A stretch of 64,000 bases of DNA from Blastocatellia bacterium (lineage in GTDB: Bacteria > Acidobacteriota > Blastocatellia > UBA7656 > JADIYM01): NCBI GenBank assembly GCA_021463145.1, contig JAJTWZ010000010.1, positions 6,766 through 70,765 on the forward strand, written 5' to 3'. How positions within the stretch are numbered: the stretch's first letter is position 1; every line of letters begins with the position of its first letter. The translations under genes were made by a program, and so were the position numbers. Below the pieces are notes generated by a model. That model was given only the letters and a program-made list of their open reading frames with translations, had not been told where the DNA came from and made no database searches. Below, in pieces: positions 1 through 64,000 of this stretch.

Positions 1-502
1 ACCAGATCACGTTCACGGGTCGCGACCGTGAGGGCCGCGAACGATCGGCAACACTGACACTGACGATCACGGCTGCCTGACGCGAGACGGCGTGGCACTG
101 GAGAATGGGGACTGACTTGCCGGAGTCAGTCACCATTGCTCCCACGATCGGAATCCGTGCCAGGTCGCGTTGCTCTTCCACTGGGATTCCACCTTCTCCC
201 GGGACTATGGACATTCGTTCGGCCGGGAACGGAAGTTCCGACGCCCCACGCCCCGCTTCACCCCTCGAGGGGCTTTGAACTTTTCCCTGCAGCATATCCA
301 CGGCTTCGCCGCGGGGGACGGGGTGCATTGGCGCCGACGCTCCCCGCCGCGTTCCCCGAGGCGGTTCAGGGCACTCCGCGAGCAAGGCTAACGCGTTCCC
401 CAGGCGGGCCGCGGAACACCAGTGGTGCGCCGAAGCATTCGTCCCGGCGGGAGATCAAAGCCACTTGCATCAAGCTGATCAGCGAGTCGGGGCGGTCGGC
501 GT

Positions 503-970
503 GTGGTAAGCTTCGCGCCGATCGTGTTGAACCGCGCACAACGGCCGCGTCACTGGCGGACCTGTCTCTATCGGTTGGTGGGGCTGCTCCTGCTGTTCAC
601 CTGCGTCGATATTCTGTCGCCCCAGACTTGCGCGGAAGATATGCTCGGTTTCTCCGCCGGCGGCGCCTCGATTTCCGCGACCGCTTCAGTGCCTTCCGCT
701 GCAGCTTCGAACTCGGCCGCGAACCCATCCTTCGAAGCCGCCTTGGATTCGCGCATGGCCGCCATCCAGGCGACGCCGTTGCATTCCGACGACAACAACG
801 CCTCGGAGCACGCCGACGAAGACTGCTTCTGTTGTTGTTCTCACCTCGTTGCAAGCGGCCGTATCACCCTTCAAGCCGTTCCGGCACAGGTGATGTCCGG
901 TAGCCCGACGCCATTCTCGATGTCTGTCGGCACGACTCAGTCGCTCTTCCGCCCTCCACGTCTCCTCTAG
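503..970 (+). CDS. Small putative exported protein with a Cys/His motif (HADEDCFCCCSH), possibly DUF2946-like and metal-resistance associated.
   Basis: The 155 aa ORF lies directly upstream of the czcCBA operon on the same strand. The N-terminus has a basic stretch followed by a hydrophobic segment (LVGLLLLFTCVDIL), which is signal-peptide-like. The C-terminal half carries a His/Glu/Cys cluster. The start is uncertain: the track uses a GTG at 503, and an internal ATG lies at about 641. Family assignment is from memory of small Cys-motif proteins found near copper and heavy-metal efflux genes and was not searched. Confidence 0.3.
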   Translation: MVSFAPIVLNRAQRPRHWRTCLYRLVGLLLLFTCVDILSPQTCAEDMLGFSAGGASISATASVPSAAASNSAANPSFEAALDSRMAAIQATPLHSDDNNASEHADEDCFCCCSHLVASGRITLQAVPAQVMSGSPTPFSMSVGTTQSLFRPPRLL

Positions 971-1146
971 TCCCTCGTATCGCTCCGTCACGATTTCCGC
1001 ACTGAAGGTGCCTGCGTCCCGTCCCCGGGGCGTCGGGGATCCCGGTGAGGTATGCCGCGCAGGGCCGTCGCCGGATAAATCCGTCGACCTTCGATGGCGA
1101 TTCTCGTGACGGACCCCGTCAGGCACGTCCCAGGAGAAGTATCGAA

Positions 1147-2733
1147 ATGATCACCAAAGTCATGGCGCGCGCCCGCTCCGGCGCTCGCGCATCCATCGCA
1201 ATAATGACATGTCTTTCGCTGCCGGCGATCGCACTTGCACAGGCTACGGGCCTACAGGTCTCGGGACCGCCGGCCGCCCACGCAATCGAACCTAAGGCAA
1301 CGAAGCCAGGCTCTTCGATCGAGCTCGTGCGCCGCGCGCTGGCTTCCAATCCTGGACTCGCCGCCGCTCGCCTGGATGTGGACCGCGCACGATCGCGGCT
1401 GCGCCAGGCCGGATTGATCCCGAACCCGACCTTCGAGGTCGAGCAGCGCACGGGCCGATTCACCGGCGCCGACGGCGAGGGCGAGACCACAGTGGGAGTC
1501 GCCGTTCCGCTGGAACTGTTCGGACAACGCGCCCGCCGCATCGACCTCGCCGAAATCGAAGTCGAAGCCTCGGAAGCTGCCATCGCCGAACGCGAGCGCC
1601 AGCTCGCCTCGCAGGTGCGTGCGCGATGCGCCGAAGTCCTCGGCGCCCGGCACGAACTCGCCCTCATCGACGAATTGACCTCCATCGACGAAGCTACCGC
1701 GAAGTTCGTTTCGGTGCGAGTGTCCGAAGGAGAATCCGCGCCACTCGAGCTCCAGCTCCTGAAGGTCGAAATCGACCGCCGGCTCTCTCGACGCGCTGTA
1801 GTCGAGGGCCGTCTGGAAGCCGCGATACTCGAGTTGAAAGTCCTGACCGGCGCCGCTGAAGGCGAGGACCTGAGACTGTCGGAAGACCTCGCGACGGCCG
1901 GTTGGGCCGGGGCGCCCTCGTCGCTCGGCGAGGCGGTCCGGATGGCGTTCGATTCGCGCCCGGATGTGCGGCTTGCGAGGCTCGAAGAAAGGGCCGCCCA
2001 GGCAGGGCTGCGGTTGATTCGTGCGCAGACCGGACCCGAAGTCACGGCCTTCAGCCGTTTTTCGGTCGAACGGTCGGTCTTCGACGACACTCCGGTCGGC
2101 GTAATCCGTGACCGGGACAAGACGCTGTCCTTCGGCATATCCATTTCGCTACCCGTCTTCAACCGCAACCAGGGCGCTCGCGCCGAAGCGGAGACCGCGG
2201 TCGCTCAATCGACGAAGCTCCGCGAGTACGCCGAGCAGCGGGTGCGCACAGAGGTTGCAGCAGCTTACGCCCGGCTGAAGGCGGCTGACTCGGCAGTCGC
2301 AACGTTCGAAGGCGGCGTCATCGCCCGGACGAACGAGACGATACGGTCCGTTCGCGGCGCATACGAGATTGGCGCCTTCAGCATTACCGAACTGCTCGCG
2401 GAACAGCACCGGTTCGCCGATGCCCGCAGCGAGTACGCCGGGACGCTTGCGGACCGCTACCAGGCGCTCTCGGACCTGCAGTCTGCAATGGGAGTCACCG
2501 CGCCATTCACCGAACGCACGCCGGCTGCAAAGCCCGACGTCACTGCCGCGTCCAGGTGGGCATATCCGGGTGTCGCGCTTGACGCCACACCCGCGCCTCC
2601 CGGCGATCCGGACGGCATCGTCGCGCCGGCCAGCAGGATCGGACCGCGCCGGCGCGATTCGTCCGAAGGCCGGACGGATCTCACTCCAATACCGGATTCA
2701 ACGGAACGCACATCGGCGCCCGGCCCGAAATAA
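1147..2733 (+). CDS. czcC: Outer membrane factor of a heavy-metal RND efflux system (TolC/CzcC family)
   Basis: The sequence resembles outer membrane efflux protein (OEP) family members over its length. An ATG at 1147 is preceded by an AGGAGAAG ribosome-binding site, and the N-terminus is signal-peptide-like (MITKVMARARSGARASIAIMTCLSLPAIALAQA). The gene is followed directly by an adaptor and an RND pump. Confidence 0.85.
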   Translation: MITKVMARARSGARASIAIMTCLSLPAIALAQATGLQVSGPPAAHAIEPKATKPGSSIELVRRALASNPGLAAARLDVDRARSRLRQAGLIPNPTFEVEQRTGRFTGADGEGETTVGVAVPLELFGQRARRIDLAEIEVEASEAAIAERERQLASQVRARCAEVLGARHELALIDELTSIDEATAKFVSVRVSEGESAPLELQLLKVEIDRRLSRRAVVEGRLEAAILELKVLTGAAEGEDLRLSEDLATAGWAGAPSSLGEAVRMAFDSRPDVRLARLEERAAQAGLRLIRAQTGPEVTAFSRFSVERSVFDDTPVGVIRDRDKTLSFGISISLPVFNRNQGARAEAETAVAQSTKLREYAEQRVRTEVAAAYARLKAADSAVATFEGGVIARTNETIRSVRGAYEIGAFSITELLAEQHRFADARSEYAGTLADRYQALSDLQSAMGVTAPFTERTPAAKPDVTAASRWAYPGVALDATPAPPGDPDGIVAPASRIGPRRRDSSEGRTDLTPIPDSTERTSAPGPK

Positions 2734-2745
2734 GGAACCACGGAA

Positions 2746-4179
2746 ATGACCGACAACGAATCGAGAACACCTTTCGGCGGCGACGTCCGCGATCGGGACG
2801 AAGAGACGCGGCGTCTGGGTCTGCGCAACAGGATCCTCGCGTCCGCGCTCGCCATAGTCGCAATTGCCGCCGTCGCGTTCGTCTTACTTTCCAGAGGCGG
2901 CGATGTCGCGACGCAAGGCGGGCATTCAGAGGCTGCCGGGCACGCCGACGGCGAGCACGGCGAGGAGATGGGCGAAGTCGAACTCGAGCCGGAAGCAATC
3001 GAGGCGGCCGGTATCGAGATAGAGGCCGTGACGGAGCGCCTCGCCGTGAGCCCACTAATCGTTACCGGAACGGTCGAGGCGAATCAGGAACAGACACAGC
3101 AGGCCTCGACGCTCGTCTCGGGCAGGGTCGAGCGCGTTTACGCCGCACTTGGCGACTTCGTGAAGAAGGGCGCTCCTCTGGCGGTGATCTCCAGCCCGGA
3201 AGCCGCCGAGATGAAGGGCAAGCTGCGCGAGGCCGAAACCCGTCTCGAACTGGCGCGCCGGAATGTGGATCGCGTCAAGCGAGCCGAGAACCGGGCGGGC
3301 GTTCTCGCTGCGAAGGCCAGGCTCGACGAAGCCGAGGCCACGCTTCGGCGGACGAAGAGACTGGTCGATCTGGGCGCCGGTGCGGGCAAGGACCTTACAG
3401 CCGCCGAGACCGCGTATGCGACGGCAAAAGCGGAGTTCGACTACCAGTCCAACATCGCCATCAGCCGCGAGGTACAGATTGCGCAGGCCGAGGTCGAGAC
3501 GGCGGCGACGGAAGTCAACCACCTTCGCCAGAGCCTTCAGGCGCTCGGAGCGGACACCGGCGATCAGGTCTCGGCCGTCACGCTGATGGCTCCAATCGCT
3601 GGCACCGTCACCGAGCGAACGGTGAATGCCGGCGCCGGCGTGGAAGCGGGCGCGGCGTTGTTCACGATCGGGAACCTCTCGACGGTCTGGGTGATCGCCA
3701 ACGTGCCGGAGTCGAAGGTAGCCGACCTGCGGGTGGGTTCGCCGGCCGAAGTTGTCACCGCCGCCCCCGGCGAGGATCCGCGATCTGGCCGAATCGATTA
3801 CATCGACCCGCGACTCGACGAGCAGACACGCACTGCTCGCGTACGGGTGGAGGTCGCCAATCCCGGCGAGAAACTGCGAGTCGGCATGTTCGTCCAGGTC
3901 GGGTTCCAGTCCGGCTCTGCGGGCGCCGACGCCGGGCCATCCGAACTGGTCGTCCGCTCGTCGGCCATTCAGCGCGTCGGTGAACGAGCGGTCGTCTTCA
4001 TTCCGAAAGACGACGAGCCCGGGCATTTCGAAGTGCGCGACGTCGAGGTCGGAGGAGAAGTGGCGGGCTACCGGAAGATCCTCGGCGGGCTGAGTCTCGG
4101 GGAGAAAGTCGTCACCAAGGGCAGTTTCACGCTCAAGACTCAGCTGATGAAGGGCGAGCTCGGGGAGCATTCACACTAG
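2746..4179 (+). CDS. czcB: Efflux RND periplasmic adaptor subunit (membrane fusion protein, CzcB/HlyD family)
   Basis: An N-terminal transmembrane anchor (ILASALAIVAIAAVAFVLL) is followed by coiled-coil, lipoyl and beta-barrel regions typical of membrane fusion proteins. The gene sits between an OEP and a CzcA-like pump, with an AAGGAA ribosome-binding site. Confidence 0.85.
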   Translation: MTDNESRTPFGGDVRDRDEETRRLGLRNRILASALAIVAIAAVAFVLLSRGGDVATQGGHSEAAGHADGEHGEEMGEVELEPEAIEAAGIEIEAVTERLAVSPLIVTGTVEANQEQTQQASTLVSGRVERVYAALGDFVKKGAPLAVISSPEAAEMKGKLREAETRLELARRNVDRVKRAENRAGVLAAKARLDEAEATLRRTKRLVDLGAGAGKDLTAAETAYATAKAEFDYQSNIAISREVQIAQAEVETAATEVNHLRQSLQALGADTGDQVSAVTLMAPIAGTVTERTVNAGAGVEAGAALFTIGNLSTVWVIANVPESKVADLRVGSPAEVVTAAPGEDPRSGRIDYIDPRLDEQTRTARVRVEVANPGEKLRVGMFVQVGFQSGSAGADAGPSELVVRSSAIQRVGERAVVFIPKDDEPGHFEVRDVEVGGEVAGYRKILGGLSLGEKVVTKGSFTLKTQLMKGELGEHSH

Positions 4180-4181
4180 CC

Positions 4182-7100
4182 ATGATCGACGCAATCATCC
4201 GGTTCGCTGTCTCGCAGAGACTTCTCGTCTTTCTGATGACGGGCATTCTCGTCGTGGCGGGTATCAACTGCCTGCGCCGCCTCCCGATCGACGCCGTTCC
4301 AGACGTCACGAACGTCCAGGTCCAGGTCCTGACAGCCGCCCCCTCGCTCGCCCCGCTCGAGGTCGAAAGGCAGATCACCTTTCCGGTCGAGGTGGCGATG
4401 TCTGGCCTGCCGGGAATCGAAGAAATCCGTTCCGTGTCGAAATTCGGCCTCTCTGCGGTGACGATAGTATTCGAGGACTCGACCAACATCTATTTTGCCC
4501 GTCAGCTCGTTCTCGAACGTCTCTCGGAGGCTCGCGAGCAGATTCCCGAAGGCATCGGATCGCCCGAAATGGGCCCGATCTCGACGGGTCTCGGCGAGAT
4601 CTATCAGTATGAGCTCGTTGCGGCGCCAGAGAGCGGCTACGACGCGACCAGTCTTCGAACCGTGCAGGACTGGATCGTGCGCAGGCAGATGCTCGGCGTG
4701 CCAGGCGTCGTCGAGGTCAACTCGTTCGGAGGACGCGAAAAGCAGTACCAGGTACGTCTCGACCCTGCCCGCCTGCAGGCTTACGACCTTACGCTTCGGG
4801 ACGTGCTCGACTCCGTGGCGCGAAACAATGCCAATGTCGGCGGTGCCTACATTGAGCACGGCGAGGAGCAGTATCTGCTGCGCGGTCTCGGCCTCGTCGA
4901 ATCGCCCGACGACATCAGGAACATCGTCGTGAAGACCGGACCCGAGGGCGTCCCGGTTTACGTCAGCGACGTCGGAGAGGTAGTGACAGGGGCGACGGTT
5001 CGCCAGGGAGCGGTGACGGCGGACGGCAAGGGCGAGATCGTCGCAGGCATCGCGATGATGCTCAAGGACGAGAACTCGCGAACCGTGATCGAACGCGTCA
5101 AGGAGCGTGTCGAGCAGGTCAGGAAGTCGCTCCCGAAGGGCGTCGAGCTGATTCCCTTCTACGACAGGACCGAGCTCGTCGACCGCACGATCCGGACGGT
5201 GGCGATCAACCTCGTGGAAGGGGCGATCCTCGTCGTCGTCGTCCTCATCCTCCTGCTCGGTAACTGGCGGGGCGCGCTCCTCGTGGCGACGATAATTCCG
5301 CTCTCGATGCTCTTCGCCGCGATCTGCATGGTCGCCTTCAAGGTTTCGGGAAACCTGATGAGCCTCGGTGCGCTCGATTTCGGATTGATAGTCGACGGCG
5401 CGGTGGTCATGGTGGAGAACGCCGTGCGTAGGCGGGCCGAGGCGCAACACGACCGGAAAAGCGAGCCGCCCGAACGGACCATCCTCGAGGCCTGCCTGGA
5501 GGTCGGCAGGCCGGTCGTATTCGCCGTGGCGATCATCATGATCGTCTATCTCCCGATCCTCTCGCTGCGGGGGATCGAGGGCAAGATGTTCATCCCGATG
5601 GCACTGACGGTGATCTTCGCACTCGCGGGCTCGCTGTTGCTCTCGCTTACGTTCATCCCGGCGGCGATGACGCTGCTGCTCAAAGGACACGTCTCCGAAA
5701 CCGAAAGCCCTGTCATTCGACTGGCGAAACGGTGGTACAAGCCGTCGCTCGCTTATGTCATGCGCCACCGGAACCCGGTCGTCTCGAGCGCTTTCGCGCT
5801 CGTTCTCCTGAGCGGCGCCGTCCTGCCGCTGCTGGGGTCCGAGTTCATCCCGCGCCTGGACGAGGGGTCGCTGGCGATTCAGGTCCAGCAGCTTCCAAGC
5901 GTCTCGCTCAGCCAGTCGATTGCGACCACAACCGAGGTCGAGAAGGTGCTGATGACGTTCCCCGAGGTGACAAAGGTGGTTTCGAAGACGGGCCGCGCCG
6001 AAGTCGCCACCGACCCCATGAGCGTCGACTTCTCGGATCTCTACATCGCGCTCGAACCGCAGGAAAAATGGACGAGCGCGCGCACTCGCGAGGAACTGGT
6101 CGAGAAGATGTCCAACGCGCTCGAGGCCGGCGTGCCAAACGCGAGCGTCAGCTTCTCGCAGCCCATCGAGTTGCGGGTTTCCGAGCTCATCTCGGGGGTG
6201 CGTTCCGATGTCGGCATCAAGCTGTTCGGCGACGATCTCGACACGCTAAAGGAGAAGGGGGACCAGATCGCCCGAGTCGTCAGCCGTGTTGCTGGCGCCG
6301 AGGACGTGAAAGCGGAGGCCGTGTCCGGCCTGCCGCAATTGCAGATCAGGCCGGACCGGGCGGCCATCGCCCGCCTGGGCCTCAACGTCGAGGACGTCAA
6401 CGACGTGGTCGAGTCGATCGTGGCCGGCAAGGAGGCCGGTCAGGTTTTCGAAGGCGAACACCGGTTCGCGCTTGTCGTGCGTTTCGCCGAGTTGAACGAG
6501 AAGAACGTCGAGTCGATCAGGAACCTCACGTTGATGGCTCCCGGTGGCGCTCGTGTCCCACTGGGACAGGTGGCCGACGTTTCGCTCGTGGAAGGAGCGG
6601 CGCAGATCTCGCGTGAGGACGCGCGCCGGAGAATCGCAGTCGAGTGCAACGTTCGTGGGCGCGACATCGGCAGCTTCGTCGGGGAGGCGCAGGCAGCCAT
6701 CGAGCGCGAAGTTGTCCTGCCACCGGGCTACTACGTGACGTGGGGTGGGCAGTTCGAAAACCTGGAGCGCGCGACGGAGAGACTGCTCATAGTGGTGCCG
6801 CTCGCGCTCGTTCTCATCTTCGTGCTGTTGTTCTCCACGTTCGGTTCGGTGCGGCTGGCGCTGCTGATTTATACGGGAATCCCGTTCGCCGTCGTCGGCG
6901 GGGTATTCGGACTTGCGGTACGTGGGATGCCCTTCTCGATCTCGGCGGGGGTGGGGTTCATCGCCCTCTTCGGAGTCGCCGTGCTCAACGGAGTGGTGAT
7001 GGTCAGCTACGTCGATCGTCTTCGAAAGGAGGGCCGGTCGCTTGCGGAAGCTGTGATCGAGGGAGCCGAGACGCGTCTCAGGCCGGTGTTGATGACGGCG

Positions 7101-7271
7101 CTCGTCGCGAGCCTCGGGTTCGTACCGATGGCGCTGGCGACTTCTGCCGGGGCCGAGGTTCAGAGGCCGCTGGCAACGGTGGTCATCGGAGGCCTCGTTA
7201 CATCGACCGTCCTGACGCTGCTGGTACTGCCGACTCTCTACAAGTGGTTCGAGCGCGAACCGGGAGAGTGA
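4182..7271 (+). CDS. czcA: Heavy-metal efflux RND transporter, CzcA/CusA (HME) family
   Basis: The 1029 aa protein has an N-terminus (MIDAIIRFAVSQRLLVFLMTG...PIDAVPDVTNVQVQVLT...ARQLVLERLSEAREQIPEG) that aligns closely with CzcA-type HME-RND pumps. Its start lies 3 nt after the czcB stop. Confidence 0.93.
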   Translation: MIDAIIRFAVSQRLLVFLMTGILVVAGINCLRRLPIDAVPDVTNVQVQVLTAAPSLAPLEVERQITFPVEVAMSGLPGIEEIRSVSKFGLSAVTIVFEDSTNIYFARQLVLERLSEAREQIPEGIGSPEMGPISTGLGEIYQYELVAAPESGYDATSLRTVQDWIVRRQMLGVPGVVEVNSFGGREKQYQVRLDPARLQAYDLTLRDVLDSVARNNANVGGAYIEHGEEQYLLRGLGLVESPDDIRNIVVKTGPEGVPVYVSDVGEVVTGATVRQGAVTADGKGEIVAGIAMMLKDENSRTVIERVKERVEQVRKSLPKGVELIPFYDRTELVDRTIRTVAINLVEGAILVVVVLILLLGNWRGALLVATIIPLSMLFAAICMVAFKVSGNLMSLGALDFGLIVDGAVVMVENAVRRRAEAQHDRKSEPPERTILEACLEVGRPVVFAVAIIMIVYLPILSLRGIEGKMFIPMALTVIFALAGSLLLSLTFIPAAMTLLLKGHVSETESPVIRLAKRWYKPSLAYVMRHRNPVVSSAFALVLLSGAVLPLLGSEFIPRLDEGSLAIQVQQLPSVSLSQSIATTTEVEKVLMTFPEVTKVVSKTGRAEVATDPMSVDFSDLYIALEPQEKWTSARTREELVEKMSNALEAGVPNASVSFSQPIELRVSELISGVRSDVGIKLFGDDLDTLKEKGDQIARVVSRVAGAEDVKAEAVSGLPQLQIRPDRAAIARLGLNVEDVNDVVESIVAGKEAGQVFEGEHRFALVVRFAELNEKNVESIRNLTLMAPGGARVPLGQVADVSLVEGAAQISREDARRRIAVECNVRGRDIGSFVGEAQAAIEREVVLPPGYYVTWGGQFENLERATERLLIVVPLALVLIFVLLFSTFGSVRLALLIYTGIPFAVVGGVFGLAVRGMPFSISAGVGFIALFGVAVLNGVVMVSYVDRLRKEGRSLAEAVIEGAETRLRPVLMTALVASLGFVPMALATSAGAEVQRPLATVVIGGLVTSTVLTLLVLPTLYKWFEREPGE

Positions 7272-7361
7272 CGCGGGCCGGCAGTCAATCTTCCCCCGGC
7301 AGGGGCGCCGCCGGTGGCGCCCCACCGTATCACATCTATAATGACGGTGGAGGACGATGTG

Positions 7362-8489
7362 ATGACCGATTCGAGTGTTCGTGTCGGGACGGTGCTTGGA
7401 ATCGAAGTTCGGGCGAGCCGCGCCTGGGCCTTCGTCATTCTGATCGTCGCGTTCCTGATGGCCTCGAATTACAGGGAGATGTATCCGGCCTGGCCGACGG
7501 CGAATCTCGTCGCCGCCGGCGCCGCCACGAGCGCACTCTTCGTCGCCTCGGTCGTCTTGCACGAGCTCGCGCATTGCGTCGTTGCCCGGGCGTTCGGCAT
7601 TCAGCCGCGCTGGATCACCCTTACGTTCTTCGGTGGAATGTCGTCGCTCGGAAGACAGGCAAGGCGGCCGATAGAGGAATTCTGCTACGCGATCGCGGGA
7701 CCCGGGGCAAACGTGCTCCTCGCCGTGTTTTTTCTGGTCCTGGACTACCTCCTGCGCGAGACTTTTCCGGTTGTCGCGGCAGTCCTGCATAGTGTGGGGC
7801 TGATCAACGTCATCCTTGCGGTGTTCAATCTCGTGCCCGGCTTTCCGCTCGACGGGGGCCGTGCGATGCGCGCCGGCATCTGGTGGGTCACGGGCAGCTA
7901 CGAAAAAGGCACGGTGGCGGCGGCAATATCCGGACAGGCCATCGCGGCGGTGCTGTTGATGGCCGGTATTGCGGCGGTGTTCGCGGGCAGTTTCGAGGGG
8001 ATAATGCTCGGCTTCGCGGGCCTTTACCTGCTCGGCCGGGCCCGAGCGAGTCTCGGGGAGGTCGCGATGCGACGCGCGCTCACGGGCCTGACCGTGCAGA
8101 GCCTCTGGCTCGAGACGCTGCCACAGGTCGAGCGCACCACCTCACTTGTGGAGTTCCTCCGCCAGCTTCCGCCTACTCGCGAAAGCGCGCCGGATCCGCA
8201 TTTCATGGTCGTCGACGAGGGTGTCATCTACGGCCTGATTCCCGCGTCGCGCGTCACCCGGATCGAGCCCGACAAATGGACCAGGCAGACGGTTGGCGAT
8301 GTCATGACGCCAATCGATCGTGTCGAGAAGCTGACGTTCGAAACGGAGATCGTCCGGGCTCTCGAGGCCGTCGCCGCGTCCGACGTCGACGAACTGCCGG
8401 TCATCGACGAGAACGTCGTGCAGGGCTTCGTCGGACGTGACGCGCTGATGCGGTTCGTTGCGAGCCGGCTCGCATCCGAGGGCGGATGA
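7362..8489 (+). CDS. Site-2 protease family (M50) zinc metalloprotease with C-terminal CBS domains
   Basis: The protein has the HELAHCVVA HExxH motif inside a polytopic membrane region. The C-terminus has a CBS-pair-like sequence (DVMTPIDRVEKLTFETEIVRALEA...ELPVIDENVVQGFVGRDALMRF). The start was chosen at the ATG at 7362, which is preceded by GGAGGA; the track ORF begins at a GTG at 7314. Confidence 0.8.
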   Translation: MTDSSVRVGTVLGIEVRASRAWAFVILIVAFLMASNYREMYPAWPTANLVAAGAATSALFVASVVLHELAHCVVARAFGIQPRWITLTFFGGMSSLGRQARRPIEEFCYAIAGPGANVLLAVFFLVLDYLLRETFPVVAAVLHSVGLINVILAVFNLVPGFPLDGGRAMRAGIWWVTGSYEKGTVAAAISGQAIAAVLLMAGIAAVFAGSFEGIMLGFAGLYLLGRARASLGEVAMRRALTGLTVQSLWLETLPQVERTTSLVEFLRQLPPTRESAPDPHFMVVDEGVIYGLIPASRVTRIEPDKWTRQTVGDVMTPIDRVEKLTFETEIVRALEAVAASDVDELPVIDENVVQGFVGRDALMRFVASRLASEGG

Positions 8490-10000
8490 GCACGATGCGC
8501 GCCCTCGAGCCGGCGCCTTCGAAGGCACTCGCAACCCGCCCCGGCGTTTCGAGGCCACGGCAGTGGGTTCGGACGGCCTCGATTCTCTGGACACTGGCCG
8601 GGTTCGTATTCCCGATGATCCTCGAGGAAGCGCGCGACCGGATTGCCGGACGCGGATGGGTGCGCCGTCGCGCCGAGCCTGCCGATGCCCGGCTTGCGCG
8701 GCACGGAGCCCGGCTGCGCGATCGGCTGCTGCGGCTCGGCCCGACGTTCATCAAGACCGGGCAGATGCTTGCTACGCGCGCGGATCTGCTGCCGGTGCCA
8801 TTCCTGAAGGAACTCTCGATTCTCCACGATCGGGTGCCGCCGTATCCCGACGCGCAGGCATTCGCAATCATCGAAGAGGACCTCGGACGCTCACTTGGCT
8901 CGGTGTTCTCCGAGATCAGCGAAGGGCCGATCGCGGCGGCGAGTCTGGGCCAGGTCTATCGGGCCCGCCTCCGGGCGACTGGAGAGACCGTCGCCGTGAA
9001 GGTGCGCAGACCGGATCTTGCGCGTCGGGTTGCGCTGGACATGGCCGTGCTCGATCGCGTCGCGAGATGGACGGAGTCGCTCGAGCGCCGGTCGGATCGA
9101 TACGACTTCCTGAAGTTCCTTCGGGGAGAATGGGTCTCGTCCATTCGCGAATTCGACCGTGTGCTGCACGAGGAGATGGACTATCGGCGCGAGGCCGTGA
9201 GCGCCAGGCGCTTCAAGGCCAACTTCGCATCGTGGAAGGGAGTGCACGTTCCCCGAATTCACGAAGCCTTTTCGACAGAGCGCGTTCTGGTAATGGAGTT
9301 CGTCGAAGGGACCAAGGTAACGGATCTGGATGAGCTTCGGCGGCGCGGTCATTCGCCGCGTGCCATCAACGAGCGGCTCTACCGTACCTACTTCAAGCAG
9401 CTCTTCGAAGACGGCTTCTTCCACGCGGACCCGCATCCGGGAAACCTGCTCGTCATGGCGGACGGACGGCTCGCGTTCTTCGACTTCGGAATGTCGGGCG
9501 AGCTCGACGACGTGTTGCGCGGCCGTATGGTAACGGCGTTCTTTCATATGGTGGAGCGCGACATCGACGGACTGATCGAAGACCTCTTCGCACTCGGGTT
9601 CCTGCCGCCCGGCGCGGACATCCGGGGTCTTCACGAGCTCGTGGCCGAGGCCTTTTCGCGCCGTCTCGACGTGAAACTCTCCGAAGTCCGTTTCCGCGAG
9701 ATGGTCTACGACCTCGCGCCAATCGTATTCGAGTACCCGTTCACGACGCCGGCCCGTTTCACGTTTCTGATCCGCGCGCTGATGACGCTTGAAGGGATCA
9801 GCGTGCAGATGAATCCTGACTTCAATTTCTTCGAGGTGGCCGGGCCATACGCGCGCGACTTCCTGTTCAAGCGAGAGGCCAGGGCGCTCCGCGGTCAGGT
9901 GCTCGAGAGCCTGAAGACCGCCGGAACCGGGAAGTTCGATTGGGGACGCATCTGGCGTCTTGCCCGCACGGCGTACGACGTCTACACGAGCGGGCGTTAA
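8486..10000 (+). CDS. ABC1/UbiB-family atypical protein kinase
   Basis: Conserved ABC1 kinase motifs are present (LGPTFIKTGQMLATRADLLP, AAASLGQVYRARL, TGETVAVKVRRPD, FHADPHPGNLLV). The start overlaps the upstream stop (ATGA), indicating translational coupling to the site-2 protease. Confidence 0.85.
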   Translation: MSTMRALEPAPSKALATRPGVSRPRQWVRTASILWTLAGFVFPMILEEARDRIAGRGWVRRRAEPADARLARHGARLRDRLLRLGPTFIKTGQMLATRADLLPVPFLKELSILHDRVPPYPDAQAFAIIEEDLGRSLGSVFSEISEGPIAAASLGQVYRARLRATGETVAVKVRRPDLARRVALDMAVLDRVARWTESLERRSDRYDFLKFLRGEWVSSIREFDRVLHEEMDYRREAVSARRFKANFASWKGVHVPRIHEAFSTERVLVMEFVEGTKVTDLDELRRRGHSPRAINERLYRTYFKQLFEDGFFHADPHPGNLLVMADGRLAFFDFGMSGELDDVLRGRMVTAFFHMVERDIDGLIEDLFALGFLPPGADIRGLHELVAEAFSRRLDVKLSEVRFREMVYDLAPIVFEYPFTTPARFTFLIRALMTLEGISVQMNPDFNFFEVAGPYARDFLFKREARALRGQVLESLKTAGTGKFDWGRIWRLARTAYDVYTSGR

Positions 10001-10007
10001 AGAGCCG

Positions 10008-10517
10008 TTACCAGTCGCCGGCCTTGATTCGCTTCTTGATCTTCCGCTTGATCAGGTCGCGTTTGAGCGCGCTGAGGTGGCTGATGAAGACGATGCCGTT
10101 CAGGTGGTCGTTCTCGTGAAGGATGCACCGGGCCGAAAGATCCGTCGTGTCGATATCGAACCAGTTGCCCTTGACGTCCTGCGCTCGCGCGATCACGCGC
10201 TGCGGGCGATCGACCTGAAAGTAGATGCCCGGGAAGCTGAGGCACCCTTCGTCGCCTACCTGGCTGCCTTCGGTGGAGACGATCTCGGGATTGATCAGGG
10301 CCAGACGCTCCTGAACTCCGTCCTTCGTCGAGCAGTCCATCACGAAGAGCCGCTTGGAAACCCCGACCTGCGGCGCAGCGAGCCCGACGCCCGGCGCGGC
10401 GTACATCGTTTCGAACATGTCGTCGACGAGCCGCTTCAATTCGGTGTCGAACTCCACGACCGGATCGGCCGTCCTGGCGAGCACCGGATCGCCGTACTTT
10501 CGAATCTCGCGCATCAT
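10008..10517 (-). CDS. def: Peptide deformylase
   Basis: The three deformylase motifs are present: GVGLAAPQVG, EGCLSFPG and HENDHLNG. The protein is 169 aa. Confidence 0.93.
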   Translation of the reverse strand: MMREIRKYGDPVLARTADPVVEFDTELKRLVDDMFETMYAAPGVGLAAPQVGVSKRLFVMDCSTKDGVQERLALINPEIVSTEGSQVGDEGCLSFPGIYFQVDRPQRVIARAQDVKGNWFDIDTTDLSARCILHENDHLNGIVFISHLSALKRDLIKRKIKKRIKAGDW

Positions 10518-10852
10518 TCCGCGTTGTCACTCCCTCTCGAGCGTTCGTCGAGCGCTTGCCGCTCGCGACGCTTCTCTTCTATCAGCGAATTCATTGCCGC
10601 GACTCGTTCGCGATAGTGGCCGATCTCGCGCCACGCCACGAGCGCAAGCCCCAGAACCGTCAGCACGACCCCATACAACGTGTGGGTCGCGTATCCGATG
10701 GCAAAGCCAACGAACAGGATCACGACCAGCAGGGAATAATACACGAGCCCGTGAGTACGGGTCGCGTCGATCGAAAGCTGCAACTCACGCAGTTCTTCGT
10801 CGACCTCGCCCAGACGTTTCCTCAGGCCGTCGTTGTCCATGTCCGGCCTCAA
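10514..10852 (-). CDS. Hypothetical small membrane protein (two predicted transmembrane helices flanked by coiled-coil or charged segments)
   Basis: The 112 aa ORF overlaps aroC upstream and def downstream by 4 nt each, which suggests operon membership. The hydrophobic core is [39 protein letters not shown]. No family was recognised. Confidence 0.5.
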
Positions 10853-12024
10853 TATCGGGCCACCTGCGCCAGATAGCCTTCAAGATTCCGGCGCATCTCG
10901 GAAAGAGAATCGCCGCCGAATTTCTCGCGCATCGCAGAGGCACAGACCATCGCGATCATCGCCTCACCAATGACGCCTGCCGCCGGGACGGCGGTAATGT
11001 CCGAGCGCTCGAAGGCCGCGTCGGACGGTTCCTTCGTTTCGACGTCCACGGACCGGAGCCGCGATCGCAGGGTGGCGATCGGCTTCAGATAGCCGCGGAC
11101 GCGCAACTCTTCACCTGAAGTGACTCCGCCTTCGAGGCCACCGGCCCGGTTCGACGATCGGCCGAACGCGGCGCTCTCCGCTTCGTAGGTGATCTCGTCG
11201 TGAACGGCCGATCCCGGCATCCGCGCAGCGGCGACACCGGTGCCGATCTCGACGCCCTTCACGGCGTGAATAGACATGACGGCCTGGGCGAGCCGTCCGT
11301 CGAGTTTGGTTGTCCAACTGGTATGCGAGCCGAGGCCCGGCGGCAATCCTCGGACCACGACCTCGAAAATTCCGCCAAGGGTGTCGCCGGCGCGGCGAGC
11401 TTCGTCCACAGCTTCGACCATCAGAGCTTCGACGCCCGGATCGGAGCAGCGGAGCGGGCGTTCGTCCCCGATGGCAACGATGTCTTCCCAGGCCACGAGA
11501 CCATCCGGGATTGCCGGCGGAATTGAGCCGAGCGAAATCACGTGACTCGCAACCTGTATGTCGAATGCCGAAAGCAACTGGCGAGCGAGACCACCCGCGG
11601 CCACGCGGGCCGCGGTTTCACGGGCGCTGGCACGCTCGAGCACGTCCCGCAGATCGTGCCTGTCGTATTTCAGTCCGCCTGCCAGGTCCGCGTGACCGGG
11701 CCGGGGCCGTGTGACGCGGCGGGCCTTCCCGGGATCGAGCTCGCGCGGCTCGGACGACATCACGTCAAGCCAGTTCTGGTGGTCACGATTCTCGATAAGC
11801 AGCGCGACTGGGGAACCGAGTGTCTCTCCGTGACGAATACCCGAGAGCACTTCGGCCGAATCGCGTTCGATCTTCATGCGGCCGCCGCGGCCGTAGCCCT
11901 GCTGCCGCCGCCAGAGTTGGTGGTTGACCGCGCCAAGATCGATCGGAACGCCGGCTGGCAGTCCCTCGACGATCGTCACGAGCGCGCGTCCATGCGACTC
12001 ACCGGCAGTGGTAAAGGTCAGCAC
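10849..12024 (-). CDS. aroC: Chorismate synthase
   Basis: Full-length similarity to chorismate synthases, with an N-terminus typical of the family ([22 protein letters not shown]...[11 protein letters not shown]). Confidence 0.93.
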
Positions 12025-12124
12025 GCGCGTGAGTATAGCCGCATCCGACTTCGCGCGTGGCTATTTGCCGGGCCGGCCCGGAACTGTCACGTCTCTGCGA
12101 ACGGCCCGGGTCCGCCTGGAGCGG

Positions 12125-12985
12125 CTACGCGTGCCGGCTCCGCGTCAGATACCGCACCGCCAGATTCAACGCGAGGATTAACAGGACGAGCGTGAATGCC
12201 GCCGCCCATGCCTTCCGATGCCAGTCGTCGTACGGCGAGATCGAGTACGAGTAAATCTGCGCAGGAATCGACGCCATCGGCTTGTGGAGCGACGTCGTCC
12301 AGAGTGTGCTCCCAAGCGCCGTGAAGAGCAGAGGCGCCGTCTCTCCCATTGCGCGCGACACGGCGAGCAGGACTCCGGTCGCGATTCCGCTCGCCGCCGA
12401 CGCGAGCACGACGTCGATCGTGACACGCCACTTCGGTGCGCCGACGGCGAGTCCCGCGTCGCGCAGCGACTGTGGGACGAGCCGGAGCGTCTCTTCGCTC
12501 GTACGGACGACGACAGGCAGCATGATGATCGCGAGAGCAACGCCACCGGCGAGACCCGAGAAGCTGCGCATCGGCAGCACGATGAGCGTATAGGCAAAGA
12601 TGCCTACGACGATCGACGGAATCCCGGCGAGGACGTCGGTCAGGAAGCGGAGGATCTGTGCGAACAGGCCCGTCCCGAACTCCGACAGGTAGATCGCCGC
12701 GAGGATTCCGACCGGCACCGAGATCGCCATCGCGAGCGCGAGCATGATTAACGAGCCGGCGATCGCGTTAACGATCCCGCCTCCCGTTTCGCCCGCCGGC
12801 TTCGGCAACTCGGTGAAGAACGCCACGTCGAGGGAGCCGACTCCCTTATAGGCCATGTACGCGAGAATGATGACGAGGATGGCGATAACGAGGACCGCCG
12901 CGGCGCCCGTTGCCAGGCGCGCCGCCGCGTCGAGGGCAATGCGCCATCGATAGCCACGACCGTACTGCGGCGCCGTTGCGCTCAT
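12125..12985 (-). CDS. pstA: Phosphate ABC transporter permease PstA
   Basis: The protein is a polytopic permease carrying the ABC-permease EAA-like loop. It lies directly downstream of pstC. The start is placed at the ATG at 12985 (MSATAPQ), preceded by a strong GGAAGGGAGGG ribosome-binding site and 1 nt after the pstC stop. The track ORF extends to 13057. Confidence 0.9.
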   Translation of the reverse strand: MSATAPQYGRGYRWRIALDAAARLATGAAAVLVIAILVIILAYMAYKGVGSLDVAFFTELPKPAGETGGGIVNAIAGSLIMLALAMAISVPVGILAAIYLSEFGTGLFAQILRFLTDVLAGIPSIVVGIFAYTLIVLPMRSFSGLAGGVALAIIMLPVVVRTSEETLRLVPQSLRDAGLAVGAPKWRVTIDVVLASAASGIATGVLLAVSRAMGETAPLLFTALGSTLWTTSLHKPMASIPAQIYSYSISPYDDWHRKAWAAAFTLVLLILALNLAVRYLTRSRHA

Positions 12986-12986
12986 G

Positions 12987-13964
12987 TCAGCCCTCCCTTC
13001 CGATCGACCGGCCGCGCGTCGCGCGCCAGACGAGAAGCTGCGCGAGCGCGCGAACACCGAAACTCACGAGAAACAACAGGACGCCGACCTCGATGAGTGC
13101 ACTCATATAGAGTTTCGAGTTCGCTTCGGGAAACTCGTTCGCGATGACGCTCGCCATCGAGTACCCGGGCGCGAAGAGCGACGCGTTGATATCCGCGCGG
13201 TTGCCGATCACCATCGTCACGGCCATCGTCTCGCCCACGGCGCGCGCAAGGCCGAGGATGATAGCCCCCGTGATGCCGGGAAGCGCGTACTGGAACACGA
13301 CACGGACAGCTTCCCATTGGGTGGCGCCGAGCGCGAGGGCGCCGTCGCGCTGATGCTGCGGCACCGCCGCGAGAACGTCGCGCGACACTGCCGTGACGAT
13401 CGGCGTGATCATGATGGCGAGAATCAGTCCGGACGTGAGCATACCGACGCCGTACGACGGACCTTCGAACAGCGGCATCCAGCCGAGCGCCGAGATGAAC
13501 GGTGGTGCGACGGTGTCGCGCATGAACGGCACGAGCACGAAGATTCCCCACAGGCCGAACGCGACGCTCGGAATGGCTGCGAGCAATTCGACGACTGAGA
13601 TGACGGGTCGCCGAAGCGCCATCGGGGCCTGGTAGGTCACGAAGAGCGCAACCGCGATGCTGATTGGAACCGCGACGACGAGCGCTACACCCGAACTGAC
13701 GATCGTTCCGTAGACGAACGGCAAAGCGCCGAACCGTTCGACCGGCGGGTTCCAGTCCGTCCCGTACACGAACGCGAGGCCGTACCGCGAGATCGTCAGC
13801 CACGAGCCTCGCAGCATCTCGAACAGCATCAACGCGATGAGGACGAGCACGGAGAATGCGAAGACGAACGTCACCGCGTGGAAGACGAAGTCGCCGGCAT
13901 GTGCCGGACGAAGCCGCCCGATGAGCGAAGCGCTCGGCTGCGGGCTCGGTACGGTAGTGTCCAT
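12987..13964 (-). CDS. pstC: Phosphate ABC transporter permease PstC
   Basis: The protein aligns with E. coli PstC from an internal ATG at 13964 (MDTTVPS...GLAFVYGTDWNPP...), which is preceded by GGAG. The track ORF starts at a GTG at 14033, which remains an alternative start. Confidence 0.88.
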   Translation of the reverse strand: MDTTVPSPQPSASLIGRLRPAHAGDFVFHAVTFVFAFSVLVLIALMLFEMLRGSWLTISRYGLAFVYGTDWNPPVERFGALPFVYGTIVSSGVALVVAVPISIAVALFVTYQAPMALRRPVISVVELLAAIPSVAFGLWGIFVLVPFMRDTVAPPFISALGWMPLFEGPSYGVGMLTSGLILAIMITPIVTAVSRDVLAAVPQHQRDGALALGATQWEAVRVVFQYALPGITGAIILGLARAVGETMAVTMVIGNRADINASLFAPGYSMASVIANEFPEANSKLYMSALIEVGVLLFLVSFGVRALAQLLVWRATRGRSIGREG

Positions 13965-14050
13965 CGTGGAGGGCTCCGTGGGCTGTGCTGGAAGCGCCGG
14001 GACGGAGCGAGTATCGACCACCCGCTCCGTCACGGTATGGCGGGAAGGGA

Positions 14051-15145
14051 CTACGCGAGAAGCGCCTTACCGGCGTGGTTCACGAGCTTGAGCTTCGCTT
14101 CGGCCTTCGCCCGAATCGCCGCCGGAAGCGGAGCGAAGACGAGCTCTCTGGCCATCGCCTCGCCGTCCTTCAACGCCCACGCGATGAAATCGACGAGGGC
14201 CTTGCCCTTTACTGCATCGTCCTGATCCTTGTAGACGAGGAGGTACGTGAAGCCAGAGATCGGGTACGACGCCTCACCGGCCGCATTCGTGATCGAAACG
14301 CGAAGATCGTCGGGGATCGACGTCGCCACGCCATCGGCCGCGGCCGTGACCGAGTCGAGCGTCGGCTCGACGAACTTGCCGGCCGAGTTCTTCATCTTTG
14401 CCGTGGCGAGCCCGTTGTTCTTCGCATAGATGAGCTCGACATAGCTGACCGCACCGGGCGTGTTCTTCACGTAACCGGCAACGCCGTCGTTGCCCTTGTT
14501 GCCCGGTCCGACCGGCCACTTCACCGTCGTGCCGGTTCCGACCTTCTCCTTCCACTCGGGACTGACCTTCGAAAGGAAGTCGACGAAGATCGCCGTCGTG
14601 CCGCTACCGTCTGCGCGGTTCGTCACGGCGATGTCGGAGCTCGGAAGCGCGCCGCCGGGGTTGAGCGCGGCGAGCTTCGGATCGTTCCACTTCGTGATCT
14701 TGCCGAGGAAGATCTCGGCGGTTGTCTCGCCATCGAGGTTCAGCGGTTCCTCGAGGCCGGCGAGGTTGTACGTCACGACGACCGCGCCGAGCACCGTAGG
14801 AATGTGGAGGATCTCCTTCGACGCCGTCTCGAGCTGCTCGTCGGTCATCGGCGCGTCGGTCGCGCCGAAGTCGACCGTTCGCTCGGATATCTGTTTGATG
14901 CCGCCTCCCGATCCGATCGACTGGTAGTCGATTCTTACGCCGGGGTTCGCGCGGTTGTACTCCGACGTCCATTTCGAATAGAGGGGGCCCGGAAACGAGG
15001 CGCCAGCGCCTTGCAGTGTAAGTCCCGCGCCAGTGCTGGACATTGCTCCCGGAGTTACCGGACCGTCGCTCGTTTGCCCGCACGCCGTGCCGAGCAGAAC
15101 GAGCGCGACGAATCCGGCCAGTGCTGCCCGTGTGTCAAGTCGCAT
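14051..15145 (-). CDS. pstS: Phosphate-binding periplasmic protein PstS
   Basis: The N-terminus is signal-peptide/lipoprotein-like (VALVLLGTACGQ). PstS/PBP-superfamily motifs follow (GAGASFPGPLYSKW, GSGGGIKQ, NRADGSGTT). An AGGAGA ribosome-binding site precedes the start. Confidence 0.9.
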   Translation of the reverse strand: MRLDTRAALAGFVALVLLGTACGQTSDGPVTPGAMSSTGAGLTLQGAGASFPGPLYSKWTSEYNRANPGVRIDYQSIGSGGGIKQISERTVDFGATDAPMTDEQLETASKEILHIPTVLGAVVVTYNLAGLEEPLNLDGETTAEIFLGKITKWNDPKLAALNPGGALPSSDIAVTNRADGSGTTAIFVDFLSKVSPEWKEKVGTGTTVKWPVGPGNKGNDGVAGYVKNTPGAVSYVELIYAKNNGLATAKMKNSAGKFVEPTLDSVTAAADGVATSIPDDLRVSITNAAGEASYPISGFTYLLVYKDQDDAVKGKALVDFIAWALKDGEAMARELVFAPLPAAIRAKAEAKLKLVNHAGKALLA

Positions 15146-15206
15146 CGCCGCGATCTCCTGTTCATAGTCGTCAGATTCCGAACGCCCGGAATGCTAGCGG
15201 GCGCGT

Positions 15207-15234
15207 GTGAACGGAGAGTGAAGCGGTTGTGAAA
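15207..15234 (-). promoter_or_regulatory. Candidate Pho box: three GTTCAC-type direct repeats at exact 11-bp spacing upstream of pstS
   Basis: The plus strand reads GTGAAC (15207), GTGAAG (15218) and GTGAAA (15229). On the pstS coding strand this is TTTCAC-N5-CTTCAC-N5-GTTCAC, oriented toward pstS and ending about 60 bp upstream of its start. The 11-bp periodicity matches PhoB/PhoP-type (OmpR-family) direct-repeat sites. Confidence 0.5.
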
Positions 15235-15276
15235 TGTACGTGTCTCGACCGGGCGGGATGAAGGCGGAGCGAGCGC

Positions 15277-16395
15277 TCATGGAAGCTCGTGCCGGGCCGG
15301 AAGCTCTACTATGAAGGTCGAGCCTTTCGACGGTTCGCTTTCGACCGAAACGGCGCCGCCGTGAGCCAAAGCGAGATGCTTCACGATCGCGAGTCCGAGT
15401 CCGGAGCCGCCGGCCACTCGAGACCGCGATCGGTCCGTACGGAAGAGCCGTTCGAACACGCGCGGCAGGTCCGTGGCCGAGATTCCGGCGCCTTCGTCGC
15501 GCACGCGGATGATCGACGCCCCCATCTCGCCCCGCCCGGCGCGGACCTCGACGCGCCCGCCCGGTTGACTGAACTTGATCGCGTTGTCGATCAGGTTGTC
15601 GAGAATCTGTTCGAGGCGATGGCGATCGGCGACGACGCGGAAGCCTCCAGTGACTCCATTTTCCAGAGAAACGCCGGCGGATCTCGCGCGCAACGAGGCG
15701 AGCGTGAACATCTCGTCGACGATCACCGACAGGTCGTGGGCCTCGACGTTGAGTGCGACTTCACCCGACTCGATCATCGACAAGTCGGTGAGGTCGTGCA
15801 CGAGCGACTGCATGCGAAGCGCGTTCTTCTGGACGATTTCGAGAAATCGAACGTTGTTGGCAGGGTCTTCGATCGCGCCGCCGAGCAGCGTTTCGATGCT
15901 GGCGAGCACTGCAGTCAGCGGCGTCCGCAACTCGTGCGAGAGGTTGGCGAGGAAGTCGCGCCGGATTCTCTCCAGGCGCTCGATCTCGGTAATGTCGAAG
16001 AAGACGCCGGCGGCGCCCGCGATCCCCGGTTCGGGACTTGTGGGGCCAATTGGTGCGACGTTGAGCGAGAATGTCCGCATCCCGCGACGGCGCACCTCGA
16101 CGCGACGCTGCTCGGGGGTCCCGGAAGTCAATACGGACCGGAAGGCGGCGTTGATGTCCGGGTCGCGCGTTACGTCGATGAGTCTTGGGCGCGGTAACGG
16201 GTTGCGCTCCGGCAGATCGAATATGCTGGCGGCGGCGTGGTTGTACAGGATCACCTCCGTCCTGCTGTCGATCGCGACGATGCACTCCTGCATGCCGTCG
16301 AGGACCGCTTCCATCAGTTGACCAATGTCATCCATCACTTGCGATACCGGCCTCTCCTCGGAACCTGGCGGTGCCTTCTTTCTGGTGCGAGGCAT
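15277..16395 (-). CDS. phoR: Phosphate regulon sensor histidine kinase PhoR (PAS, HisKA and HATPase domains)
   Basis: The H-box is LSHELRTPLTAV, and N, G1 and G2 ATPase motifs are present (DNAIKF, DEGAGI, GGSGLGLAIV). An N-terminal PAS-like region is present. The gene is adjacent to phoB and phoU. Confidence 0.85.
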   Translation of the reverse strand: MPRTRKKAPPGSEERPVSQVMDDIGQLMEAVLDGMQECIVAIDSRTEVILYNHAAASIFDLPERNPLPRPRLIDVTRDPDINAAFRSVLTSGTPEQRRVEVRRRGMRTFSLNVAPIGPTSPEPGIAGAAGVFFDITEIERLERIRRDFLANLSHELRTPLTAVLASIETLLGGAIEDPANNVRFLEIVQKNALRMQSLVHDLTDLSMIESGEVALNVEAHDLSVIVDEMFTLASLRARSAGVSLENGVTGGFRVVADRHRLEQILDNLIDNAIKFSQPGGRVEVRAGRGEMGASIIRVRDEGAGISATDLPRVFERLFRTDRSRSRVAGGSGLGLAIVKHLALAHGGAVSVESEPSKGSTFIVELPARHELP

Positions 16396-16439
16396 TCAGT
16401 CCTCAGTCGATGTCCGCAGTGAAGGCCGTTCCGTTGCGC

Positions 16440-17171
16440 TCACGGCTCCGATCGCGAGTTCTTCGTCTGGCCGACGAAACGATATCCGACACCTATGACG
16501 GTTTCTATGTACGAATCGAGGTTCAACTTCTTGCGCACACGCCGGATATGCACGTCCAGCGTGCGCGATTCGCCGTAGTAGTCGAGGCCCCAGACCCTGT
16601 CGAGCAGGTAGTCGCGCGTGAGCACGCGGCCCTTCGCCTCCGAGAGCAGGCGAAGCAGCGCGAACTCCTTGCGGGTGAGACCGACTGTCTCGCCGTCGAC
16701 GGAGACGATGAAATTGTCGTAGTCGATGAAGAGGCGATCGTCGGAGTAGGTGGGCGCCGGCCCCGAATCGCTCTCGGTGCGCCGCAGCACGGCGTGGATG
16801 CGTGCAACCAGTTCTCGCATGCTGAAAGGCTTGACTATGTAGTCGTCAGCTCCCAGTTGAAGGCCCAGCACCCGGTCGTTCTCGTCCGTTCGCGCCGTCA
16901 AAAGGAGAATCGGAATGCGCGATGTCTCTTCGTCGCGGCGCAGCCGGCGGCATAGCTCGAAGCCACTCATGAGCGGCAGGTTGACATCGAGAATCACGGC
17001 GGCCGGGGGCGATCGCAGGATCTCGTTCAGCCCCGCCTCGCCCGTACTAGCCGTCCGAACGTCGTACGTGCCCTCGCGTTCGAGGTTGTAGCGGATGGAA
17101 CTTGCGATGTCTTCATCGTCCTCGACGATCAGGACACGGCGCCGTACTGATCCCGTCGATCCCATTGTCAT
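16440..17171 (-). CDS. phoB: OmpR-family response regulator PhoB
   Basis: The receiver domain (VLIVEDDEDI...ILDVNLPLMSGFELC...KPF) is followed by an OmpR/PhoB winged-helix domain (LTRKEFALLRLL...VLTRDYLLDRVWG...RTLDVHIRRVRKKL). The gene overlaps the phoU stop by 4 nt. Confidence 0.9.
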   Translation of the reverse strand: MTMGSTGSVRRRVLIVEDDEDIASSIRYNLEREGTYDVRTASTGEAGLNEILRSPPAAVILDVNLPLMSGFELCRRLRRDEETSRIPILLLTARTDENDRVLGLQLGADDYIVKPFSMRELVARIHAVLRRTESDSGPAPTYSDDRLFIDYDNFIVSVDGETVGLTRKEFALLRLLSEAKGRVLTRDYLLDRVWGLDYYGESRTLDVHIRRVRKKLNLDSYIETVIGVGYRFVGQTKNSRSEP

Positions 17172-17827
17172 TCCTCGATGACGTGCTTGATGACGTTACC
17201 GCGCTTTATGTACACGACGAGCTCGCAGAGGTTCGTGACATAGTCGGCAATTCGCTCGAGGTGCTTGCTCACGAGCACGAGCTCCACGGCGCGCGGCACG
17301 CACGCTGGATCTTCCATCATGCACGCCGTGAGCTCTCGGGTGACCTGCCGATGCATCGCGTCCACTTCGTCGTCGCGGCGGATGACCCCCCAGGCGCGAT
17401 CGGGATCCACGCTGGTGAAGGCGTCGAGCCCGGCGACGAGCATCTCCTGGACGATCGCGCTCATGCGCGGAATGTCGACATAGACCTTCATCTGCGGTTC
17501 GTTGTTGAGCTTGATTGCGTGCTTCGCAATGTTGACCGCGTGATCGGCAATTCGCTCGATGTTGGGAGCGGCTTTTGCGACTCCTACAACGAAACGGAGG
17601 TCAGACGCCGCGGGCTGTTGCAGGACAAGCGTGTCGATGCACGCTTCGTCCAGCTCGAGCTCGAGCCGGTCGATTCGATCGTCGTCACTGATGACCTGGT
17701 TGGCGATGGACGAGTCTCGCTCGACCAGCGCGCGAGTCGCGCGCGCGATGGCGGATTCCGCTGCTCCCCCCATGATGAGAATCTTGTCGCGGAGCAGGTG
17801 AAGATCGGGATCTATCGGTCTGTGCAT
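17168..17827 (-). CDS. phoU: Phosphate signalling complex protein PhoU
   Basis: The protein has the two-repeat PhoU architecture (DDRIDRLELELDEAC ... DDEVDAMHRQV; paired ERIADHAVNIAK and ERIADYVTNLCE motifs). Confidence 0.9.
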   Translation of the reverse strand: MHRPIDPDLHLLRDKILIMGGAAESAIARATRALVERDSSIANQVISDDDRIDRLELELDEACIDTLVLQQPAASDLRFVVGVAKAAPNIERIADHAVNIAKHAIKLNNEPQMKVYVDIPRMSAIVQEMLVAGLDAFTSVDPDRAWGVIRRDDEVDAMHRQVTRELTACMMEDPACVPRAVELVLVSKHLERIADYVTNLCELVVYIKRGNVIKHVIEE

Positions 17828-17851
17828 CGCCGTTCCTTTCGCCGTTCGTCT

Positions 17852-18736
17852 TCAGCCAAACCGGCCTGTGACGTAATCCTCGGTCATCCGTTCGTCCGGA
17901 TTAGTGAAAATCTGCTCCGTCGGATTGAATTCGACGAGCTTACCGAGCCAGAAGAATGCCGTGAGATCGGAGACCCGCGCTGCCTGCTGCATATTGTGCG
18001 TGACGATGACGATAGTGTATTCGCCCTTCAGCTCGGCTATCAGTTCCTCGATCTTCTGCGTCGCGATGGGGTCGAGCGCCGAACAGGGCTCGTCCATGAG
18101 AATGACTTCGGGCTCGACGGCGAGCGCCCGGGCGATGCACAGCCGCTGCTGCTGCCCGCCCGAGAGGCCGAGCGCCGAGTCCTCGAGACGGTCCTTCACC
18201 TCGTCCCAGAGCGCGGCGCCGCGCAGTGCGCGCTCGACGCGGGCGTCGAGATCCGGCTTCGACGCGTGCATCCGGTTGATCCGAATGCCGTACGCGGTGT
18301 TGTCGTAGATCGACTTCGGGAACGGGTTCGACTTCTGGAATACCATTCCGACCCGGCGACGCAGGCCCACGACGTCGGTGCGGGGCGCGTATATGTCGCA
18401 ACCGTCAATTGCGATTCTCCCTGTCACCCGAGAGCCTGGTATTGTGTCGTTCATCCTGTTGAAGCAACGCAGAAGCGTAGACTTGCCGCATCCGGACGGT
18501 CCGATGAAGGCCGTGACCTTGCCGGCCGGGATGTTCATCGAGACGTCGAAGAGTGCCTGCGTCGGGCCATAAAAGAAACTTGCATCATCGACGGCGAACT
18601 TCTGCGCCGTGCCGGCTTCTGATCGCCCGTGCCATTCGGACCCGTCCGCTCCAGGCGCAGGCCGGCCTGCCGCGCCTGGAAAGTCGTTTTCATTGCTGAC
18701 GTTCACGGGTTGAAATTCCACTTGGTATCCGTCCAT
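17852..18736 (-). CDS. pstB: Phosphate ABC transporter ATP-binding protein PstB
   Basis: The Walker A motif is GPSGCGKST, the signature is [14 protein letters not shown] and the Walker B is [11 protein letters not shown]. PstB-typical flanks are present ([12 protein letters not shown]; [12 protein letters not shown]). The track ORF has an N-terminal extension of about 40 aa with no internal ATG, so the true start may be a downstream GTG or TTG. Confidence 0.9.
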
Positions 18737-18771
18737 TCGATTCGATCCGCATTCCTCCGCCGGTCCACGCT

Positions 18772-20277
18772 TCAGAACGAGTAAACAACGTCCAGCTGGA
18801 ATCTATTCAGCCAGCGATTGACGGGCGACACGGTCTGCAGCCGTCGTTGGAGGAAGTACCTGCCCGACAGCTCCACGTTCCTTCGAAGCATATAAGCCGC
18901 CATGGCCCAGTGAAGCACGGAGTTCGTCTGCAACGTGTCGCTTTCCATGAAGACCGACGGGTAAACGTCGCGCTCCGCTTTCCAGAATGCGTAATTGAAG
19001 TACCAGTCGCCCTGCTGCTGGCGCTGTCCGAGTGTGACGAATGCGTAGCCACCGTCTCGCTGGTTGTCGAAGGCGCCGGTGTTGTGCAGCCATTCGACCG
19101 AGAACATCAGCGGAAAGCGCGGATGTAAGCCGGTGTAAGTCAGCTCCCCGAGAGCGTTGACAACCCGGAAGTCGGAACGAAACTCGAGTGCGTTCGTGAA
19201 CGGGTTCCGGACGATTGCGTTCGTGGAACCGTACTCGAGCGAGCCGTTGACGTCCGTCGAGCCTCCGTTTAGCGCAGGCGGGATGACGTTGGCCTGCTCG
19301 AAGTCGTGAAAAGTACCCGCAATCGTCGATGACCAGTTCTTCGACCAACTCCATTCGGTGAGAATCTGTCCACCCAGGATGGTCGCGTCAGCGCCGGCCG
19401 ACCGCTCGCGAAACGGAAGTTGCCACGCGATCAACTGGACGGCGCGCAGCGGGCGGTCTTTGCTGACCCTGAAGCGCAGCCGTTCCGAAGCTCCTTCGAC
19501 GGTCAGGTCGTTGTCGAACGTGAACGCTGTTCGCTTCCAGGTCGGCTCGAACTTTCCGGCGTGCAATTCGAGGTTCACGGGATCGGAGTCGGTTGTGAAT
19601 CTAAGGAACGCGCGCTCGAGGGATACAGGCTTGCGCTCGTAGAAATCGGAGAGGGTCTGATTGGGCGAGATCGGATCCGTGAACGTTCCCGTCGATAGCC
19701 GGAGTCCCCAATCGAAATGGTTGTCGATCCTGCCGCTGATGCCGGCCCGGACGCGAACCCGGAAGCGGTTGCGCGGGCCGGTATCTGCGGGCAGATCGAA
19801 TCCCTGGTTGTAGAAACCCTCGTATCGGAATCGAATATCGCCGGAGAACCTGAAGTTCCCGAAGCGCTTCTCGAGCGTCTCGAGCCGGGTTGCGACCGCG
19901 TCGGCATCTTGATTCGCTGCCGCTGCATCGAGATCCGGCCTCGATGGCGCCGGGGGGGAAACGGATGATTCGGGCGACACGGATGGCAGCTGACCCGGGA
20001 TTGGCGCGACGGATGTCCTGCTGGCGACTTCGGCCTCGAGCCTGGCGATCCGTTCCTGCTGCGCGAGGACGAGACGCTCGAGTCGTTCGAGCGTTTCGGA
20101 CTGGCGGCGGAGCATTTCTTCGACCGTGGCAGGCTTTTCAGCGGGTGCGCCGGCGCGGGGGGCGTGCCTGTCGGCTGTGTCGTCGCCTGCGAGAGCCGCG
20201 GATGTGCTCGCCAGCACTGTAGCTGCAATCGTCAGGAGGCGGAACGGGCGGAACAATCCTGGGGTCATTGGTTTCAT
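18772..20277 (-). CDS. Putative phosphate-selective porin (OprO/OprP-like outer membrane beta-barrel)
   Basis: A signal peptide ([17 protein letters not shown]) is followed by an N-terminal coiled coil and a long region of alternating amphipathic strands that ends in a C-terminal F (VYSF). The gene heads the pstB-phoU-phoBR unit. The family call is from architecture and context and was not searched. An alternative ATG lies 9 nt downstream. Confidence 0.6.
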
Positions 20278-20421
20278 CTCCGTCGAAGTCTCGGTCCTGA
20301 ATGTGTCTGAACGGCGGAATGATCTTCACGCGGATGGAAGTCTGCAACGGTCAGTTCGACCAGTTCTCGGCGAGGTTCGTACATTCGAGTCGAATTGTTG
20401 GCGGCACGCTCTTACGGGGCC

Positions 20422-20460
20422 GTGAACGCAATGTGAAATCCATGAGAACGATGCAGGAAA
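20422..20460 (-). promoter_or_regulatory. Candidate Pho box: four direct repeats at exact 11-bp spacing upstream of the porin-pstB-phoU-phoBR unit
   Basis: The plus strand reads GTGAAC (20422), GTGAAA (20433), GAGAAC (20444) and AGGAAA (20455). On the coding strand these are GTTCAC-like repeats oriented toward the porin start, about 145-185 bp upstream. The repeat unit is the same as upstream of pstS. Confidence 0.45.
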
Positions 20461-20543
20461 TTGGCAGGGGAGTGGCGCGACGTTCTCCTCGTGACCGGCA
20501 GGGAGTCCGGGCCGCTTCTGGCGTGATTCTTCGCCCGCGCCGT

Positions 20544-20825
20544 CTACTCGTCGGGATGTGTCCGCTTCCGGGCCACGCTGGACGGCCGGATCGTAGGATC
20601 GCGATCCTCCGGATGGAAGACGAAGCTGCTGGCTACGTATATTGCCGCGAATGCAGCCGCGCCGCAGCCGACTGCCCAGAGAAGGTGTCCGGCAGATGCG
20701 AGGTCGTAGGCGACGAGACCGACGATCAGGCCGGCCGCGGCAGCCAGGCATAGGTTCAGATGTCGCACGGTCCTTTTCCTTTTGGGGGCACTTCGGGAAT
20801 ACACGGACCGCCGCCGGAATGTCAA
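20544..20825 (-). CDS. Hypothetical small membrane protein
   Basis: The 93 aa ORF lies in a roughly 1 kb intergenic region. It has two hydrophobic segments (LCLAAAAGLIVGLVAY; AVGCGAAAFAAIYVASSFVF). No family was recognised, and it could be spurious in this high-GC DNA. Confidence 0.25.
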   Translation of the reverse strand: MTFRRRSVYSRSAPKRKRTVRHLNLCLAAAAGLIVGLVAYDLASAGHLLWAVGCGAAAFAAIYVASSFVFHPEDRDPTIRPSSVARKRTHPDE

Positions 20826-21304
20826 GGAAGGTCTCCCGGATGTCGTTGTAAAGAGCCTCGTCTACGTGCTCAGCAGTTCCCCGCGCGACTGCGGCGCACC
20901 CCCTCGGATGAAACGAGCAGCGTTACGGGTTCGCGGGCCATACTGAAGCGCCGGAGCAACGGTGTTTCCTGTCAACGTGGAAATGCCTCGAGTTTGGCTT
21001 CTCGGAAGGCCAGACTCGAAGCATTTCCGGCTTCACAGGAAAAAGCGTTGCTCTGGCGCCCCGGAACCGGCCTGTCGCTGCTGTGCACGGTGCCGCCTCC
21101 AGCGCCCCGGACCGGGCGGGACTCCAGGGATGCCGGCCCGGCTTCGTGCATTCGGCGCTCCGGAGGAGTTGCGTCCCAGGCGACCTCCTCCCGCCCTGGG
21201 GATACAGGGCATCCGCAACCGCGTCCGGTTCGAAATCCTACGCGCGGACCCTGTGCTACACTCGGGCACAGGGAGGCTTTCACCTCGTGGCACCGTCCGA
21301 TGTG

Positions 21305-21811
21305 ATGGGGATCATTCTGATTTTCGTGGCGCTCCTGATGTTCGCGCTCGAACTGAAAGCACCGGGACTCGGCGTACTCGGCGTTGCCGGCGTGATAGCG
21401 TTTGCAGGCGGGATGATCATGATTTTCGGCGCGAGTTGGGCGACGATGCCCGTAATTCTGGTTATCGCGCTCGCGTTTTCCGCGGTCCTCGCGTTCCTCT
21501 CCGTCCTCGCGCATCGCGCCCGCCGAAACAAAGTCGTGACGGGGAATTCGGGCATGGTCGGGCTCGAGGGACGAACCGAATCGGCGCTCGAACCCGATGG
21601 CCGCGTGCTCGTTCGCGGCGAATTGTGGGACGCCTGGTCGCCGGTTCGCCTGGAACGCGGGCAAGCCGTCCGGGTAACCGGCGTTCGAGGACTCAGGCTC
21701 GAGGTCGAGTCAGTCAGTCTTGGGCTTTGCGACGTCCAACCCGTTTCCGTGATCCAACTCGACGACGACGCTCGTGAACCCGCGCAGCGCACTTCCAGAG
21801 GTAAGCTATGA
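21305..21811 (+). CDS. NfeD-family membrane protein (short YuaF/YbbJ-like form with a C-terminal OB-fold)
   Basis: N-terminal transmembrane helices ([40 protein letters not shown]...) are followed by a beta-rich C-terminus. The gene is coupled to the SPFH gene downstream by a 4-nt overlap. The start is the ATG at 21305; the track ORF extends upstream to 21083. Confidence 0.7.
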
Positions 21812-22698
21812 ACTGGCTCTTCGTTCTCATGGTCGGAGTCGCTGTTTTCGGACTCTGGGTCTTTTCGGCCATCAAGGTTCTCGCGGAGTACGAGCGCGCC
21901 GTCGTGTTTCGACTCGGCCGGTTGCTCGAGCGACCGAAGGGACCGGGTCTCGCGTTCGTCTTCTGGCCGATCGACAGGATGGTGCGCGTTTCGCTTCGGA
22001 CGGTCGTGCTCGACGTTCCGCCACAAGACGTCATTACTCGCGATAACGTGACGGTCAGCGTCAATGCGGTGGTCTATTTCCGCGTGCTCGAGGCGAGCAA
22101 GGCCGTCGTCGAAGTCGAGAACTTCCTGTACGCGACTTCGCAACTCGCGCAGACGACCTTGCGGTCCGTGCTCGGCGAATACGAGCTCGACGACCTTCTC
22201 GCCAGTCGCGAGCAGCTCAACGAGCGCCTGCAGACAATCCTCGACCAGCATACCGATCCGTGGGGAATCAAGGTTTCCATGGTCGAAGTGAAGACGGTTG
22301 ATCTGCCTCAGACGATGCAGCGGGCGATGTCCAAGCAGGCGGAAGCCGAGCGCGAGAAGCGCGCGAAGATGATTCATGCCCAGGGTGAATTGAACGCTTC
22401 GCAAATGCTTGTCGAAGCGGCGAGCACGATTGCAGCGGAGCCAACGGCAATCCAGCTCCGGTATCTGCAAACCCTTGCCGAGCTCGGCGTGGAAAAGAAC
22501 ACGACGATCGTCTTCCCGCTTCCGATGGATCTCATCGAGGTATTCATGAAGCCCGGCACGACTCGTGCGGATCGCCGGACCAGTGCAGTCGCGCCGATAG
22601 CTGCGGAGGCGGTCCAGTTGACGCTGCAGCCGTCCGAGGCCGGCTATGTCGAGCCCGCGCGGCTTGCTGCCGACGCCGAGGAGCCAATCGAGCCCTGA
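21808..22698 (+). CDS. SPFH/band-7 (stomatin/prohibitin-like) domain protein
   Basis: An N-terminal membrane anchor is followed by an SPFH core ([12 protein letters not shown]...[20 protein letters not shown]...[21 protein letters not shown]) and a coiled-coil tail. The gene is paired with nfeD. Confidence 0.88.
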
Positions 22699-23132
22699 TG
22701 GGGGCTATTCGTATGCTTGGATCCCTCTCGAGCCGCGAACGTGCCGCGATCTACGCCTTTGGCGGAGGCGCTTTCTTTTTGCTGCTCGTCTTTGCGGCTG
22801 GCGCATTCATGGGGCGGCTCTCGGGACCGTCGCAGCCGGCTCCGCCAGTGGTAGAGGCATCGACGGCTGGGCCCGAGCAGGTCGAGACCGAGAGGTTCCT
22901 CGTCGAAGCCGGCAGCTTCGATTCACCTGCAACCGGAGAGGACACGTTGCTTCAACTCCGCCGGCAGTACACGAGCGCGTGGGGGGCGACCGATCCTGAC
23001 GACCGGCGTTATCACGTCTATGCCGGTCCCTATCTCTCGTCCGAAGCGGAGAAGGTGGCGTCCGAGTTGCGAGCGCGCGGACTCGAGAACGTGACTATCC
23101 GGCCCTACGCGCCGAAGTCGCCTGCCCGATAA
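22698..23132 (+). CDS. SPOR-domain (peptidoglycan-binding) membrane protein
   Basis: A transmembrane helix (AFFLLLVFAAGAFMG) is followed by a C-terminal SPOR-like domain (FLVEAGSFDSPATGEDTLLQLRR...YHVYAGPYLSSEAEKVASELRARG). The start overlaps the SPFH stop. Confidence 0.6.
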   Translation: MGAIRMLGSLSSRERAAIYAFGGGAFFLLLVFAAGAFMGRLSGPSQPAPPVVEASTAGPEQVETERFLVEAGSFDSPATGEDTLLQLRRQYTSAWGATDPDDRRYHVYAGPYLSSEAEKVASELRARGLENVTIRPYAPKSPAR

Positions 23133-23165
23133 AGCGATACTAGTTGCGCTGGCTCCGTCGCGGCC

Positions 23166-23927
23166 CTAGAAAAGCCTGGGAATGTAGACGTTGAGCATCT
23201 GCCGCCAGGTCGGCCAATCGTGCGCGATATCGTAGCCCCAAAGGTCGAGCTCGTTAGGCACGCCCTTGCTCCATAGAATCTCCGACATGCGGCGCGATTG
23301 GTCCGGCGCCTCGTAGGCTCCCTGGCCGCTTACGATGTGGATTCGGGTCTGACGAAGCTGGTTCAGGTACCAGTCGTCTTCCAGCCTTGGGATGTAATCG
23401 ACCGGATTGTTGAAGTAGACGTTGTCGTCGTAGTAGTCCTTGCAGTATCCGCGAAGGTCGTACGAGCCGCTCATCGCGATGAGCGTGTCGAACTGGTCCG
23501 GGTGCTTGAACACCGTGTTCGCTGCGTGGAAGGCCCCAAAGGACGCGCCCGTCGTCGCAATCCCGATTCCAGGCGTGCGGCAGTTGTCCCAGATGAAAGG
23601 AACGACCTCCTGCGTGACGTACCGGTCATATTCGACCTGCCGCCATGCGCGCTGGCCGGGATGCAGGTTGTCGTTGAGCCAGCTCTCGCGATTGATACTG
23701 TTGATCGAATAGACCTTCACGCGTCCCGAGTAAATGTGAGGCGCGATCGCGTCGATGAGTTGGAAACGCTCGTACTCCTCGAAATCGGCTGCGGCAGTAG
23801 GGAACAGAAGCAGCGGGGCGCCGAAGTCGCCATAAACAGCGATCGGCATTTCCTGATTGAGATTCGGGCTGTGCCAGTAGTGAACGTCTTTCTTCAAGAT
23901 GGTGCTCCGTACGACGGGGGATTCCAC
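23166..23927 (-). CDS. Esterase family protein (esterase D or enterochelin esterase-like alpha/beta hydrolase)
   Basis: The protein is 253 aa and carries a nucleophile-elbow-like GASFG motif with esterase-family flanks (IGIATTGASFGAFHAANTVFKHPDQF). Confidence 0.65.
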   Translation of the reverse strand: MESPVVRSTILKKDVHYWHSPNLNQEMPIAVYGDFGAPLLLFPTAAADFEEYERFQLIDAIAPHIYSGRVKVYSINSINRESWLNDNLHPGQRAWRQVEYDRYVTQEVVPFIWDNCRTPGIGIATTGASFGAFHAANTVFKHPDQFDTLIAMSGSYDLRGYCKDYYDDNVYFNNPVDYIPRLEDDWYLNQLRQTRIHIVSGQGAYEAPDQSRRMSEILWSKGVPNELDLWGYDIAHDWPTWRQMLNVYIPRLF

Positions 23928-24015
23928 GGCAAAGGCAGGCAGCGGTTATACCGACGCGATAGGGAAAAGGCAAGGAGTTGCCCTCGACGCGCTGGGTCCT
24001 ATGGCGGCAGCGGTT

Positions 24016-24100
24016 CAGTACCGCGAGCGGCAGCGAGCGGGTGGACCGTGATCAGGTGCGACGTTGAGGCAGTACCCGCTCGCTATCGCTCGCGGTACTG
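24016..24100 (-). other. Long near-perfect inverted repeat (27-nt arms, two mismatches) about 28 nt downstream of the rodZ stop
   Basis: The left arm is CAGTACCGCGAGCGGCAGCGAGCGGGT (24016-24042) and the right arm is ACCCGCTCGCTATCGCTCGCGGTACTG (24074-24100), separated by a loop of about 31 nt. No U-tract follows on either strand. Confidence 0.5.
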
Positions 24101-24127
24101 ACTTCGCCACGCCGGTCAACTGGCAGG

Positions 24128-24931
24128 TCAGTTGATCAGCAGATCCTTGGCCGTTTCGGGTGTGATCGTCAGCCGGCGGAGGACGATGCCGGTGTTGTCC
24201 GGAAAACGGGCGTTTTGACCGTTGATCTGCAATGCGATCGCGCGCGTGTTGCCGATGCTCAGGTCCACGGATTCGGTCGCGCGAATCATGGCTTCCTCTC
24301 CAATCTGCAGTTCCTTCTGCACCGGCTCGCCATTATCCGCGGTGTACTTCACCCAGCAGGTGTCTAGCGCCTTTAGCGTCACACGAATCTCTCCGTCGAC
24401 GACTTCAGGTTGGATTGAGACAGGCGATCCGCCCGGCGCCGCCGACGGTTCGGGATTGGGCTCGGCTTTGGGATTCTGCGACGGCCTGGTCACGGGCGCG
24501 ACCGCCGCAGGCTGCTGCGAGTATCTCCAGACGGCGTAAGCTCCGCCGATGAACACGACGGCGAGCAATCCCGCCACGATTGCGGCCGGCCAGAACCCGG
24601 CCGACGGCTCCTTGAACACGAACGGTTCGGCGTCGTCGAGCGGTGGCACGTCGGGATCGCAGACGGCGGCCTCTGCCCCCGTTTGCTGCTGATAGAGCGA
24701 CACGGCCTCGTCCTCGTCCATCTTGACGTACCTTGCGAACGCCTTGACGAACGATCGAGCATAAATGCCTTCGGGAAGGACACCGAACTCGTCGGCCTCG
24801 ATCGCTTTCAGGAAGCGAGTGCCGATCCGGGTGGATTCCGCGATTTCCGTCAGCGACAGGCCCAGTGCCTCGCGCCGACGCTTCAGTTCTTGTCCGAGCA
24901 TATTCAACGCCTCGACCGGAACGTCGGCCAT
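24128..24931 (-). CDS. rodZ: RodZ-like cytoskeleton protein (helix-turn-helix, transmembrane segment and C-terminal DUF4115-like domain)
   Basis: The N-terminus is an XRE-type helix-turn-helix (LGQELKRRREALGLSLTEIAESTRIGTRFLKAIEADEFGVLP). A single transmembrane helix and a Pro-rich linker follow, then a C-terminal beta-rich domain. Confidence 0.75.
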   Translation of the reverse strand: MADVPVEALNMLGQELKRRREALGLSLTEIAESTRIGTRFLKAIEADEFGVLPEGIYARSFVKAFARYVKMDEDEAVSLYQQQTGAEAAVCDPDVPPLDDAEPFVFKEPSAGFWPAAIVAGLLAVVFIGGAYAVWRYSQQPAAVAPVTRPSQNPKAEPNPEPSAAPGGSPVSIQPEVVDGEIRVTLKALDTCWVKYTADNGEPVQKELQIGEEAMIRATESVDLSIGNTRAIALQINGQNARFPDNTGIVLRRLTITPETAKDLLIN

Positions 24932-25158
24932 GCCGCCGGGCGTCGCTCACTTCGCCATGCGGTGCCTGTACTTCCTCTGGGCAATGACGGGGCCACCCAA
25001 ATACTAGTCCCGCTTCGCTTTAGTGTCAACTTTTCAGATTTGGAAGCGGTCCCCGGGCCAATCTTGCACATGGGTCCGGAGCTTTGGTAGCGTAGGGCTT
25101 CCCTCGGCAACGTCCTGTTCGCCCGCCGCGGCGAGACACACATAAGGAGACAGTCAGC

Positions 25159-25545
25159 ATGGCTATGGAAGCGCTCGGAATGGTCGAGACCAAGGGCTTC
25201 GTCGGTGCGGTCGAAGCCGCCGATGCGATGGTCAAGGCCGCGAACGTGATCCTCATCGGCAAGGAATACATCGGGTCGGGCTACGTGACCGTATTCGTTC
25301 GCGGTGACGTCGGTGCGGTAAAGGCCGCGACCGACGCCGGTGCGGCCGCAGCTCGACGCGTGGGCGAGCTCGTGAGCGTTCACGTCATTCCGCGGCCCCA
25401 CGTCGAGGTCGAGCGAGCCCTGGCGGCGCGAGGCATAGCGGTTCCGGCACACCTGGGAGCCGGAGCGGACAGGGCGCAGTTGACGGGCGGTGACGGCAGC
25501 CACTCGCTTCCGTCGACCGGCGCCAAGGATCGCGAGAAGAAGTAA
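25159..25545 (+). CDS. Bacterial microcompartment shell protein, BMC-H (PduA/EutM/CcmK family)
   Basis: The BMC-domain signature ([81 protein letters not shown]) is followed by a C-terminal tail of about 40 aa. An AAGGAGA ribosome-binding site precedes the start. Confidence 0.9.
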
Positions 25546-25650
25546 CACTCCACGCCGCGGTGTCCGTGCCGCGTAGCGCCGATGCTAGAGCTCCGAATGC
25601 GCGTGACGCACCGGGGCTCTTGTTCACCTGGCTGGGAAAGTGAGCCGCTA

Positions 25651-27366
25651 ATGCCGAACGACAAGGATCTCGAGTCGGTCCAGCAAGCGCGAAATCTCGT
25701 CGATGCGGCGCACGAGGCGCAGCAGCGCCTCGCCGGATTCGACCAGGCACGGATCGATCGCATTTGCGAGGCCATGTCAGCCGCCGGTCTCGCCGAGGCC
25801 GAGCGCCTCGGACTGCTTGCGCACGAGGAGACGGGATTCGGTATCCCGTCCGACAAGACCGTGAAGAACACGTTCGCGGCCGGCGACGTGCACGCATTCT
25901 TCAAGCCGATGCGGACGGTAGGGATCATCAGGCAGACCGAGACAATTCTGGAGATCGGGTCGCCGCGCGGCGTCGTGGCCGCCATCATCCCTTCCACGAA
26001 TCCGACGTCCACGGCAATCTTCAAGTGCCTGATCTCGATCAAGTCGCGAAACGGTGTGGTGTTGAGCCCGCATCCGAGTGCGGCTCGCTGCATCGCCGAG
26101 AGTGTCCGGATCATGTCCGAAGCCGCGGTCGCCGCAGGCGCGCCTCCCGGAATCATCGGGTGTATGACCGTTGCGACCGTTGAAGGCACCGAAGCGCTGA
26201 TGAAGCACAAGCGCACGGCAGTCATCCTCGCGACCGGCGGAATCGGACTCGTGCGCGCCGCTTACAGTTCCGGCAAGCCTGCATTCGGAGTCGGTCCCGG
26301 CAACGTGCCTGCCTATGTCGACGGCTCCGCGGACGTAAGCAAGGCGGCGCGCGACATCCTGACCGGCACCTGCTTCGACAACGGGACGATTTGCGCCTCT
26401 GAGCAGTCTGTCGTTGCGGACAGAGCCGTCGACGGTGCCCTCAGGGCAGCTTTCGAGGATCACGGGGCGCGCTTCCTGACCGCCGATGAAGCAGAGAAGC
26501 TGACCAGGGTCGTCGCGACTGGCACGAATGCGCTCAACCCGAAGGTCGTAGGGAAGCCCGCCAGGGTTATCGCGGAGATGGCCGGCATATCGTTGCCCGA
26601 CGGTGTCCGCTGCATGATCGCGGAGGTCGCGGGAGTCGGTCGCGACTATCCGCTCTCGATGGAGAAGCTCTCTCCGATCCTCACTTACTACACTGTCGAC
26701 GGGACGGCCGACGGCGTCGAGCTCTGCCAGAAAGTATTGCAATATGGCGGGATGGGCCATACCGCTTCGATCCATTCGCGCAAGCGGGATGTGATCGAGT
26801 TTTACGGCGAGCGCATCCCCGCGTCGCGAGTCATCGTGAACTCTCCGTCCACACACGGCGCCATCGGCTTCTCGACGGATCTGGAGCCGAGCATGACGCT
26901 GGGGTGCGGAAGCTGGGGTGGCAACGTTACGTCGGACAACATCTCGCCCTGGCACCTGATGGACATCAAGCGCATCGCGTTCGAGACGCGCGAGGTCGTT
27001 CCGAATGCCGCGCCGAAACCCGTGGCCAAGCGACCGGCCGCGACGTCGATTTCGCCGGCCCTCGCGGCGGCGCCGATCGAACGTGCCGACATCGCATCGC
27101 TCGTCGACCGCTTCATCGCCGAGCGCCGCAGCGAGGCTCCGCCGGCAGAGCCGGCACCGGCCGCGGCGCCCGCGGCTGCACCGGCCGCGACGTCGGAGCC
27201 AGCGCCCCCCGCACTGGCACCGGGACCTGCGTCCGAGTTCGTCTGCGAGGACGACGTCCGCCGCGCCATCAACGAGGGCCGCAAGATTCCGATCGATGCA
27301 AAGACCATCATCACGCCGGCTGCCCGTGAGCTCGGCGACGCGCGCGACGTCTTCGCGCGCCGGTAG
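25651..27366 (+). CDS. CoA-acylating aldehyde dehydrogenase (PduP/EutE-like) with a C-terminal Ala/Pro-rich linker and an encapsulation-peptide-like helix
   Basis: The aldehyde dehydrogenase core spans residues about 1-460 ([31 protein letters not shown]...CASEQS...GCGSWGGN). A linker of about 70 aa follows ([23 protein letters not shown]...[32 protein letters not shown]), then an amphipathic segment ([31 protein letters not shown]). The start is the ATG at 25651; the track ORF begins at 25582. Confidence 0.88.
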
Positions 27367-27375
27367 GAACCGCTC

Positions 27376-27711
27376 ATGTTTCTCGGGCACGTCGTCGGCA
27401 CCGTCTGGTCCACCAAGAAGACCCCGAACCTCGAGGGCATCAAGTTCCTCATCGTGCACCCGTACAACCTCAACAAGGAGCCGGGCACGGACATCGTCGT
27501 CGTGGCCGATCGTCTTGGCGCCGGCATCGGCGAAACGGTGATCTGCGCCTACGGGAAGGCGGCCCGTTCGGCGATCGGCGATCAGGATATGTCGATCGAA
27601 GCGGCTGTCGTCGGAATCGTCGACAGAATGGATCTTCAGGACTGCGGCTCGGACGATACCGTCGAAGCGGCGCGCCGCCTTCGGTCCGCGGGCGAGGGAG
27701 GCGCTGTCTGA
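27376..27711 (+). CDS. Bacterial microcompartment vertex protein, BMC-P (EutN/PduN/CcmL family)
   Basis: The sequence matches the EutN/CcmL pattern throughout (MFLGHVVGTVWSTKKTPNLEGIKFLIVHP...VVVADRLGAGIGETVICAYGKAARSAIGD...AAVVGIVD). It starts 9 nt after the aldehyde dehydrogenase stop. Confidence 0.88.
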   Translation: MFLGHVVGTVWSTKKTPNLEGIKFLIVHPYNLNKEPGTDIVVVADRLGAGIGETVICAYGKAARSAIGDQDMSIEAAVVGIVDRMDLQDCGSDDTVEAARRLRSAGEGGAV

Positions 27712-28673
27712 TGGCGAAGCGACGAACGACTGCTCCGCTCACCTCGGACGAACTGCAGGAACACCTGGTCGACATCTCTCCAGACGAGGTGCTCGAGCGG
27801 TTCGACGAGATTTTCGGACGGGACATCGATCTTCCGGAATCCCTTGAAGAGCTCTTGTCGCTCGACGACTACGTCGACTCGGAGTTGCGGGAGATGTTCC
27901 AGTCGATCATTGCTCAATATATGCGGCCGATCGAGTATGCGATCGAGCAGATTGGCGCCGGCGAGGCGACGCGGCGGACGGCCGAGGAAGCGGTCGAGGC
28001 GCTTCGTCCCATACGCGAGGCCTCCGAGTCGCTCGAGTACGACGACATCACGGAGATCCTCATCCGGATCGAGCAGCCGCTCGCCGAGTTTGCGAACGGC
28101 ACGAAGCGGAAGCTCATCAAGCGTGACATCACTGAGTTGAACGACGCCTGGAAACAGCTCGGCATGCTCCTCAGGCGCGAGTCCGATCGCGACGCGTCGC
28201 TGCCGACCTTGCTCTCGCTTGGAGGGCTGCCGCGCTACCTCGACGGCGTGACGACGGCACAGGTTCGCAGCCTGCGTGCGGCGGGCATAACGTCGCTCAA
28301 CGATCTCGCGGACGCGCCGGTCGAAGACATCATGGCCGTCGCCGGGCTGTCGCGCACGAGCGCCGAGCGGATCAGGGCCTTCTCGGCGGGGTCGGTGTCG
28401 GTCGCGGCGGCGGAGAATCGCGTCGGCTCGTCGGGGAAGCTTCCCGACGGCTGGATGCGCCTCGACATCGAGAGCGACACATTCCGCGGGCGAATCACCT
28501 TCGAGTACGCATCGATCGCGAAGTACCTCGAGCCGATCCTTGCGAAGCTCTCCGAAGACGGAAAGAAATCCCGCGTCGCGAAGCCGAAGTCCCGTCGAAC
28601 GACGAAGCCGCTCGTTTCGCAGCCCAAGCCCGCGCCGCGCGCGAAGCGCAGTCCCAGGAAAGCCACGACATGA
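27711..28673 (+). CDS. Hypothetical protein in the BMC operon: acidic helical N-terminus, helix-hairpin-helix-like motif and strongly basic C-terminal tail
   Basis: The 320 aa ORF is coupled to the BMC-P gene by a TGATG overlap. A helix-hairpin-helix-like segment is LRAAGITSLNDLADAPVEDIMAVAGLSRTSAERI. The tail is Lys/Arg/Pro-rich (KKSRVAKPKSRRTTKPLVSQPKPAPRAKRSPRKATT). No family was recognised. Confidence 0.6.
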   Translation: MAKRRTTAPLTSDELQEHLVDISPDEVLERFDEIFGRDIDLPESLEELLSLDDYVDSELREMFQSIIAQYMRPIEYAIEQIGAGEATRRTAEEAVEALRPIREASESLEYDDITEILIRIEQPLAEFANGTKRKLIKRDITELNDAWKQLGMLLRRESDRDASLPTLLSLGGLPRYLDGVTTAQVRSLRAAGITSLNDLADAPVEDIMAVAGLSRTSAERIRAFSAGSVSVAAAENRVGSSGKLPDGWMRLDIESDTFRGRITFEYASIAKYLEPILAKLSEDGKKSRVAKPKSRRTTKPLVSQPKPAPRAKRSPRKATT

Positions 28674-29122
28674 CCGAAGAGCAGATCATCTACGAGATCA
28701 CGAAGGCCGTCTTCAACCGCCTCGGCACGTCCGTCGAGCGATCGACGGTCGAGGATCTCGTCGCCGACGTGTATCGCGCGGTGCGACCTGCGGTGGCGGC
28801 CGGACCGGGCGCCGCCGCCGCTGCTGCGCCGCGCGACGAACGCGGTTCGCAGGATCGCGTGATCATCTCGGTCTTCGGGCTCGACCGGCCAGGCATCGTG
28901 TCGGCCGTGAGCTCGGTGCTTGCCGACGCCGACTGTTCGATCGTCGACATCAACCAGACGGTGGTGGGCGGGAAGTTCGCGATGGTGCTCGTGGCCGACA
29001 GCCGCCGTTCGACAACGGGCGTGGCCGAACTGAAGGACCGGTTCCGCGAGGCCGGACAGCGGCTCGGTGTGAACATCTACGCCCAGCGGGAAGACCTCTT
29101 CATCGCGATGCACCGCGTCTGA
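28670..29122 (+). CDS. ACT-domain protein with an N-terminal amphipathic-helix extension and Ala/Pro/Gly linker (possible BMC cargo or regulator)
   Basis: The ACT-like fold spans RVIISVFGLDRPGIVSAVSSVLADADCSIVDINQTVVGGKFAMVLVADS. The N-terminus has amphipathic helices (EEQIIYEITKAVFNRLG, VEDLVADVYRAV) followed by a linker (PAVAAGPGAAAAAAP). The gene is coupled to the upstream gene by an ATGA overlap. Confidence 0.65.
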   Translation: MTEEQIIYEITKAVFNRLGTSVERSTVEDLVADVYRAVRPAVAAGPGAAAAAAPRDERGSQDRVIISVFGLDRPGIVSAVSSVLADADCSIVDINQTVVGGKFAMVLVADSRRSTTGVAELKDRFREAGQRLGVNIYAQREDLFIAMHRV

Positions 29123-29142
29123 CGCGGCGCGCCGCGATTTGT
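29123..29142 (+). terminator. Intrinsic terminator closing the BMC operon
   Basis: A GC palindrome CGCGGCGCGCCGCG (29123-29136) begins immediately after the ACT-gene stop and is followed by ATTTGT. Confidence 0.5.
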
Positions 29143-29268
29143 AGGATCGACTCGTCGAACGCCGTCCGCGACCGCTCCGCGGTCGTACGCGCCGAGTGTG
29201 TAAACTGATCCACGACGCGAGATTACGGCGAGTCTCCGTCCCAGATGCGCTTGCATCGTGTCCAGCGA

Positions 29269-29283
29269 TGACTAGAATAGTCA
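29269..29283 (+). promoter_or_regulatory. Palindromic operator candidate (TGACTA-GAA-TAGTCA) for the toxin-antitoxin operon
   Basis: A perfect 6-bp inverted repeat lies 14 nt upstream of the antitoxin start codon, in a locally AT-richer stretch. This placement is typical of autoregulated type II toxin-antitoxin operons. Confidence 0.4.
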
Positions 29284-29296
29284 CGAGGCATTCATA

Positions 29297-29581
29297 TTGG
29301 AAACCGTCAACATCGCGCAGCTCAAGAGCGAACTGAGTCGATATCTCTCGCTGGTGCGTGCCGGATCGGAGGTCATTGTCCGCGATCGCAATATTCCGGT
29401 GGCAATGCTCGTGCCGATCGATCTCGAGGACCTGACCTTGGAAGACATTGCCTTGGTAGCCTCGGGACGTCTGCGCCCACCCCGGTCGAAGCTGTCGAGC
29501 GATTTCTGGCGACGAACTCGCCCGAGCGTGAACATCGAGGATCTTGACCGTGCCATCGAAGCGGATCGCGAGGATCGCTGA
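29297..29581 (+). CDS. Type II antitoxin, Phd/YefM family
   Basis: The 94 aa protein has an N-terminus (VNIAQLKSELSRYLSLVRAGSEVIVRDRNIPVAMLVPID) matching the Phd/YefM fold pattern. It uses a TTG start and overlaps the downstream PIN-domain gene. Confidence 0.7.
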   Translation: METVNIAQLKSELSRYLSLVRAGSEVIVRDRNIPVAMLVPIDLEDLTLEDIALVASGRLRPPRSKLSSDFWRRTRPSVNIEDLDRAIEADREDR

Positions 29582-30008
29582 ACACGCGTTCTGGGACGCG
29601 AGCGCGGTTGCGCCACTGTGCATTCGGCAGCCTGCATCGGCAGACTCGCGCGTCCTTGCCCGGCGATACGGCATCGTGGCCTGGTGGGGCACACCCGTGG
29701 AGGTCACCAGCGCGGTCGCTAGACTCGCGCGTGAAGGCGTGCTCGATGTGGTGTCGGCTTCGAAGGCACTCGACGTACTTGACGCCCTCGAGCAATCGTG
29801 GCTCGAGGTTGTTCCGAGTGACGAAATCCGGGACGTGTCGCGACAATTGTTAAGGGCCTACTCGCTGCGGGCGGCGGACTCGCTGCAACTTGCGGCGGGA
29901 CTCGTCTGGTCGAACTCGAAGCCGTCCGGACGGGTGTTCATCTGCAGGGACAACCGGCTTGCTGATGCGGCCACGGCAATCGGCTTCGACGTTCGGCGGC
30001 CCAGTTGA
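29550..30008 (+). CDS. vapC: Type II toxin, PIN-domain ribonuclease (VapC family)
   Basis: The protein is about 150 aa with PIN-like acidic positions (FWDASAV...; ...DSLQLAAGL...). It overlaps the antitoxin gene. The start is ambiguous between a TTG at 29544 and a GTG at 29550. Confidence 0.65.
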   Translation: MPSKRIARIAEHAFWDASAVAPLCIRQPASADSRVLARRYGIVAWWGTPVEVTSAVARLAREGVLDVVSASKALDVLDALEQSWLEVVPSDEIRDVSRQLLRAYSLRAADSLQLAAGLVWSNSKPSGRVFICRDNRLADAATAIGFDVRRPS

Positions 30009-30203
30009 TGCGTGTAACGATGAAGGCATTTGCTCGACGAGGTTGGTATCGTGCCTACGAGAACCTGCTGGTCTCGACAAGTGGGTCGTCGAGACTACAC
30101 GTGTTCGACCTGTCGCCTTATGCGCACGGAGCCACGACAAAGCTATGAACAACCTAGCGAAGAGTAGTGCAAAGGGAGCGGGGAAGCGAAAGCTGTCTCC
30201 TGA

Positions 30204-30713
30204 ATGACTCGAATGTCAGACGATCCACGAACACTCAGTCACGTCGATGCGGATGGACGCATCCGCATGGTCGACGTCGGCGACAAGCCCGTGACTTCGC
30301 GGGTCGCGACCGCGTCCGGGTTCGTGCGCATGAGCGCGGCGACGGTCGACGCGATCCGCGAGCGCCGGACACCGAAGGGCGATCCGCTCGAGACCGCGCG
30401 CCTCGCCGGTATCATGGCCGCGAAGCAGACTGCGACGCTCATTCCGCTCTGTCACTCGCTCGCGCTCTCGTCGGTCGACGTGCGCGCCGAACTAGTCGAC
30501 GACGGCGTCCGCCTCGAGGCGACGGCCCTCGTCGACGGCCGCACCGGCGTCGAGATGGAAGCGCTCACGGCCGTTTCGGTCGCGGCGCTGACGATCTACG
30601 ACATGTGCAAGGCGATCGATCGTGAGATGGTCATCGGCGAGATCCGGCTCGAGCGAAAGTCCGGCGGGCGGTCCGGGGACTACCAGCGCGCGACCGAACC
30701 GTCCGGGACGTGA
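30204..30713 (+). CDS. moaC: Cyclic pyranopterin monophosphate synthase MoaC
   Basis: The sequence matches MoaC across its length ([29 protein letters not shown]...[31 protein letters not shown]...). Confidence 0.9.
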
Positions 30714-31570
30714 GCCGCAGGCCGCCAAAGAACCCGCACCTGAAGACGCTCGAGGCAGCGCTCGCCGAACACTTTGGCTGGCAGCCCGGCGGTGCGATCC
30801 GTGACGCGATCCTCTCGGTCCTCACTCGCAAGGCCGATCGTATCGGCGTCGACGAGGTGAGCTACTGCCGGATGGCGAGCCGCTCGCCCGGCGAGCTCAA
30901 CGCCCTCGCCGAAGAGGTCGCGCCCGGTGGCACGGCGTTCTTCCGCGACGAAGCACAGGCCGAAGCGCTCGCCGAGCGCGTCGTGCCGGGGCTCGTCGCG
31001 GCACGGGCCGCCGAGCATCGGCTGCGGATCTGGTCGGCGGCGGCGTCGACCGGCGAGGAAGCCTATTCGCTCGCGATCCTCGCGCGTGAGGCGCTTCCGC
31101 CCGACAGCGACTTCCGCGTCGAGATCCTCGCCACGGACCTGCAGGGACAGGCCATCGTCGCGGCGAGCCGTGGCCGGTACCGCGCGTCGCAGATCCGCGG
31201 GATGGATGCGACGCTCCGCAACCGCTACTTCATCGGTGTCGACGAGCCCGGACCGGATCGCGCCTTCGACGTCCTGCCGCTCGTCCGGCGGCTCGTCCTC
31301 TTCCGGCGCGTCAATCTCTGCGACGCGAACGCGTGGCGACTCGTCATCGGGTCCTTCGATCTCATTTCGTGTCAGAACGTGCTGGTATACTTCCACCCGC
31401 GCGCTGCGAACGAGCTCCTCGAAAGGCTCAGCTCGGCCCTCGCAGTTGGCGGATACCTCGTGGTGGCGGCTTCGGAGGCGGCGTTGGTGACGAATCGCGA
31501 ACTCGTTGCGGATCCGACGCTCCCGGCCGGTTTCTTCCGGAAGGCCGATCGCGAACCCAAGGACGACTGA
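30710..31570 (+). CDS. CheR-type SAM-dependent protein-glutamate O-methyltransferase family protein (orphan, with no che genes nearby)
   Basis: A CheR N-terminal helical domain is followed by a methyltransferase domain ([52 protein letters not shown]). The start overlaps the moaC stop. Confidence 0.85.
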
Positions 31571-32331
31571 TGACGACCGACCCATTCCGCACCGTCGACG
31601 CAGCTCCCCGAGTGGCGGAAGCCTCGCACCAGGTCGATGCGCTCGATTCGTTCCGCCACGTGCTCGCGGCGTCGGCGCTGACCTTCGTCCTGTGGTTCAT
31701 CCCGTTCGTCGGGCTGCTGCTCTACCCGATCCGCTTCTTCGTGACCTACGTGCACGAGCTCTGCCACGCGCTAGCGGCCGTGTTCACGCTCGGGTGGCCG
31801 ATCGGCATCCAGATGTTCCTCGACACGTCCGGCGTGACGCACACGCTTGGCGGTCTCGGCCTCGTCATCAGCTCGGCGGGCTACGTCGGGACGCCGATCG
31901 TGGGTGCTCTGTTGCTGCTGCTCGCGTCGCGACGCGCGATGATCCGCCCGGCGCTCATCGGCGCCGGCGCGATCTGCGTGATCACGGCCCTCTGGCTCGG
32001 CGCTAACTTTCTCGCGTGGGCCGGTGGGATCGTCATCGGTGCCGCGCTCATCGGCACGGGCCTGAAGGCGTCGAATCGCGTGACGCGCTTCACGCTGAGC
32101 TTCCTCGCGGTGCAGTGCATGCTGAATGCGCTCTCCGACCTGCGATTTCTGTTCTGGCTCTCGGTCGGGAGCGACATCCCGACGGATGCGCAGAACATGT
32201 CGAACGCGACCGGGGGATTGATACCGGCCGTTATCTGGACGGCGTTCTGGGCATTGACCGCCGTCGCCGTTCTCGGAACGGCGCTCCGGCTCTACTATGT
32301 CACGACGGTGCGCCGATCGATCGGCGAGTGA
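31570..32331 (+). CDS. Peptidase M50B-like polytopic membrane protein
   Basis: A putative HExxH motif (VTYVHELCHALAAVF) sits inside the first transmembrane region and is followed by multiple transmembrane helices. The start overlaps the cheR-like stop (TGATG). The track ORF begins upstream at 31333. Confidence 0.6.
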   Translation: MTTDPFRTVDAAPRVAEASHQVDALDSFRHVLAASALTFVLWFIPFVGLLLYPIRFFVTYVHELCHALAAVFTLGWPIGIQMFLDTSGVTHTLGGLGLVISSAGYVGTPIVGALLLLLASRRAMIRPALIGAGAICVITALWLGANFLAWAGGIVIGAALIGTGLKASNRVTRFTLSFLAVQCMLNALSDLRFLFWLSVGSDIPTDAQNMSNATGGLIPAVIWTAFWALTAVAVLGTALRLYYVTTVRRSIGE

Positions 32332-32490
32332 TGGGCAACCCGATTCCGGCCGGGCGCAACACAGGGGACGAACTCGCAAACAGACACTTTAGTTTTCTCA
32401 TCCTGAGCGCTGTATCGCAGAGCGACAGAAGCCGCGCTCCGTCGCGTTGGCGGGTGCGACCGGCCTCTAACATCGACTGGAAATACTCGA

Positions 32491-35004
32491 ATGGCAGACG
32501 TTGAAACCATCAAGACTCTTGGCGGCCGGCTCGACGCGGTCTCGCGCGGTGTGCAGTCGTTCTTTCGAAAGCACATGTTTCTCGGGCTGATCCTGCTGAC
32601 GCTCGTCGCGGGATCCATGTTCGGCGCGACCGTCGCCTACCAGTCGAGCCTGTCGGACGAGGCGCGGCAGGTGCGGGCGCTTTCCGATTTCCGGCCATCG
32701 GCCGTCACACGGGTTTACGCGTCGGACGGCCGCACCGTCATCGGTCAGTTTGCGATGGAGAGGCGAATTCCAATCGCTTACTCCGATATCCCGGCCGATA
32801 TGAAGAATGCCATCCAGGCCATAGAGGACTCGCGCTTCTACAAACACATCGGGGTAGATCCGCTCGGTATCGCGCGGGCGACGGTCAAGAACGCCGCTGC
32901 AGGTCGCACCGTCGAGGGCGGTTCGACGCTCACGCAACAACTGACCAAGATTCTGTTCCTCAGCCCTGAACGCACGTTCAAGCGAAAGATCCGTGAGGCT
33001 TTGATCGCGCTCCAGATCGAGCGGATGTTCTCGAAAGAGCAGATCATGGAGATGTACTGCAACCAGATCTTTCTCGGTGGTGGCGCATACGGCGTCGAGG
33101 CCGGGTCGCAGTACTACTTCGGCCATTCAATTCGCGAGGCCACGCTCGAGGAATGCGCGATGCTGGCGGCGCTCCCGAAGGCTCCGTCGCAGTATTCGCC
33201 GGTGCTCAATCCGAACGATGCGAAAGAGCGCCGAAACCTCGTGCTCAGGAACATGCTCGAGGAGGGGTTCATCGACAGGGCGACGTATGACGCGGCCGTC
33301 GCGAAGCCGATCACTCTCAACATCACGTCGGCCACGAACACGGTCAGCCCGAACGACTCGGCCTTCGGATACGCAGTCGAGGAGATCAGGCAGTCGATGG
33401 AGCGGCAGTTCGGCACCCGCGTAACCCAGACCGAAGGCCTGCAGATACACTCGACGATCGATGCCGACGCGCAACGCGAAGCAGTCAGGGCCATCCGGCG
33501 AGGACTTCACTCGTATGAAGCCCGTCACGCCAAGCCGTGGCGCGGCGATTTGCCGAATGTCTCCGCTGCCTTCAAGGACCTCAGCCGCTACTGGCACCAC
33601 GATTGGGACGACGAGCCAATTCCGAACACCTACATCTTCGGGCTGGTCACGAAGGCGACCGGCGAGACAGCCGAGGTCAGATTCGGCAATTACACGGCGA
33701 AACTGACGTCTGCCAATACGAAGATTGCCGGCAAGGCGCCGGGCGCGGCGCTAAAGGCCGGCGACATCACGCCATTCAAGATTCAGAAGGTGGACAAGGA
33801 GGCGCACACTATCGAGTGCGACCTTTCGCAAGTCCCCTCCGTTGCCGGAGCGCTCGTCTGCATCGAAGCGTCGACCGGAAACGTCGTCGCTATGGTCGGT
33901 GGATACGACTTCGCGCTCGTGAAGTTCAACAACGCGACCCAGGCCGAACGGCAGACGGGCTCTGCGTTCAAGCCCTTCATCTACACGGCAGCGATGGAGC
34001 GCGGCTACACACCGGACACGGTCGTTTCCGGGGCGACGGTTTCGATCGCCGGGTGGACTCCGCACAACTACGACGGATCGACGTCGAGCGCATCGGTGCC
34101 GCTCAAGGTCGCGCTGGCGAAGTCTCTGAACATCAATGCAGTCAACACCCTCCGGTCGGTAGGTGTCGACGCCGGCGCCGACTGCGTTCGGAGGTTCGGA
34201 CTGCCGAACCCGATGCGAAGGGTGCTTTCGTCGGCTCTTGGCGCAACCGAGGAGCCGCTACTGAACATGGTTTCGGCCTATTCGGCGTTTCCGAATCGCG
34301 GCGAGCGCGCGGAACCGCACCTCTATACTCGGGTCGAGGATCGCGACGGCGTGACGAAATGGGAGTGGAAGCCGACGACGCAGCGCGCCACGAGCGCCTA
34401 CGTCGCAGCGAACATGGTCGAGGCGATGCGCGGCGTGGTCGATGGCGGCACCGCCTCGGCGATTCGCGGCAACCGCGAGCTTGCGAAGCGCCCGATGGCG
34501 GGCAAGACAGGCACGGTGAACGACTTTACCGATGCGTGGTTCATTGGCTACAGCCCATCGTATGCAACCGGGGTCTGGATCGGATATCCGGGCTCGAAGC
34601 GGCCGCTTGGAGAGGGTGAAACAGGCGGGCACGCCGCGCTGCCCATGTGGATCGACTTCATGGAGGATTTCCTGAAGGGCAAGCCCGCCGACAAATTTGC
34701 GGAGAAGCCTCCTGTCGATGCCGAAACGAAGGCGGAGCAGGATCGCCGTCGCGGAGAAATAGCGGCCGAAGTAAAGGCGCAGGTCGACCAGGCTGCGGAG
34801 GACGCGACGTCGGATACGGGAATCGACGACGTGAAGAAGGGTGGAGGAGGAGCGCCGGCCGACGAGATCGGGATTCCGAAGCCCAAGTCCGACAAGCCGA
34901 AGGACGACGGTGAAGTGAAGTCCGATCGGCCGCGGCAGGTAAATCCCGACAAGAAGGACAAGAAGGACAACAAGCCGGGCGACAAGCGCGGCAAGACTGG
35001 CTGA
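32491..35004 (+). CDS. mrcA: Penicillin-binding protein 1A (class A PBP with glycosyltransferase and transpeptidase domains)
   Basis: Glycosyltransferase family 51 motifs are present (EDSRFYKHIGVDPLG, GGSTLTQQL, RKIREALIALQIE). The transpeptidase motifs are SAFKP, SxN and KTGT (AGKTGTVND). The C-terminal tail is low-complexity and basic. Confidence 0.92.
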   Translation: MADVETIKTLGGRLDAVSRGVQSFFRKHMFLGLILLTLVAGSMFGATVAYQSSLSDEARQVRALSDFRPSAVTRVYASDGRTVIGQFAMERRIPIAYSDIPADMKNAIQAIEDSRFYKHIGVDPLGIARATVKNAAAGRTVEGGSTLTQQLTKILFLSPERTFKRKIREALIALQIERMFSKEQIMEMYCNQIFLGGGAYGVEAGSQYYFGHSIREATLEECAMLAALPKAPSQYSPVLNPNDAKERRNLVLRNMLEEGFIDRATYDAAVAKPITLNITSATNTVSPNDSAFGYAVEEIRQSMERQFGTRVTQTEGLQIHSTIDADAQREAVRAIRRGLHSYEARHAKPWRGDLPNVSAAFKDLSRYWHHDWDDEPIPNTYIFGLVTKATGETAEVRFGNYTAKLTSANTKIAGKAPGAALKAGDITPFKIQKVDKEAHTIECDLSQVPSVAGALVCIEASTGNVVAMVGGYDFALVKFNNATQAERQTGSAFKPFIYTAAMERGYTPDTVVSGATVSIAGWTPHNYDGSTSSASVPLKVALAKSLNINAVNTLRSVGVDAGADCVRRFGLPNPMRRVLSSALGATEEPLLNMVSAYSAFPNRGERAEPHLYTRVEDRDGVTKWEWKPTTQRATSAYVAANMVEAMRGVVDGGTASAIRGNRELAKRPMAGKTGTVNDFTDAWFIGYSPSYATGVWIGYPGSKRPLGEGETGGHAALPMWIDFMEDFLKGKPADKFAEKPPVDAETKAEQDRRRGEIAAEVKAQVDQAAEDATSDTGIDDVKKGGGGAPADEIGIPKPKSDKPKDDGEVKSDRPRQVNPDKKDKKDNKPGDKRGKTG

Positions 35005-35040
35005 GCCCGGAACCGGCGATTGAGCGGAGTCGAGCCCAAA

Positions 35041-35106
35041 GCGCCAGCGACGGGCCGACCTGCGATCGGATGTCTCGCGATGCGCGTGTCGACCCGTCGC
35101 TGGCGC
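35041..35106. terminator. Hairpin between the convergent PBP1A and TonB-receptor genes (putative bidirectional terminator)
   Basis: A perfect 14-bp inverted repeat GCGCCAGCGACGGG (35041-35054) pairs with CCCGTCGCTGGCGC (35093-35106) around a 38-nt loop. It lies between the two stop codons. Confidence 0.4.
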
Positions 35107-35127
35107 TCCGGGTTCACGTCGCCTGAG

Positions 35128-37350
35128 CTAGAAGAACCGCATCGTGTAGCTGACGCGGACGCCGCGGCCGATCTCCGGCGCCAGTTCCTTGATGAGCGAG
35201 AGGTGGTTCCGGTAGAGCCGATCGCCGAGGTTGAACGCGTTGACCGAGATCACGTGCACGAAGTGCTGGTAGCCCCACGTGTAGGACGCGTCCAGATCGA
35301 AGCGCGCGTAGCCGGCCGTGCGCGTCTCGTTCGCGAAGAGCTGGTCCTGGTCGCTCACCAGCGTGATCTCCGGTCGCATCCGGAAGCCCTTGTACGTGAC
35401 GTCAACACCCACACGACCACGGAGCGGGGGAATTCGCGGCAGCGGCGTGCCCGCGTCCGTCCGCTCCGCGTCGACGGCATCGAGCATGAAACTGAGCGTC
35501 ACGTTGCGGTGCACGTCGACGTCGAGCCCGAGCTCGCCGCCCACGAACCGGCTGTCGCCCTGGCGGTAGTTCGCGACCGGGAACCCGTCTTCCTCCTCGC
35601 CCGCTGGGGCGAGGAACACGAAGTCCGAGAGCCGGTAGAAGTAGAAGTTTGCCAGCGCGCGAACGCGGTCGCGCGAGTGGCGCAATGACAGCTCGACACC
35701 GTTGCTGCGCTCGTCTTCGAGGTTCGGGTTGCCGACCTCGAAGGTCAGGTTCGCGACGTGCGGCCCGAAGTTGTACAGCTCTTCGAGCGAGGGCGCGCGC
35801 TGCGAGTGCGTGTAGTTCGCGACAAAGGAACCGCCCGCCCACAGCGGAACGTTGATGCCGGCCGCACCCGAGAAGCCCGTGAACGATCGGTCCGGCAGCT
35901 CGATCGGCTCGATGTCGTATGTGGTGCGCTCGATGCGCCCTCCGAACTGAAGACGAGCATGCTCGAAGTCGACGTGCTCGAGCGCGAACACGGCAAAGCC
36001 ATTCTGTACGACCGGCGGGGCGAGCGCCTCTTCGCCAACCGTCACGTAGTCGCGGTGCAGTCCCGAGAAGCCGAACGAACCCGAGAATCGGCCTGCCTGC
36101 TTGTGGTCCAGGTCGCCGCGGTAGGAGAAGACGTCGTTATCGAAGGTGGTGCCGATCGCCTCGCCCTCGAGCTCCACGTGGTTGTAGTTCGTGGCGTTGA
36201 ACTGGAATCGGCCATTGACGATCGGCGAGTCGAGGTCGCGGAACCCGCCGATGAGCCGCACGTTGTGCCGCCTGAGGGCCACGCTGACAAGCTCTTCTTC
36301 TTCTCCTCCTTCCTCCTCGTGGTGTCCGTGAAACTCGGCCGCGAAGGGAATACCATACCGGGAATTCTCGTAGCTGTAGTTCGCGCTGAAGAATCCACGC
36401 TCCCCAAAATAGCCGCCGCCGCCCGACACGTTGCCAGTGCGCGACCTGGAATTCGGAATCTCGCCGATCGGCGTGTCGTAGTCGCCCGTCCGTATGCCAC
36501 CGCCGTTGGCCCAGAACATGAATTCGTCGGTTCCGAACTCGACACCGGCGCCGACACCTGCCAGCGCATTCGTCGAGCCGCCGGCGGCATTCACGTAGCC
36601 TCGGACACCTTCGTGAGCGTGGTCGTGGATCTGGCCGTGTCCGCTGATGGTGTTCACGACGCCGCCGATGGCGTTACTGCCGTAGAGCAGCGTCGCAGGG
36701 CCTTTCACGACCTCGACCTTGTCTAGGGTGAGCACGTTAAAGCTCTCGCCGTGGTCGGCGGACTGTGACGACAGCGTTCCGGACGTGACGCCGTCCTGCA
36801 GGATGAGCACGCGGTCGCCGTCGAAGCCGCGGATGACCGGACGCGCTCCGCCCGGGCCGAAGCTCTTCTTTGCCACACCCGGCTCGTCCTCGAGCACTTC
36901 GCCGATCGACGTGTTCGCCTTCTGCGTCAGCTCGATCGAGTTGAGCGTCGTGACGGTCTGGAACGTATCGAGCGTGCTCTCTTCATGACCGGTTGCCGTG
37001 ACGGTGACTTCTTCGTCGATCGAGGTGAGACTCAGCTCGAAGTCCACTTCGTTCACGGCGCCCGCGGCGACCGTGATGGTCTCGACGAAGTCGGGGAATC
37101 GATCGAGGTGGGCGAGGATCGTATACCGGCCCGGAGGGACGTTTTCGATCGTGTACTCCCCGCTCTGGTTCGTCTCGGTCGAGCGATGCAGTTGAACGAT
37201 CTGGACGGTCACGTTGTGCAGCGGCGAGCCGTTGCTCTTGAGGGTGACCGTACCGCGGACGGTCCCGCCCGACTGTGCCTTGCCAACGCTCGGGAAGAGT
37301 AACGAGACGACGAGGGTCAGGCTGACGGCCAGTATTCGGGACAATCGCAT
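35128..37350 (-). CDS. TonB-dependent outer membrane receptor with N-terminal carboxypeptidase-regulatory-like domain
   Basis: A signal peptide (MRLSRILAVSLTLVVSLLFPSVGKAQS) is followed by a CarbopepD_reg-like domain (TVRGTVTLKSNGSPLHNVTVQIV...GRYTILA). The plug domain follows (FGPGGARPVIRGFDGDRVLILQDGV), then a beta-barrel ending in an aromatic C-terminus (RFF). The start is the ATG at 37350, preceded by GGAGGG; the track ORF extends to 37539. Confidence 0.88.
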   Translation of the reverse strand: MRLSRILAVSLTLVVSLLFPSVGKAQSGGTVRGTVTLKSNGSPLHNVTVQIVQLHRSTETNQSGEYTIENVPPGRYTILAHLDRFPDFVETITVAAGAVNEVDFELSLTSIDEEVTVTATGHEESTLDTFQTVTTLNSIELTQKANTSIGEVLEDEPGVAKKSFGPGGARPVIRGFDGDRVLILQDGVTSGTLSSQSADHGESFNVLTLDKVEVVKGPATLLYGSNAIGGVVNTISGHGQIHDHAHEGVRGYVNAAGGSTNALAGVGAGVEFGTDEFMFWANGGGIRTGDYDTPIGEIPNSRSRTGNVSGGGGYFGERGFFSANYSYENSRYGIPFAAEFHGHHEEEGGEEEELVSVALRRHNVRLIGGFRDLDSPIVNGRFQFNATNYNHVELEGEAIGTTFDNDVFSYRGDLDHKQAGRFSGSFGFSGLHRDYVTVGEEALAPPVVQNGFAVFALEHVDFEHARLQFGGRIERTTYDIEPIELPDRSFTGFSGAAGINVPLWAGGSFVANYTHSQRAPSLEELYNFGPHVANLTFEVGNPNLEDERSNGVELSLRHSRDRVRALANFYFYRLSDFVFLAPAGEEEDGFPVANYRQGDSRFVGGELGLDVDVHRNVTLSFMLDAVDAERTDAGTPLPRIPPLRGRVGVDVTYKGFRMRPEITLVSDQDQLFANETRTAGYARFDLDASYTWGYQHFVHVISVNAFNLGDRLYRNHLSLIKELAPEIGRGVRVSYTMRFF

Positions 37351-37550
37351 CGAGAGAAACCCTCCTTGGTGATCGAAGTGGCTGTGGAACGGCACGACTA
37401 ACCCGCGAATGGTAGGCGGGTGCTGACTACTCACTACCCGATGTCCAACTAACGGCGGAATTCGTCCGATGAGCGATCGGCGGTCCGGCCCCAGCGGCCG
37501 CACACGAATGAGCCTCGCGGCGTTGACTGGCGCTGACAATGAACGACCAC

Positions 37551-37578
37551 GGCCCCGCGGAGCGAACTCCGCGGGGCC
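37551..37578 (-). terminator. Intrinsic terminator after the M36 protease gene
   Basis: A perfect palindrome GGCCCCGCGGAG-CGAA-CTCCGCGGGGCC lies 26 nt beyond the stop codon and is followed on the coding strand by a U-rich stretch (GUGGUCGUUCAUU). Confidence 0.5.
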
Positions 37579-37604
37579 GTTCTCACGCTCAGCGATCCGC
37601 CTCG

Positions 37605-40583
37605 TTACTGACCGTCGAAATCTCCGACAGTTGCAACGCCGCCGCCCGCACCGAACGCGTATGCGCGGTCAGCCGGGCCGCTCGTGTTCGAGTTGCGCAG
37701 GAAGATCACTCCCGACGCCACGACATAGATACCGATCGTGTCCGTGCCATCGTCGTTCCAGTCGCCGGCGAGAGGTTGAACCGCGCCTCCGGCACCGAAC
37801 GAGAACGTCAGGTCGGCCACGCCGTTCGTATTCGAATTGCGCAGGAAGAACGCACCCGTCACCGGATCGAACACGCCGATCGTATCGGTGCCGTCTCCAT
37901 TCCAGTCACCCGCGATCGGGACGAGGCCCGCGCCGCCGGCGCCGAACGTGAAGAGGACGTCCGCCGGACCGGACGAATTCGTGTTGCGGAGGAAGAACGC
38001 GCCAGTGGCCGGGTCGTACACGCCTATCGTGTCCACGCCGTCACCGTTCCAGTCGCCGACGAGTGGAACGGCAGTTCCACCCGCGCCAAACGTGAAGACG
38101 ATGTCAGCTGCGCCTGGAGTGTTCGAGTTGCGAAGGAAGAACGCTCCCGTCGTTGCCTCGTACGCTCCAATGTTGCTCGCGCGGTCCGCGCCGACTCCCG
38201 AACCTCCATCCCAATTTCCGGAGAGAGGCCTCATCGTCGCGCTGCCGTACGAGAACTGAAGATCGGCCGCGCCGCCCAACTGCACGTTGCGAAGGAAATG
38301 GCCACCGGAAACCGACACCGCGACCGTGTCGTTCGGCATGGCGACCGGCGCAACGAACGACTCCGTAATGCCGGAGTGATTGTTGCTTCCGCTCACGGGA
38401 CTGACGGCGCCTTCGCCGAGGCCCCGCTTCGCAAAGGCCTGCCACACCAGAGGCACGTCCTCGGGATGCGAGGCGTTCGCCGCCGTGACGATGCCGTCGC
38501 GCGCCTGCCCGAAAGTAGGTGCGTTCGGCGTGTTCTTCAGGCCGTCGGCGGCATACTGCATCGCGCGCGTCCGGCCTTCCTCGACGCCGTAAGTCTTCAT
38601 CAGCGACGCGGCCATTTCCCAGACCATGTTGCACCAGACTTCGCCCGAGTTGTGGACTTCGGATGCCGATCCACCGACGTTCGTATTTCTCGGCACCCCG
38701 CCGGGGAACGTAAGACCAGGACCGATGTCCTTGAAGGTGAGAGGGAAGATGTCCTTCCGAGTCGAGTACGGATACCGGCGGATGCCGTAGTAATAGTTGT
38801 TCGTGTAACCGGACCAGAGGAGGTATGTAGCCCACGCTCCCGTCGTGTACACGCCGTCGAGATTGTCACCCTCGCGGATGATGTTCACGAGGGCATTCCA
38901 GTCGCCCCAGCCCTCACCCATCGATCCTCCCTGACGGTTCGACAGTCCGGAGGCGTTGCCGACGAGGCGGTTCGACATGAAGTGCATCCACTCGTGCGCC
39001 ACGATGCCGAAATCGGTAGACGAGTCGCGATCGGGCTCCGGAGCCGAGAACCTGTACATCTGCATGCGCGGACGTGCACCGTCCGCAGGCGTGCTCATAT
39101 TGGCGTTGTTCGTACCGCCCTGGTCCTCGCCCTCGCCCTTGATGCTGTCGCTCTGGGCCCCGCCACGTCCGTAGTTGTTCGTCTGTGCGTTCAGCGATAC
39201 TTCGTTGAAGCCGCGCTGATACCACACGTCGTGGAGCCAGTTGTTGTAGAAGAACATGTGGACGGCCTTGGACTGGCGAACAGCCGCGTCCTGGCTCGAG
39301 TTCGTGTGCGACCAATCCGGAAAGAACTGTCCTGGCGCCGTCACGGCCCCTCGAATGTCTCCCGGGGAGAAGCCGTCGGAGCCGGTAACGTCGAGATACG
39401 AATCGACGTTGTTTCCAGTCGTCTCGACCGCGCCCGGCGGAAGCCACGGATCGGACGATCCGAGCAGGCTTTCGATCGAGATATCGTTCGTCGTCACTCC
39501 CGCGGCCTGGAAATTGTCCGGCAGGCCAGTCGGGTGCGGAGTGCCCGTGATTCCCTCCGGACTGTCGAACGGGCGGAACGGCGCCGCCGCATCGGCGAAC
39601 AGCCGGTACGTGAACGTGTCGTCCGCGGTCAGGTTCATCCTGAACAGGATCTGACCGTCGACAGCGCTGACGACATAAGAATAGTACGGACCCGCACCTG
39701 CCCCTTCGCCAGTCAGGTTGAGTTCGACGTAGTAGGCCGGAATGGCTTCGCCGGCATCGATCGGGAAAATGACCTGGCGGACGCGAAGGCCTTCTCCATA
39801 CATCGGATTGACCACTATTGCCGAACTGTCAGGGCGGTATCGGAGCATTGTGTAGCCCGAATCGTCCGTGCCGGCCGTCTCGTAGTCGCCCGCGATGAAC
39901 GTGCGCGAGGGAGCGAGGTCCTTCGACGCGCGCGCGACAGCGTCAATAGGCGAAAGCGACAGTGCCTTGCTTCCGGCTCCGGCCGCGACGCTGGGGAAGA
40001 TCGTGCCCGTCGTGCCGACGACAGCGTTCTCGCCAGCGGTCATCACGACCGAGAAATCGCTGCGGAAAACAGGAATTCCACCCACTTTCTGCTGTAGGCG
40101 AACGATCGTGGCCCCGCCCTCCGGCGACGTCACGAATACCTTCTCGAGCGTCGAAAGATCGCGAGCCGTGACGCCGTAGACGTCGGCGTTGGTGGCCAGG
40201 AAGTTCCGTGCGGCCGTCTCCGCGTCACGCGCGCCCCTGCCGGAGAGTCGCTCGCCGGCGGCAACTGTCGTGACCATTAGAGGCAATCCCGAGACCTCGT
40301 CCAGATGGAGCGTGAAGCCCTTGGCTCGTTCGGCCAGGCGATTCGTGGCTGCGGTTCGAGCGGCGCTGACTTCGTGCTTTCCGGCACGCGCGCTGACGAG
40401 CTCCTGTCTGTAATCGAAGTTCTGGGGGAACGAAGCGGCCTGTCTAGCGGTTTCCAGAACCGGATCGCGCTGCTCTGGGGTCGAGGCGAGGGCAATCTGG
40501 CTCAGTGGAGACAGCAGTGAGATCAGGCACGCGCTCGAGACGGCTGTCCGGAACGACCCGGACGCGAATCGGGATTCACGCAT
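37605..40583 (-). CDS. Secreted M36 (fungalysin-family) zinc metallopeptidase with FTP-like propeptide and C-terminal FG-GAP-like repeats
   Basis: The signal peptide is MRESRFASGSFRTAVSSACLISLLSPLSQIALA. The catalytic motif is HEWMHFMSNRL followed by GEGWGDW, which resembles the fungalysin HEYTHGLSNRL and EGWSD motifs. The C-terminus has five repeats of about 50 aa with FG, GG and DWNGDGxDTIG motifs. The start is the ATG at 40583, preceded by AAGGAGA; the track ORF extends to 40688. Confidence 0.85.
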   Translation of the reverse strand: MRESRFASGSFRTAVSSACLISLLSPLSQIALASTPEQRDPVLETARQAASFPQNFDYRQELVSARAGKHEVSAARTAATNRLAERAKGFTLHLDEVSGLPLMVTTVAAGERLSGRGARDAETAARNFLATNADVYGVTARDLSTLEKVFVTSPEGGATIVRLQQKVGGIPVFRSDFSVVMTAGENAVVGTTGTIFPSVAAGAGSKALSLSPIDAVARASKDLAPSRTFIAGDYETAGTDDSGYTMLRYRPDSSAIVVNPMYGEGLRVRQVIFPIDAGEAIPAYYVELNLTGEGAGAGPYYSYVVSAVDGQILFRMNLTADDTFTYRLFADAAAPFRPFDSPEGITGTPHPTGLPDNFQAAGVTTNDISIESLLGSSDPWLPPGAVETTGNNVDSYLDVTGSDGFSPGDIRGAVTAPGQFFPDWSHTNSSQDAAVRQSKAVHMFFYNNWLHDVWYQRGFNEVSLNAQTNNYGRGGAQSDSIKGEGEDQGGTNNANMSTPADGARPRMQMYRFSAPEPDRDSSTDFGIVAHEWMHFMSNRLVGNASGLSNRQGGSMGEGWGDWNALVNIIREGDNLDGVYTTGAWATYLLWSGYTNNYYYGIRRYPYSTRKDIFPLTFKDIGPGLTFPGGVPRNTNVGGSASEVHNSGEVWCNMVWEMAASLMKTYGVEEGRTRAMQYAADGLKNTPNAPTFGQARDGIVTAANASHPEDVPLVWQAFAKRGLGEGAVSPVSGSNNHSGITESFVAPVAMPNDTVAVSVSGGHFLRNVQLGGAADLQFSYGSATMRPLSGNWDGGSGVGADRASNIGAYEATTGAFFLRNSNTPGAADIVFTFGAGGTAVPLVGDWNGDGVDTIGVYDPATGAFFLRNTNSSGPADVLFTFGAGGAGLVPIAGDWNGDGTDTIGVFDPVTGAFFLRNSNTNGVADLTFSFGAGGAVQPLAGDWNDDGTDTIGIYVVASGVIFLRNSNTSGPADRAYAFGAGGGVATVGDFDGQ
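37608..38357 (-). repeat. Five tandem coding repeats of about 150 nt (FG-GAP-like modules) at the 3' end of the M36 protease gene
   Basis: The protein-level repeats are of the form GAFFLRNSNTxGxADxxFxFGAGGxxxPxxGDWNGDGxDTIGVYDP. Coordinates are approximate. Confidence 0.6.
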
Positions 40584-40856
40584 CAATTGAGTTCTCCTTG
40601 AAGACTTGAGTCGGTTCGACGGACTGATCGGACAAAGGATGAAGTCTACCGGCGACTTCGCGGTCGTGTCAAAGGAATGGAAGGCCATGCCGGGGGGTAT
40701 CGATCAGCGACTCGCGGGAGTGCGCGTCAGGCATAGGGTGCACCGATGCGTGTCGCGTCGATCTCGAGCGTTCGAGCGCGGCTTGAACTCGGCCGTGCGG
40801 GACCGTTCGGCCGCCGGCGTCACCCTTCAGCCCGAAACCGCCGACCGGACGGCAGG

Positions 40857-42587
40857 CTAACCGTCCGCGAAACGCTTCAGCACCACCATCGTGATGTCGT
40901 CGCCCTGTGGCATTCCCGCCGCGAATGCGAAAACGTCTTCATACACGCTGTCCAGGAACTCGAGCGCCGGCCGATCCGCCCCGGCCCGAGCCAGCCCGAG
41001 CAGGCGTTCCTCTCCGTACTCCTCGTCATCCGTGTTCGCCGCTTCGGTCACGCCGTCGGTGTACATGACGAGCAAGTCGCCGGCGCCGATCGTCACGCTC
41101 CCGTGCTCGTATGTCGAGCCCGGCATCAGACCCACCGGCAGGCCGCCGGCGTCGAGAGTCTCGGACGCCCCGCCCGCGCGGAGGAGAATCGGCGGATTGT
41201 GCCCCGCGTTCGTGTAGACGAGCGTGTGCTCGGCGGGATCGAGGATCCCGTAAAAGAATGTCGCGTACTTGTTGAAGTCCGTGTTCGCGTAGATGATCTC
41301 GCTGATCCTTCCGGCATTGGCCGCAAGATCCATCTCCGGCCCTGCCAGCGCGCGTAGCGAAGCCTGGACGTTGCTCATCAACAGCGCCGCCGGGACTCCC
41401 TTTCCCGACACGTCGGCAATCGCAATGAGCACTCGTCCGTCTCCGAGCTCGATCGTGTCGTAGTAGTCGCCGCCGACGTGGCGCGTCGGCGTCGAGCGCG
41501 CAGCTAGCTCGTAGCCCGAGATCGACGGCAGCGATTTCGGGAAGAGCAACGACTGGATGTTGCTCGCAATCGCGAGTTCTTCCTCGAGTCGCCGATTCTC
41601 GATCGTCTCTTCGATCAACCATGCATTTTCGAGTGCGACTATCGCCTGGTTCGCAAGTGCAGACGAAAACTCGAATTCGTCGGTCGAGTAAGGCCTCCCG
41701 CCGGCGCGCGGTCCGAGGCCGACGAAGCCGTGCGTAACGTCTTCCTTTCGAATCGGGACGATGCCGGAAATTCCCAGCCGTGCCAGCTCGGGCGGACAGG
41801 ACGCGTCGATCGGGCCCGGACCATCCAGACCGGCGAGCGCGTCCCAGAAGGAATCCTCGTTCCACGCCGGCGAATCGGACGGACTGATGCCGCGCAAGTG
41901 CACGATCGGTCCCGCCGGCCGCCGGAGGACGATCGCAAATTTCGTCAGCAGCAACTGGCCCATCAACGCGTACGCGAACAGCTTCAGTACCTCGGCCGCT
42001 TCGAGCGTGCCGACGAATCGCCGCCCGATCTCGAACAGAGTGTTCAACTCGTGAATCTTCCGGTCCAACCTTGCCGCAAGAGATTGCAGCTCGCCGTAGA
42101 CCCGCGAATTCTCGATCGCCGGCGAGGCGACGTTGGCAATCGACGTGAGGAATTCGAGTTCTTCCGGATGGAACGGCTTTCGTGTGAGTTTGACGCCGAG
42201 CGCAAGTACGCCAAGGCACTGTCCGGCAGCGCGCCGCAGCGGAATCACGACTGCCAGTTTGCGGTCGATGAAAAATCGAAAAGCTTCGTCTTGCGAATCG
42301 CCGATCTCGAGCATCTCGCCGGGCGGGTCGCCGAGCGCGAACTCGGTGCCGACAGGAGTGTCGGGAAGGCCTTTCGCAGCTGCAACGCGGTAGCTACCGT
42401 CCGGTCCCGGAAGGGCGAAGGCTCCACGGCCGATCGCGAAACGGCCCATCGACGCGAGCAGCAGGTGATTGAGGATCGTCTCGAGCTCCAGTGACTGGTT
42501 GAGCGTCTGACTGATCTCGAGCAGGTCCGAGAGCTCGATCAGTCGTCTCTCGTTGTCTCGTCCCTGGCGTTCCGGAGAGCCGCTCAT
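40857..42587 (-). CDS. GAF-domain PP2C-type serine phosphatase (RsbU/RsbP/SpoIIE-like)
   Basis: The N-terminus has tandem GAF-like regions. The C-terminal PP2C domain carries VGGDYYD, AIADVSGKGVPAALLMS, YTDGVTEA and DDITMVVL motifs. Confidence 0.85.
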   Translation of the reverse strand: MSGSPERQGRDNERRLIELSDLLEISQTLNQSLELETILNHLLLASMGRFAIGRGAFALPGPDGSYRVAAAKGLPDTPVGTEFALGDPPGEMLEIGDSQDEAFRFFIDRKLAVVIPLRRAAGQCLGVLALGVKLTRKPFHPEELEFLTSIANVASPAIENSRVYGELQSLAARLDRKIHELNTLFEIGRRFVGTLEAAEVLKLFAYALMGQLLLTKFAIVLRRPAGPIVHLRGISPSDSPAWNEDSFWDALAGLDGPGPIDASCPPELARLGISGIVPIRKEDVTHGFVGLGPRAGGRPYSTDEFEFSSALANQAIVALENAWLIEETIENRRLEEELAIASNIQSLLFPKSLPSISGYELAARSTPTRHVGGDYYDTIELGDGRVLIAIADVSGKGVPAALLMSNVQASLRALAGPEMDLAANAGRISEIIYANTDFNKYATFFYGILDPAEHTLVYTNAGHNPPILLRAGGASETLDAGGLPVGLMPGSTYEHGSVTIGAGDLLVMYTDGVTEAANTDDEEYGEERLLGLARAGADRPALEFLDSVYEDVFAFAAGMPQGDDITMVVLKRFADG

Positions 42588-42588
42588 G

Positions 42589-43014
42589 TCACGCGCTCAG
42601 CCGCTTGATCAGGCGAAGCCTGTTGTGACCGTCCTCGTCGACGTCGACCTCGAGCTCGTCGGTGCCCATTCGCATAAGGCGGATGCCCATACCGCCCTTG
42701 TGACCGACCAGATCCTTGAGCTCGAGTGCCTTGTGCGTATTCGGATCGAACCGGTTTCCGGAGTCGATGACGTCTACCTCGATCTTCGACTTGTCGAACC
42801 AGACGTGAACGGTGAGCTCTCGAGTCGCGTCGCTGTTGTAGGCGTGTTCGATTACGTTTGCGCACGCTTCGTCCACGGCGATCTTGAGCCGTTCCATCTC
42901 ACCGTCGCCGATCGGCGAGCGCCGCGCCGCCATCTCGACGAAATCGCGGATGACCGCGAGATTGACGGTGTCGCTCGGAACGCTGAGTTTGAAGGTCTGC
43001 TGGACGTGCTCCAC
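42589..43014 (-). CDS. Anti-sigma regulatory factor-type Ser/Thr kinase (RsbW/SpoIIAB-like, HATPase_c_2)
   Basis: The 141 aa protein has the N-box (EACANVIEHAY) and G-box (GGMGIRLM) motifs. It lies directly downstream of a STAS-domain gene. Confidence 0.8.
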   Translation of the reverse strand: MEHVQQTFKLSVPSDTVNLAVIRDFVEMAARRSPIGDGEMERLKIAVDEACANVIEHAYNSDATRELTVHVWFDKSKIEVDVIDSGNRFDPNTHKALELKDLVGHKGGMGIRLMRMGTDELEVDVDEDGHNRLRLIKRLSA

Positions 43015-43024
43015 CTCGCCTCCT

Positions 43025-43381
43025 TTACGCCGTGAACTTGCCCGCCGCTTCTTCCTCGGTCGGCGTCAGGTCGTAGAGCTGGTGGAAGCCGAGGAGCTCG
43101 AACACGTGGTAGACCTTCGGGACGAGGTTGGAAATCTTGATGTCGCCGCCGAGATCGCGCACCTGCTCGATGCATCCCATGAAAACGCCGAGCCCGGCGC
43201 TCGAAATGTAGTCAAGGTCCCTGCAGTTGACGATGATCTGGACGCGCCCGCCTTCGATCGCCTTCTGCAACTCGGTCTCGAAGTCGGGAGCCGTGTGCGC
43301 GTCGAGGAAGCCTTGCGGGTAGACGATCGTCAGGTTTCCGTCATCGCGTCGCGAGACCTTGAACCCTTCGTTCTTACTCAT
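43025..43381 (-). CDS. STAS-domain anti-sigma-factor antagonist (RsbV/SpoIIAA-like)
   Basis: The 118 aa protein has a conserved phosphorylatable Ser context (LDYISSAGLGVF). A GGAG ribosome-binding site precedes the start. Confidence 0.85.
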   Translation of the reverse strand: MSKNEGFKVSRRDDGNLTIVYPQGFLDAHTAPDFETELQKAIEGGRVQIIVNCRDLDYISSAGLGVFMGCIEQVRDLGGDIKISNLVPKVYHVFELLGFHQLYDLTPTEEEAAGKFTA

Positions 43382-43452
43382 TGTTTCTCCGGAAATGCCG
43401 TCGATGGACGGCAGCAGTATGCCCGAACTAACGTCGAATACGCCACATGCGG

Positions 43453-45996
43453 CTATCGGAAACGCACCGCGACGAGGGTGATGTCGTCGTGTTGCTGAGC
43501 GCGTCCCGCAAAAGTCCTGACGTCACGGAGCAGCGCGTTGACGACGTCCGCGGCAGTTGCGGACGTGCGGGCAATGTTGCGGGCGAACGCAATGAGACGG
43601 TCGTCCCCGTACTCGTCGCCGCGCACGTCCATCGCTTCGGTGACTCCGTCGGTATAGAGGAGCAACAGGTCGCCCGGCCTGGCCTCGACCGACTCTACGC
43701 GCAGGATGCCGTCGAGTGTGCCGGAGGCGACGGCGCCGAGTGTGACGCCGGGCGCCGAAAGGAAATCGCCATCGCCGTCCGCGCGGATCAGCAGCGGCGG
43801 ATTGTGCCCGGCGCGCGCGTATGCAATCTGGCGCGACTTGCCGTCGACGATGGCGTACGCCATCGTGACGAACGTGCCGCGGGCGAGGTTTCTGCGCAGG
43901 TGATCGTTTACGCGCGAAAGAACGCGAGCCGGATCGGCCGCCTGCCGAGTCTGCGTCACCATGTAGCTCTTCGTGAGCGTCATGTATATCGCGGCCCCGA
44001 CGCCCTTTCCCGACACGTCGCCGACCGCGATGCCCAGCCTTCCGTCCTTCAGGTCGAAATAGTCGAAATAATCGCCGCCGACCTCATTGGCGGGCACGCA
44101 TAGACCGGCAACGTCCAGCCCCGGCGAGTTCGGTGCGGCCGACGGCAGGAGCTGCGCCTGGACGCCACGCGCGACGTCGAACTCCTGTGTGATCCGGAGC
44201 CGGTCTATGGCCCGCCGCACGTGTGACGGCATTGCATCGGCCCCGCCGTCCCGCCTTGGACGCATCGTTCCGTAGATCGCGAGACCAAAAAAACCGAAGG
44301 ACGCCGCGAGCGCCCACGAGCCCATTGCCACGTGCCGGGGATTCATCGTCAGAACCACCGGGTAGGCACTGACGAAGACCATGTAGACGAAAACCGCCGT
44401 CGTCGAGGCGAGCGGCCCGCTGCGAACGAACAGGATCACAAGGCCCACTATGAGCCCGACGTAGACGATGGGAGCAATGCCCGAAGACGCGGGGAAGAAC
44501 TGCGTCAGAGAGAACGCCGCCCGCACCGACAGCATCGCGATCGTGCCAACGACGAGCAGCACCCAGATGCGTCTCGTGCGAAGCCGCGCATACGTCATCG
44601 CAAGAATTCCCGAAACCACCGTCAGCGTAATTCCCGTGACGATGCCGGAAGTGATCGGCGCAACCATCGAGGGCCACGAATTGAACCCGAACAGCGAAGC
44701 GATGGACGGCTGCGACGCGCGCGGCGAGACAAGTCCAAGGAGAGTGACTGCGCCAAGCGCCGCGAACGCCGACAAGTAACCGGCTGTCACCGGCTCGAGT
44801 GCCTCGCGGGTTCGGAAATCGCCGCGCATCCAAGCGGAAAATGGCCGCAGATTCTGTTGGGGCCAGACGAGGTATGCCTGACTCTCTCCGACGGCCCACG
44901 CGCCAGCGACGACGAACGACACCAGGAAGATCCCTATCGGCGACGTGATCGCAATGTTGAGGAAGCCGAGCCAGACTGCGATCGTTCCCGCCGAATTTCC
45001 GAACATTGCCGCAAACGTGCCTAGCATCATGATGATGCTCGCGACGGAGCCGAGGAAGATCCCCGCGAAGAGCAGAGCGGGCGAGCGCAGGTCCAGCTCG
45101 CCTTGCCGGCGCCTCACGACGAGAAGGACTCCGACGATAGTGATACCCGCCAGAATTCCGAGCACCGGAACGAGGTCGAGAGACGTGCCTACCCAGTCGA
45201 AGCTTGACGGCTCCTCCCGCCGCAGCGGGTCTACGAGGTCGAAGTCATACGCGGCCAACCTGTCGCCCCATATGATGGCTCGCGTACGCTCGGTGGATCC
45301 GAAGGGACCTTCGCGGTCCCACGTGAAATAGACTAACCGCACCCTGTCGGACGTAGATCGCGCCAGCGTCGACGTGGGGTTTCCGTCGCACTGGATCGCG
45401 TGGCGGTCAAAGAACGCCCGCGCGATCTCGAGCGCGCGTTGTTGGTCTTGTTCGGACAAGTTTGTCCGATTGTCGCTGTCGACGCCGAACAGATCATTCG
45501 TGTTCAACTCCGGAAAGGGGGGCGTCCGGGTTGCGGTCGGTCTCGAGATCGTCGTCGTGCCCGCGATCGGGGACGACGCTTCCACGTACTGAACTACGCG
45601 GCCTTCCGGAGTAGTCGCAATCGAGAGGATCGGGTCCGGTTGCCTCCGTTGCATCAGGGAAGTTCGAAGCGATCCGGGGTTCGTGAAGATCGCGGTCTCC
45701 CATCCCGGATCCGGCAACGTCCGGCGGTCCGGCGGCGGCGTTCCGGCGGCTTCTGCCAGTCTGCGTACGGTCTCGTAGTCGTCGCCCTCGACGGGAACGG
45801 TCTGGACGACGCGATTCGGGGACGTCCAGCCCTCGGCGGCGGCAAAGTCGAGCGCGACCTCCGAGATGTCGTCGCGCGAGAGCGGCATTGGACGGACGTC
45901 GCGCATGAACGCGAACCTGAAGAGCGCCAGAAATACAATCAGGCCCGCACCACCGGCGATAAAGAGTTTCGGGTGCGCTCTGAAGAAGGTCTTCAT
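43453..45996 (-). CDS. Polytopic-membrane PP2C serine phosphatase (SpoIIE-like: N-terminal extracytoplasmic domain, about 10 transmembrane helices, C-terminal PP2C)
   Basis: The 847 aa protein has an N-terminal transmembrane helix and a domain of about 250 aa before a multi-transmembrane core. The C-terminal PP2C domain carries VGGDYFDYF, AVGDVSGKGVGAAIYMT, YTDGVTEA and DDITLVAV. Confidence 0.8.
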   Translation of the reverse strand: MKTFFRAHPKLFIAGGAGLIVFLALFRFAFMRDVRPMPLSRDDISEVALDFAAAEGWTSPNRVVQTVPVEGDDYETVRRLAEAAGTPPPDRRTLPDPGWETAIFTNPGSLRTSLMQRRQPDPILSIATTPEGRVVQYVEASSPIAGTTTISRPTATRTPPFPELNTNDLFGVDSDNRTNLSEQDQQRALEIARAFFDRHAIQCDGNPTSTLARSTSDRVRLVYFTWDREGPFGSTERTRAIIWGDRLAAYDFDLVDPLRREEPSSFDWVGTSLDLVPVLGILAGITIVGVLLVVRRRQGELDLRSPALLFAGIFLGSVASIIMMLGTFAAMFGNSAGTIAVWLGFLNIAITSPIGIFLVSFVVAGAWAVGESQAYLVWPQQNLRPFSAWMRGDFRTREALEPVTAGYLSAFAALGAVTLLGLVSPRASQPSIASLFGFNSWPSMVAPITSGIVTGITLTVVSGILAMTYARLRTRRIWVLLVVGTIAMLSVRAAFSLTQFFPASSGIAPIVYVGLIVGLVILFVRSGPLASTTAVFVYMVFVSAYPVVLTMNPRHVAMGSWALAASFGFFGLAIYGTMRPRRDGGADAMPSHVRRAIDRLRITQEFDVARGVQAQLLPSAAPNSPGLDVAGLCVPANEVGGDYFDYFDLKDGRLGIAVGDVSGKGVGAAIYMTLTKSYMVTQTRQAADPARVLSRVNDHLRRNLARGTFVTMAYAIVDGKSRQIAYARAGHNPPLLIRADGDGDFLSAPGVTLGAVASGTLDGILRVESVEARPGDLLLLYTDGVTEAMDVRGDEYGDDRLIAFARNIARTSATAADVVNALLRDVRTFAGRAQQHDDITLVAVRFR

Positions 45997-48626
45997 AAGG
46001 AAGCCACGTCCTCCGCGCGCACGACGACGACGGTGATGTCGTCGTGCTGGGCAGCGTCGCGCGAGTGTTCGGCGACGGCTTCGAGAAGACCATCTGCTAC
46101 GGCGCGCGCCGTGCGTCCGTCGTGCAGCCTTACGAGCGAAGCCAGGAGACGATCCTCGCCGAACTGCTCGCCCGTCTTGCTCATGGCTTCCGTCACGCCA
46201 TCCGTGTAGAAGACGAGCGCGTCGCCGCGTCTCAATTCGAGGCGTTCCGAGGTGATCAACTCAGCGAAGCGCGCCTCGTCCGCCGCGCCGAGCGCCGTTC
46301 CCGAAGGTGCCGCGAACGACGCCTCGCCATCCGCGCGAATCACCGCCGGTGGATTGTGACCGGCCCTGGCGTACTGGACCGTCATTGCTTCCGGGTCGAG
46401 AACAGCGTAGGCCATCGTGACGAAGGTCCCGCGCGCGAGGTATTCGCGCAGGTGGCCGTTTGCGGCGGAGAGCACGTCTCCAGGATTCCGTGATGCGTCG
46501 GAGGCAACCTCCATGAAGCCCTTTGTCAGCGTCATGCAGAAGGCGGCCGGCACGCCCTTGCCCGAGACGTCCCCCACCGCAAGTCCGAACCTGCCGTCCT
46601 CGAACGGAAAGTAGTCGTAATAGTCGCCACCGACCTCGTTGGCGGGCAGGCAAGTTCCGGCGATGTCGAATCCCTGCACCGACGGATCACGCGAAGGCAG
46701 CAGTCCGGCCTGGACACGCCGGGCGATATCGAGTTCTTCGTGGCGCCTCGCCTGGTCCATCACGGCGGATACCCTGGGCGGCGGGGCCTCACGGACGTTC
46801 GCCTCCGGGAGCCGGGAACCCGCAATGACCGATGCGATGGCAGGCGCAAGAAATACGGCGATCCCGAAGCCCGCCGCGAGACGGTCGCCCGTCGATGCCG
46901 ACACGATCGCGCCGACCGAATAGAAGAATACCGAAAACGTGAACAGCGCGAACGAGGCCGTCAGGAATCCGCGGCGAACAACCAGCAGAATGCAGATCGC
47001 AGACACGAGCAGCCCCCAGGAGACACTTCCCGGAAGCAGGTCGAACCGAAGATCGGCAAGCTCGAATGCGGCCGCGAACGGCGCGGCGACGGTAGCTGCA
47101 ACCGGAACGGCGATCCACGTGCGCCTGGTAAGGCGATGAAGCCAGGCCGGCAGGAAGAGAAGGAAAACCACTGCGTGGACGAAAACAGCCGGCAGCATGG
47201 TGATCGCGAAAAGGGCCGACGGCCGGGCATCGGCAGCGAAGAACGCGGGGCGTTCAATGACGAACTCCGGACCGAGCCAGGACGCAACTATCGCGCCGGT
47301 ACACGCGAGGACGCCAAGCAGAATCCAGCCCCAGAACGTGCCTTCGATGGCTTCGCGGGCGACCTGTCGCGAGTGGAGCCTGCCGGTCAAGGCGGCGAGT
47401 GCTCCCTCGGTCGAACTCTTTCCCCACGCGAAATAGGCGTCGGCTTCGCCGGCCGTCCACGCCGCGACAAGGATGAACCCGACCGGTAGCCCGACCAGGA
47501 ACTGCAGGGCATAAACGGCAATGCCCGAGTTCGACCAGTGGGAGCCGACGATCGTGGACGCTATCATCGTCGCCACGAATAGAAGTCCAACCAGACACGC
47601 GCGCCAGATGCTGACGAAGTCGCGGGTGATCAGGCGGAAGGCGAATGCTCCGATCAGAATGACGACGAGAAGGACCGAAGCGCCTCCGACTGCAATTCCT
47701 TCTATTACCTGCGAGACGACGCCGCGCGTTCCGATCGTGGCGATACCCTCGGGCCGCGTCCGGCTCTCGAACTCGACGATTCCGACCGAGTTGACGCGGG
47801 CCTCGATGCTTCGCCTGACGTTGGGGAACCGGGCGTCAGTCTGTTCGAAGACGAATTTGTGCTCGGATTTCGCGCTGTTCTCCGCGCCTTCGGATTCCCG
47901 CGGCCCATCGCCTCGCGTGTCGTCTCGCTCGCCGGACTCGCCGCGGCGCCGGCTTCGAATCCCCGCGGAGTCTCCGTGAGCGTCATCGTCGTCATCGTCC
48001 ATCACGACGATCGGAACTTCGTTGTTGCCGAAGTTGATCGCGACGTTCGTGGCGGCTTCGCCACGCTCGGTGAAACCGGTCACGTCCACGCCGGCGTCGC
48101 GGAGTTGCGACTCGACCCTGGCCCTGGCGTCACTTCTTTCGAACTTCTCGCCCTTGCCATCGCGAGTATGAAATGAGGCGCCGACCACGGTTCCGTTTCC
48201 GGCCAGCGTGACCGAGAATCCACCCGGATCCTCGTCCAAATCGCTCGTCATCAACTGGCGGCGGAAATCGACCTGCCACACGGGAATCGCGAGCTCGTCC
48301 GCTCGTGCCGCCTGCCGCAATCGCTCGAGGCCAACGCGCTCGACCAGCGGTTCGAGGTGGACGGATTCGATCCACGCAGGGTGGACGATGGCGCCGGACC
48401 CCGTGACGTCGATGGACTGAGCCGCCGCGTAGTTGCGAGCTCGGACCTCGGCCTCATCGGAACCGATCGAGCCTTTCGGAAGCCAGGCTCCGAGGCCGAA
48501 GCCGTAAAGCGAGATCGCCAAGACGAGACCGACGGTGCCGGCGATGGCAACGAGCGGCGAGATCCCGAGCATGCGATCGGACAACGGTTTGCAAACCCCC
48601 AACACTAAATCAGCCATCGAGGGCAC
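45993..48626 (-). CDS. Paralogous polytopic-membrane PP2C serine phosphatase (same architecture, tandem duplicate)
   Basis: The 877 aa protein has PP2C motifs VGGDYYDYF, AVGDVSGKGVPAAFCMT, YTDGVTEA and DDITVVVV. Its N-terminal domain includes an acidic DDDDDD stretch. It overlaps the downstream paralog by 4 nt. Confidence 0.8.
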   Translation of the reverse strand: MPSMADLVLGVCKPLSDRMLGISPLVAIAGTVGLVLAISLYGFGLGAWLPKGSIGSDEAEVRARNYAAAQSIDVTGSGAIVHPAWIESVHLEPLVERVGLERLRQAARADELAIPVWQVDFRRQLMTSDLDEDPGGFSVTLAGNGTVVGASFHTRDGKGEKFERSDARARVESQLRDAGVDVTGFTERGEAATNVAINFGNNEVPIVVMDDDDDDAHGDSAGIRSRRRGESGERDDTRGDGPRESEGAENSAKSEHKFVFEQTDARFPNVRRSIEARVNSVGIVEFESRTRPEGIATIGTRGVVSQVIEGIAVGGASVLLVVILIGAFAFRLITRDFVSIWRACLVGLLFVATMIASTIVGSHWSNSGIAVYALQFLVGLPVGFILVAAWTAGEADAYFAWGKSSTEGALAALTGRLHSRQVAREAIEGTFWGWILLGVLACTGAIVASWLGPEFVIERPAFFAADARPSALFAITMLPAVFVHAVVFLLFLPAWLHRLTRRTWIAVPVAATVAAPFAAAFELADLRFDLLPGSVSWGLLVSAICILLVVRRGFLTASFALFTFSVFFYSVGAIVSASTGDRLAAGFGIAVFLAPAIASVIAGSRLPEANVREAPPPRVSAVMDQARRHEELDIARRVQAGLLPSRDPSVQGFDIAGTCLPANEVGGDYYDYFPFEDGRFGLAVGDVSGKGVPAAFCMTLTKGFMEVASDASRNPGDVLSAANGHLREYLARGTFVTMAYAVLDPEAMTVQYARAGHNPPAVIRADGEASFAAPSGTALGAADEARFAELITSERLELRRGDALVFYTDGVTEAMSKTGEQFGEDRLLASLVRLHDGRTARAVADGLLEAVAEHSRDAAQHDDITVVVVRAEDVASL

Positions 48627-48671
48627 GCGGAGTGCCGCCGATGGCTGGCTTGCGGCTCAATCCAGAAAGAA

Positions 48672-50291
48672 TCAGCGGCGCTTCTTGGACTTCTTCGGCG
48701 CGGATTTCTGCTTCGACTTCGAGGACGGCTTGACCGTCTTCGCCCGATAGGAGGACTTCCGAACCGGCTTGTCCACGTACCGATCCATCGCGGGCTTTGC
48801 CGGAATCCGGATCTCCTGACCAGCCACGAGGTCGGCATTGGACGGGATGCGATTCACGCGAGCAAGCTCGGTAGTCGAGATCCCGTGGCGCGAAGCGACC
48901 GACGAGAGCGTGTCTCCGGCCTTCGTGCGGTAAGCGACAGTCGAATTTCCGCCGCCGAAGCCCGAAACGGAACGTGGACGCGTGGAGTCGGAGTCGCTGG
49001 AGGCCAATTCGTCGTCGGCCAACTCCACCGTGCGGCCGAGGCGCTCGGCAGGCGACAAGGCGGCCCAAGCAGTTTCGAAATCCTTGCGCCTTCCGTTGGG
49101 AACCTTGAGGTAATAAGCACCCGGAGGCGTCATGTCGCGGCGGAGGTGGGGATTGAGGTCACGGATGACATCGGGCGATGTCGAGCAGAGTTCCGCGACG
49201 ACGTCCAGGTCGGTCTGCGTCGTGACCTGCGCAAGGTCGTACTTGAGCTCGGACTCGGGAGTGACGGAGAAGTTGTAGCGCTTCTGGTTGTTCGCAACGA
49301 TTATGACGGCGAGGATGGCCGGCACGTAATTGCGCGTCTCGTTAGGCAGGAAGCCGGCGCGGTGGATTTCCCAGAAATCGGCGTAGCCCGAGCGGGCAAT
49401 GGCCTTCGATACATTCCCTTCGCCGCTGTTGTAGGCGGCCATCGCCAGCAGCCAGTCGTCGCCGAAGTAGTTGTGGAGGAACTTGAGGTATCGGGCCGCC
49501 GCGCGCGTGGACATCTCAGGGTCGGATCGCTCGTCGACCCAGTTGTCCTGGTCGAGACCGAATCGGCGGCCCGTCGAGGGAATGAACTGCCAGATGCCCT
49601 TTGCGGCCGCGTGGCTAAGGGCAGCGGGCTTCCACACGCTTTCGACCTGAGCAAGCCAGATCAGGTCGGTCGGAACGTTCTCTTCCTTGAATATCTTCTC
49701 GGCCATCTTCCGGTAGCGGCCGGAGCGCCGAAGTCCCGACTCCATCGTTCCGCGCCCGCGGCCCGCAGTGAAGTAGGAAATGAACTGGAAGACAGGCGCG
49801 TCAACAGTGAAGTTGAAGTCGTAATCGCCGTCGATAGATGCGAGTTGGCCGTCACCGAGCGACGCAAGGTCGGTGGCCGAGAGGCTGGCGAGTTCGGACT
49901 CGGCAGGGACGTATGCCTGGTCGGCGAATCCGTCCGTCTCGAGGTTCTGCGCCGACAACTGGTGGCGGTGAATCTTCTCGATCAGCTCGCGGTAGTAGCT
50001 CTGGAGCGGCTCGTTACGGCGAATGTCGATGTTGCTGACGAGGATTGCATCGATCGAGTCGTCGAAGGCCCTGCGTGCCCGGTCCAGATCGTTCTGGCGG
50101 AATGCCGTCTCCCCCATCTCGAACAGATACTGGGCACGATCAATTACGGCCTGCGTCTGCGAATCCGCGACACGTGGTGCGCCGGACGGGGAATCGGCCG
50201 AGAAATTCGCCTGGGGTGTCTGGGCCGAAACGGCCCCAGATGAAAGCGCGAGACAGAGCGCCAATGAGAGCGATGCGTTCAGTCGATTCAT
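48672..50291 (-). CDS. mltD: Membrane-bound lytic murein transglycosylase D-like protein (SLT domain and C-terminal LysM)
   Basis: A signal peptide (MNRLNASLSLALCLALSSGAVSAQT) is followed by an SLT domain (ESVWKPAALSHAAAKGIWQFIPSTGRRFGL...LLAMAAYNSGEGNV) and a LysM domain (YRTKAGDTLSSVASRHGISTTELARVNRI). The C-terminal tail is basic. The start is at 50291; the track ORF extends to 50429. Confidence 0.85.
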   Translation of the reverse strand: MNRLNASLSLALCLALSSGAVSAQTPQANFSADSPSGAPRVADSQTQAVIDRAQYLFEMGETAFRQNDLDRARRAFDDSIDAILVSNIDIRRNEPLQSYYRELIEKIHRHQLSAQNLETDGFADQAYVPAESELASLSATDLASLGDGQLASIDGDYDFNFTVDAPVFQFISYFTAGRGRGTMESGLRRSGRYRKMAEKIFKEENVPTDLIWLAQVESVWKPAALSHAAAKGIWQFIPSTGRRFGLDQDNWVDERSDPEMSTRAAARYLKFLHNYFGDDWLLAMAAYNSGEGNVSKAIARSGYADFWEIHRAGFLPNETRNYVPAILAVIIVANNQKRYNFSVTPESELKYDLAQVTTQTDLDVVAELCSTSPDVIRDLNPHLRRDMTPPGAYYLKVPNGRRKDFETAWAALSPAERLGRTVELADDELASSDSDSTRPRSVSGFGGGNSTVAYRTKAGDTLSSVASRHGISTTELARVNRIPSNADLVAGQEIRIPAKPAMDRYVDKPVRKSSYRAKTVKPSSKSKQKSAPKKSKKRR

Positions 50292-50589
50292 ATGACGATG
50301 GATTTGCCTTGAAAATTTGGTCGGGGCGCAGCCGGCCTCGATTCGGTGGTGCCGGCGTAAATACAACTCTCTATTGGAGTTACAACAAAAAGACTCCGAA
50401 TGGTAGCACGTGGCGGAAATCAAAGTCAAACAAGGAGTTCCGGCTGAGGGGGGTGCTGGGCGGGAGGCGGTCGTGGAGCGAAAGCCCGGTTCGAGCGCCG
50501 CAAGTTCGAAAGCATCGCTTGCGCGGAAGGACCGTCACGCACGGCGAGAGCCGCAGTGTTCCATTCATATGAGGACAAGTTCTCTCAGA

Positions 50590-50651
50590 GGGCGAAAGGC
50601 CCACACGGGAATCTGCCAGACTCGCACACGGTCCCCCGGGCCCTTTCGCCC
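50590..50651. other. Stable hairpin in the mltD-rimO divergent intergenic region
   Basis: A 13-bp stem (GGGCGAAAGGCCC, 50590-50602) pairs with GGGCCCTTTCGCCC (50638-50651) around a 35-nt loop that contains two copies of CACACGG. Function is unknown. An AT-richer stretch at about 50360-50400 carries sigma70-like -35 and -10 hexamers oriented toward mltD. Confidence 0.35.
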
Positions 50652-50868
50652 GTCCGGGGCGCTGGCCTCGTTCCCGTCGGTCACACAAGGCGTATGCCAT
50701 AGGCAACGGTGCATTCGCTCCCACGGCGATCTTCGGCCGGTCGAGTTCCAGCGCCGGAACGGAGTCCCTCCGCTCGTCCGGCCCCGGTAACCCAGGTTGG
50801 CGCATTCGCGCATCGTCCCGTATGATTGCCCGCTTGCGCGGGATGCGCGGGGCACGGGAAGTGTCAAC

Positions 50869-52221
50869 ATGAAGAGCATCGGCATGGTCAGCCTCGGCTG
50901 TCCGAAGAACCTCGTCGACAGCGAAGTCATGATGGGCGTGCTGCGCCGTCACGGCTTCCAGCTCACGTCGGACCCCGCGACCGCAAACGTCGTCGTCGTG
51001 AACACCTGCGGCTTCATCGACACGGCGAAGCAGGAATCGATCGACACCATTCTCGAAATGGCCGAGTTGAAAAAGACCGGCTCGCTCGAAAAGCTCGTCG
51101 TCGCGGGCTGCCTCGTCGAGCGCTACCGCAACGACCTGCGGAACGAAATCCCCGAGATCGACGCCGTCCTCGGCACGAGCCAGATCGAGCAGATCGCCGA
51201 AGCCTGCTCCGATCCCGCGTCCTTCGGCCGCCAGGAACAGGCCAATGCCGGCCGCGACGCCATCACATACCTCTACTCCGACCAGACGCCCCGCGTGCTC
51301 GCGACCGCGCCGCACAGCGCCTACATCAAGATCAGCGAAGGCTGCGACCGTCCGTGCACGTTCTGCGTGATTCCGGAAATGCGCGGCCATTTCCGCAGCC
51401 GCTCGCCCGAGTCGATCCTTCGCGAAGTCGAGCAACTCGGCGCCGCCGGCACGCGCGAAGTCGTTCTCATCGCCCAGGAGTCGACGCTGTACGGCTCGGA
51501 CCTCGGACTGCGGCACGGGCTCGCGGACCTGCTCGACAGGATGGCGGCGGCCGGCGCCGTCGACTGGATCCGGTTCCTCTACGCGTATCCGACGACGGCC
51601 TCGGACCGGCTCTTCGAGGTCATGGCGGCACACGACTCGCTCTGCAACTACCTCGACGTGCCGCTCCAGCATGCGTCGCGCGACGTCCTGAAGCGGATGA
51701 AACGTCCGGGCGACCGCGGCTACTACGAGAAGCTCGTCGACCGTGCGCGCTCGATCGTTCCCGACATCGCCATCCGGACGACGTTCATCGTCGGATTTCC
51801 GGGTGAGACGGACGCCGATTTCGACGAGCTCGCCGGGTTCGTACGCACGGCGAAGTTCGACCGCATGGGTGTGTTCACGTATTCCGACGAAGAGGGCACC
51901 GGCGCGTATCTGCTCGACGGCAAGGTCGATCCCGCCGTCGCAACCGAACGCCGCGACATCCTGATGGAAATCCAGCGCGAGATCTCGCTCGAGCGGAACC
52001 GCGAGCACGTCGGCACGGTCGTCGACGTGATGATGGAAGGACGCTCGGAAGAGACCGACCTGCTGCTGCAGGGCCGGATGCGTTCCCAGGCGCCCGAAAT
52101 CGACGGGGTCGTGCTCGTCAACGAACTGCTCGACGACGAGTCGATACCCGAGGAAGGCGACATCGTCCGTGTCGAGATCACCGACGCCCACGAGTACGAC
52201 CTCGTCGGGAGGCTCGTATGA
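50869..52221 (+). CDS. rimO: Ribosomal protein S12 methylthiotransferase RimO
   Basis: The protein has the MTTase N-terminal domain (IGMVSLGCPKNLVDSE), a radical-SAM cysteine motif (CDRPCTFC) and a C-terminal TRAM domain. The start is the ATG at 50869; the track ORF begins at 50797. Confidence 0.88.
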   Translation: MKSIGMVSLGCPKNLVDSEVMMGVLRRHGFQLTSDPATANVVVVNTCGFIDTAKQESIDTILEMAELKKTGSLEKLVVAGCLVERYRNDLRNEIPEIDAVLGTSQIEQIAEACSDPASFGRQEQANAGRDAITYLYSDQTPRVLATAPHSAYIKISEGCDRPCTFCVIPEMRGHFRSRSPESILREVEQLGAAGTREVVLIAQESTLYGSDLGLRHGLADLLDRMAAAGAVDWIRFLYAYPTTASDRLFEVMAAHDSLCNYLDVPLQHASRDVLKRMKRPGDRGYYEKLVDRARSIVPDIAIRTTFIVGFPGETDADFDELAGFVRTAKFDRMGVFTYSDEEGTGAYLLDGKVDPAVATERRDILMEIQREISLERNREHVGTVVDVMMEGRSEETDLLLQGRMRSQAPEIDGVVLVNELLDDESIPEEGDIVRVEITDAHEYDLVGRLV

Positions 52222-52754
52222 CGGTGGACGCCGCGCCGTCCGCACCTTCGGCGCTCGATCGGCTCGCGCGATTCATTGCTTCCGGCGGAGGCGCGGGCTT
52301 TCTGCCGATCGCGCCCGGCACGTGGGGATCGGGAATCGTCACGGGCGGGCTCTGGCTTCTGCACCTGTTCGTTCCGGGCATCGTCGTGCGCCCGATCGCC
52401 GGGCTGATCATGCTCGCCGCCGCACTCGCACTTGCGTGGATCGGCATCTGGGCTGGCGACCGCGTCGCCAACCGGCTCGGCAACGACGATCCGGGCGAAG
52501 TGGTCATCGACGAAGTCGTCGGGCAGTTGCTCACATACAGCCTGTTGCCGTTCGCCGGACGCGAGTGGACCGGCTGGTCGTTCGAGATTGCGCTGGCCGC
52601 CGGGTTTTTTCTGTTTCGCGGGCTCGACATCCTGAAACCGGGCCCGATCGACGACCTTCAGAATCTGCACGGCGGGCTCGGCATCATGGCCGACGACTTT
52701 CTCGCCGGCATCGTCGGCGCGTGCGCAATGCTCGGCGCGGCGATGTTGCTTTGA
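52218..52754 (+). CDS. pgpA: Phosphatidylglycerophosphatase A
   Basis: The 178 aa protein has PgpA motifs GFLPIAPGTWGS and VIDEVVGQ. It overlaps the rimO stop by 4 nt. Confidence 0.85.
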   Translation: MTVDAAPSAPSALDRLARFIASGGGAGFLPIAPGTWGSGIVTGGLWLLHLFVPGIVVRPIAGLIMLAAALALAWIGIWAGDRVANRLGNDDPGEVVIDEVVGQLLTYSLLPFAGREWTGWSFEIALAAGFFLFRGLDILKPGPIDDLQNLHGGLGIMADDFLAGIVGACAMLGAAMLL

Positions 52755-52764
52755 GGGCGCTGGA

Positions 52765-54000
52765 ATGAATGCCGAGATCATTGCGATCGGATCCGAACTG
52801 CTTACGCCCGACCGCGTCGACACGAACTCTCTCTGGCTGACGGAGCGGCTCAACGCGATCGGCATCGACGTCCGGCTGAAGACTATCGTTGGCGACGACG
52901 ACCTTCGGCTCGAAGAAGCCGTTCGAGACGCGATTCGGCGCACTGACCTGTTGATCGCGACCGGAGGCCTCGGCCCGACCGAAGACGACATCACGCGAAA
53001 AATATTCGCGCGCGTGCTTGGCCGTCCGCTGGTGTTGGACGATACGGTGCTCGAGGGCATTCGCGACAGGTTCCGCCAGTTCGGGCTGACGATGACGTCG
53101 AACAACGAGCGTCAGGCGCTGGTGCCGCGAGACGCGGAAGTGCTGCCAAACGCCCGCGGCAGCGCGCCGGGTCTGCTCATCCAGCACGAGCGGACGCTGA
53201 TAGTGCTTTTCCCCGGTCCACCGCGCGAGATGATGCCCATGTTCAGCGAACAGATCGAAGCTCGGCTCGAGAAGCTGTCGCACGGCGAGCGGATCCGTAA
53301 GCGGGTGATGCGCTCAACCGGCATTGGCGAGTCCGCGCTCGACCAGAGAATCGCGCCGATCTACGGTCAGTACTCGAATCCGGCGACGACGATTCTTTCG
53401 AAACCTGGCGAGGTAGAGATTCACCTCACGGCCACGTCCGAGACGGCCGAGATGGCGGAGAAACTCCTCGACGAGCTCGCCGGCAGGATCGAGGACGAGC
53501 TGTTTCCAGCGATCTTCTCGCATCGCGGCGAGTCGCTGGAGGAGATCGTCGGGCTGGGACTAACCGTCAAGGGCTACACGCTCGCGACGGCCGAAAGCTG
53601 CACGGGCGGCCTCGTCGCCAAGCGAATTACCGACGTGCCGGGAAGTTCGGCATTTTTTCTCGAGGGCCACGTCACATATTCGAACGCCTCCAAGACGCGG
53701 ATGCTCGGAGTCCCCGATTCGCTCATCGCCGAACACGGCGCCGTGAGCGCGGAAGTGGCTGAAGCCATGGCGCTCGGTGTGAAGGAGGTCTCGGGCGCCA
53801 CGATCGGAGTTGCAACAACGGGCATCGCGGGGCCGGGAGGCGGATCGGAGGAGAAGCCGGTCGGACTCGTATACATCGCCATAGCCGACGACGTGCAGGC
53901 CGAGGCGAAACCGTACACGCTGTTCGGGTCACGCTCCGAGATCCGCGAGCGCGCCTCACAGATCGCCCTCGACCTCATCCGCCGCCGCTTCCTACTTTAG
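52765..54000 (+). CDS. cinA: CinA-family protein (competence/damage-inducible protein A; NMN deamidase-type C-terminal domain)
   Basis: The protein has an N-terminal MoCF-biosynthesis-like domain (MNAEIIAIGSELL...) and a C-terminal CinA domain (LATAESCTGGLVAKRITDVPGSS...GVATTGIAGPGGG). Confidence 0.9.
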   Translation: MNAEIIAIGSELLTPDRVDTNSLWLTERLNAIGIDVRLKTIVGDDDLRLEEAVRDAIRRTDLLIATGGLGPTEDDITRKIFARVLGRPLVLDDTVLEGIRDRFRQFGLTMTSNNERQALVPRDAEVLPNARGSAPGLLIQHERTLIVLFPGPPREMMPMFSEQIEARLEKLSHGERIRKRVMRSTGIGESALDQRIAPIYGQYSNPATTILSKPGEVEIHLTATSETAEMAEKLLDELAGRIEDELFPAIFSHRGESLEEIVGLGLTVKGYTLATAESCTGGLVAKRITDVPGSSAFFLEGHVTYSNASKTRMLGVPDSLIAEHGAVSAEVAEAMALGVKEVSGATIGVATTGIAGPGGGSEEKPVGLVYIAIADDVQAEAKPYTLFGSRSEIRERASQIALDLIRRRFLL

Positions 54001-54055
54001 TACCGAAGGGCCGAGCGATACTGCTCTTCAACATCTGGATGTCACATTTCACTCT

Positions 54056-55078
54056 ATGAAACTCTTCATTACGGGCGGAGCCGGGTTCATCGGCTCGAAC
54101 CACATCAGACTGCTCCTGGCTTCGGATCCCGACGTCGAGATCGTCAACTTCGACGCACTCACGTACGCGGGCAATCTCGAGAACCTGAGAGACATTGCGG
54201 AGGATCCGCGCTATCGCTTCGTTCGCGGCAACATCACGAACGCGTCCGAGGTGCTGGGCTCGCTCGAGGAAGGCGTCGATGCGATAGTGAACTTCGCGGC
54301 CGAGTCGCACGTCGACCGGTCGATCGAATCGGCCGCCGAGTTCGTGTTGACGAACGTAGCCGGTACGCAGGTGCTGCTGGATGCGGCGCGTATGCGCAAG
54401 GTGCCGCGCTTCGTTCACGTTTCGACGGACGAGGTGATGGGCTCGCTCGACGATGGTGGGTTCTTCACGGAGGATTCGCCGCTTGCGCCGAACAGTCCGT
54501 ATGCGGCGTCGAAAGCGGCGGCCGAGCATCTCGTTCGCGCGGCGATGAAGACGCATGGGCTGGACGTCGTCATCACAAGGTGCTCGAACAACTACGGTCC
54601 GTATCAGTTCCCCGAGAAGTTGATCCCGTTGGTAATCGCGAACGCGATGGAGGGAAAGATCGTGCCGGTCTACGGAGACGGGCTGCAGGTGCGCGACTGG
54701 ATCTACGTCGACGACCACTGCCGAGCGGTCGACGCGGTGATGCGTAAGGCCGCGACGGGCTCGGTCTACTGTATCGGCGCCCGGTCCGAGCGAGCGAATC
54801 TGGAGGTCATCCGGACAATTCTGGATGCGGTAGGTGCACCGCACTCGCTGATCACGTACGTGAGCGACCGGCCGGGACACGATCGGCGCTACGCCATCGA
54901 TCCGGTGCGGGTCGAGTCCGAGGTCGGCTGGTCGCCACAGGTGACGTTCGAGGAGGGAATCGCGAAGACGGTCGCCTGGTACCGTGATAGTGCGGAGTGG
55001 ATTGCGCACGCGCGGTCCGGCGAGTATCGGGAGTTCTACGAGAAGAACCTCGCCTGGCGTGAGACGATGAAGAGCTGA
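54056..55078 (+). CDS. rfbB: dTDP-glucose 4,6-dehydratase
   Basis: The Rossmann motif is GGAGFIGSN. The SDR catalytic residues sit in the YAASKAAAE context, and the overall length and alignment pattern match RmlB (VHVSTDEV..., NNYGPYQFPEKLIP). Confidence 0.92.
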   Translation: MKLFITGGAGFIGSNHIRLLLASDPDVEIVNFDALTYAGNLENLRDIAEDPRYRFVRGNITNASEVLGSLEEGVDAIVNFAAESHVDRSIESAAEFVLTNVAGTQVLLDAARMRKVPRFVHVSTDEVMGSLDDGGFFTEDSPLAPNSPYAASKAAAEHLVRAAMKTHGLDVVITRCSNNYGPYQFPEKLIPLVIANAMEGKIVPVYGDGLQVRDWIYVDDHCRAVDAVMRKAATGSVYCIGARSERANLEVIRTILDAVGAPHSLITYVSDRPGHDRRYAIDPVRVESEVGWSPQVTFEEGIAKTVAWYRDSAEWIAHARSGEYREFYEKNLAWRETMKS

Positions 55079-55157
55079 CAGGATTGCAGGATTGACAGGA
55101 TTCTTTCGGCATTCAGCAATCCTGTGAATCCTGCAAAATCCGGCAATCCTGTCAGCT
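55073..55157. terminator. Bidirectional terminator hairpin between convergent rfbB and mdh, built from CAGGATT heptamer repeats
   Basis: The left arm is AGCTGACAGGATTGCAGGATTGACAGGATT, which overlaps the rfbB stop. The right arm is AATCCTGTGAATCCTGCAAAATCCGGCAATCCTGTCAGCT. The sequence CTCTTTCTCTCT follows, and GATGAAGAG precedes it (U-rich on the minus strand). The region is locally AT-richer. Confidence 0.55.
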
Positions 55158-55165
55158 CTTTCTCT

Positions 55166-56095
55166 CTACAGCCCCATCAGATCGACCAGCTCCTGCACCG
55201 CCGCCGCGGACTTGTGCAGCGCCGCGCGCTCCTCGGACGTAAGCCCGACCTCGACGATCTGCTCGATGCCGCCCGATCCGAGCTTTACCGGCACGCCGAC
55301 GTACAGCCCGTTGATCCCATACTCGCCCTCGAGGTAGGCCGCGCACGGCAGGATCTTCTTCTTGTCCTTGAGGATCGCTTCGCACATGTCGACCGTCGCC
55401 GCCGACGGCGCGTAGTACGCCGATCCCGTCTTGAGCAGCGCGACGATCTCCGCACCACCCGACGCCGTCCGAGCGTTGATCTTCTCGATCGTGTCCGCGG
55501 GCAGCAGCTCCGTGATCGGGATGCCCGCACACGTCGAGTACCGCGGAAGAGGCACCATCGTGTCGCCGTGACCGCCGAGCACGAACGCGTTGATGTTCTC
55601 CACCGAGCAGTTCAGCGCCTCGGCGAGGAAGCACGCCATGCGGGCAGAGTCGAGCACGCCGGCCATGCCGATGACGCGCTCCTTCGGGAAGCCCGACTCC
55701 TTGAGCGCGACCTGGCACATCGCATCGAGCGGATTCGACACGATGATGATGATGCAGTTCGGCGAGTGACGTACGACTTCCTTCGTGACGCTGCGGACGA
55801 TGTCCGCGTTGGTCTTGAGCAGGTCGTCGCGGCTCATGCCCGGCTTGCGCGCGATGCCCGACGTGATGACGACGATGTCGGAGTCGGCCGACTCCTTGTA
55901 GCCGTTCGACCCCGTCAGCCGGCAATCGTATCCGAGGATCGGCGCCGACTCGGCGAGGTCGAGAGCCTTGCCCTGCGGCATTCCCTCGACAATGTCGATC
56001 AGTACGACGTCGGCGAGTTCCTTGTCTACGAGCCGGTGTGCGGCGGTCGCGCCTACGTTACCCGCCCCGACGACGGTGACTTTCTTGCGTGCCAT
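55166..56095 (-). CDS. mdh: Malate dehydrogenase (LDH-like MDH family)
   Basis: The N-terminal Rossmann motif is [13 protein letters not shown]. The substrate-specificity arginine and the catalytic histidine (GGHGDTMVP) are present. The protein is 309 aa. Confidence 0.93.
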
Positions 56096-56113
56096 GGCTG
56101 CCTCCTTTGGGTA

Positions 56114-57367
<1,254 letters not shown>

Positions 57368-57524
57368 CTCTCGAATGATGTACCGGTCGCCGATGCGGAT
57401 GCGCAGCCCGCCGGCCCGGGAAAGAAGCCGCGGAGTCTACCAACCGCCCTTTGGGGTGTCAACGAACGGGTCCGGGCGCAAATCCGGCCTTTGCGGGACC
57501 GCGCGCGGCGTGCAGAATCGCGGT

Positions 57525-58037
57525 ATGACGGACGCGAAAAGAGGCGAATCGGCGCCGCTGGTCGGCGTGATCATGGGCTCGACATCGGACTGGGAAACGA
57601 TGTCGCACGCGGTCGAAGTGCTCGAGAAACTCGGTGTGCCACACGAGGTTCGCGTCGTCTCGGCGCACCGCACGCCGGACCTGCTCTTCGAGTACGCGTC
57701 GTCGGCGGAGGCGCGCGGGATCCTCGTGATCATCGCGGGTGCGGGAGGCGCTGCGCACCTGCCGGGGATGACGGCGTCGAAGACCGTATTGCCGGTGCTC
57801 GGCGTGCCCGTGGAGTCGAAGGCGCTGAAGGGCATGGACTCGCTGCTCTCGATCGCGCAAATGCCGGGCGGGATCCCGGTCGGCACGCTTGCGATCGGTA
57901 CGGCCGGCGCGATCAATGCGGCGCTGCTCGCGACGTCAATTCTCGGGACGTCGATGCCGGAGTTCCGCGCGGCGCTTCACCGGTATCGCGAGGATCAGAC
58001 GAACGCCGTGCTCGCGACGCCCGATCCGCGAGGTTGA
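57525..58037 (+). CDS. purE: N5-carboxyaminoimidazole ribonucleotide mutase PurE
   Basis: The protein has the PurE core ([40 protein letters not shown]...[14 protein letters not shown]) and is about 170 aa. The start is the ATG at 57525; the track ORF extends upstream, antisense to icd. Confidence 0.9.
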
Positions 58038-58302
58038 GGAAGGTGGAGCGATGGAAATCGACATCAGTCGCGCTGGCGAACGCGGCAGTTCGACGTCAGG
58101 AAGGGTTGGACGTCTACGGGCGTGAGTCGTCCCGGTCGCCCACTACCGGCACGGCGCCGGGCGGAGCCGTCGTTGCCATCGACTCCGAATCCTGATACTT
58201 GTGTCACGCACACCAACGAGGTGTCGCTACCCTATCCCGGTTCAGGAGTTCGCGCCGTTGACCGCTTCCGGAGCGCCCGCGCGGCGTAGGTCGCCAGACT
58301 CA

Positions 58303-59181
58303 ATGCAGGAGAACGCTCATCCGAAGGTGAACGGGGAAGACGTGTCCGAGTTCGACGCCTTCGAACCCGAGGTGGAGTCCGGTCCGCCCACGGCAATGGA
58401 TCGGGTGCGGCTTGCGCGCCATCCGGACCGTCCTTACACCCTCGACTTCATCGAGCGGATCTTCGACGACTTCTTCGAAATGCACGGTGACCGCGCTTTC
58501 GCCGATGACCCCGCGATGGTATGCGGTTGCGCGCGGTTCCGCGGACGTCCGGTCGTCGTCATCGGTCACCAGAAGGGCCGCTCGACGCGTGACCGCCAGC
58601 ACCGGAACTTCGGGATGCCGATGCCCGAGGGGTATCGAAAGGCCCTTCGAGTAATGCAGTTTGCCGAGAAGTTCGGAATGCCGGTCATCACGTTCATCGA
58701 CACGCCCGGCGCGTATCCCGGCATCGACGCCGAAGAACGCGGCCAGGCGGAAGCCATCGCCTTCAATCTGCGTGAGATGGCGAAACTGAGGGTGCCCGTC
58801 GTCTGCACCGTGACTGGCGAAGGCGGATCGGGGGGCGCTCTTGCGATCGGCGTCGGCGACGTCGTCCAGATGCTCGAGAACGCCGTCTACTCTGTCATCA
58901 CGCCCGAGGGATGCGCGGCGATTCTCTGGAAGGACTCGTCGCAGGCTCCGCGCGCGGCCGAGGCGTTGCGGATTACCGCGCCGGAATTGCTGGCCCTTGG
59001 CATCGTCGACCGGGTGATCCCCGAACCAGGCGACGGCGCTCACAACGACTTCGACGAGGCCTCGCGCCTTCTTGGCGACTCGATCGACGAGGCGCTCGCG
59101 AAGGTTGGAGCCATGCGCCCGGAAGAGCGTGTCATTGCAAGGTACGAGAAGTTCCGCCGGATGGGGCGGTACTCCGAATAG
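58303..59181 (+). CDS. accA: Acetyl-CoA carboxylase carboxyltransferase alpha subunit
   Basis: AccA motifs are present ([53 protein letters not shown]; [15 protein letters not shown]). The start is the ATG at 58303 within the track ORF. Confidence 0.88.
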
Positions 59182-59358
59182 TCTGCAGGGGCAGGACCTG
59201 GAGGATCGCCCGAAGACTGGCGGGAATTTCCGGACAGAGGCGGTCGCTTTCGGCGGTCCCGCTGGTCCACCGACGATACCGCGAATCCTGTCCACTCTCA
59301 CTTCTCGATGGTATAGTGCGCGGTCTTTCGCGGACATTACCATTCTGAGGAGACCCAA

Positions 59359-60231
59359 GTGGCAGTTCTCGTCGATAGAAACACACGTTTGGTGGTGCAG
59401 GGACTAACGGGCAAGGAAGGCAGCTTCCACGCGCGCCAGATGGTCGAATACGGAACGAACGTCGTCGGTGGCGTCACCCCGGGCAAGGGTGGCACGACGC
59501 ACGAGAACATTCCGGTGTTCAACACGGTCGAGGATGCCGTTCGCGAAGCCGGCGCGAACGCAAGCGTCATCTACGTGCCGCCTCCGTTCGCTGCCGACGC
59601 GATCATGGAGGCTGCCGACGCGGGCATCGCCCTCGTCGTCTGCATCACCGAGGGCATCCCTGCGCGCGACATGGTTGGCGTTCACGCTTATCTCGCGAAT
59701 CGCAACACTCGCCTCGTCGGCCCGAACTGTCCTGGCGTCATCAGTCCCGGAATGTGCAAGGTGGGCATCATGCCCGGCCACATCCACAAGGAAGGCTCCA
59801 TTGGCGTGGTCTCGCGCTCGGGAACGCTGACGTACGAGGCCGTTCATCAGTTGACCCAACTCGGGCTGGGACAGTCGACGTGCATCGGCATCGGCGGCGA
59901 TCCGATCATCGGAACGAACCACGTCGACGCGCTCGCGCTATTCCAGGGCGACCCGGACACCGAGGCCGTCGTGATGATCGGCGAGATCGGCGGCACGGCC
60001 GAGGAAGCGGCGGCCGAGTACGTGAAGGCGAACATGACCAAGCCCGTCGTCGGCTTCATTGCGGGTCAGACGGCGCCACCGGGAAGGCGTATGGGCCACG
60101 CGGGCGCAATTATCGCGGGTGGAAAGGGAACAGCCGCCGAGAAGATGGCAGCCATGCGCGATGCAGGCATCCACGTAGTCGAGAGCCCGGCCGAACTCGG
60201 CTCGATGATGAAGTCGGTGCTGGGCCGATAG
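59359..60231 (+). CDS. sucD: Succinyl-CoA synthetase alpha subunit
   Basis: The protein aligns closely with SucD ([46 protein letters not shown]...CPGVISPG...MGHAGAII). It uses a GTG start preceded by GAGGAG. No sucC lies upstream. Confidence 0.93.
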
Positions 60232-60341
60232 GCAAGAGCCGCGAGCGATTGCGACCGGGCCCGATGTCCGGGCCGGCAGGTCGGAAGGTTGCCGTCCGTG
60301 TTGACGGCCCTGCAGTGATATCGGTAGAGGAGACAACAAGA

Positions 60342-60761
60342 GTGGCAGATCACACATTGGCAATCGTCAAGCCCGACGCGGTCGCGACGGGCAAGACTGG
60401 AGAGATTCTTCGCAGGTACGAAGCCGCCGGCTTCAGGATTCGGGCGCTGAAGATGGTGCAACTCAGCAAGGGCGACGCGGAACGCTTCTACGCGGTTCAC
60501 CGCGAGCGGCCCTTCTTCGGCAGCCTGACGGACTTCATGTCGAGCGGACCGTGCGTTCCGGTCTGCCTCGAAGGCGACGACATCGTGCCGCGCCTCCGCG
60601 AACTGATGGGCGCGACCGATCCGGCAAAGGCCGCCGAGGGAACGATTCGCAAGGACCTCGCCGAGTCTATCGAACGCAACGCCGTTCACGGCTCCGACTC
60701 GAACGAGAACGCGGCAATAGAACTCGCGTTTTTCTTCAGCGGTCTGGAGACGGTTCAGTAG
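60342..60761 (+). CDS. ndk: Nucleoside diphosphate kinase
   Basis: Ndk motifs are present ([10 protein letters not shown], catalytic His in NAVHGSD) and the protein is about 139 aa. The start is the GTG at 60342, preceded by GAGGAG; the track ORF is a longer upstream extension. Confidence 0.9.
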
Positions 60762-60981
60762 CGGGGACTGGACGGGATTTAAGGGATTAGACAAGGACTC
60801 GAGGGACTTCCCGAGTTACTGGCCGGCGAATTGGACTTCGCGCGAAATAGCCTGCCGCCATTGAGTCCTTTCAATTTCTCGTCGCATCCCGTTCATCCTG
60901 ACCATTTCCGGCCCCCGATTGCCCGCCGGCCCCCGTCGCGGTTAGAATGCCGAGTAATCAAGGTCGACGGAGGCTCGTGCC

Positions 60982-61722
60982 ATGATGTTGCGAATGAAGG
61001 GTTTGTTACTTGCCGCGTGCTTCGTGGCACTCGCCGGTACGGCGTCGGCGCAAGAACCCACGCCGACACTCCACACTGACGACTTGGTCAGTTATCCGCA
61101 CAGCGACACGAACGCAAGGGCCGTGGCCGATGCCAAACTGGCCGAAGCGGCTCGGGCGGAAGCTGCAGTTGCGGCGGCGTCAGGACCGGCAGAGGCTGGC
61201 TACGTTCGAGTTGACTCGCCCAGCGGCTATTCCTTCGAGAGGCCCGAGACCTGGACACCCGTCCCCGATCTCGTTGCGAAGGACGCGCCCGGTTATCTGC
61301 GATACGACGGGGTCTTTCAGGATCCGAAGACCGGCTCGGTCATCTCGGCAATTTCGGTGGATCGCACGCAGCTTCAGTCGCCAATCGACGTGGGCGATTC
61401 GGGATCCGTATCCACACTTCTCGCTACGATGCTCAATCCCAGCGGCTCGAAGGAAGGAGTCAAACTCTTTCGTCAGACGACTGGTGTCTCGAAGAACGGT
61501 GCCAAGTGGTTCCGTGTCAAAGCGCAGGGCGCCGGAAAGGCCGTCGACGGTTCGTCGGTCGATACGACCTATTGGGTACAACTGATACAGAGCGACTCAG
61601 TCCTGGCGCTGGTCGCCGTCGCTTACCCTACCGGGCAGCAGGAAGCTGCCGCCCAACGGGCGTTCCACACAGTCCGCACGCTCGAGGTCGCCGGCAACGC
61701 AGCCGCCGCGGCGAAGAAGTAG
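60982..61722 (+). CDS. Hypothetical secreted protein (signal peptide; no recognised domain)
   Basis: The N-terminus is signal-peptide-like (MMLRMKGLLLAACFVALAGTASAQ) and a GGAGG ribosome-binding site precedes the start. The protein is 246 aa and Ala-rich. Confidence 0.55.
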   Translation: MMLRMKGLLLAACFVALAGTASAQEPTPTLHTDDLVSYPHSDTNARAVADAKLAEAARAEAAVAAASGPAEAGYVRVDSPSGYSFERPETWTPVPDLVAKDAPGYLRYDGVFQDPKTGSVISAISVDRTQLQSPIDVGDSGSVSTLLATMLNPSGSKEGVKLFRQTTGVSKNGAKWFRVKAQGAGKAVDGSSVDTTYWVQLIQSDSVLALVAVAYPTGQQEAAAQRAFHTVRTLEVAGNAAAAAKK

Positions 61723-61929
61723 GGGAGAGACCACGGGATTGTAAGGATCTGAGGAGGAGTGACCGGAACGCCCGAGGGGCATTCGGGATGCGTCAGTTCG
61801 TTTCGAGACGTTTCCTGTCCTGCTTCTCCGCTGTTCACGTGAATCCTGCCCAGAATCCCGCCGATCCTGTCCTCTCCCACTGTTTGACAGAAAATGGCAT
61901 GCGTTCGTATGATCCGCGACGCGCCGAGA

Positions 61930-62004
61930 GCGGGTGTAACTCAATGGTAGAGTGTCAGCTTCCCAAGCTGAAAGTTGCGAGTTCGAGCCTCGTCACCCGC
62001 TCCA
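61930..62004 (+). tRNA. tRNA-Gly (anticodon CCC)
   Basis: The cloverleaf folds cleanly. The acceptor stem pairs GCGGGTG with CACCCGC. The D-arm is ACTC-AATGGTA-GAGT. The anticodon arm is TCAGC-TTCCCAA-GCTGA. The T-arm is GCGAGTTCGAGCCTCGT, which resembles E. coli tRNA-Gly. The discriminator is T and CCA is encoded. The molecule is 75 nt. Confidence 0.9.
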
Positions 62005-62034
62005 ACCTCTTTCGCCGGTCCTGAAGTCGAACCA

Positions 62035-64000
62035 ATGGACCCGGAACCGAGCGTCCGCATCGGCATCGACACGGGAGGCACGTTCACCGACGTCGTCGTC
62101 GGGTCGCGCGGCCATTTCCAGGCATTCAAAGTGCCGTCGACGCCCGGCGATCCGTCCGCAGCGATCGTAGAGGGGATCGCGCGCGCCCTCGCCGCAGTCG
62201 GAGAAGCCGCCGAAGTCGACGTCGTGCACGGGACTACCGTCGGGACCAACGCCTTGCTCGAGCGGAAAGGCGCTCGCACGGCGCTCGTTTCGACCGCGGG
62301 GTTCGAAGACGTGCTGTCGACGCGACGGCAGGCCCGGCCCGAGCTCTATAACCTCGACGTCGTGCCCCCGGCGCCGCTCGTCGCTCCCGAACTGACATTC
62401 GGCCTCGCCGAGCGTGTCGCGTCCGACGGCTCGGTCGTTCGAGCTCTGGTGCAGTCCGACGTGGACGAGCTCGCTCGGATGCTTCGCGCCTTCGGTGCGG
62501 AGTCGGTCGCTGTCTGCCTGCTCTTCTCGTTCGCGAACCCCGACCACGAGCGCGCGCTCGAGGACCGATTCGCGACGCTCGGTATACCGGTGTCGATTTC
62601 GCACCGTTTGCTTCCCGAATACCGCGAGTACGAGCGCGCTTCGACGGTCGCGGTGAACGCCTACCTTGCTCCTCGGATGCGCGTCTACCTGGACCGGCTC
62701 ACCGCGAAGGCCGCAGCGGCCGGCGTCGGGAAGCTTCGCGTGATGCAGTCGAGCGGCGGCATCGCTTCGGCTGCAACCGCAGCGCGCGAACCTGTACGGA
62801 CGATCCTGTCGGGACCGGCCGGCGGACTGGTCGCCGCCGAGCGCCTTATTACGGAGGCGAATCTCGGCGACCTGGTGACGTTTGACATGGGTGGGACCTC
62901 GACGGACGTTGCGCTGATCGCGGATGCTCGCGCGCGTACGACCAACGAAGCAGTCGTGGCCGGCGTTCCGGTTGCCGTTCCGATGCTCGACATCCACACG
63001 GTCGGCAGCGGCGGAGGCTCGATTGCCCGCGTCGATGACGGCGGAGCGCTTAGAGTCGGACCCGAGAGCGCCGGCGCCGATCCGGGCCCTTCCTGCTACG
63101 GCCGCGGCGATTTGCCGACCGTCACGGACGCGAACGTCGTGCTTGGACGCATCCGGCGGCTGCTAGGTGGAGCATTCGAAATCGACGTCGGCCGCGCCCG
63201 TGCCGCGATCGACAGGCTTGCGACGGAAATGGCCGAGGCATCGGGCGCGCCGGTCACTCGAGAAGCCGCCGCAGCCGGCGTGCTGCGTGTGGCGGAAGCC
63301 AATATGGAGCGCGCCCTGCGCCTCGTCTCGATCGAACGCGGCTACGACCCTCGCCGCGCGTCGCTGCTCAGTTTCGGCGGCGCCGGCGGCCTTCACGCGT
63401 GCGCGCTCGCCGGTGCGTTGCGCATGAGAAGAGTTGTCGTGCCCGTCCATCCTGGCGCGTTTTCGGCGCTTGGTCTGCTGTCTGGCCGCTTCGTCCGTGA
63501 CGTCAGCAGGACGGTGCTCGGCCGCGATTTCGATCCGGAAGCAGTGATGGCGGAACTGGAATCGGAGTCGGGAGCTTCGCTGACCGCCGAGGGCATCGAC
63601 GCGGCCCTCATCCAGTTCGAGCGTTCCGCGTCGCTGCGCTATTCGGGCCAGTCGTTCGAGATCGACGTGCCATGGGACGCCGATTCCCTCGAGGCATTTC
63701 ACCGGGAACACGGCCGGCGCTACGGACATTCGGATCGGGACCGCAGCGTCGAGACCGTCCATCTGCGTGTGCGGGCGTTCGCCGCGGCGCCGGCTATCCC
63801 ACTGGCAATGGTTACGGGCAAGCGGCTGGCCGCTGTCGCAGACTCGTCGGCACGGGTCTGGTTCGAGGAGGGAATGGTTGCGGTGAAGGTCTATGACCGG
63901 GCGGCGCTCGAGGCGGGCAATACCCTGTCCGGTCCCGCGATCGTGGAGGAATACGGCTCGACAACGCTCGTCCCTGCGGACTGGACCTTCGAAGTCGATC
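62035..64000 (+). CDS. Hydantoinase A / 5-oxoprolinase subunit A family protein (3' end truncated by the window edge)
   Basis: The N-terminus has the hydantoinase_A motif (RIGIDTGGTFTDVV) and internal motifs SHRLLPEYREYERASTV and IHTVGSGGGSIA. The reading frame was checked at several points and stays open to position 64000. Confidence 0.85.
   Translation, partial: MDPEPSVRIGIDTGGTFTDVVVGSRGHFQAFKVPSTPGDPSAAIVEGIARALAAVGEAAEVDVVHGTTVGTNALLERKGARTALVSTAGFEDVLSTRRQARPELYNLDVVPPAPLVAPELTFGLAERVASDGSVVRALVQSDVDELARMLRAFGAESVAVCLLFSFANPDHERALEDRFATLGIPVSISHRLLPEYREYERASTVAVNAYLAPRMRVYLDRLTAKAAAAGVGKLRVMQSSGGIASAATAAREPVRTILSGPAGGLVAAERLITEANLGDLVTFDMGGTSTDVALIADARARTTNEAVVAGVPVAVPMLDIHTVGSGGGSIARVDDGGALRVGPESAGADPGPSCYGRGDLPTVTDANVVLGRIRRLLGGAFEIDVGRARAAIDRLATEMAEASGAPVTREAAAAGVLRVAEANMERALRLVSIERGYDPRRASLLSFGGAGGLHACALAGALRMRRVVVPVHPGAFSALGLLSGRFVRDVSRTVLGRDFDPEAVMAELESESGASLTAEGIDAALIQFERSASLRYSGQSFEIDVPWDADSLEAFHREHGRRYGHSDRDRSVETVHLRVRAFAAAPAIPLAMVTGKRLAAVADSSARVWFEEGMVAVKVYDRAALEAGNTLSGPAIVEEYGSTTLVPADWTFEVD

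Follow-up and report, generated by a model that had tools for sequence, protein, structure and literature searches.

Our results show that the final gene of a bacterial microcompartment (BMC) operon in a 64-kb stretch of Blastocatellia DNA (the window) encodes a BMC-associated ACT protein of the UPF0237 type, in which a conserved two-helix hairpin and a flexible linker precede a complete ACT domain. Because this ACT family normally partners DUF711, the protein is probably (we would put it at about 0.6) a UPF0237 ACT protein adapted to BMCs, whose tag would let it serve as the small subunit that takes DUF711 piggyback into an ACI-type compartment. The gene (28670..29122, forward strand) is an ATG open reading frame of 150 aa whose translation matches exactly the protein sequence quoted in an initial annotation of this DNA. 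Its start codon overlaps the stop of the preceding gene (ATGA), with AGGA just 5' of the start, and it closes a tightly coupled operon in the order BMC-H, aldehyde dehydrogenase (AldDH), BMC-P, HhH protein and ACT. A homologue search with the 150-aa protein returned 3991 matches, the best 120 of which are nearly all full-length, at approximately 145-166 aa.

All of the other genes of the operon also lie on the forward strand. It is opened by a BMC-H hexamer shell gene (25159..25545; PF00936, 9.2e-29), followed by a BMC-type AldDH (25651..27366; PF00171), which has 571 aa if counted from the Met at 25651 and has an alternative start at an upstream ATG (25582). The C-terminal tail of this enzyme comprises a linker, an encapsulation peptide (EP) helix (27076..27129), a Pro/Ala linker and a conserved 44-aa domain (27232..27363), with the consensus ISREEIAAIVDRFLA and, further downstream, IITPAARD. 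Next come a BMC-P shell gene of the EutN/CcmL pentamer type (27376..27711; PF03319, 7.8e-28) and a gene for a 320-aa protein with an HHH_5 match (27711..28673), which sits between the BMC-P and ACT genes and is translationally coupled to both. This HhH protein is modelled by AlphaFold2 as a four-helix bundle, a helix-hairpin-helix region and a basic tail. It is lineage-specific, with only 35 relatives found, of which all the named ones are from Blastocatellia; in the contexts that were looked up the order is again BMC-P, HHH, ACT. A fold search with its model gave no match at E < 0.05 and recovered nothing more specific than a generic four-helix bundle and an HhH region like that of RadA, and Pfam searches at E up to 10 returned nothing useful for either half of the protein, nor for the C-terminal 44 aa of AldDH. 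Promoter and terminator scans yielded no more matches than shuffled sequence. A RodZ-like HTH gene lies in divergent orientation near the locus.

By its gene content and by the tail of its AldDH, the operon matches an ACI satellite locus. The nearest genome loci come from MAGs of Blastocatellia, which we take to be Acidobacteria subdivision 4, and of Pyrinomonadaceae. The ACI compartment has been described as specific to Acidobacteria, mainly of subdivisions 4 and 6, by Sutter et al. (2021, Nat Commun 12:3809, PMC8217296). In their account a satellite locus encodes BMC-P and/or BMC-H and an AldDH whose EP lies near the C-terminus, ahead of a small domain some 50 aa long, and the main locus contains a BMC-P triplet, a hydroxyacid dehydrogenase and a PF00596 aldolase that bears a C-terminal EP. 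The operon shares with the satellite locus its lineage (Acidobacteria, Blastocatellia), the AldDH tail, the extra BMC-P and BMC-H genes beside AldDH and a catalogued ACT gene. The main locus, with its aldolase, hydroxyacid dehydrogenase and BMC-P triplet, is not in the window: a tblastn search of the 64 kb detected neither this locus nor any further shell genes.

The initial annotation held that an encapsulated ACT protein was not a recognised BMC component, a statement that the 2021 catalog contradicts. Its accessory models include an ACT model for ACI and MIC3 loci (HMM01842act_1_acimic3; PMC8217296), and its FRAG4 loci encode a protein with a BMC-specific N-terminal domain and a C-terminal ACT domain, which is their sole typical non-shell protein (Sutter et al. 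2021, Supplementary Data 2). FRAG types in general have almost no identified cargo, and known EP models matched nothing there (Sutter et al. 2021). From its description, the FRAG4 protein has the same order as ours, a BMC-only N-terminal region and then an ACT domain some 90 aa long, but belongs to another phylum, Marinimicrobia. The ACT gene of the window is thus an already recognised accessory gene, to which a family and a probable role can now be assigned. The catalog's description of ACI mentions neither an ACT protein, nor a tag on one, nor DUF711, and DUF711 does not appear in those of its supplements that were searched (Sutter et al. 2021). Our literature search found no description of a targeting tag on the ACI/MIC3 ACT protein and no text pairing 'ACT domain' with microcompartments, and found BMCs of Blastocatellia treated only in the 2021 catalog.

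The C-terminal part of the protein (residues 61-150; 28850..29119, forward strand) belongs over its full length to the UPF0237/PRK00194 family. NCBIfam PRK00194 (NF001220) aligns residues 62-150 with positions 2-90 of its 90-position model at 89.4 bits (cut-off 74), and Pfam ACT_6 covers residues 64-136 (E 1.7e-15). The AlphaFold2 model (mean pLDDT 84.8) has the beta-alpha-beta-beta-alpha-beta ACT fold plus a C-terminal helix, and its best Foldseek match is 1zpv (TM 0.87 on the target, rmsd 1.5 A, 36% identity), that is, SP0238 of Streptococcus pneumoniae, which is also the closest solved structure by phmmer (E = 2e-9). Since the approximately 82 columns aligned by Foldseek are confined to the ACT part, in agreement with the layout of the model, the N-terminal region lies outside the ACT fold. 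The arrangement of helix, flexible linker and separate ACT fold proposed in the initial annotation is therefore borne out. The domain carries a conserved G-x-D-x-P-G-I-V motif in the beta1-alpha1 loop, and this ligand loop (G-x-D-x-P-G), like the ACT domain as a whole, is conserved as it is in relatives that have no link with BMCs. Ligand sensing by the protein may be supposed from its fold, by analogy with other ACT proteins.

The extension of about 40 aa is predicted to form a hairpin of two helices, one spanning residues 3-18 (28676..28723, forward strand; EEQIIYEITKAVFNRL), a candidate EP helix, and the other residues 24-43 (28739..28798, forward strand; RSTVEDLVADVYRAVRPAVA), with a conserved Gly between them. 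Confidence is about 88 pLDDT over both terminal helices (16 and 20 aa) and about 89 for helix 1, and falls below 60 in the Ala/Gly/Pro linker that follows (residues 44-60; 28799..28849, forward strand), where the model has a coil at 44-62 with a low-confidence stretch at 47-55. The one amphipathic helix of the initial annotation should accordingly be replaced by this hairpin, of which only the second arm is strongly amphipathic: the hydrophobic moment of helix 2 (residues 26-39) is 0.68, a value matched by about 0.5% of shuffles (p about 0.005), and that of helix 1 is 0.36, not above shuffles (p = 0.25). The hydrophobic moment is, however, uninformative as a test for EPs, because the AldDH tail helix at the position of the catalog's EP scores only 0.07. 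When profiles of the ACT N-terminus and of the AldDH EP from these loci were compared, the best alignment fell on helix 2 but was too weak to be of use (P = 0.09).

Conservation and selection indicate that the architecture of hairpin and ACT domain is more than a chance combination, with high constraint everywhere outside the linker. Among 120 relatives, conservation is 0.79 and 0.74 in the two helices, about as strong as in the ACT domain (0.81), against 0.40 in the linker, an A-, G-, S- and P-rich segment whose length varies (16-35 aa, and 11-36 aa among distant relatives). Invariant positions of the helix-1 region in A1 are I7, Y8, I10, T11, A13, V14, R17, L18 and G19, and the motif E..I..I.....LG is retained in distant phyla. 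Within the window's own clade the linker has a dN/dS of 0.3-0.8, compared with 0.08-0.19 in the hairpin and 0.02-0.18 in the ACT domain.

Encapsulation peptides have been defined (Kinney 2012, Aussignargues 2015) as amphipathic helices joined by a poorly conserved linker and present only on BMC-associated homologues, with small subunits among the proteins that bear the tag (PMC4594438); a classic one consists of one helix of 15-20 aa whose sequence is weakly conserved. In its linker and its distribution the ACT protein agrees with this published definition, and by analogy it would be encapsulated: its linker is poorly conserved and of variable length, and its extension occurs on BMC homologues and is absent from non-BMC ones. 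In other phyla some extended relatives lack a shell gene within 8-10 kb. The closest parallels are EutC of ethanolamine ammonia-lyase and PduD of diol dehydratase, small subunits which likewise have an N-terminal helical tag, confined in both cases to BMC-associated homologues, and a poorly conserved linker, and whose untagged large partners (EutB and PduC/E) would correspond to DUF711 here, presumably piggybacked in the same way. Where their tags have one helix of about 18 aa, that of the window protein is a conserved hairpin of approximately 40 aa, and the tagged subunit is a predicted ligand-binding ACT module that stands outside any known catalytic complex. The length of the hairpin and its strong conservation, the low hydrophobic moment of helix 1 and the weak profile similarity to the AldDH EP count against an encapsulation role. 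Compared with the stand-alone UPF0237 protein SP0238 (1zpv), whose partner is the SP0239-like DUF711/UPF0210 protein, the ACT domain and fold are alike, and a downstream DUF711 neighbour is common to most relatives, BMC-linked or not, but the window protein has about 60 additional N-terminal residues, a shell-gene operon and no adjoining DUF711.

To assess whether the extension goes with shell genes, 80 loci of the plain form, which has 90 aa and lacks it, served as controls. All 75 extended-form loci with enough upstream DNA have BMC-P as the gene just upstream, against none of 64 controls (Fisher p = 2e-39), although this statistic ignores kinship, and the counts of extended loci are not independent because the 80 Acidobacterial ones are related. 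None of the 80 controls has a shell gene within 5 kb, and none has the extension. The initial annotation placed the gene in BMC loci and would have been undermined by its occurrence mainly elsewhere; the extended form is not found mainly outside such loci. BMC-H, AldDH, BMC-P and ACT are colinear in 55/55 Acidobacterial loci with at least 4.5 kb of upstream sequence. The window's BMC-P is 70% identical to the one that adjoins the ACT gene in Caldithrix, and Calditrichota loci of this type have the order BMC-P, ACT, DUF711 with no AldDH nearby. In three of six contexts outside Acidobacteria there is no shell gene within 8-10 kb, and one of these three (L086) has a nearby aldehyde dehydrogenase; the phyla of these shell-less contexts have been reported to have fragmented BMC loci.

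The family is usually partnered by DUF711. Among control loci with the 90-aa form, 56 of 61 have a DUF711 gene that starts directly downstream, within 400 bp, and the gene is downstream in 60 of 63 extended-form loci of Acidobacteria (the orthologous Pyrinomonadaceae loci), where the ACT-DUF711 pair of Pyrinomonadaceae has shell genes on both sides. Outside Acidobacteria it adjoins the ACT gene in four of six loci, and in KSB1 it is directly downstream; a Chloroherpetonaceae locus has ACT close to AldDH and no DUF711. The DUF711 proteins encoded in BMC loci (454, 454 and 452 aa) have no terminal extension, as expected of a piggybacked subunit. ECOD groups the family with ten-stranded-barrel ribonucleotide reductases and glycyl-radical enzymes, and our literature search found nothing functional for DUF711, UPF0210 or UPF0237. 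Neither DUF711 (PF05167) nor a relic of it was detected in the 64-kb window or in the loci of its clade (L006-L008, L171 and L172), even at E = 5, which weakens the case for a piggyback role in the window's own genome.

In the arrangement we favour, the ACT domain would be the conserved working part of the protein, expected to dimerise and to bind a small ligand by analogy with other ACT proteins, and to associate with DUF711 as the conserved gene pairing suggests. The hairpin, on its flexible tether of 16-35 residues, would most likely be the encapsulation module, binding the shell or the cargo core and thereby placing the ACT protein, plus any bound DUF711, inside the ACI-type compartment, much as EutC and PduD do with their untagged partners. 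In the Blastocatellia clade of the window DUF711 is absent from the locus and the orphan HhH protein has been inserted; the ACT protein of this clade may work with a DUF711 encoded elsewhere or act on another component of the lumen.

That last circumstance bears on two other readings. The initial annotation suggested that the protein could regulate the aldehyde dehydrogenase, and an encapsulated, metabolite-responsive regulator or sensor of the co-encoded AldDH would suit the window's clade, where AldDH is the operon's only enzyme and the ACT domain remains under strong purifying selection without DUF711; the strict colinearity of the two genes in Acidobacteria and the Chloroherpetonaceae locus point the same way. 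However, the best-supported partner, the neighbour conserved both inside and outside BMC loci, is DUF711/UPF0210: plain UPF0237 genes pair with it, and never with AldDH, in the 80 control loci, and the Caldithrix-type loci keep BMC-P, ACT and DUF711 together with no AldDH in the vicinity. To our knowledge there is no CoA-acylating AldDH regulated by an ACT domain, and we regard this function as unlikely. The persistence of ACT without DUF711 could equally reflect a structural role, in which oligomerisation of the ACT domain would make the tethered hairpins multivalent and allow them to cross-link the shell, perhaps through the adjoining BMC-P, with cargo during assembly, and no sensing would take place. 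Adjacency to one clade of BMC-P has been kept across two phyla at 70% identity, the combination of tag, long linker and predicted oligomerising domain resembles assembly adaptors such as CcmN, and the FRAG4 ACT protein is the only typical non-shell protein of its locus. A ligand loop and a full ACT domain conserved as in non-BMC relatives, and the DUF711 pairing kept in most BMC loci, speak against a pure scaffold, which we consider improbable.

The association with BMC genes could also be coincidental, with a housekeeping ACT-DUF711 pair that happens to lie beside them in Blastocatellia and an extension that serves, for example, membrane or partner docking. The relatedness of the 80 Acidobacterial loci and the contexts with no shell genes nearby leave some room for this, but it is very unlikely given that the Pyrinomonadaceae pair is flanked by shell genes, that the BMC-P/ACT adjacency recurs in another phylum, that the extension is missing from every non-BMC control and that the catalog independently records ACT proteins in ACI, MIC3 and FRAG4 loci. 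Finally, a helix-Gly-helix segment followed by a ligand-binding ACT domain recalls NikR, in which a small DNA-binding domain of the ribbon-helix-helix type precedes an ACT-like domain, and the protein might thus be a transcription factor of its own operon. The conserved Gly between the two helices and a single Foldseek match to Helicobacter pylori NikR (145 columns, rank 43) fit this idea, but that alignment is no real superposition because its rmsd is 14.3 A. Helix 1 begins at residue 3, which leaves no room for the N-terminal beta-strand that would read DNA, and no such strand is predicted. Pfam is blank on residues 1-45 even at E = 10, the N-terminus is acidic, and regulators of this kind do not typically have a disordered linker of 16-35 aa. 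The extension, moreover, goes with shell genes, and if the operon has a regulator nearby, the divergent RodZ-like HTH gene is more likely to encode it. We have rejected a NikR-like or ribbon-helix-helix function, which is highly improbable.

Returning to the tagged carrier of DUF711, a tentative and rather doubtful extension is that BMC-P and the tagged ACT protein, with or without DUF711, form a portable satellite module that feeds a DUF711 enzyme to ACI and to the enzyme-poor FRAG compartments of several phyla, the ACT protein acting both as encapsulation adaptor and as a gate responsive to lumen metabolites. In the clade of the window, the ACT protein would then have outlived the loss of its linked DUF711 and might now, with the orphan HhH protein, have an independent role in or on the compartment.

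For the window alone the outcome is modest: an accessory gene that the catalog already lists, in a locus of known type, now has a family and a probable role. ACI compartments occur only in Acidobacteria, a phylum that is dominant in soil, and DUF711/UPF0210 is a widespread family for which our literature search found no published function. If the tagged ACT protein is indeed an adaptor for DUF711, it would provide a concrete candidate cargo enzyme and a candidate ligand-binding regulator inside the compartment, the function of DUF711 and the cargo of the compartment could be tested together, and the two-helix targeting module might be useful for BMC engineering.

The ACT gene (28670..29122, + strand) is an ATG-initiated ORF of 150 aa whose product is exactly the sequence quoted in the initial annotation. 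Its ATG shares bases with the stop of the upstream gene (ATGA) and is preceded by an AGGA motif. It is the last gene of a tightly packed operon, all on the + strand, that begins with BMC-H (25159..25545) and continues with an aldehyde dehydrogenase (AldDH, 25651..27366), BMC-P (27376..27711) and a helix-hairpin-helix (HhH) protein of 320 aa (27711..28673), the start and stop of which overlap its neighbours; no further shell genes were found in the 64-kb window. Translation from an alternative start at 25582 would make AldDH 594 aa long; on identical contigs, gene callers choose Met 25651 (571 aa), and the 23 codons upstream of it (25582..25650, +) are probably not translated. The AldDH C-terminal tail is composed of a linker, an 18-aa helix, a Pro/Ala linker and a 44-aa domain (27232..27363, +) that is strongly conserved across 67 loci, has no match in Pfam and corresponds to the '~50aa domain of unknown function' of the BMC catalog (Sutter et al. 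2021). Divergent from BMC-H is a RodZ-like gene (HTH_25 and RodZ_C; 24128..24931, - strand), which nearly all Acidobacterial loci with sufficient upstream sequence share and which is a candidate regulator or simply a conserved neighbour.

The operon fits feature for feature the ACI type defined in that catalog (Sutter et al. 2021, PMC8217296), a type confined to Acidobacteria, chiefly of subdivisions 4 and 6, and the ACT gene is already catalogued as an accessory gene of this known kind of locus. The earlier statement that ACT proteins are not recognised as BMC components was wrong, since the catalog has them and describes, for FRAG4, a protein in which a C-terminal ACT domain is combined with an N-terminal domain specific to BMCs (PMC8217296). 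Its ACI text mentions neither an ACT protein nor a tag on one, DUF711 (PF05167) is absent from the part of its supplements searched, and no paper text in the literature searched brings 'ACT domain' together with microcompartments. The gene is here assigned to the UPF0237 family and found to carry a conserved, BMC-specific, tethered helical hairpin.

Pfam ACT_6 covers residues 64-136 (E = 1.7e-15), and residues 62-150 span the entire 90-position NCBIfam model PRK00194/NF001220 with 89 bits (curated cut-off, 74 bits); no Pfam family matches the N-terminal ~60 residues up to E = 10. An AlphaFold2 model with a 16-sequence alignment as input (mean pLDDT 84.8) has two helices at residues 3-18 and 24-43 (pLDDT ~88), a coil at 44-62 that includes a low-confidence stretch at 47-55 (pLDDT <50), and, at 63-148, a beta-alpha-beta-beta-alpha-beta fold that is closed by a terminal helix. 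Searched with Foldseek against the PDB, the model aligned over ~82 columns, all within the ACT part, with 1zpv (SP0238, a stand-alone ACT protein from Streptococcus pneumoniae) as top match (TM 0.87, rmsd 1.5 Å; phmmer E = 2e-9). The N-terminal region is therefore predicted to stand apart from the ACT fold, as a hairpin of two helices that is flexibly tethered to it. The helix-linker-ACT layout first proposed is thus borne out, except that the extension is a two-helix unit of ~40 residues and not a single helix.

Chance does not account for the hairpin. Among 5.8 billion proteins searched, 3991 were recovered as relatives, and the best 120 are nearly all full-length (~145-166 aa), with two partial matches of 130 and 161 aa. 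In these 120 sequences conservation, taken as the average frequency of the most common residue, is 0.79 for helix 1, 0.74 for helix 2 and 0.81 for the ACT domain, and 0.40 for the linker, which is A/G/S/P-rich and 16-35 aa long. The linker also varies in length in the 16-sequence alignment, where I7, Y8, I10, T11, A13, V14, R17, L18 and G19, together with V27, E28, L30, V31, D33, Y35 and R36, are invariant. Many distant proteins of 140-165 aa with N-termini that align to the hairpin and share the motif E..I..I.....LG..A....V...V were recovered by a profile search of 1.84 billion cluster representatives, along with canonical ~90-aa proteins that have no hairpin.

Scanning a single genome for each species turned up a relative in 405 genomes, and the best 80 come almost entirely from MAGs of Blastocatellia, Pyrinomonadaceae or unclassified Acidobacteriota, apart from a few records with other names. 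Among these 80, BMC-H, AldDH, BMC-P and ACT are colinear in 55/55 loci with at least 4.5 kb upstream, and the extended gene belongs to BMC loci rather than lying mainly outside them: BMC-P is immediately 5' of it, on the same strand, in 75/75 loci with enough upstream DNA, versus 0/64 for the canonical form (Fisher p = 2e-39, although kinship among the Acidobacterial loci means that independent support comes from two phyla and the catalog's own records). None of 80 metagenomic control loci of the canonical 90-aa form has BMC-H, BMC-P or a related AldDH within 5 kb.

The extended form is also present outside Acidobacteria. Caldithrix abyssi (UPF0237 protein Cabys_2140) and related genomes have BMC-P, ACT, DUF711 and a CN-hydrolase, and the BMC-P adjoining ACT in Caldithrix is 70% identical to that of the window; this identity and the common gene order suggest a BMC-P/ACT module that could have been shared or transferred across phyla. 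DUF711 follows the extended ACT in a KSB1 genome, a Chloroherpetonaceae genome has it near AldDH, and in one further genome it has no related neighbours. Calditrichota-type loci carry biotin/lipoyl and biotin-carboxylase genes after the CN-hydrolase (L085 9688..12703, with equivalents in L088 and L090). In two of the non-Acidobacterial loci, a type II dehydroquinase gene is near the extended ACT (L086 10001..13494; L087 13343..13834), in L086 accompanied by a thioesterase and a 552-aa AldDH; this neighbourhood may hint at the chemistry involved or be coincidence. A merely coincidental synteny of ACT with BMC genes is improbable, as the association recurs in a second phylum and a conserved N-terminal extension is missing from the canonical ACT genes of all 80 control loci.

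PRK00194/UPF0237 proteins occur as small neighbours of DUF711/UPF0210 proteins, the solved examples being SP0238 and SP0239. In the controls, DUF711 starts at most 400 bp downstream of canonical ACT in 56/61 loci and lies downstream in 59/61; of the 63 loci of the extended form with over 2.5 kb of sequence on the downstream side, 60 have it 3' of ACT, and the other three are from the window's clade. Downstream of ACT in Pyrinomonadaceae come a membrane protein with a zinc ribbon, then DUF711 (PF05167, E 7e-183) and a second BMC-H, in some loci with an unknown protein between these two. This membrane protein (8499..8999 in L023, with homologous positions in L009-L084) carries the zinc ribbon at its N-terminus and, at its C-terminus, a hydrophobic segment that is apparently transmembrane. 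DUF711 proteins of BMC loci have no terminal extension (454 and 454 aa, versus 452 aa in a control). In ECOD, DUF711 is grouped with glycyl-radical enzymes and ribonucleotide reductases, within the ten-stranded beta/alpha barrels (PMC4390871).

Encapsulation peptides (EPs) are defined as short, amphipathic helices with a linker of low conservation, restricted to BMC-associated homologues, and the small subunits EutC and PduD bear such a tag while untagged partners piggyback (PMC4594438). The ACT protein agrees with this definition in linker and distribution, and in part only in its helices: helix 2 is strongly amphipathic (hydrophobic moment 0.68, matched by ~0.5% of shuffles), and helix 1 (0.36) is not above shuffles. 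By the same measure the helix in the AldDH tail that corresponds to the EP of the catalog scores 0.07, so the moment discriminates poorly. A profile comparison of the ACT N-terminus with the AldDH EP of the same loci aligned helix 2 too weakly to serve as evidence (P = 0.09). As a lead, helix 1 may resemble the N-terminal EPs of EutC, EutE and PduD.

Given this outcome and the tagged small subunits, with which the ACT protein is best classed, we infer, with a probability of roughly 0.6, that the hairpin would be an encapsulation module, that the ACT protein would take DUF711 into the compartment as a tagged small subunit, and that its ACT domain would keep the family role, presumably ligand-dependent control. 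The original observation was confirmed and its interpretation supported only in part: regulation of AldDH by the ACT protein, as initially suggested, is unlikely, the family-wide partner being DUF711. A multivalent scaffold, which would fit the conserved BMC-P adjacency and the FRAG4 description, is slightly less likely still, and a NikR-like transcription factor is very improbable, because there is no room for the DNA-reading beta-strand and the sole structural match is spurious.

In the window's own clade (L001-L008, L171 and L172), DUF711, the zinc-ribbon gene and the second BMC-H are absent, with no detectable relic, and a MoaC gene follows ACT. Purifying selection persists there on the hairpin (dN/dS 0.08-0.19) and the ACT domain (0.02-0.18; linker, 0.3-0.8), which argues that the ACT protein is still in use, its partner being either a DUF711 encoded elsewhere or another protein such as AldDH. 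The window differs from the rest of the clade in having a Phd/PIN-like pair inserted between ACT and MoaC: a Phd/YefM-type antitoxin gene (29297..29581, +) overlapped by a 154-aa ORF, probably the toxin (29544..30008, +). The loci most closely related (L005-L008, L171, L172) do not have the pair here, and it looks like a toxin-antitoxin insertion of recent date at the end of the operon. Most clade members have an orphan HhH gene between BMC-P and ACT, with L007 lacking it. Of the only 35 members of the HhH family, the few with a source name all bear that of Blastocatellia, and in those contexts that were looked up the gene again lies between BMC-P and ACT. The HhH protein is predicted to contain a four-helix bundle, a region resembling (HhH)2 and a small beta-hairpin, with a disordered tail that is basic (Lys/Arg/Pro-rich), and no significant fold match was found for it; the protein could be a DNA/nucleoid tether or a scaffold for the compartment.

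What these results add is a connection of DUF711/UPF0210 with microcompartments of the ACI or FRAG type, one that we did not find in the literature searched. Their interest would grow if a portable module of BMC-P, ACT and DUF711, and a role in lumen sensing, were demonstrated.

Follow-up and report, generated by a model that had tools for sequence, protein, structure and literature searches.

The sigma-B module of Bacillus subtilis (RsbU, RsbP, RsbV and RsbW) combines a STAS protein phosphorylated on serine with a HATPase_c_2-type GHKL kinase, encoded in the order antagonist, kinase, and has more than one PP2C phosphatase of the SpoIIE/RsbU family acting on a single antagonist. In the sigma-F switch (SpoIIE, SpoIIAA and SpoIIAB), a polytopic membrane PP2C acts on the STAS protein and a GHKL kinase opposes it. 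Such canonical systems are usually linked to the gene of their sigma factor. STAS systems that are non-canonical or operate without a sigma factor are also well documented (PMC8256260), and activation of PP2C domains through linker-driven dimers is described across diverse sensor domains (PMC12143880). In gene content, the locus described here has the components of the sigma-B and sigma-F switches apart from the sigma factor gene, and more than one PP2C phosphatase would act on its single antagonist. It lies in a 64-kb window (the whole stretch of DNA analysed) from a bacterium of the Blastocatellia (Acidobacteriota; soil/wastewater).

Five closely packed minus-strand genes occupy positions 40857-48626 in the order mem2, mem1, STAS, kinase and GAF-GAF-PP2C (Table 1). 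A preliminary description had proposed this gene order and domain architecture; the ORFs lie at exactly those positions and their Pfam domains agree. The GC3 of all five (0.77-0.86) is of the coding type. We think it likely that, together with an MltD-like gene at the head, they form one operon encoding a phosphorylation-dependent partner-switching module. The overlap of mem2 and mem1 claimed earlier can be read directly from the sequence as a 4-nt stop/start (ATGA), while the spacers are 10 nt between STAS and kinase and 1 nt between kinase and GAF-GAF-PP2C (junction TGAcATG). These tight junctions, with good ribosome-binding sites (GGAG before the STAS ATG; AGGAGG before the GTG start of the kinase), argue for a single transcript. 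The overlap indicates translational coupling and says nothing about the age of the two genes.

The MltD-like gene, overlooked in the preliminary description, lies about 90 nt upstream of mem2 on the same strand. Its product has a signal-peptide-like N-terminus and matches the NCBIfam MltD family with an E-value of 1e-54, which is under the cut-off. The gene start is uncertain (the ORF is open to 50429, and public gene calls give 542 aa); a promoter-like site is found at 50429-50400. The gene is a kept neighbor in related loci L007-L009 and L081 and is not found in more distant cassettes, so it probably heads the operon, and is co-transcribed with it, in this clade. At the other end, a promoter scan places a promoter-like site at 40672-40643, within the intergenic gap, for the downstream M36 peptidase gene. 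That gene has a ribosome-binding site and an ATG at 40583, and it does not neighbor the cassette in L008 or L009.

Table 1. Features of the operon and its borders, with positions counted from the first nucleotide of the window
Feature	Position	Strand	Length	Evidence
MltD-like lytic transglycosylase (SLT + LysM)	48672..50300	-		Pfam SLT E 2e-27, LysM E 1e-12
mem2, membrane PP2C phosphatase	45993..48584	-	877 aa (ORF 45993-48626)	Pfam SpoIIE (PF07228) E 7e-47, hydropathy, AlphaFold2
mem1, membrane PP2C phosphatase	43453..45996	-	847 aa	Pfam SpoIIE E 4e-48; architecture like mem2
STAS, single-domain, anti-sigma-factor-antagonist type	43025..43381	-	118 aa	Pfam STAS (PF01740) E 3e-18
RsbW/SpoIIAB-like GHKL serine kinase	42589..43014	-	141 aa	Pfam HATPase_c_2 (PF13581) E 5e-24
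Cytoplasmic GAF-GAF-PP2C phosphatase	40857..42587	-	576 aa	Pfam GAF/GAF_2/GAF_3; SpoIIE E 9e-52
Intergenic gap, operon end	40584..40856	-	273 nt	Promoter scan and sequence

The antagonist and kinase form a complete pair, as had been proposed. The STAS protein scores above the cut-off of TIGR00377 (74.1 versus 53.45 bits) and aligns to the structures of SpoIIAA and RsbV, with Ser61 at the position of SpoIIAA Ser58 and RsbV Ser56. Ser61 (codon 43199-43201) is the predicted phospho-acceptor, and the segment YISSAGLGVFM is invariant in all cassettes. The best solved relative of the kinase is B. subtilis RsbW (6M36; E-value 1e-11). Careful alignment finds its kinase motifs in place, with N-box DEACANVIEHA, G1 D-x-G and G2 GG-x-G showing conservation of at least 90% among 117 homologs. 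The kinase scores far below the equivalog cut-offs of the RsbW and SpoIIAB families (NF003144, 59.5 versus 145 bits; TIGR01924, 55.7 versus 155; TIGR01925, 48.3 versus 135). Judged by its sequence, it is RsbW-like and not an RsbW ortholog, and anti-sigma activity should not be assumed for it.

Three phosphatases with differing sensor parts had been described, and their catalytic motifs are intact in every case. All three keep the four Asp-containing metal motifs of SpoIIE (GGDY[YF]D, [GA]DVSGKG, YTDGV and [HG]DDIT): mem2 has GGDYYD, GDVSGKG, YTDGV and HDDIT, mem1 has four of four, and the motifs are likewise present in the GAF-GAF-PP2C protein. In the latter, the first GAF domain is above the Pfam cut-offs (GAF, E-value 2e-11) and the second is weak in Pfam (E-value 0.007). 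A profile-profile comparison of amino acids 15-168 with 172-345 by hhalign (98.7% probability, E-value 3e-16, 144 columns) shows that the two segments are homologous, which confirms the tandem GAF arrangement claimed for this enzyme.

For the two membrane phosphatases, hydropathy and the AlphaFold2 helices agree with the topology suggested earlier (an ectodomain of about 250 amino acids, some ten transmembrane helices and a C-terminal PP2C domain). Each has an N-terminal transmembrane helix, the ectodomain, nine further transmembrane helices, a linker helix and a cytoplasmic PP2C domain. With ten helices in total, both termini are placed inside the cell, and the predicted cytoplasmic loops are positively charged. 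Because mem2 orthologs begin with MSDRLLGISPL, its start is probably TTG 48584 or ATG 48572 rather than GTG 48626. In the numbering of the 877-aa ORF, the first transmembrane helix of mem2 spans approximately amino acids 20-45, the ectodomain approximately 48-298 (including a variable, acidic, disordered insert at 191-250), the nine helices 303-605, the linker helix 617-642 and the PP2C domain 650-871. The corresponding parts of mem1 are the first helix at 7-32, the ectodomain at approximately 35-268, the nine helices at 268-575 and the PP2C domain at 651-847. In the AlphaFold2 model of mem2 (pLDDT 72.7), the PP2C part matches the structures of SiaA, Rv1364c, RssB and SpoIIE. The sensor domains have no Pfam match even at E-values up to 10 and no Foldseek match (pLDDT of the N-terminal model, 59); the ectodomain is possibly PepSY-like (in PepSY domains a helix packs on a four-stranded sheet). 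The CPBP/Abi fold known from SpdC and Rce1, defined by an eight-helix core with EExxxR, FxxxH and HxxxN motifs, is a tentative candidate for the membrane domain. The module made up of sensor and membrane part occurs very rarely, in approximately 10-21 clusters among billions of proteins.

The five genes have been conserved as a cassette, a point missing from the preliminary description. At least eight lineages have them side by side while the flanks change, in the order seen in the window (L007-L009, L074 and L081, and partially in L080) or permuted (L072, L076, L078 and L083). A three-gene core of STAS, kinase and GAF-PP2C is also found alone. At one and the same evolutionary distance, STAS and kinase are 94-95% conserved versus 66-71% for the sensors, which fits a common core with diverging inputs.

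From these features we propose the following scheme. By default, the RsbW-like kinase would phosphorylate the STAS protein on Ser61 and keep it inactive. Each of the three RsbU/SpoIIE-family phosphatases would remove this phosphate once its own sensor is stimulated; it is the linkage of the genes that suggests the STAS protein as their shared substrate. The two ten-helix proteins may read envelope or periplasmic cues, through different 250-aa ectodomains joined to a common nine-helix membrane core, and a cytoplasmic ligand may be the cue for the tandem GAF domains of the soluble enzyme. The helix linking sensor and PP2C domain probably passes the signal on by promoting a metal-binding, active dimer of the PP2C domain, as in RsbU-type enzymes. 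The dephosphorylated STAS protein would then bind the kinase, so that a cargo of the kinase is released, or would be free to act itself. The output partner, be it a sigma factor or another protein, would be encoded elsewhere in the genome.

No Sigma70 domain is detected by Pfam in any predicted gene of the 64-kb window, and phmmer searches of all six-frame ORFs of the window, with RpoE and SigB as queries, return nothing below an E-value of 0.6. Nor is there a sigma gene within 10 kb of related cassettes in about ten independent contexts, so the earlier statement that no sigma factor gene adjoins the module extends to the flanks of its relatives. A sigma gene of the same operon just beyond the window can also be discounted, since 15 kb or more separate the operon from either end of the window, and its borders are a divergent gene upstream and the promoter-containing gap downstream. 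One possibility, to which we give tentative credence, is that the kinase is a true anti-sigma factor holding a distantly encoded group-3 sigma factor (SigB/SigF/FliA-like) that dephosphorylated STAS sets free. The kinase finds its best matches, among NCBIfam families as well as solved structures, in RsbW and SpoIIAB, and the STAS protein passes the cut-off of the anti-sigma-antagonist superfamily; yet the consistent lack of a sigma gene in the window and in the related contexts, and the kinase scores below every equivalog cut-off, speak against it. Alternatively, the output may be delivered by the STAS protein itself, acting on a non-sigma target, with the kinase just turning it off; SypA, HsbA, BtrV and the Anabaena Hep-layer module are precedents. 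We regard this, too, as possible but far from established. Sigma-less systems of such a kind are documented (PMC8256260; PMC13555669), and the consistent lack of a sigma gene in cis agrees with it. In L074, STAS is 77% and the kinase 62% identical, STAS being the best-conserved cassette protein at larger distance, as would fit additional partners. However, the conservation gaps are modest at other distances, and no candidate target is kept beside the cassette, whose flanks differ in every lineage.

The number of inputs is also open to another reading, which we consider rather unlikely: mem1 and mem2 could be halves of one heterodimeric sensor, leaving two inputs (the membrane pair and the GAF enzyme) instead of three. 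The membrane genes are always adjacent, often translationally coupled, and kept together through deep divergence, and dimerization activates PP2Cs of the RsbU type (PMC12143880). Moreover, one membrane partner in each of the distant cassettes L072, L076 and L078 has Gln in place of the metal-binding Asp of GDVSGKG, and in L078 this partner also lacks the Asp of YTDGV; all motifs are intact in its counterpart. Such one-sided loss is typical of a pair of enzyme and pseudo-enzyme and hints at heterodimers. Against this, both paralogs keep every catalytic motif in the window and in its closer relatives, and adjacency also fits two independent sensors. That the genes are clustered by chance, the phosphatases acting on other substrates with no functional tie to STAS and kinase, is very improbable: PP2C genes are abundant in Acidobacteriota, where dozens of stand-alone loci have no STAS or kinase gene nearby, but the five-gene set turns up again in eight or more lineages despite changes in flanks and even internal order, and their junctions are operon-like. 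Least tenable of all is the recent tandem duplication with a fast-diverging sensor that the preliminary description saw in the adjoining, overlapping membrane genes of common architecture, since mem1 and mem2 are only 38% identical, confined to the transmembrane core (homologous by hhalign; 98%, E-value 3e-13) and PP2C domain, their ectodomains are unalignable pairwise and have no recognizable homology even by profile comparison, and the pattern of orthologs refutes it, each paralog having its own in L074 and L081 (kinases only 62-65% identical) and two large PP2C paralogs occurring in distant cassettes as well (kinases 43-49% identical).

Among known systems, the sigma-B module is close in its components, and RsbW and RsbV in 6M36 are the best solved-structure matches. 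It differs in that our operon has no sigB-like gene in or near it and in that the kinase falls under the RsbW equivalog cut-off. The sigma-B sensors are RsbT-binding or PAS domains, whereas those of the window are tandem GAF domains and two ten-helix modules with ectodomains. The resemblance to SpoIIE noted earlier holds for the PP2C domain, whose metal-binding motifs align and whose fold matches 5UCG and 5MQH. It does not extend to full length: the TIGR02865 (SpoIIE) scores of 39.4 and 29.1 bits (cut-off, 490.8) come only from profile positions of approximately 556-763 (PP2C). The membrane part is of another, rare family that carries an ectodomain of 250 aa, a domain that SpoIIE is not known to have. 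There is also no sigF at the locus, and the host phylum is non-sporulating and Gram-negative.

In the Chlamydia RsbU-RsbV1/2-RsbW system, a membrane-anchored PP2C with a periplasmic sensor likewise feeds a STAS/kinase pair and no SigB gene adjoins (PMC8256260; PMC11619594). That system differs in its periplasmic domain and number of transmembrane helices, and has one phosphatase and two antagonists, compared with three and one in the window. The logic of phosphatase, STAS and kinase without a linked sigma factor is shared with Bordetella BtrU/V/W, Vibrio SypE/SypA, Rhodobacter RbaV/W/Y, Pseudomonas HsbR/HsbA and the Anabaena HenR module; in some of these systems the STAS protein is itself the output (PMC8256260; PMC3999984; PMC6482189; PMC13555669). 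The Btr, Syp, Rba, Hsb and HenR systems have a single phosphatase, in many cases as a fusion with a receiver or kinase domain, and none is reported with paired ten-helix sensor phosphatases plus a GAF-GAF phosphatase. The module in the window is of a well-known kind, and its membrane sensors are what make it unusual.

The five genes named in the preliminary description are found at exactly the positions it gave, on the minus strand (see table), with GC3 values of 0.77-0.86 that are typical for real genes here (the window is 64% GC). Pfam assigns a C-terminal SpoIIE-type PP2C domain to the 877, 847 and 576 amino acid long proteins (E-values 7e-47, 4e-48 and 9e-52), a STAS domain to the 118 amino acid long protein (3e-18) and HATPase_c_2 to the 141 amino acid long protein (5e-24). 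The last of these, the kinase, aligns to Bacillus subtilis RsbW (6M36, E-value 1e-11) with intact N, G1 and G2 boxes (DEACANVIEHA, DSGNRFD and GGMGIRLM), whose positions are at least 90% conserved among 117 homologs. The STAS protein aligns to SpoIIAA and RsbV, and its Ser61 falls at their known phospho-sites S58 and S56. All three PP2C domains retain the four Asp-containing motifs, which in alignment correspond to the metal ligands of SpoIIE, and the PP2C part of the AlphaFold2 model matches the structures of SiaA, Rv1364c, RssB and SpoIIE. Pfam detects a single GAF copy above threshold in the N-terminal part of the 576 amino acid long enzyme (GAF-PP2C); the tandem GAF arrangement proposed earlier nevertheless holds, because residues 15-168 and 172-345 match each other with 98.7% probability in a profile-profile comparison. 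An anti-phage defense identity is rejected, as PADLOC returned no match for any of the five proteins.

The junctions between these genes are tight. The two membrane phosphatase genes overlap in an ATGA that contains both the stop codon of the upstream one (mem2) and the start codon of mem1, confirming the overlap described before. The STAS gene has the ribosome-binding site GGAG, the kinase gene, 10 nt past the STAS stop, has an AGGAGG site, and the ATG of GAF-PP2C lies one base after the kinase stop. This spacing is an operon-like arrangement. Since orthologs of mem2 open with MSDRLLGISPL, its start is most likely TTG 48584 or ATG 48572 and not GTG 48626. The operon is limited upstream by a divergent MiaB-like gene and downstream by a gap of 273 nt that contains a promoter-like site and precedes an M36 peptidase gene. 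Predicted intrinsic terminators show no excess (14 sites versus 10.2 +/- 3.8 in shuffled sequence) and none lies at a gene end; Rfam at gathering thresholds gives no regulatory RNA near the operon, the sole match being a tRNA-Gly. Opposite the MiaB-like radical-SAM gene there is a 621-aa shadow open reading frame, rich in Arg, Ala, Asp and Val in translation, which is not a gene.

Does the module have a sigma factor partner nearby? The absence claimed from the sequence is borne out: Pfam finds no sigma factor among all 51 predicted genes of the 64 kb, and phmmer searches with RpoE and SigB against all six-frame open reading frames of the window find none either. Nor is there a sigma gene in the flanks of related cassettes in other assemblies, read in loci of up to 20 kb (L007-L009, L072, L074, L076, L078, L081 and L083, and two three-gene contexts). 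Neither of the two findings that the preliminary description named as refuting it holds: the kinase motifs are present, and the operon is bounded and free of a sigma gene. The evidence is best accounted for by the standard partner-switching cycle, in which the kinase would phosphorylate Ser61 of STAS, any of the three sensor phosphatases would remove this phosphate, and dephosphorylated STAS would then capture the kinase. Each PP2C domain is preceded by a linker helix, which fits the activation mechanism of RsbU: the sensor orders a crossing coiled-coil so that the PP2C domains dimerize and become active. This mechanism is established for RsbU and has been suggested for relatives linked to GAF, HAMP or receiver domains (PMC12143880). 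Two kinds of output are conceivable, a sigma factor whose gene lies at another locus or a target of STAS or the kinase that is not a sigma factor, and both types are documented in other phyla (PMC8256260).

The two membrane proteins have the same layout, according to hydropathy and the AlphaFold2 model (pLDDT 72.7): an N-terminal transmembrane helix, approximately 250 extracytoplasmic residues, nine further transmembrane helices (ten in total), a long linker helix and the PP2C domain. The latter is predicted to face the cytoplasm, because basic residues lie on the predicted cytoplasmic loops. The sensor/transmembrane module (N-terminal 600-620 residues) is very rare: a word-indexed search gave ten clusters among 5.8 billion, and exhaustive searching with HMMER gave 21 representatives out of 1.84 billion. 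It has no meaningful Pfam match at E-values up to 10 and no Foldseek match in the PDB below E-value 1, and NCBIfam matches the PP2C domain only. Residues 191-250 of mem2 form an acidic, low-complexity, disordered ectodomain insert with Asp/Glu runs (pLDDT about 26). Its length and sequence vary among orthologs, and a 97%-identical relative differs by four residues in a poly-Asp run.

The closest genome matches are Blastocatellia metagenome-assembled genomes (MAGs), which match the membrane protein along its whole length at 71-73% identity. The exact kinase sequence is present in 73 blocks of public assemblies, and a near-identical NCBI protein is named 'ATP-binding protein [Blastocatellia bacterium]'. 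L007-L009 and L081 share the gene order of the window: an MltD-like gene (SLT and LysM lytic transglycosylase), mem2, mem1, STAS, kinase and GAF-PP2C. L074 keeps the order of the five genes with different flanks. In L072, L076, L078 and L083, whose kinases are 43-49% identical, all five genes remain clustered and the gene of the GAF-type enzyme comes first, and two further contexts have STAS, kinase and GAF-PP2C only. Because the five genes recur together and three of them also stand alone, they make up a conserved cassette whose basis is a core of three genes. At equal evolutionary distance, STAS and kinase are 94-95% identical, the GAF enzyme 85% and the sensors 66-71%, consistent with a fixed core whose inputs diverge. 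The MltD-like gene is absent in L072, L074, L076, L078 and L083 and is rejected as part of the cassette proper for the wider family; we keep it as a probable clade-specific operon member. L007 and L009 (CAZXLQ010000173.1 and CAZQBW010000065.1) are titled 'uncultured Clostridia bacterium'. Both share synteny with the Blastocatellia locus in the window, at 71-72% identity, and so does L008, which is titled Blastocatellia; the Clostridia labels are probably wrong. In L008 (8424-13543; a long-read MAG) each membrane phosphatase gene is split across two reading frames, so that these are pseudogenes or the assembly contains indels.

The duplication of the membrane phosphatases had been thought recent. 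It is old instead: the paralogs are 38% identical, over the membrane core and PP2C domain only. Profile comparison finds the membrane cores homologous (98%) and the ectodomains not (9-16% probability), and L074, whose kinase is 62% identical, already carries separate orthologs of mem2 and mem1. In three of the distant cassettes, catalytic residues are gone from the first membrane PP2C (L072, 4759-7296; L076, 4772-7312; L078, 4758-7316). GDVSGKG has become AQGGHDG, AQGSDRG or AQGSDQG, replacing Asp by Gln, and in L078 YTDGV has also become FTKGV (Asp replaced by Lys). All motifs are intact in its partner, so that these pairs look like a pseudo-phosphatase and a phosphatase. This one-sided loss and the strict adjacency of the genes suggest that the two proteins may work together as a heterodimer. 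This stays a hypothesis, because both copies in the window look catalytically competent by their motifs. A bolder and improbable reading goes further: the paired 10-TM phosphatases might be a new Acidobacteriota-restricted envelope sensor, an obligate heterodimer with one subunit a pseudo-phosphatase in some lineages, which would use PepSY-like ectodomains to monitor the state of the cell wall or periplasm, maybe linked to the probably co-transcribed MltD-like lytic transglycosylase, with a sigma-independent STAS output.

The M36 (fungalysin) gene encodes a large secreted metallopeptidase with an FTP propeptide motif and C-terminal 'GDWNGDG...FFLRN' repeats. M36 propeptides often carry PepSY/FTP domains. 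A functional link to the operon is rejected: the gene has its own promoter-like site and is set apart by the 273-nt gap, is not a conserved cassette neighbor and is missing downstream in L008 and L009. Elsewhere in the window there is a bacterial microcompartment gene set; besides the shell, dehydrogenase and vertex proteins in the table it encodes an ACT-domain protein and a 320-aa protein bearing an HhH motif. A Phd/YefM-type antitoxin gene overlaps a 154-aa open reading frame with no Pfam match, a possible toxin-antitoxin pair in which the toxin is unclassified. A CheR-type methyltransferase gene adjoins moaC, with no other chemotaxis genes in the window. The hydantoinase/oxoprolinase frame listed from 61975 must start downstream of the tRNA-Gly gene, which spans that position.

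Coordinates of the operon and of other features in the window
Feature	Position	Strand
Microcompartment gene set	25159-29122	+
BMC shell protein	25159-25545	+
Aldehyde dehydrogenase (microcompartment set)	25582-27366	+
EutN/CcmL vertex protein (microcompartment set)	27376-27711	+
HhH-motif protein; ACT-domain protein (microcompartment set)	within 25159-29122	+
Putative toxin-antitoxin pair	29297-30008	+
Phd/YefM-type antitoxin	29297-29581	+
154-aa open reading frame	29544-30008	+
CheR-type methyltransferase	30710-31570	+
M36 metallopeptidase	37605-40583	-
GAF-PP2C	40857-42587	-
Kinase	42589-43014	-
STAS	43025-43381	-
mem1	43453-45996	-
mem2 (from GTG)	45993-48626	-
mem2 acidic insert	47877-48056	-
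MltD-like gene	48672-50300	-
Shadow open reading frame	50380-52245	-
MiaB-like radical-SAM gene	50797-52221	+
tRNA-Gly (CCC)	61930-62004	+

Partner-switching modules are a major signaling class, under-charted beyond Firmicutes and Actinobacteria; the top-ranked full-text results of searches naming the Acidobacteria include no paper on such modules in that phylum, and none of the papers listed mentions it. The locus is a clean, conserved example of one antagonist/kinase core served by three separate sensor phosphatases without a linked sigma factor. It leaves the current understanding of the mechanism unchallenged, and could help to explore which processes these modules govern in a soil phylum that is abundant but poorly studied, and to test heterodimer function of PP2C sensor phosphatases.

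All the parts are of known families. The logic is common with RsbU/RsbP-RsbV-RsbW and SpoIIE-SpoIIAA-SpoIIAB. Since every equivalog score falls far short of its cut-off, none of the proteins is an ortholog of RsbW, SpoIIAB or SpoIIE. The canonical operons are defined by a linked sigma gene, and this one has none. Each feature has a precedent: sigma-less modules are known in Bordetella, Vibrio, Rhodobacter, Pseudomonas, Chlamydia and cyanobacteria (PMC8256260, PMC3999984, PMC6482189, PMC13555669). RsbU and RsbP are a precedent for several phosphatases converging on one antagonist, and SpoIIE and Chlamydia RsbU for membrane sensor PP2Cs. The novelty lies in how these features are combined, in the conservation of this combination in Acidobacteriota and in the rare sensor module.
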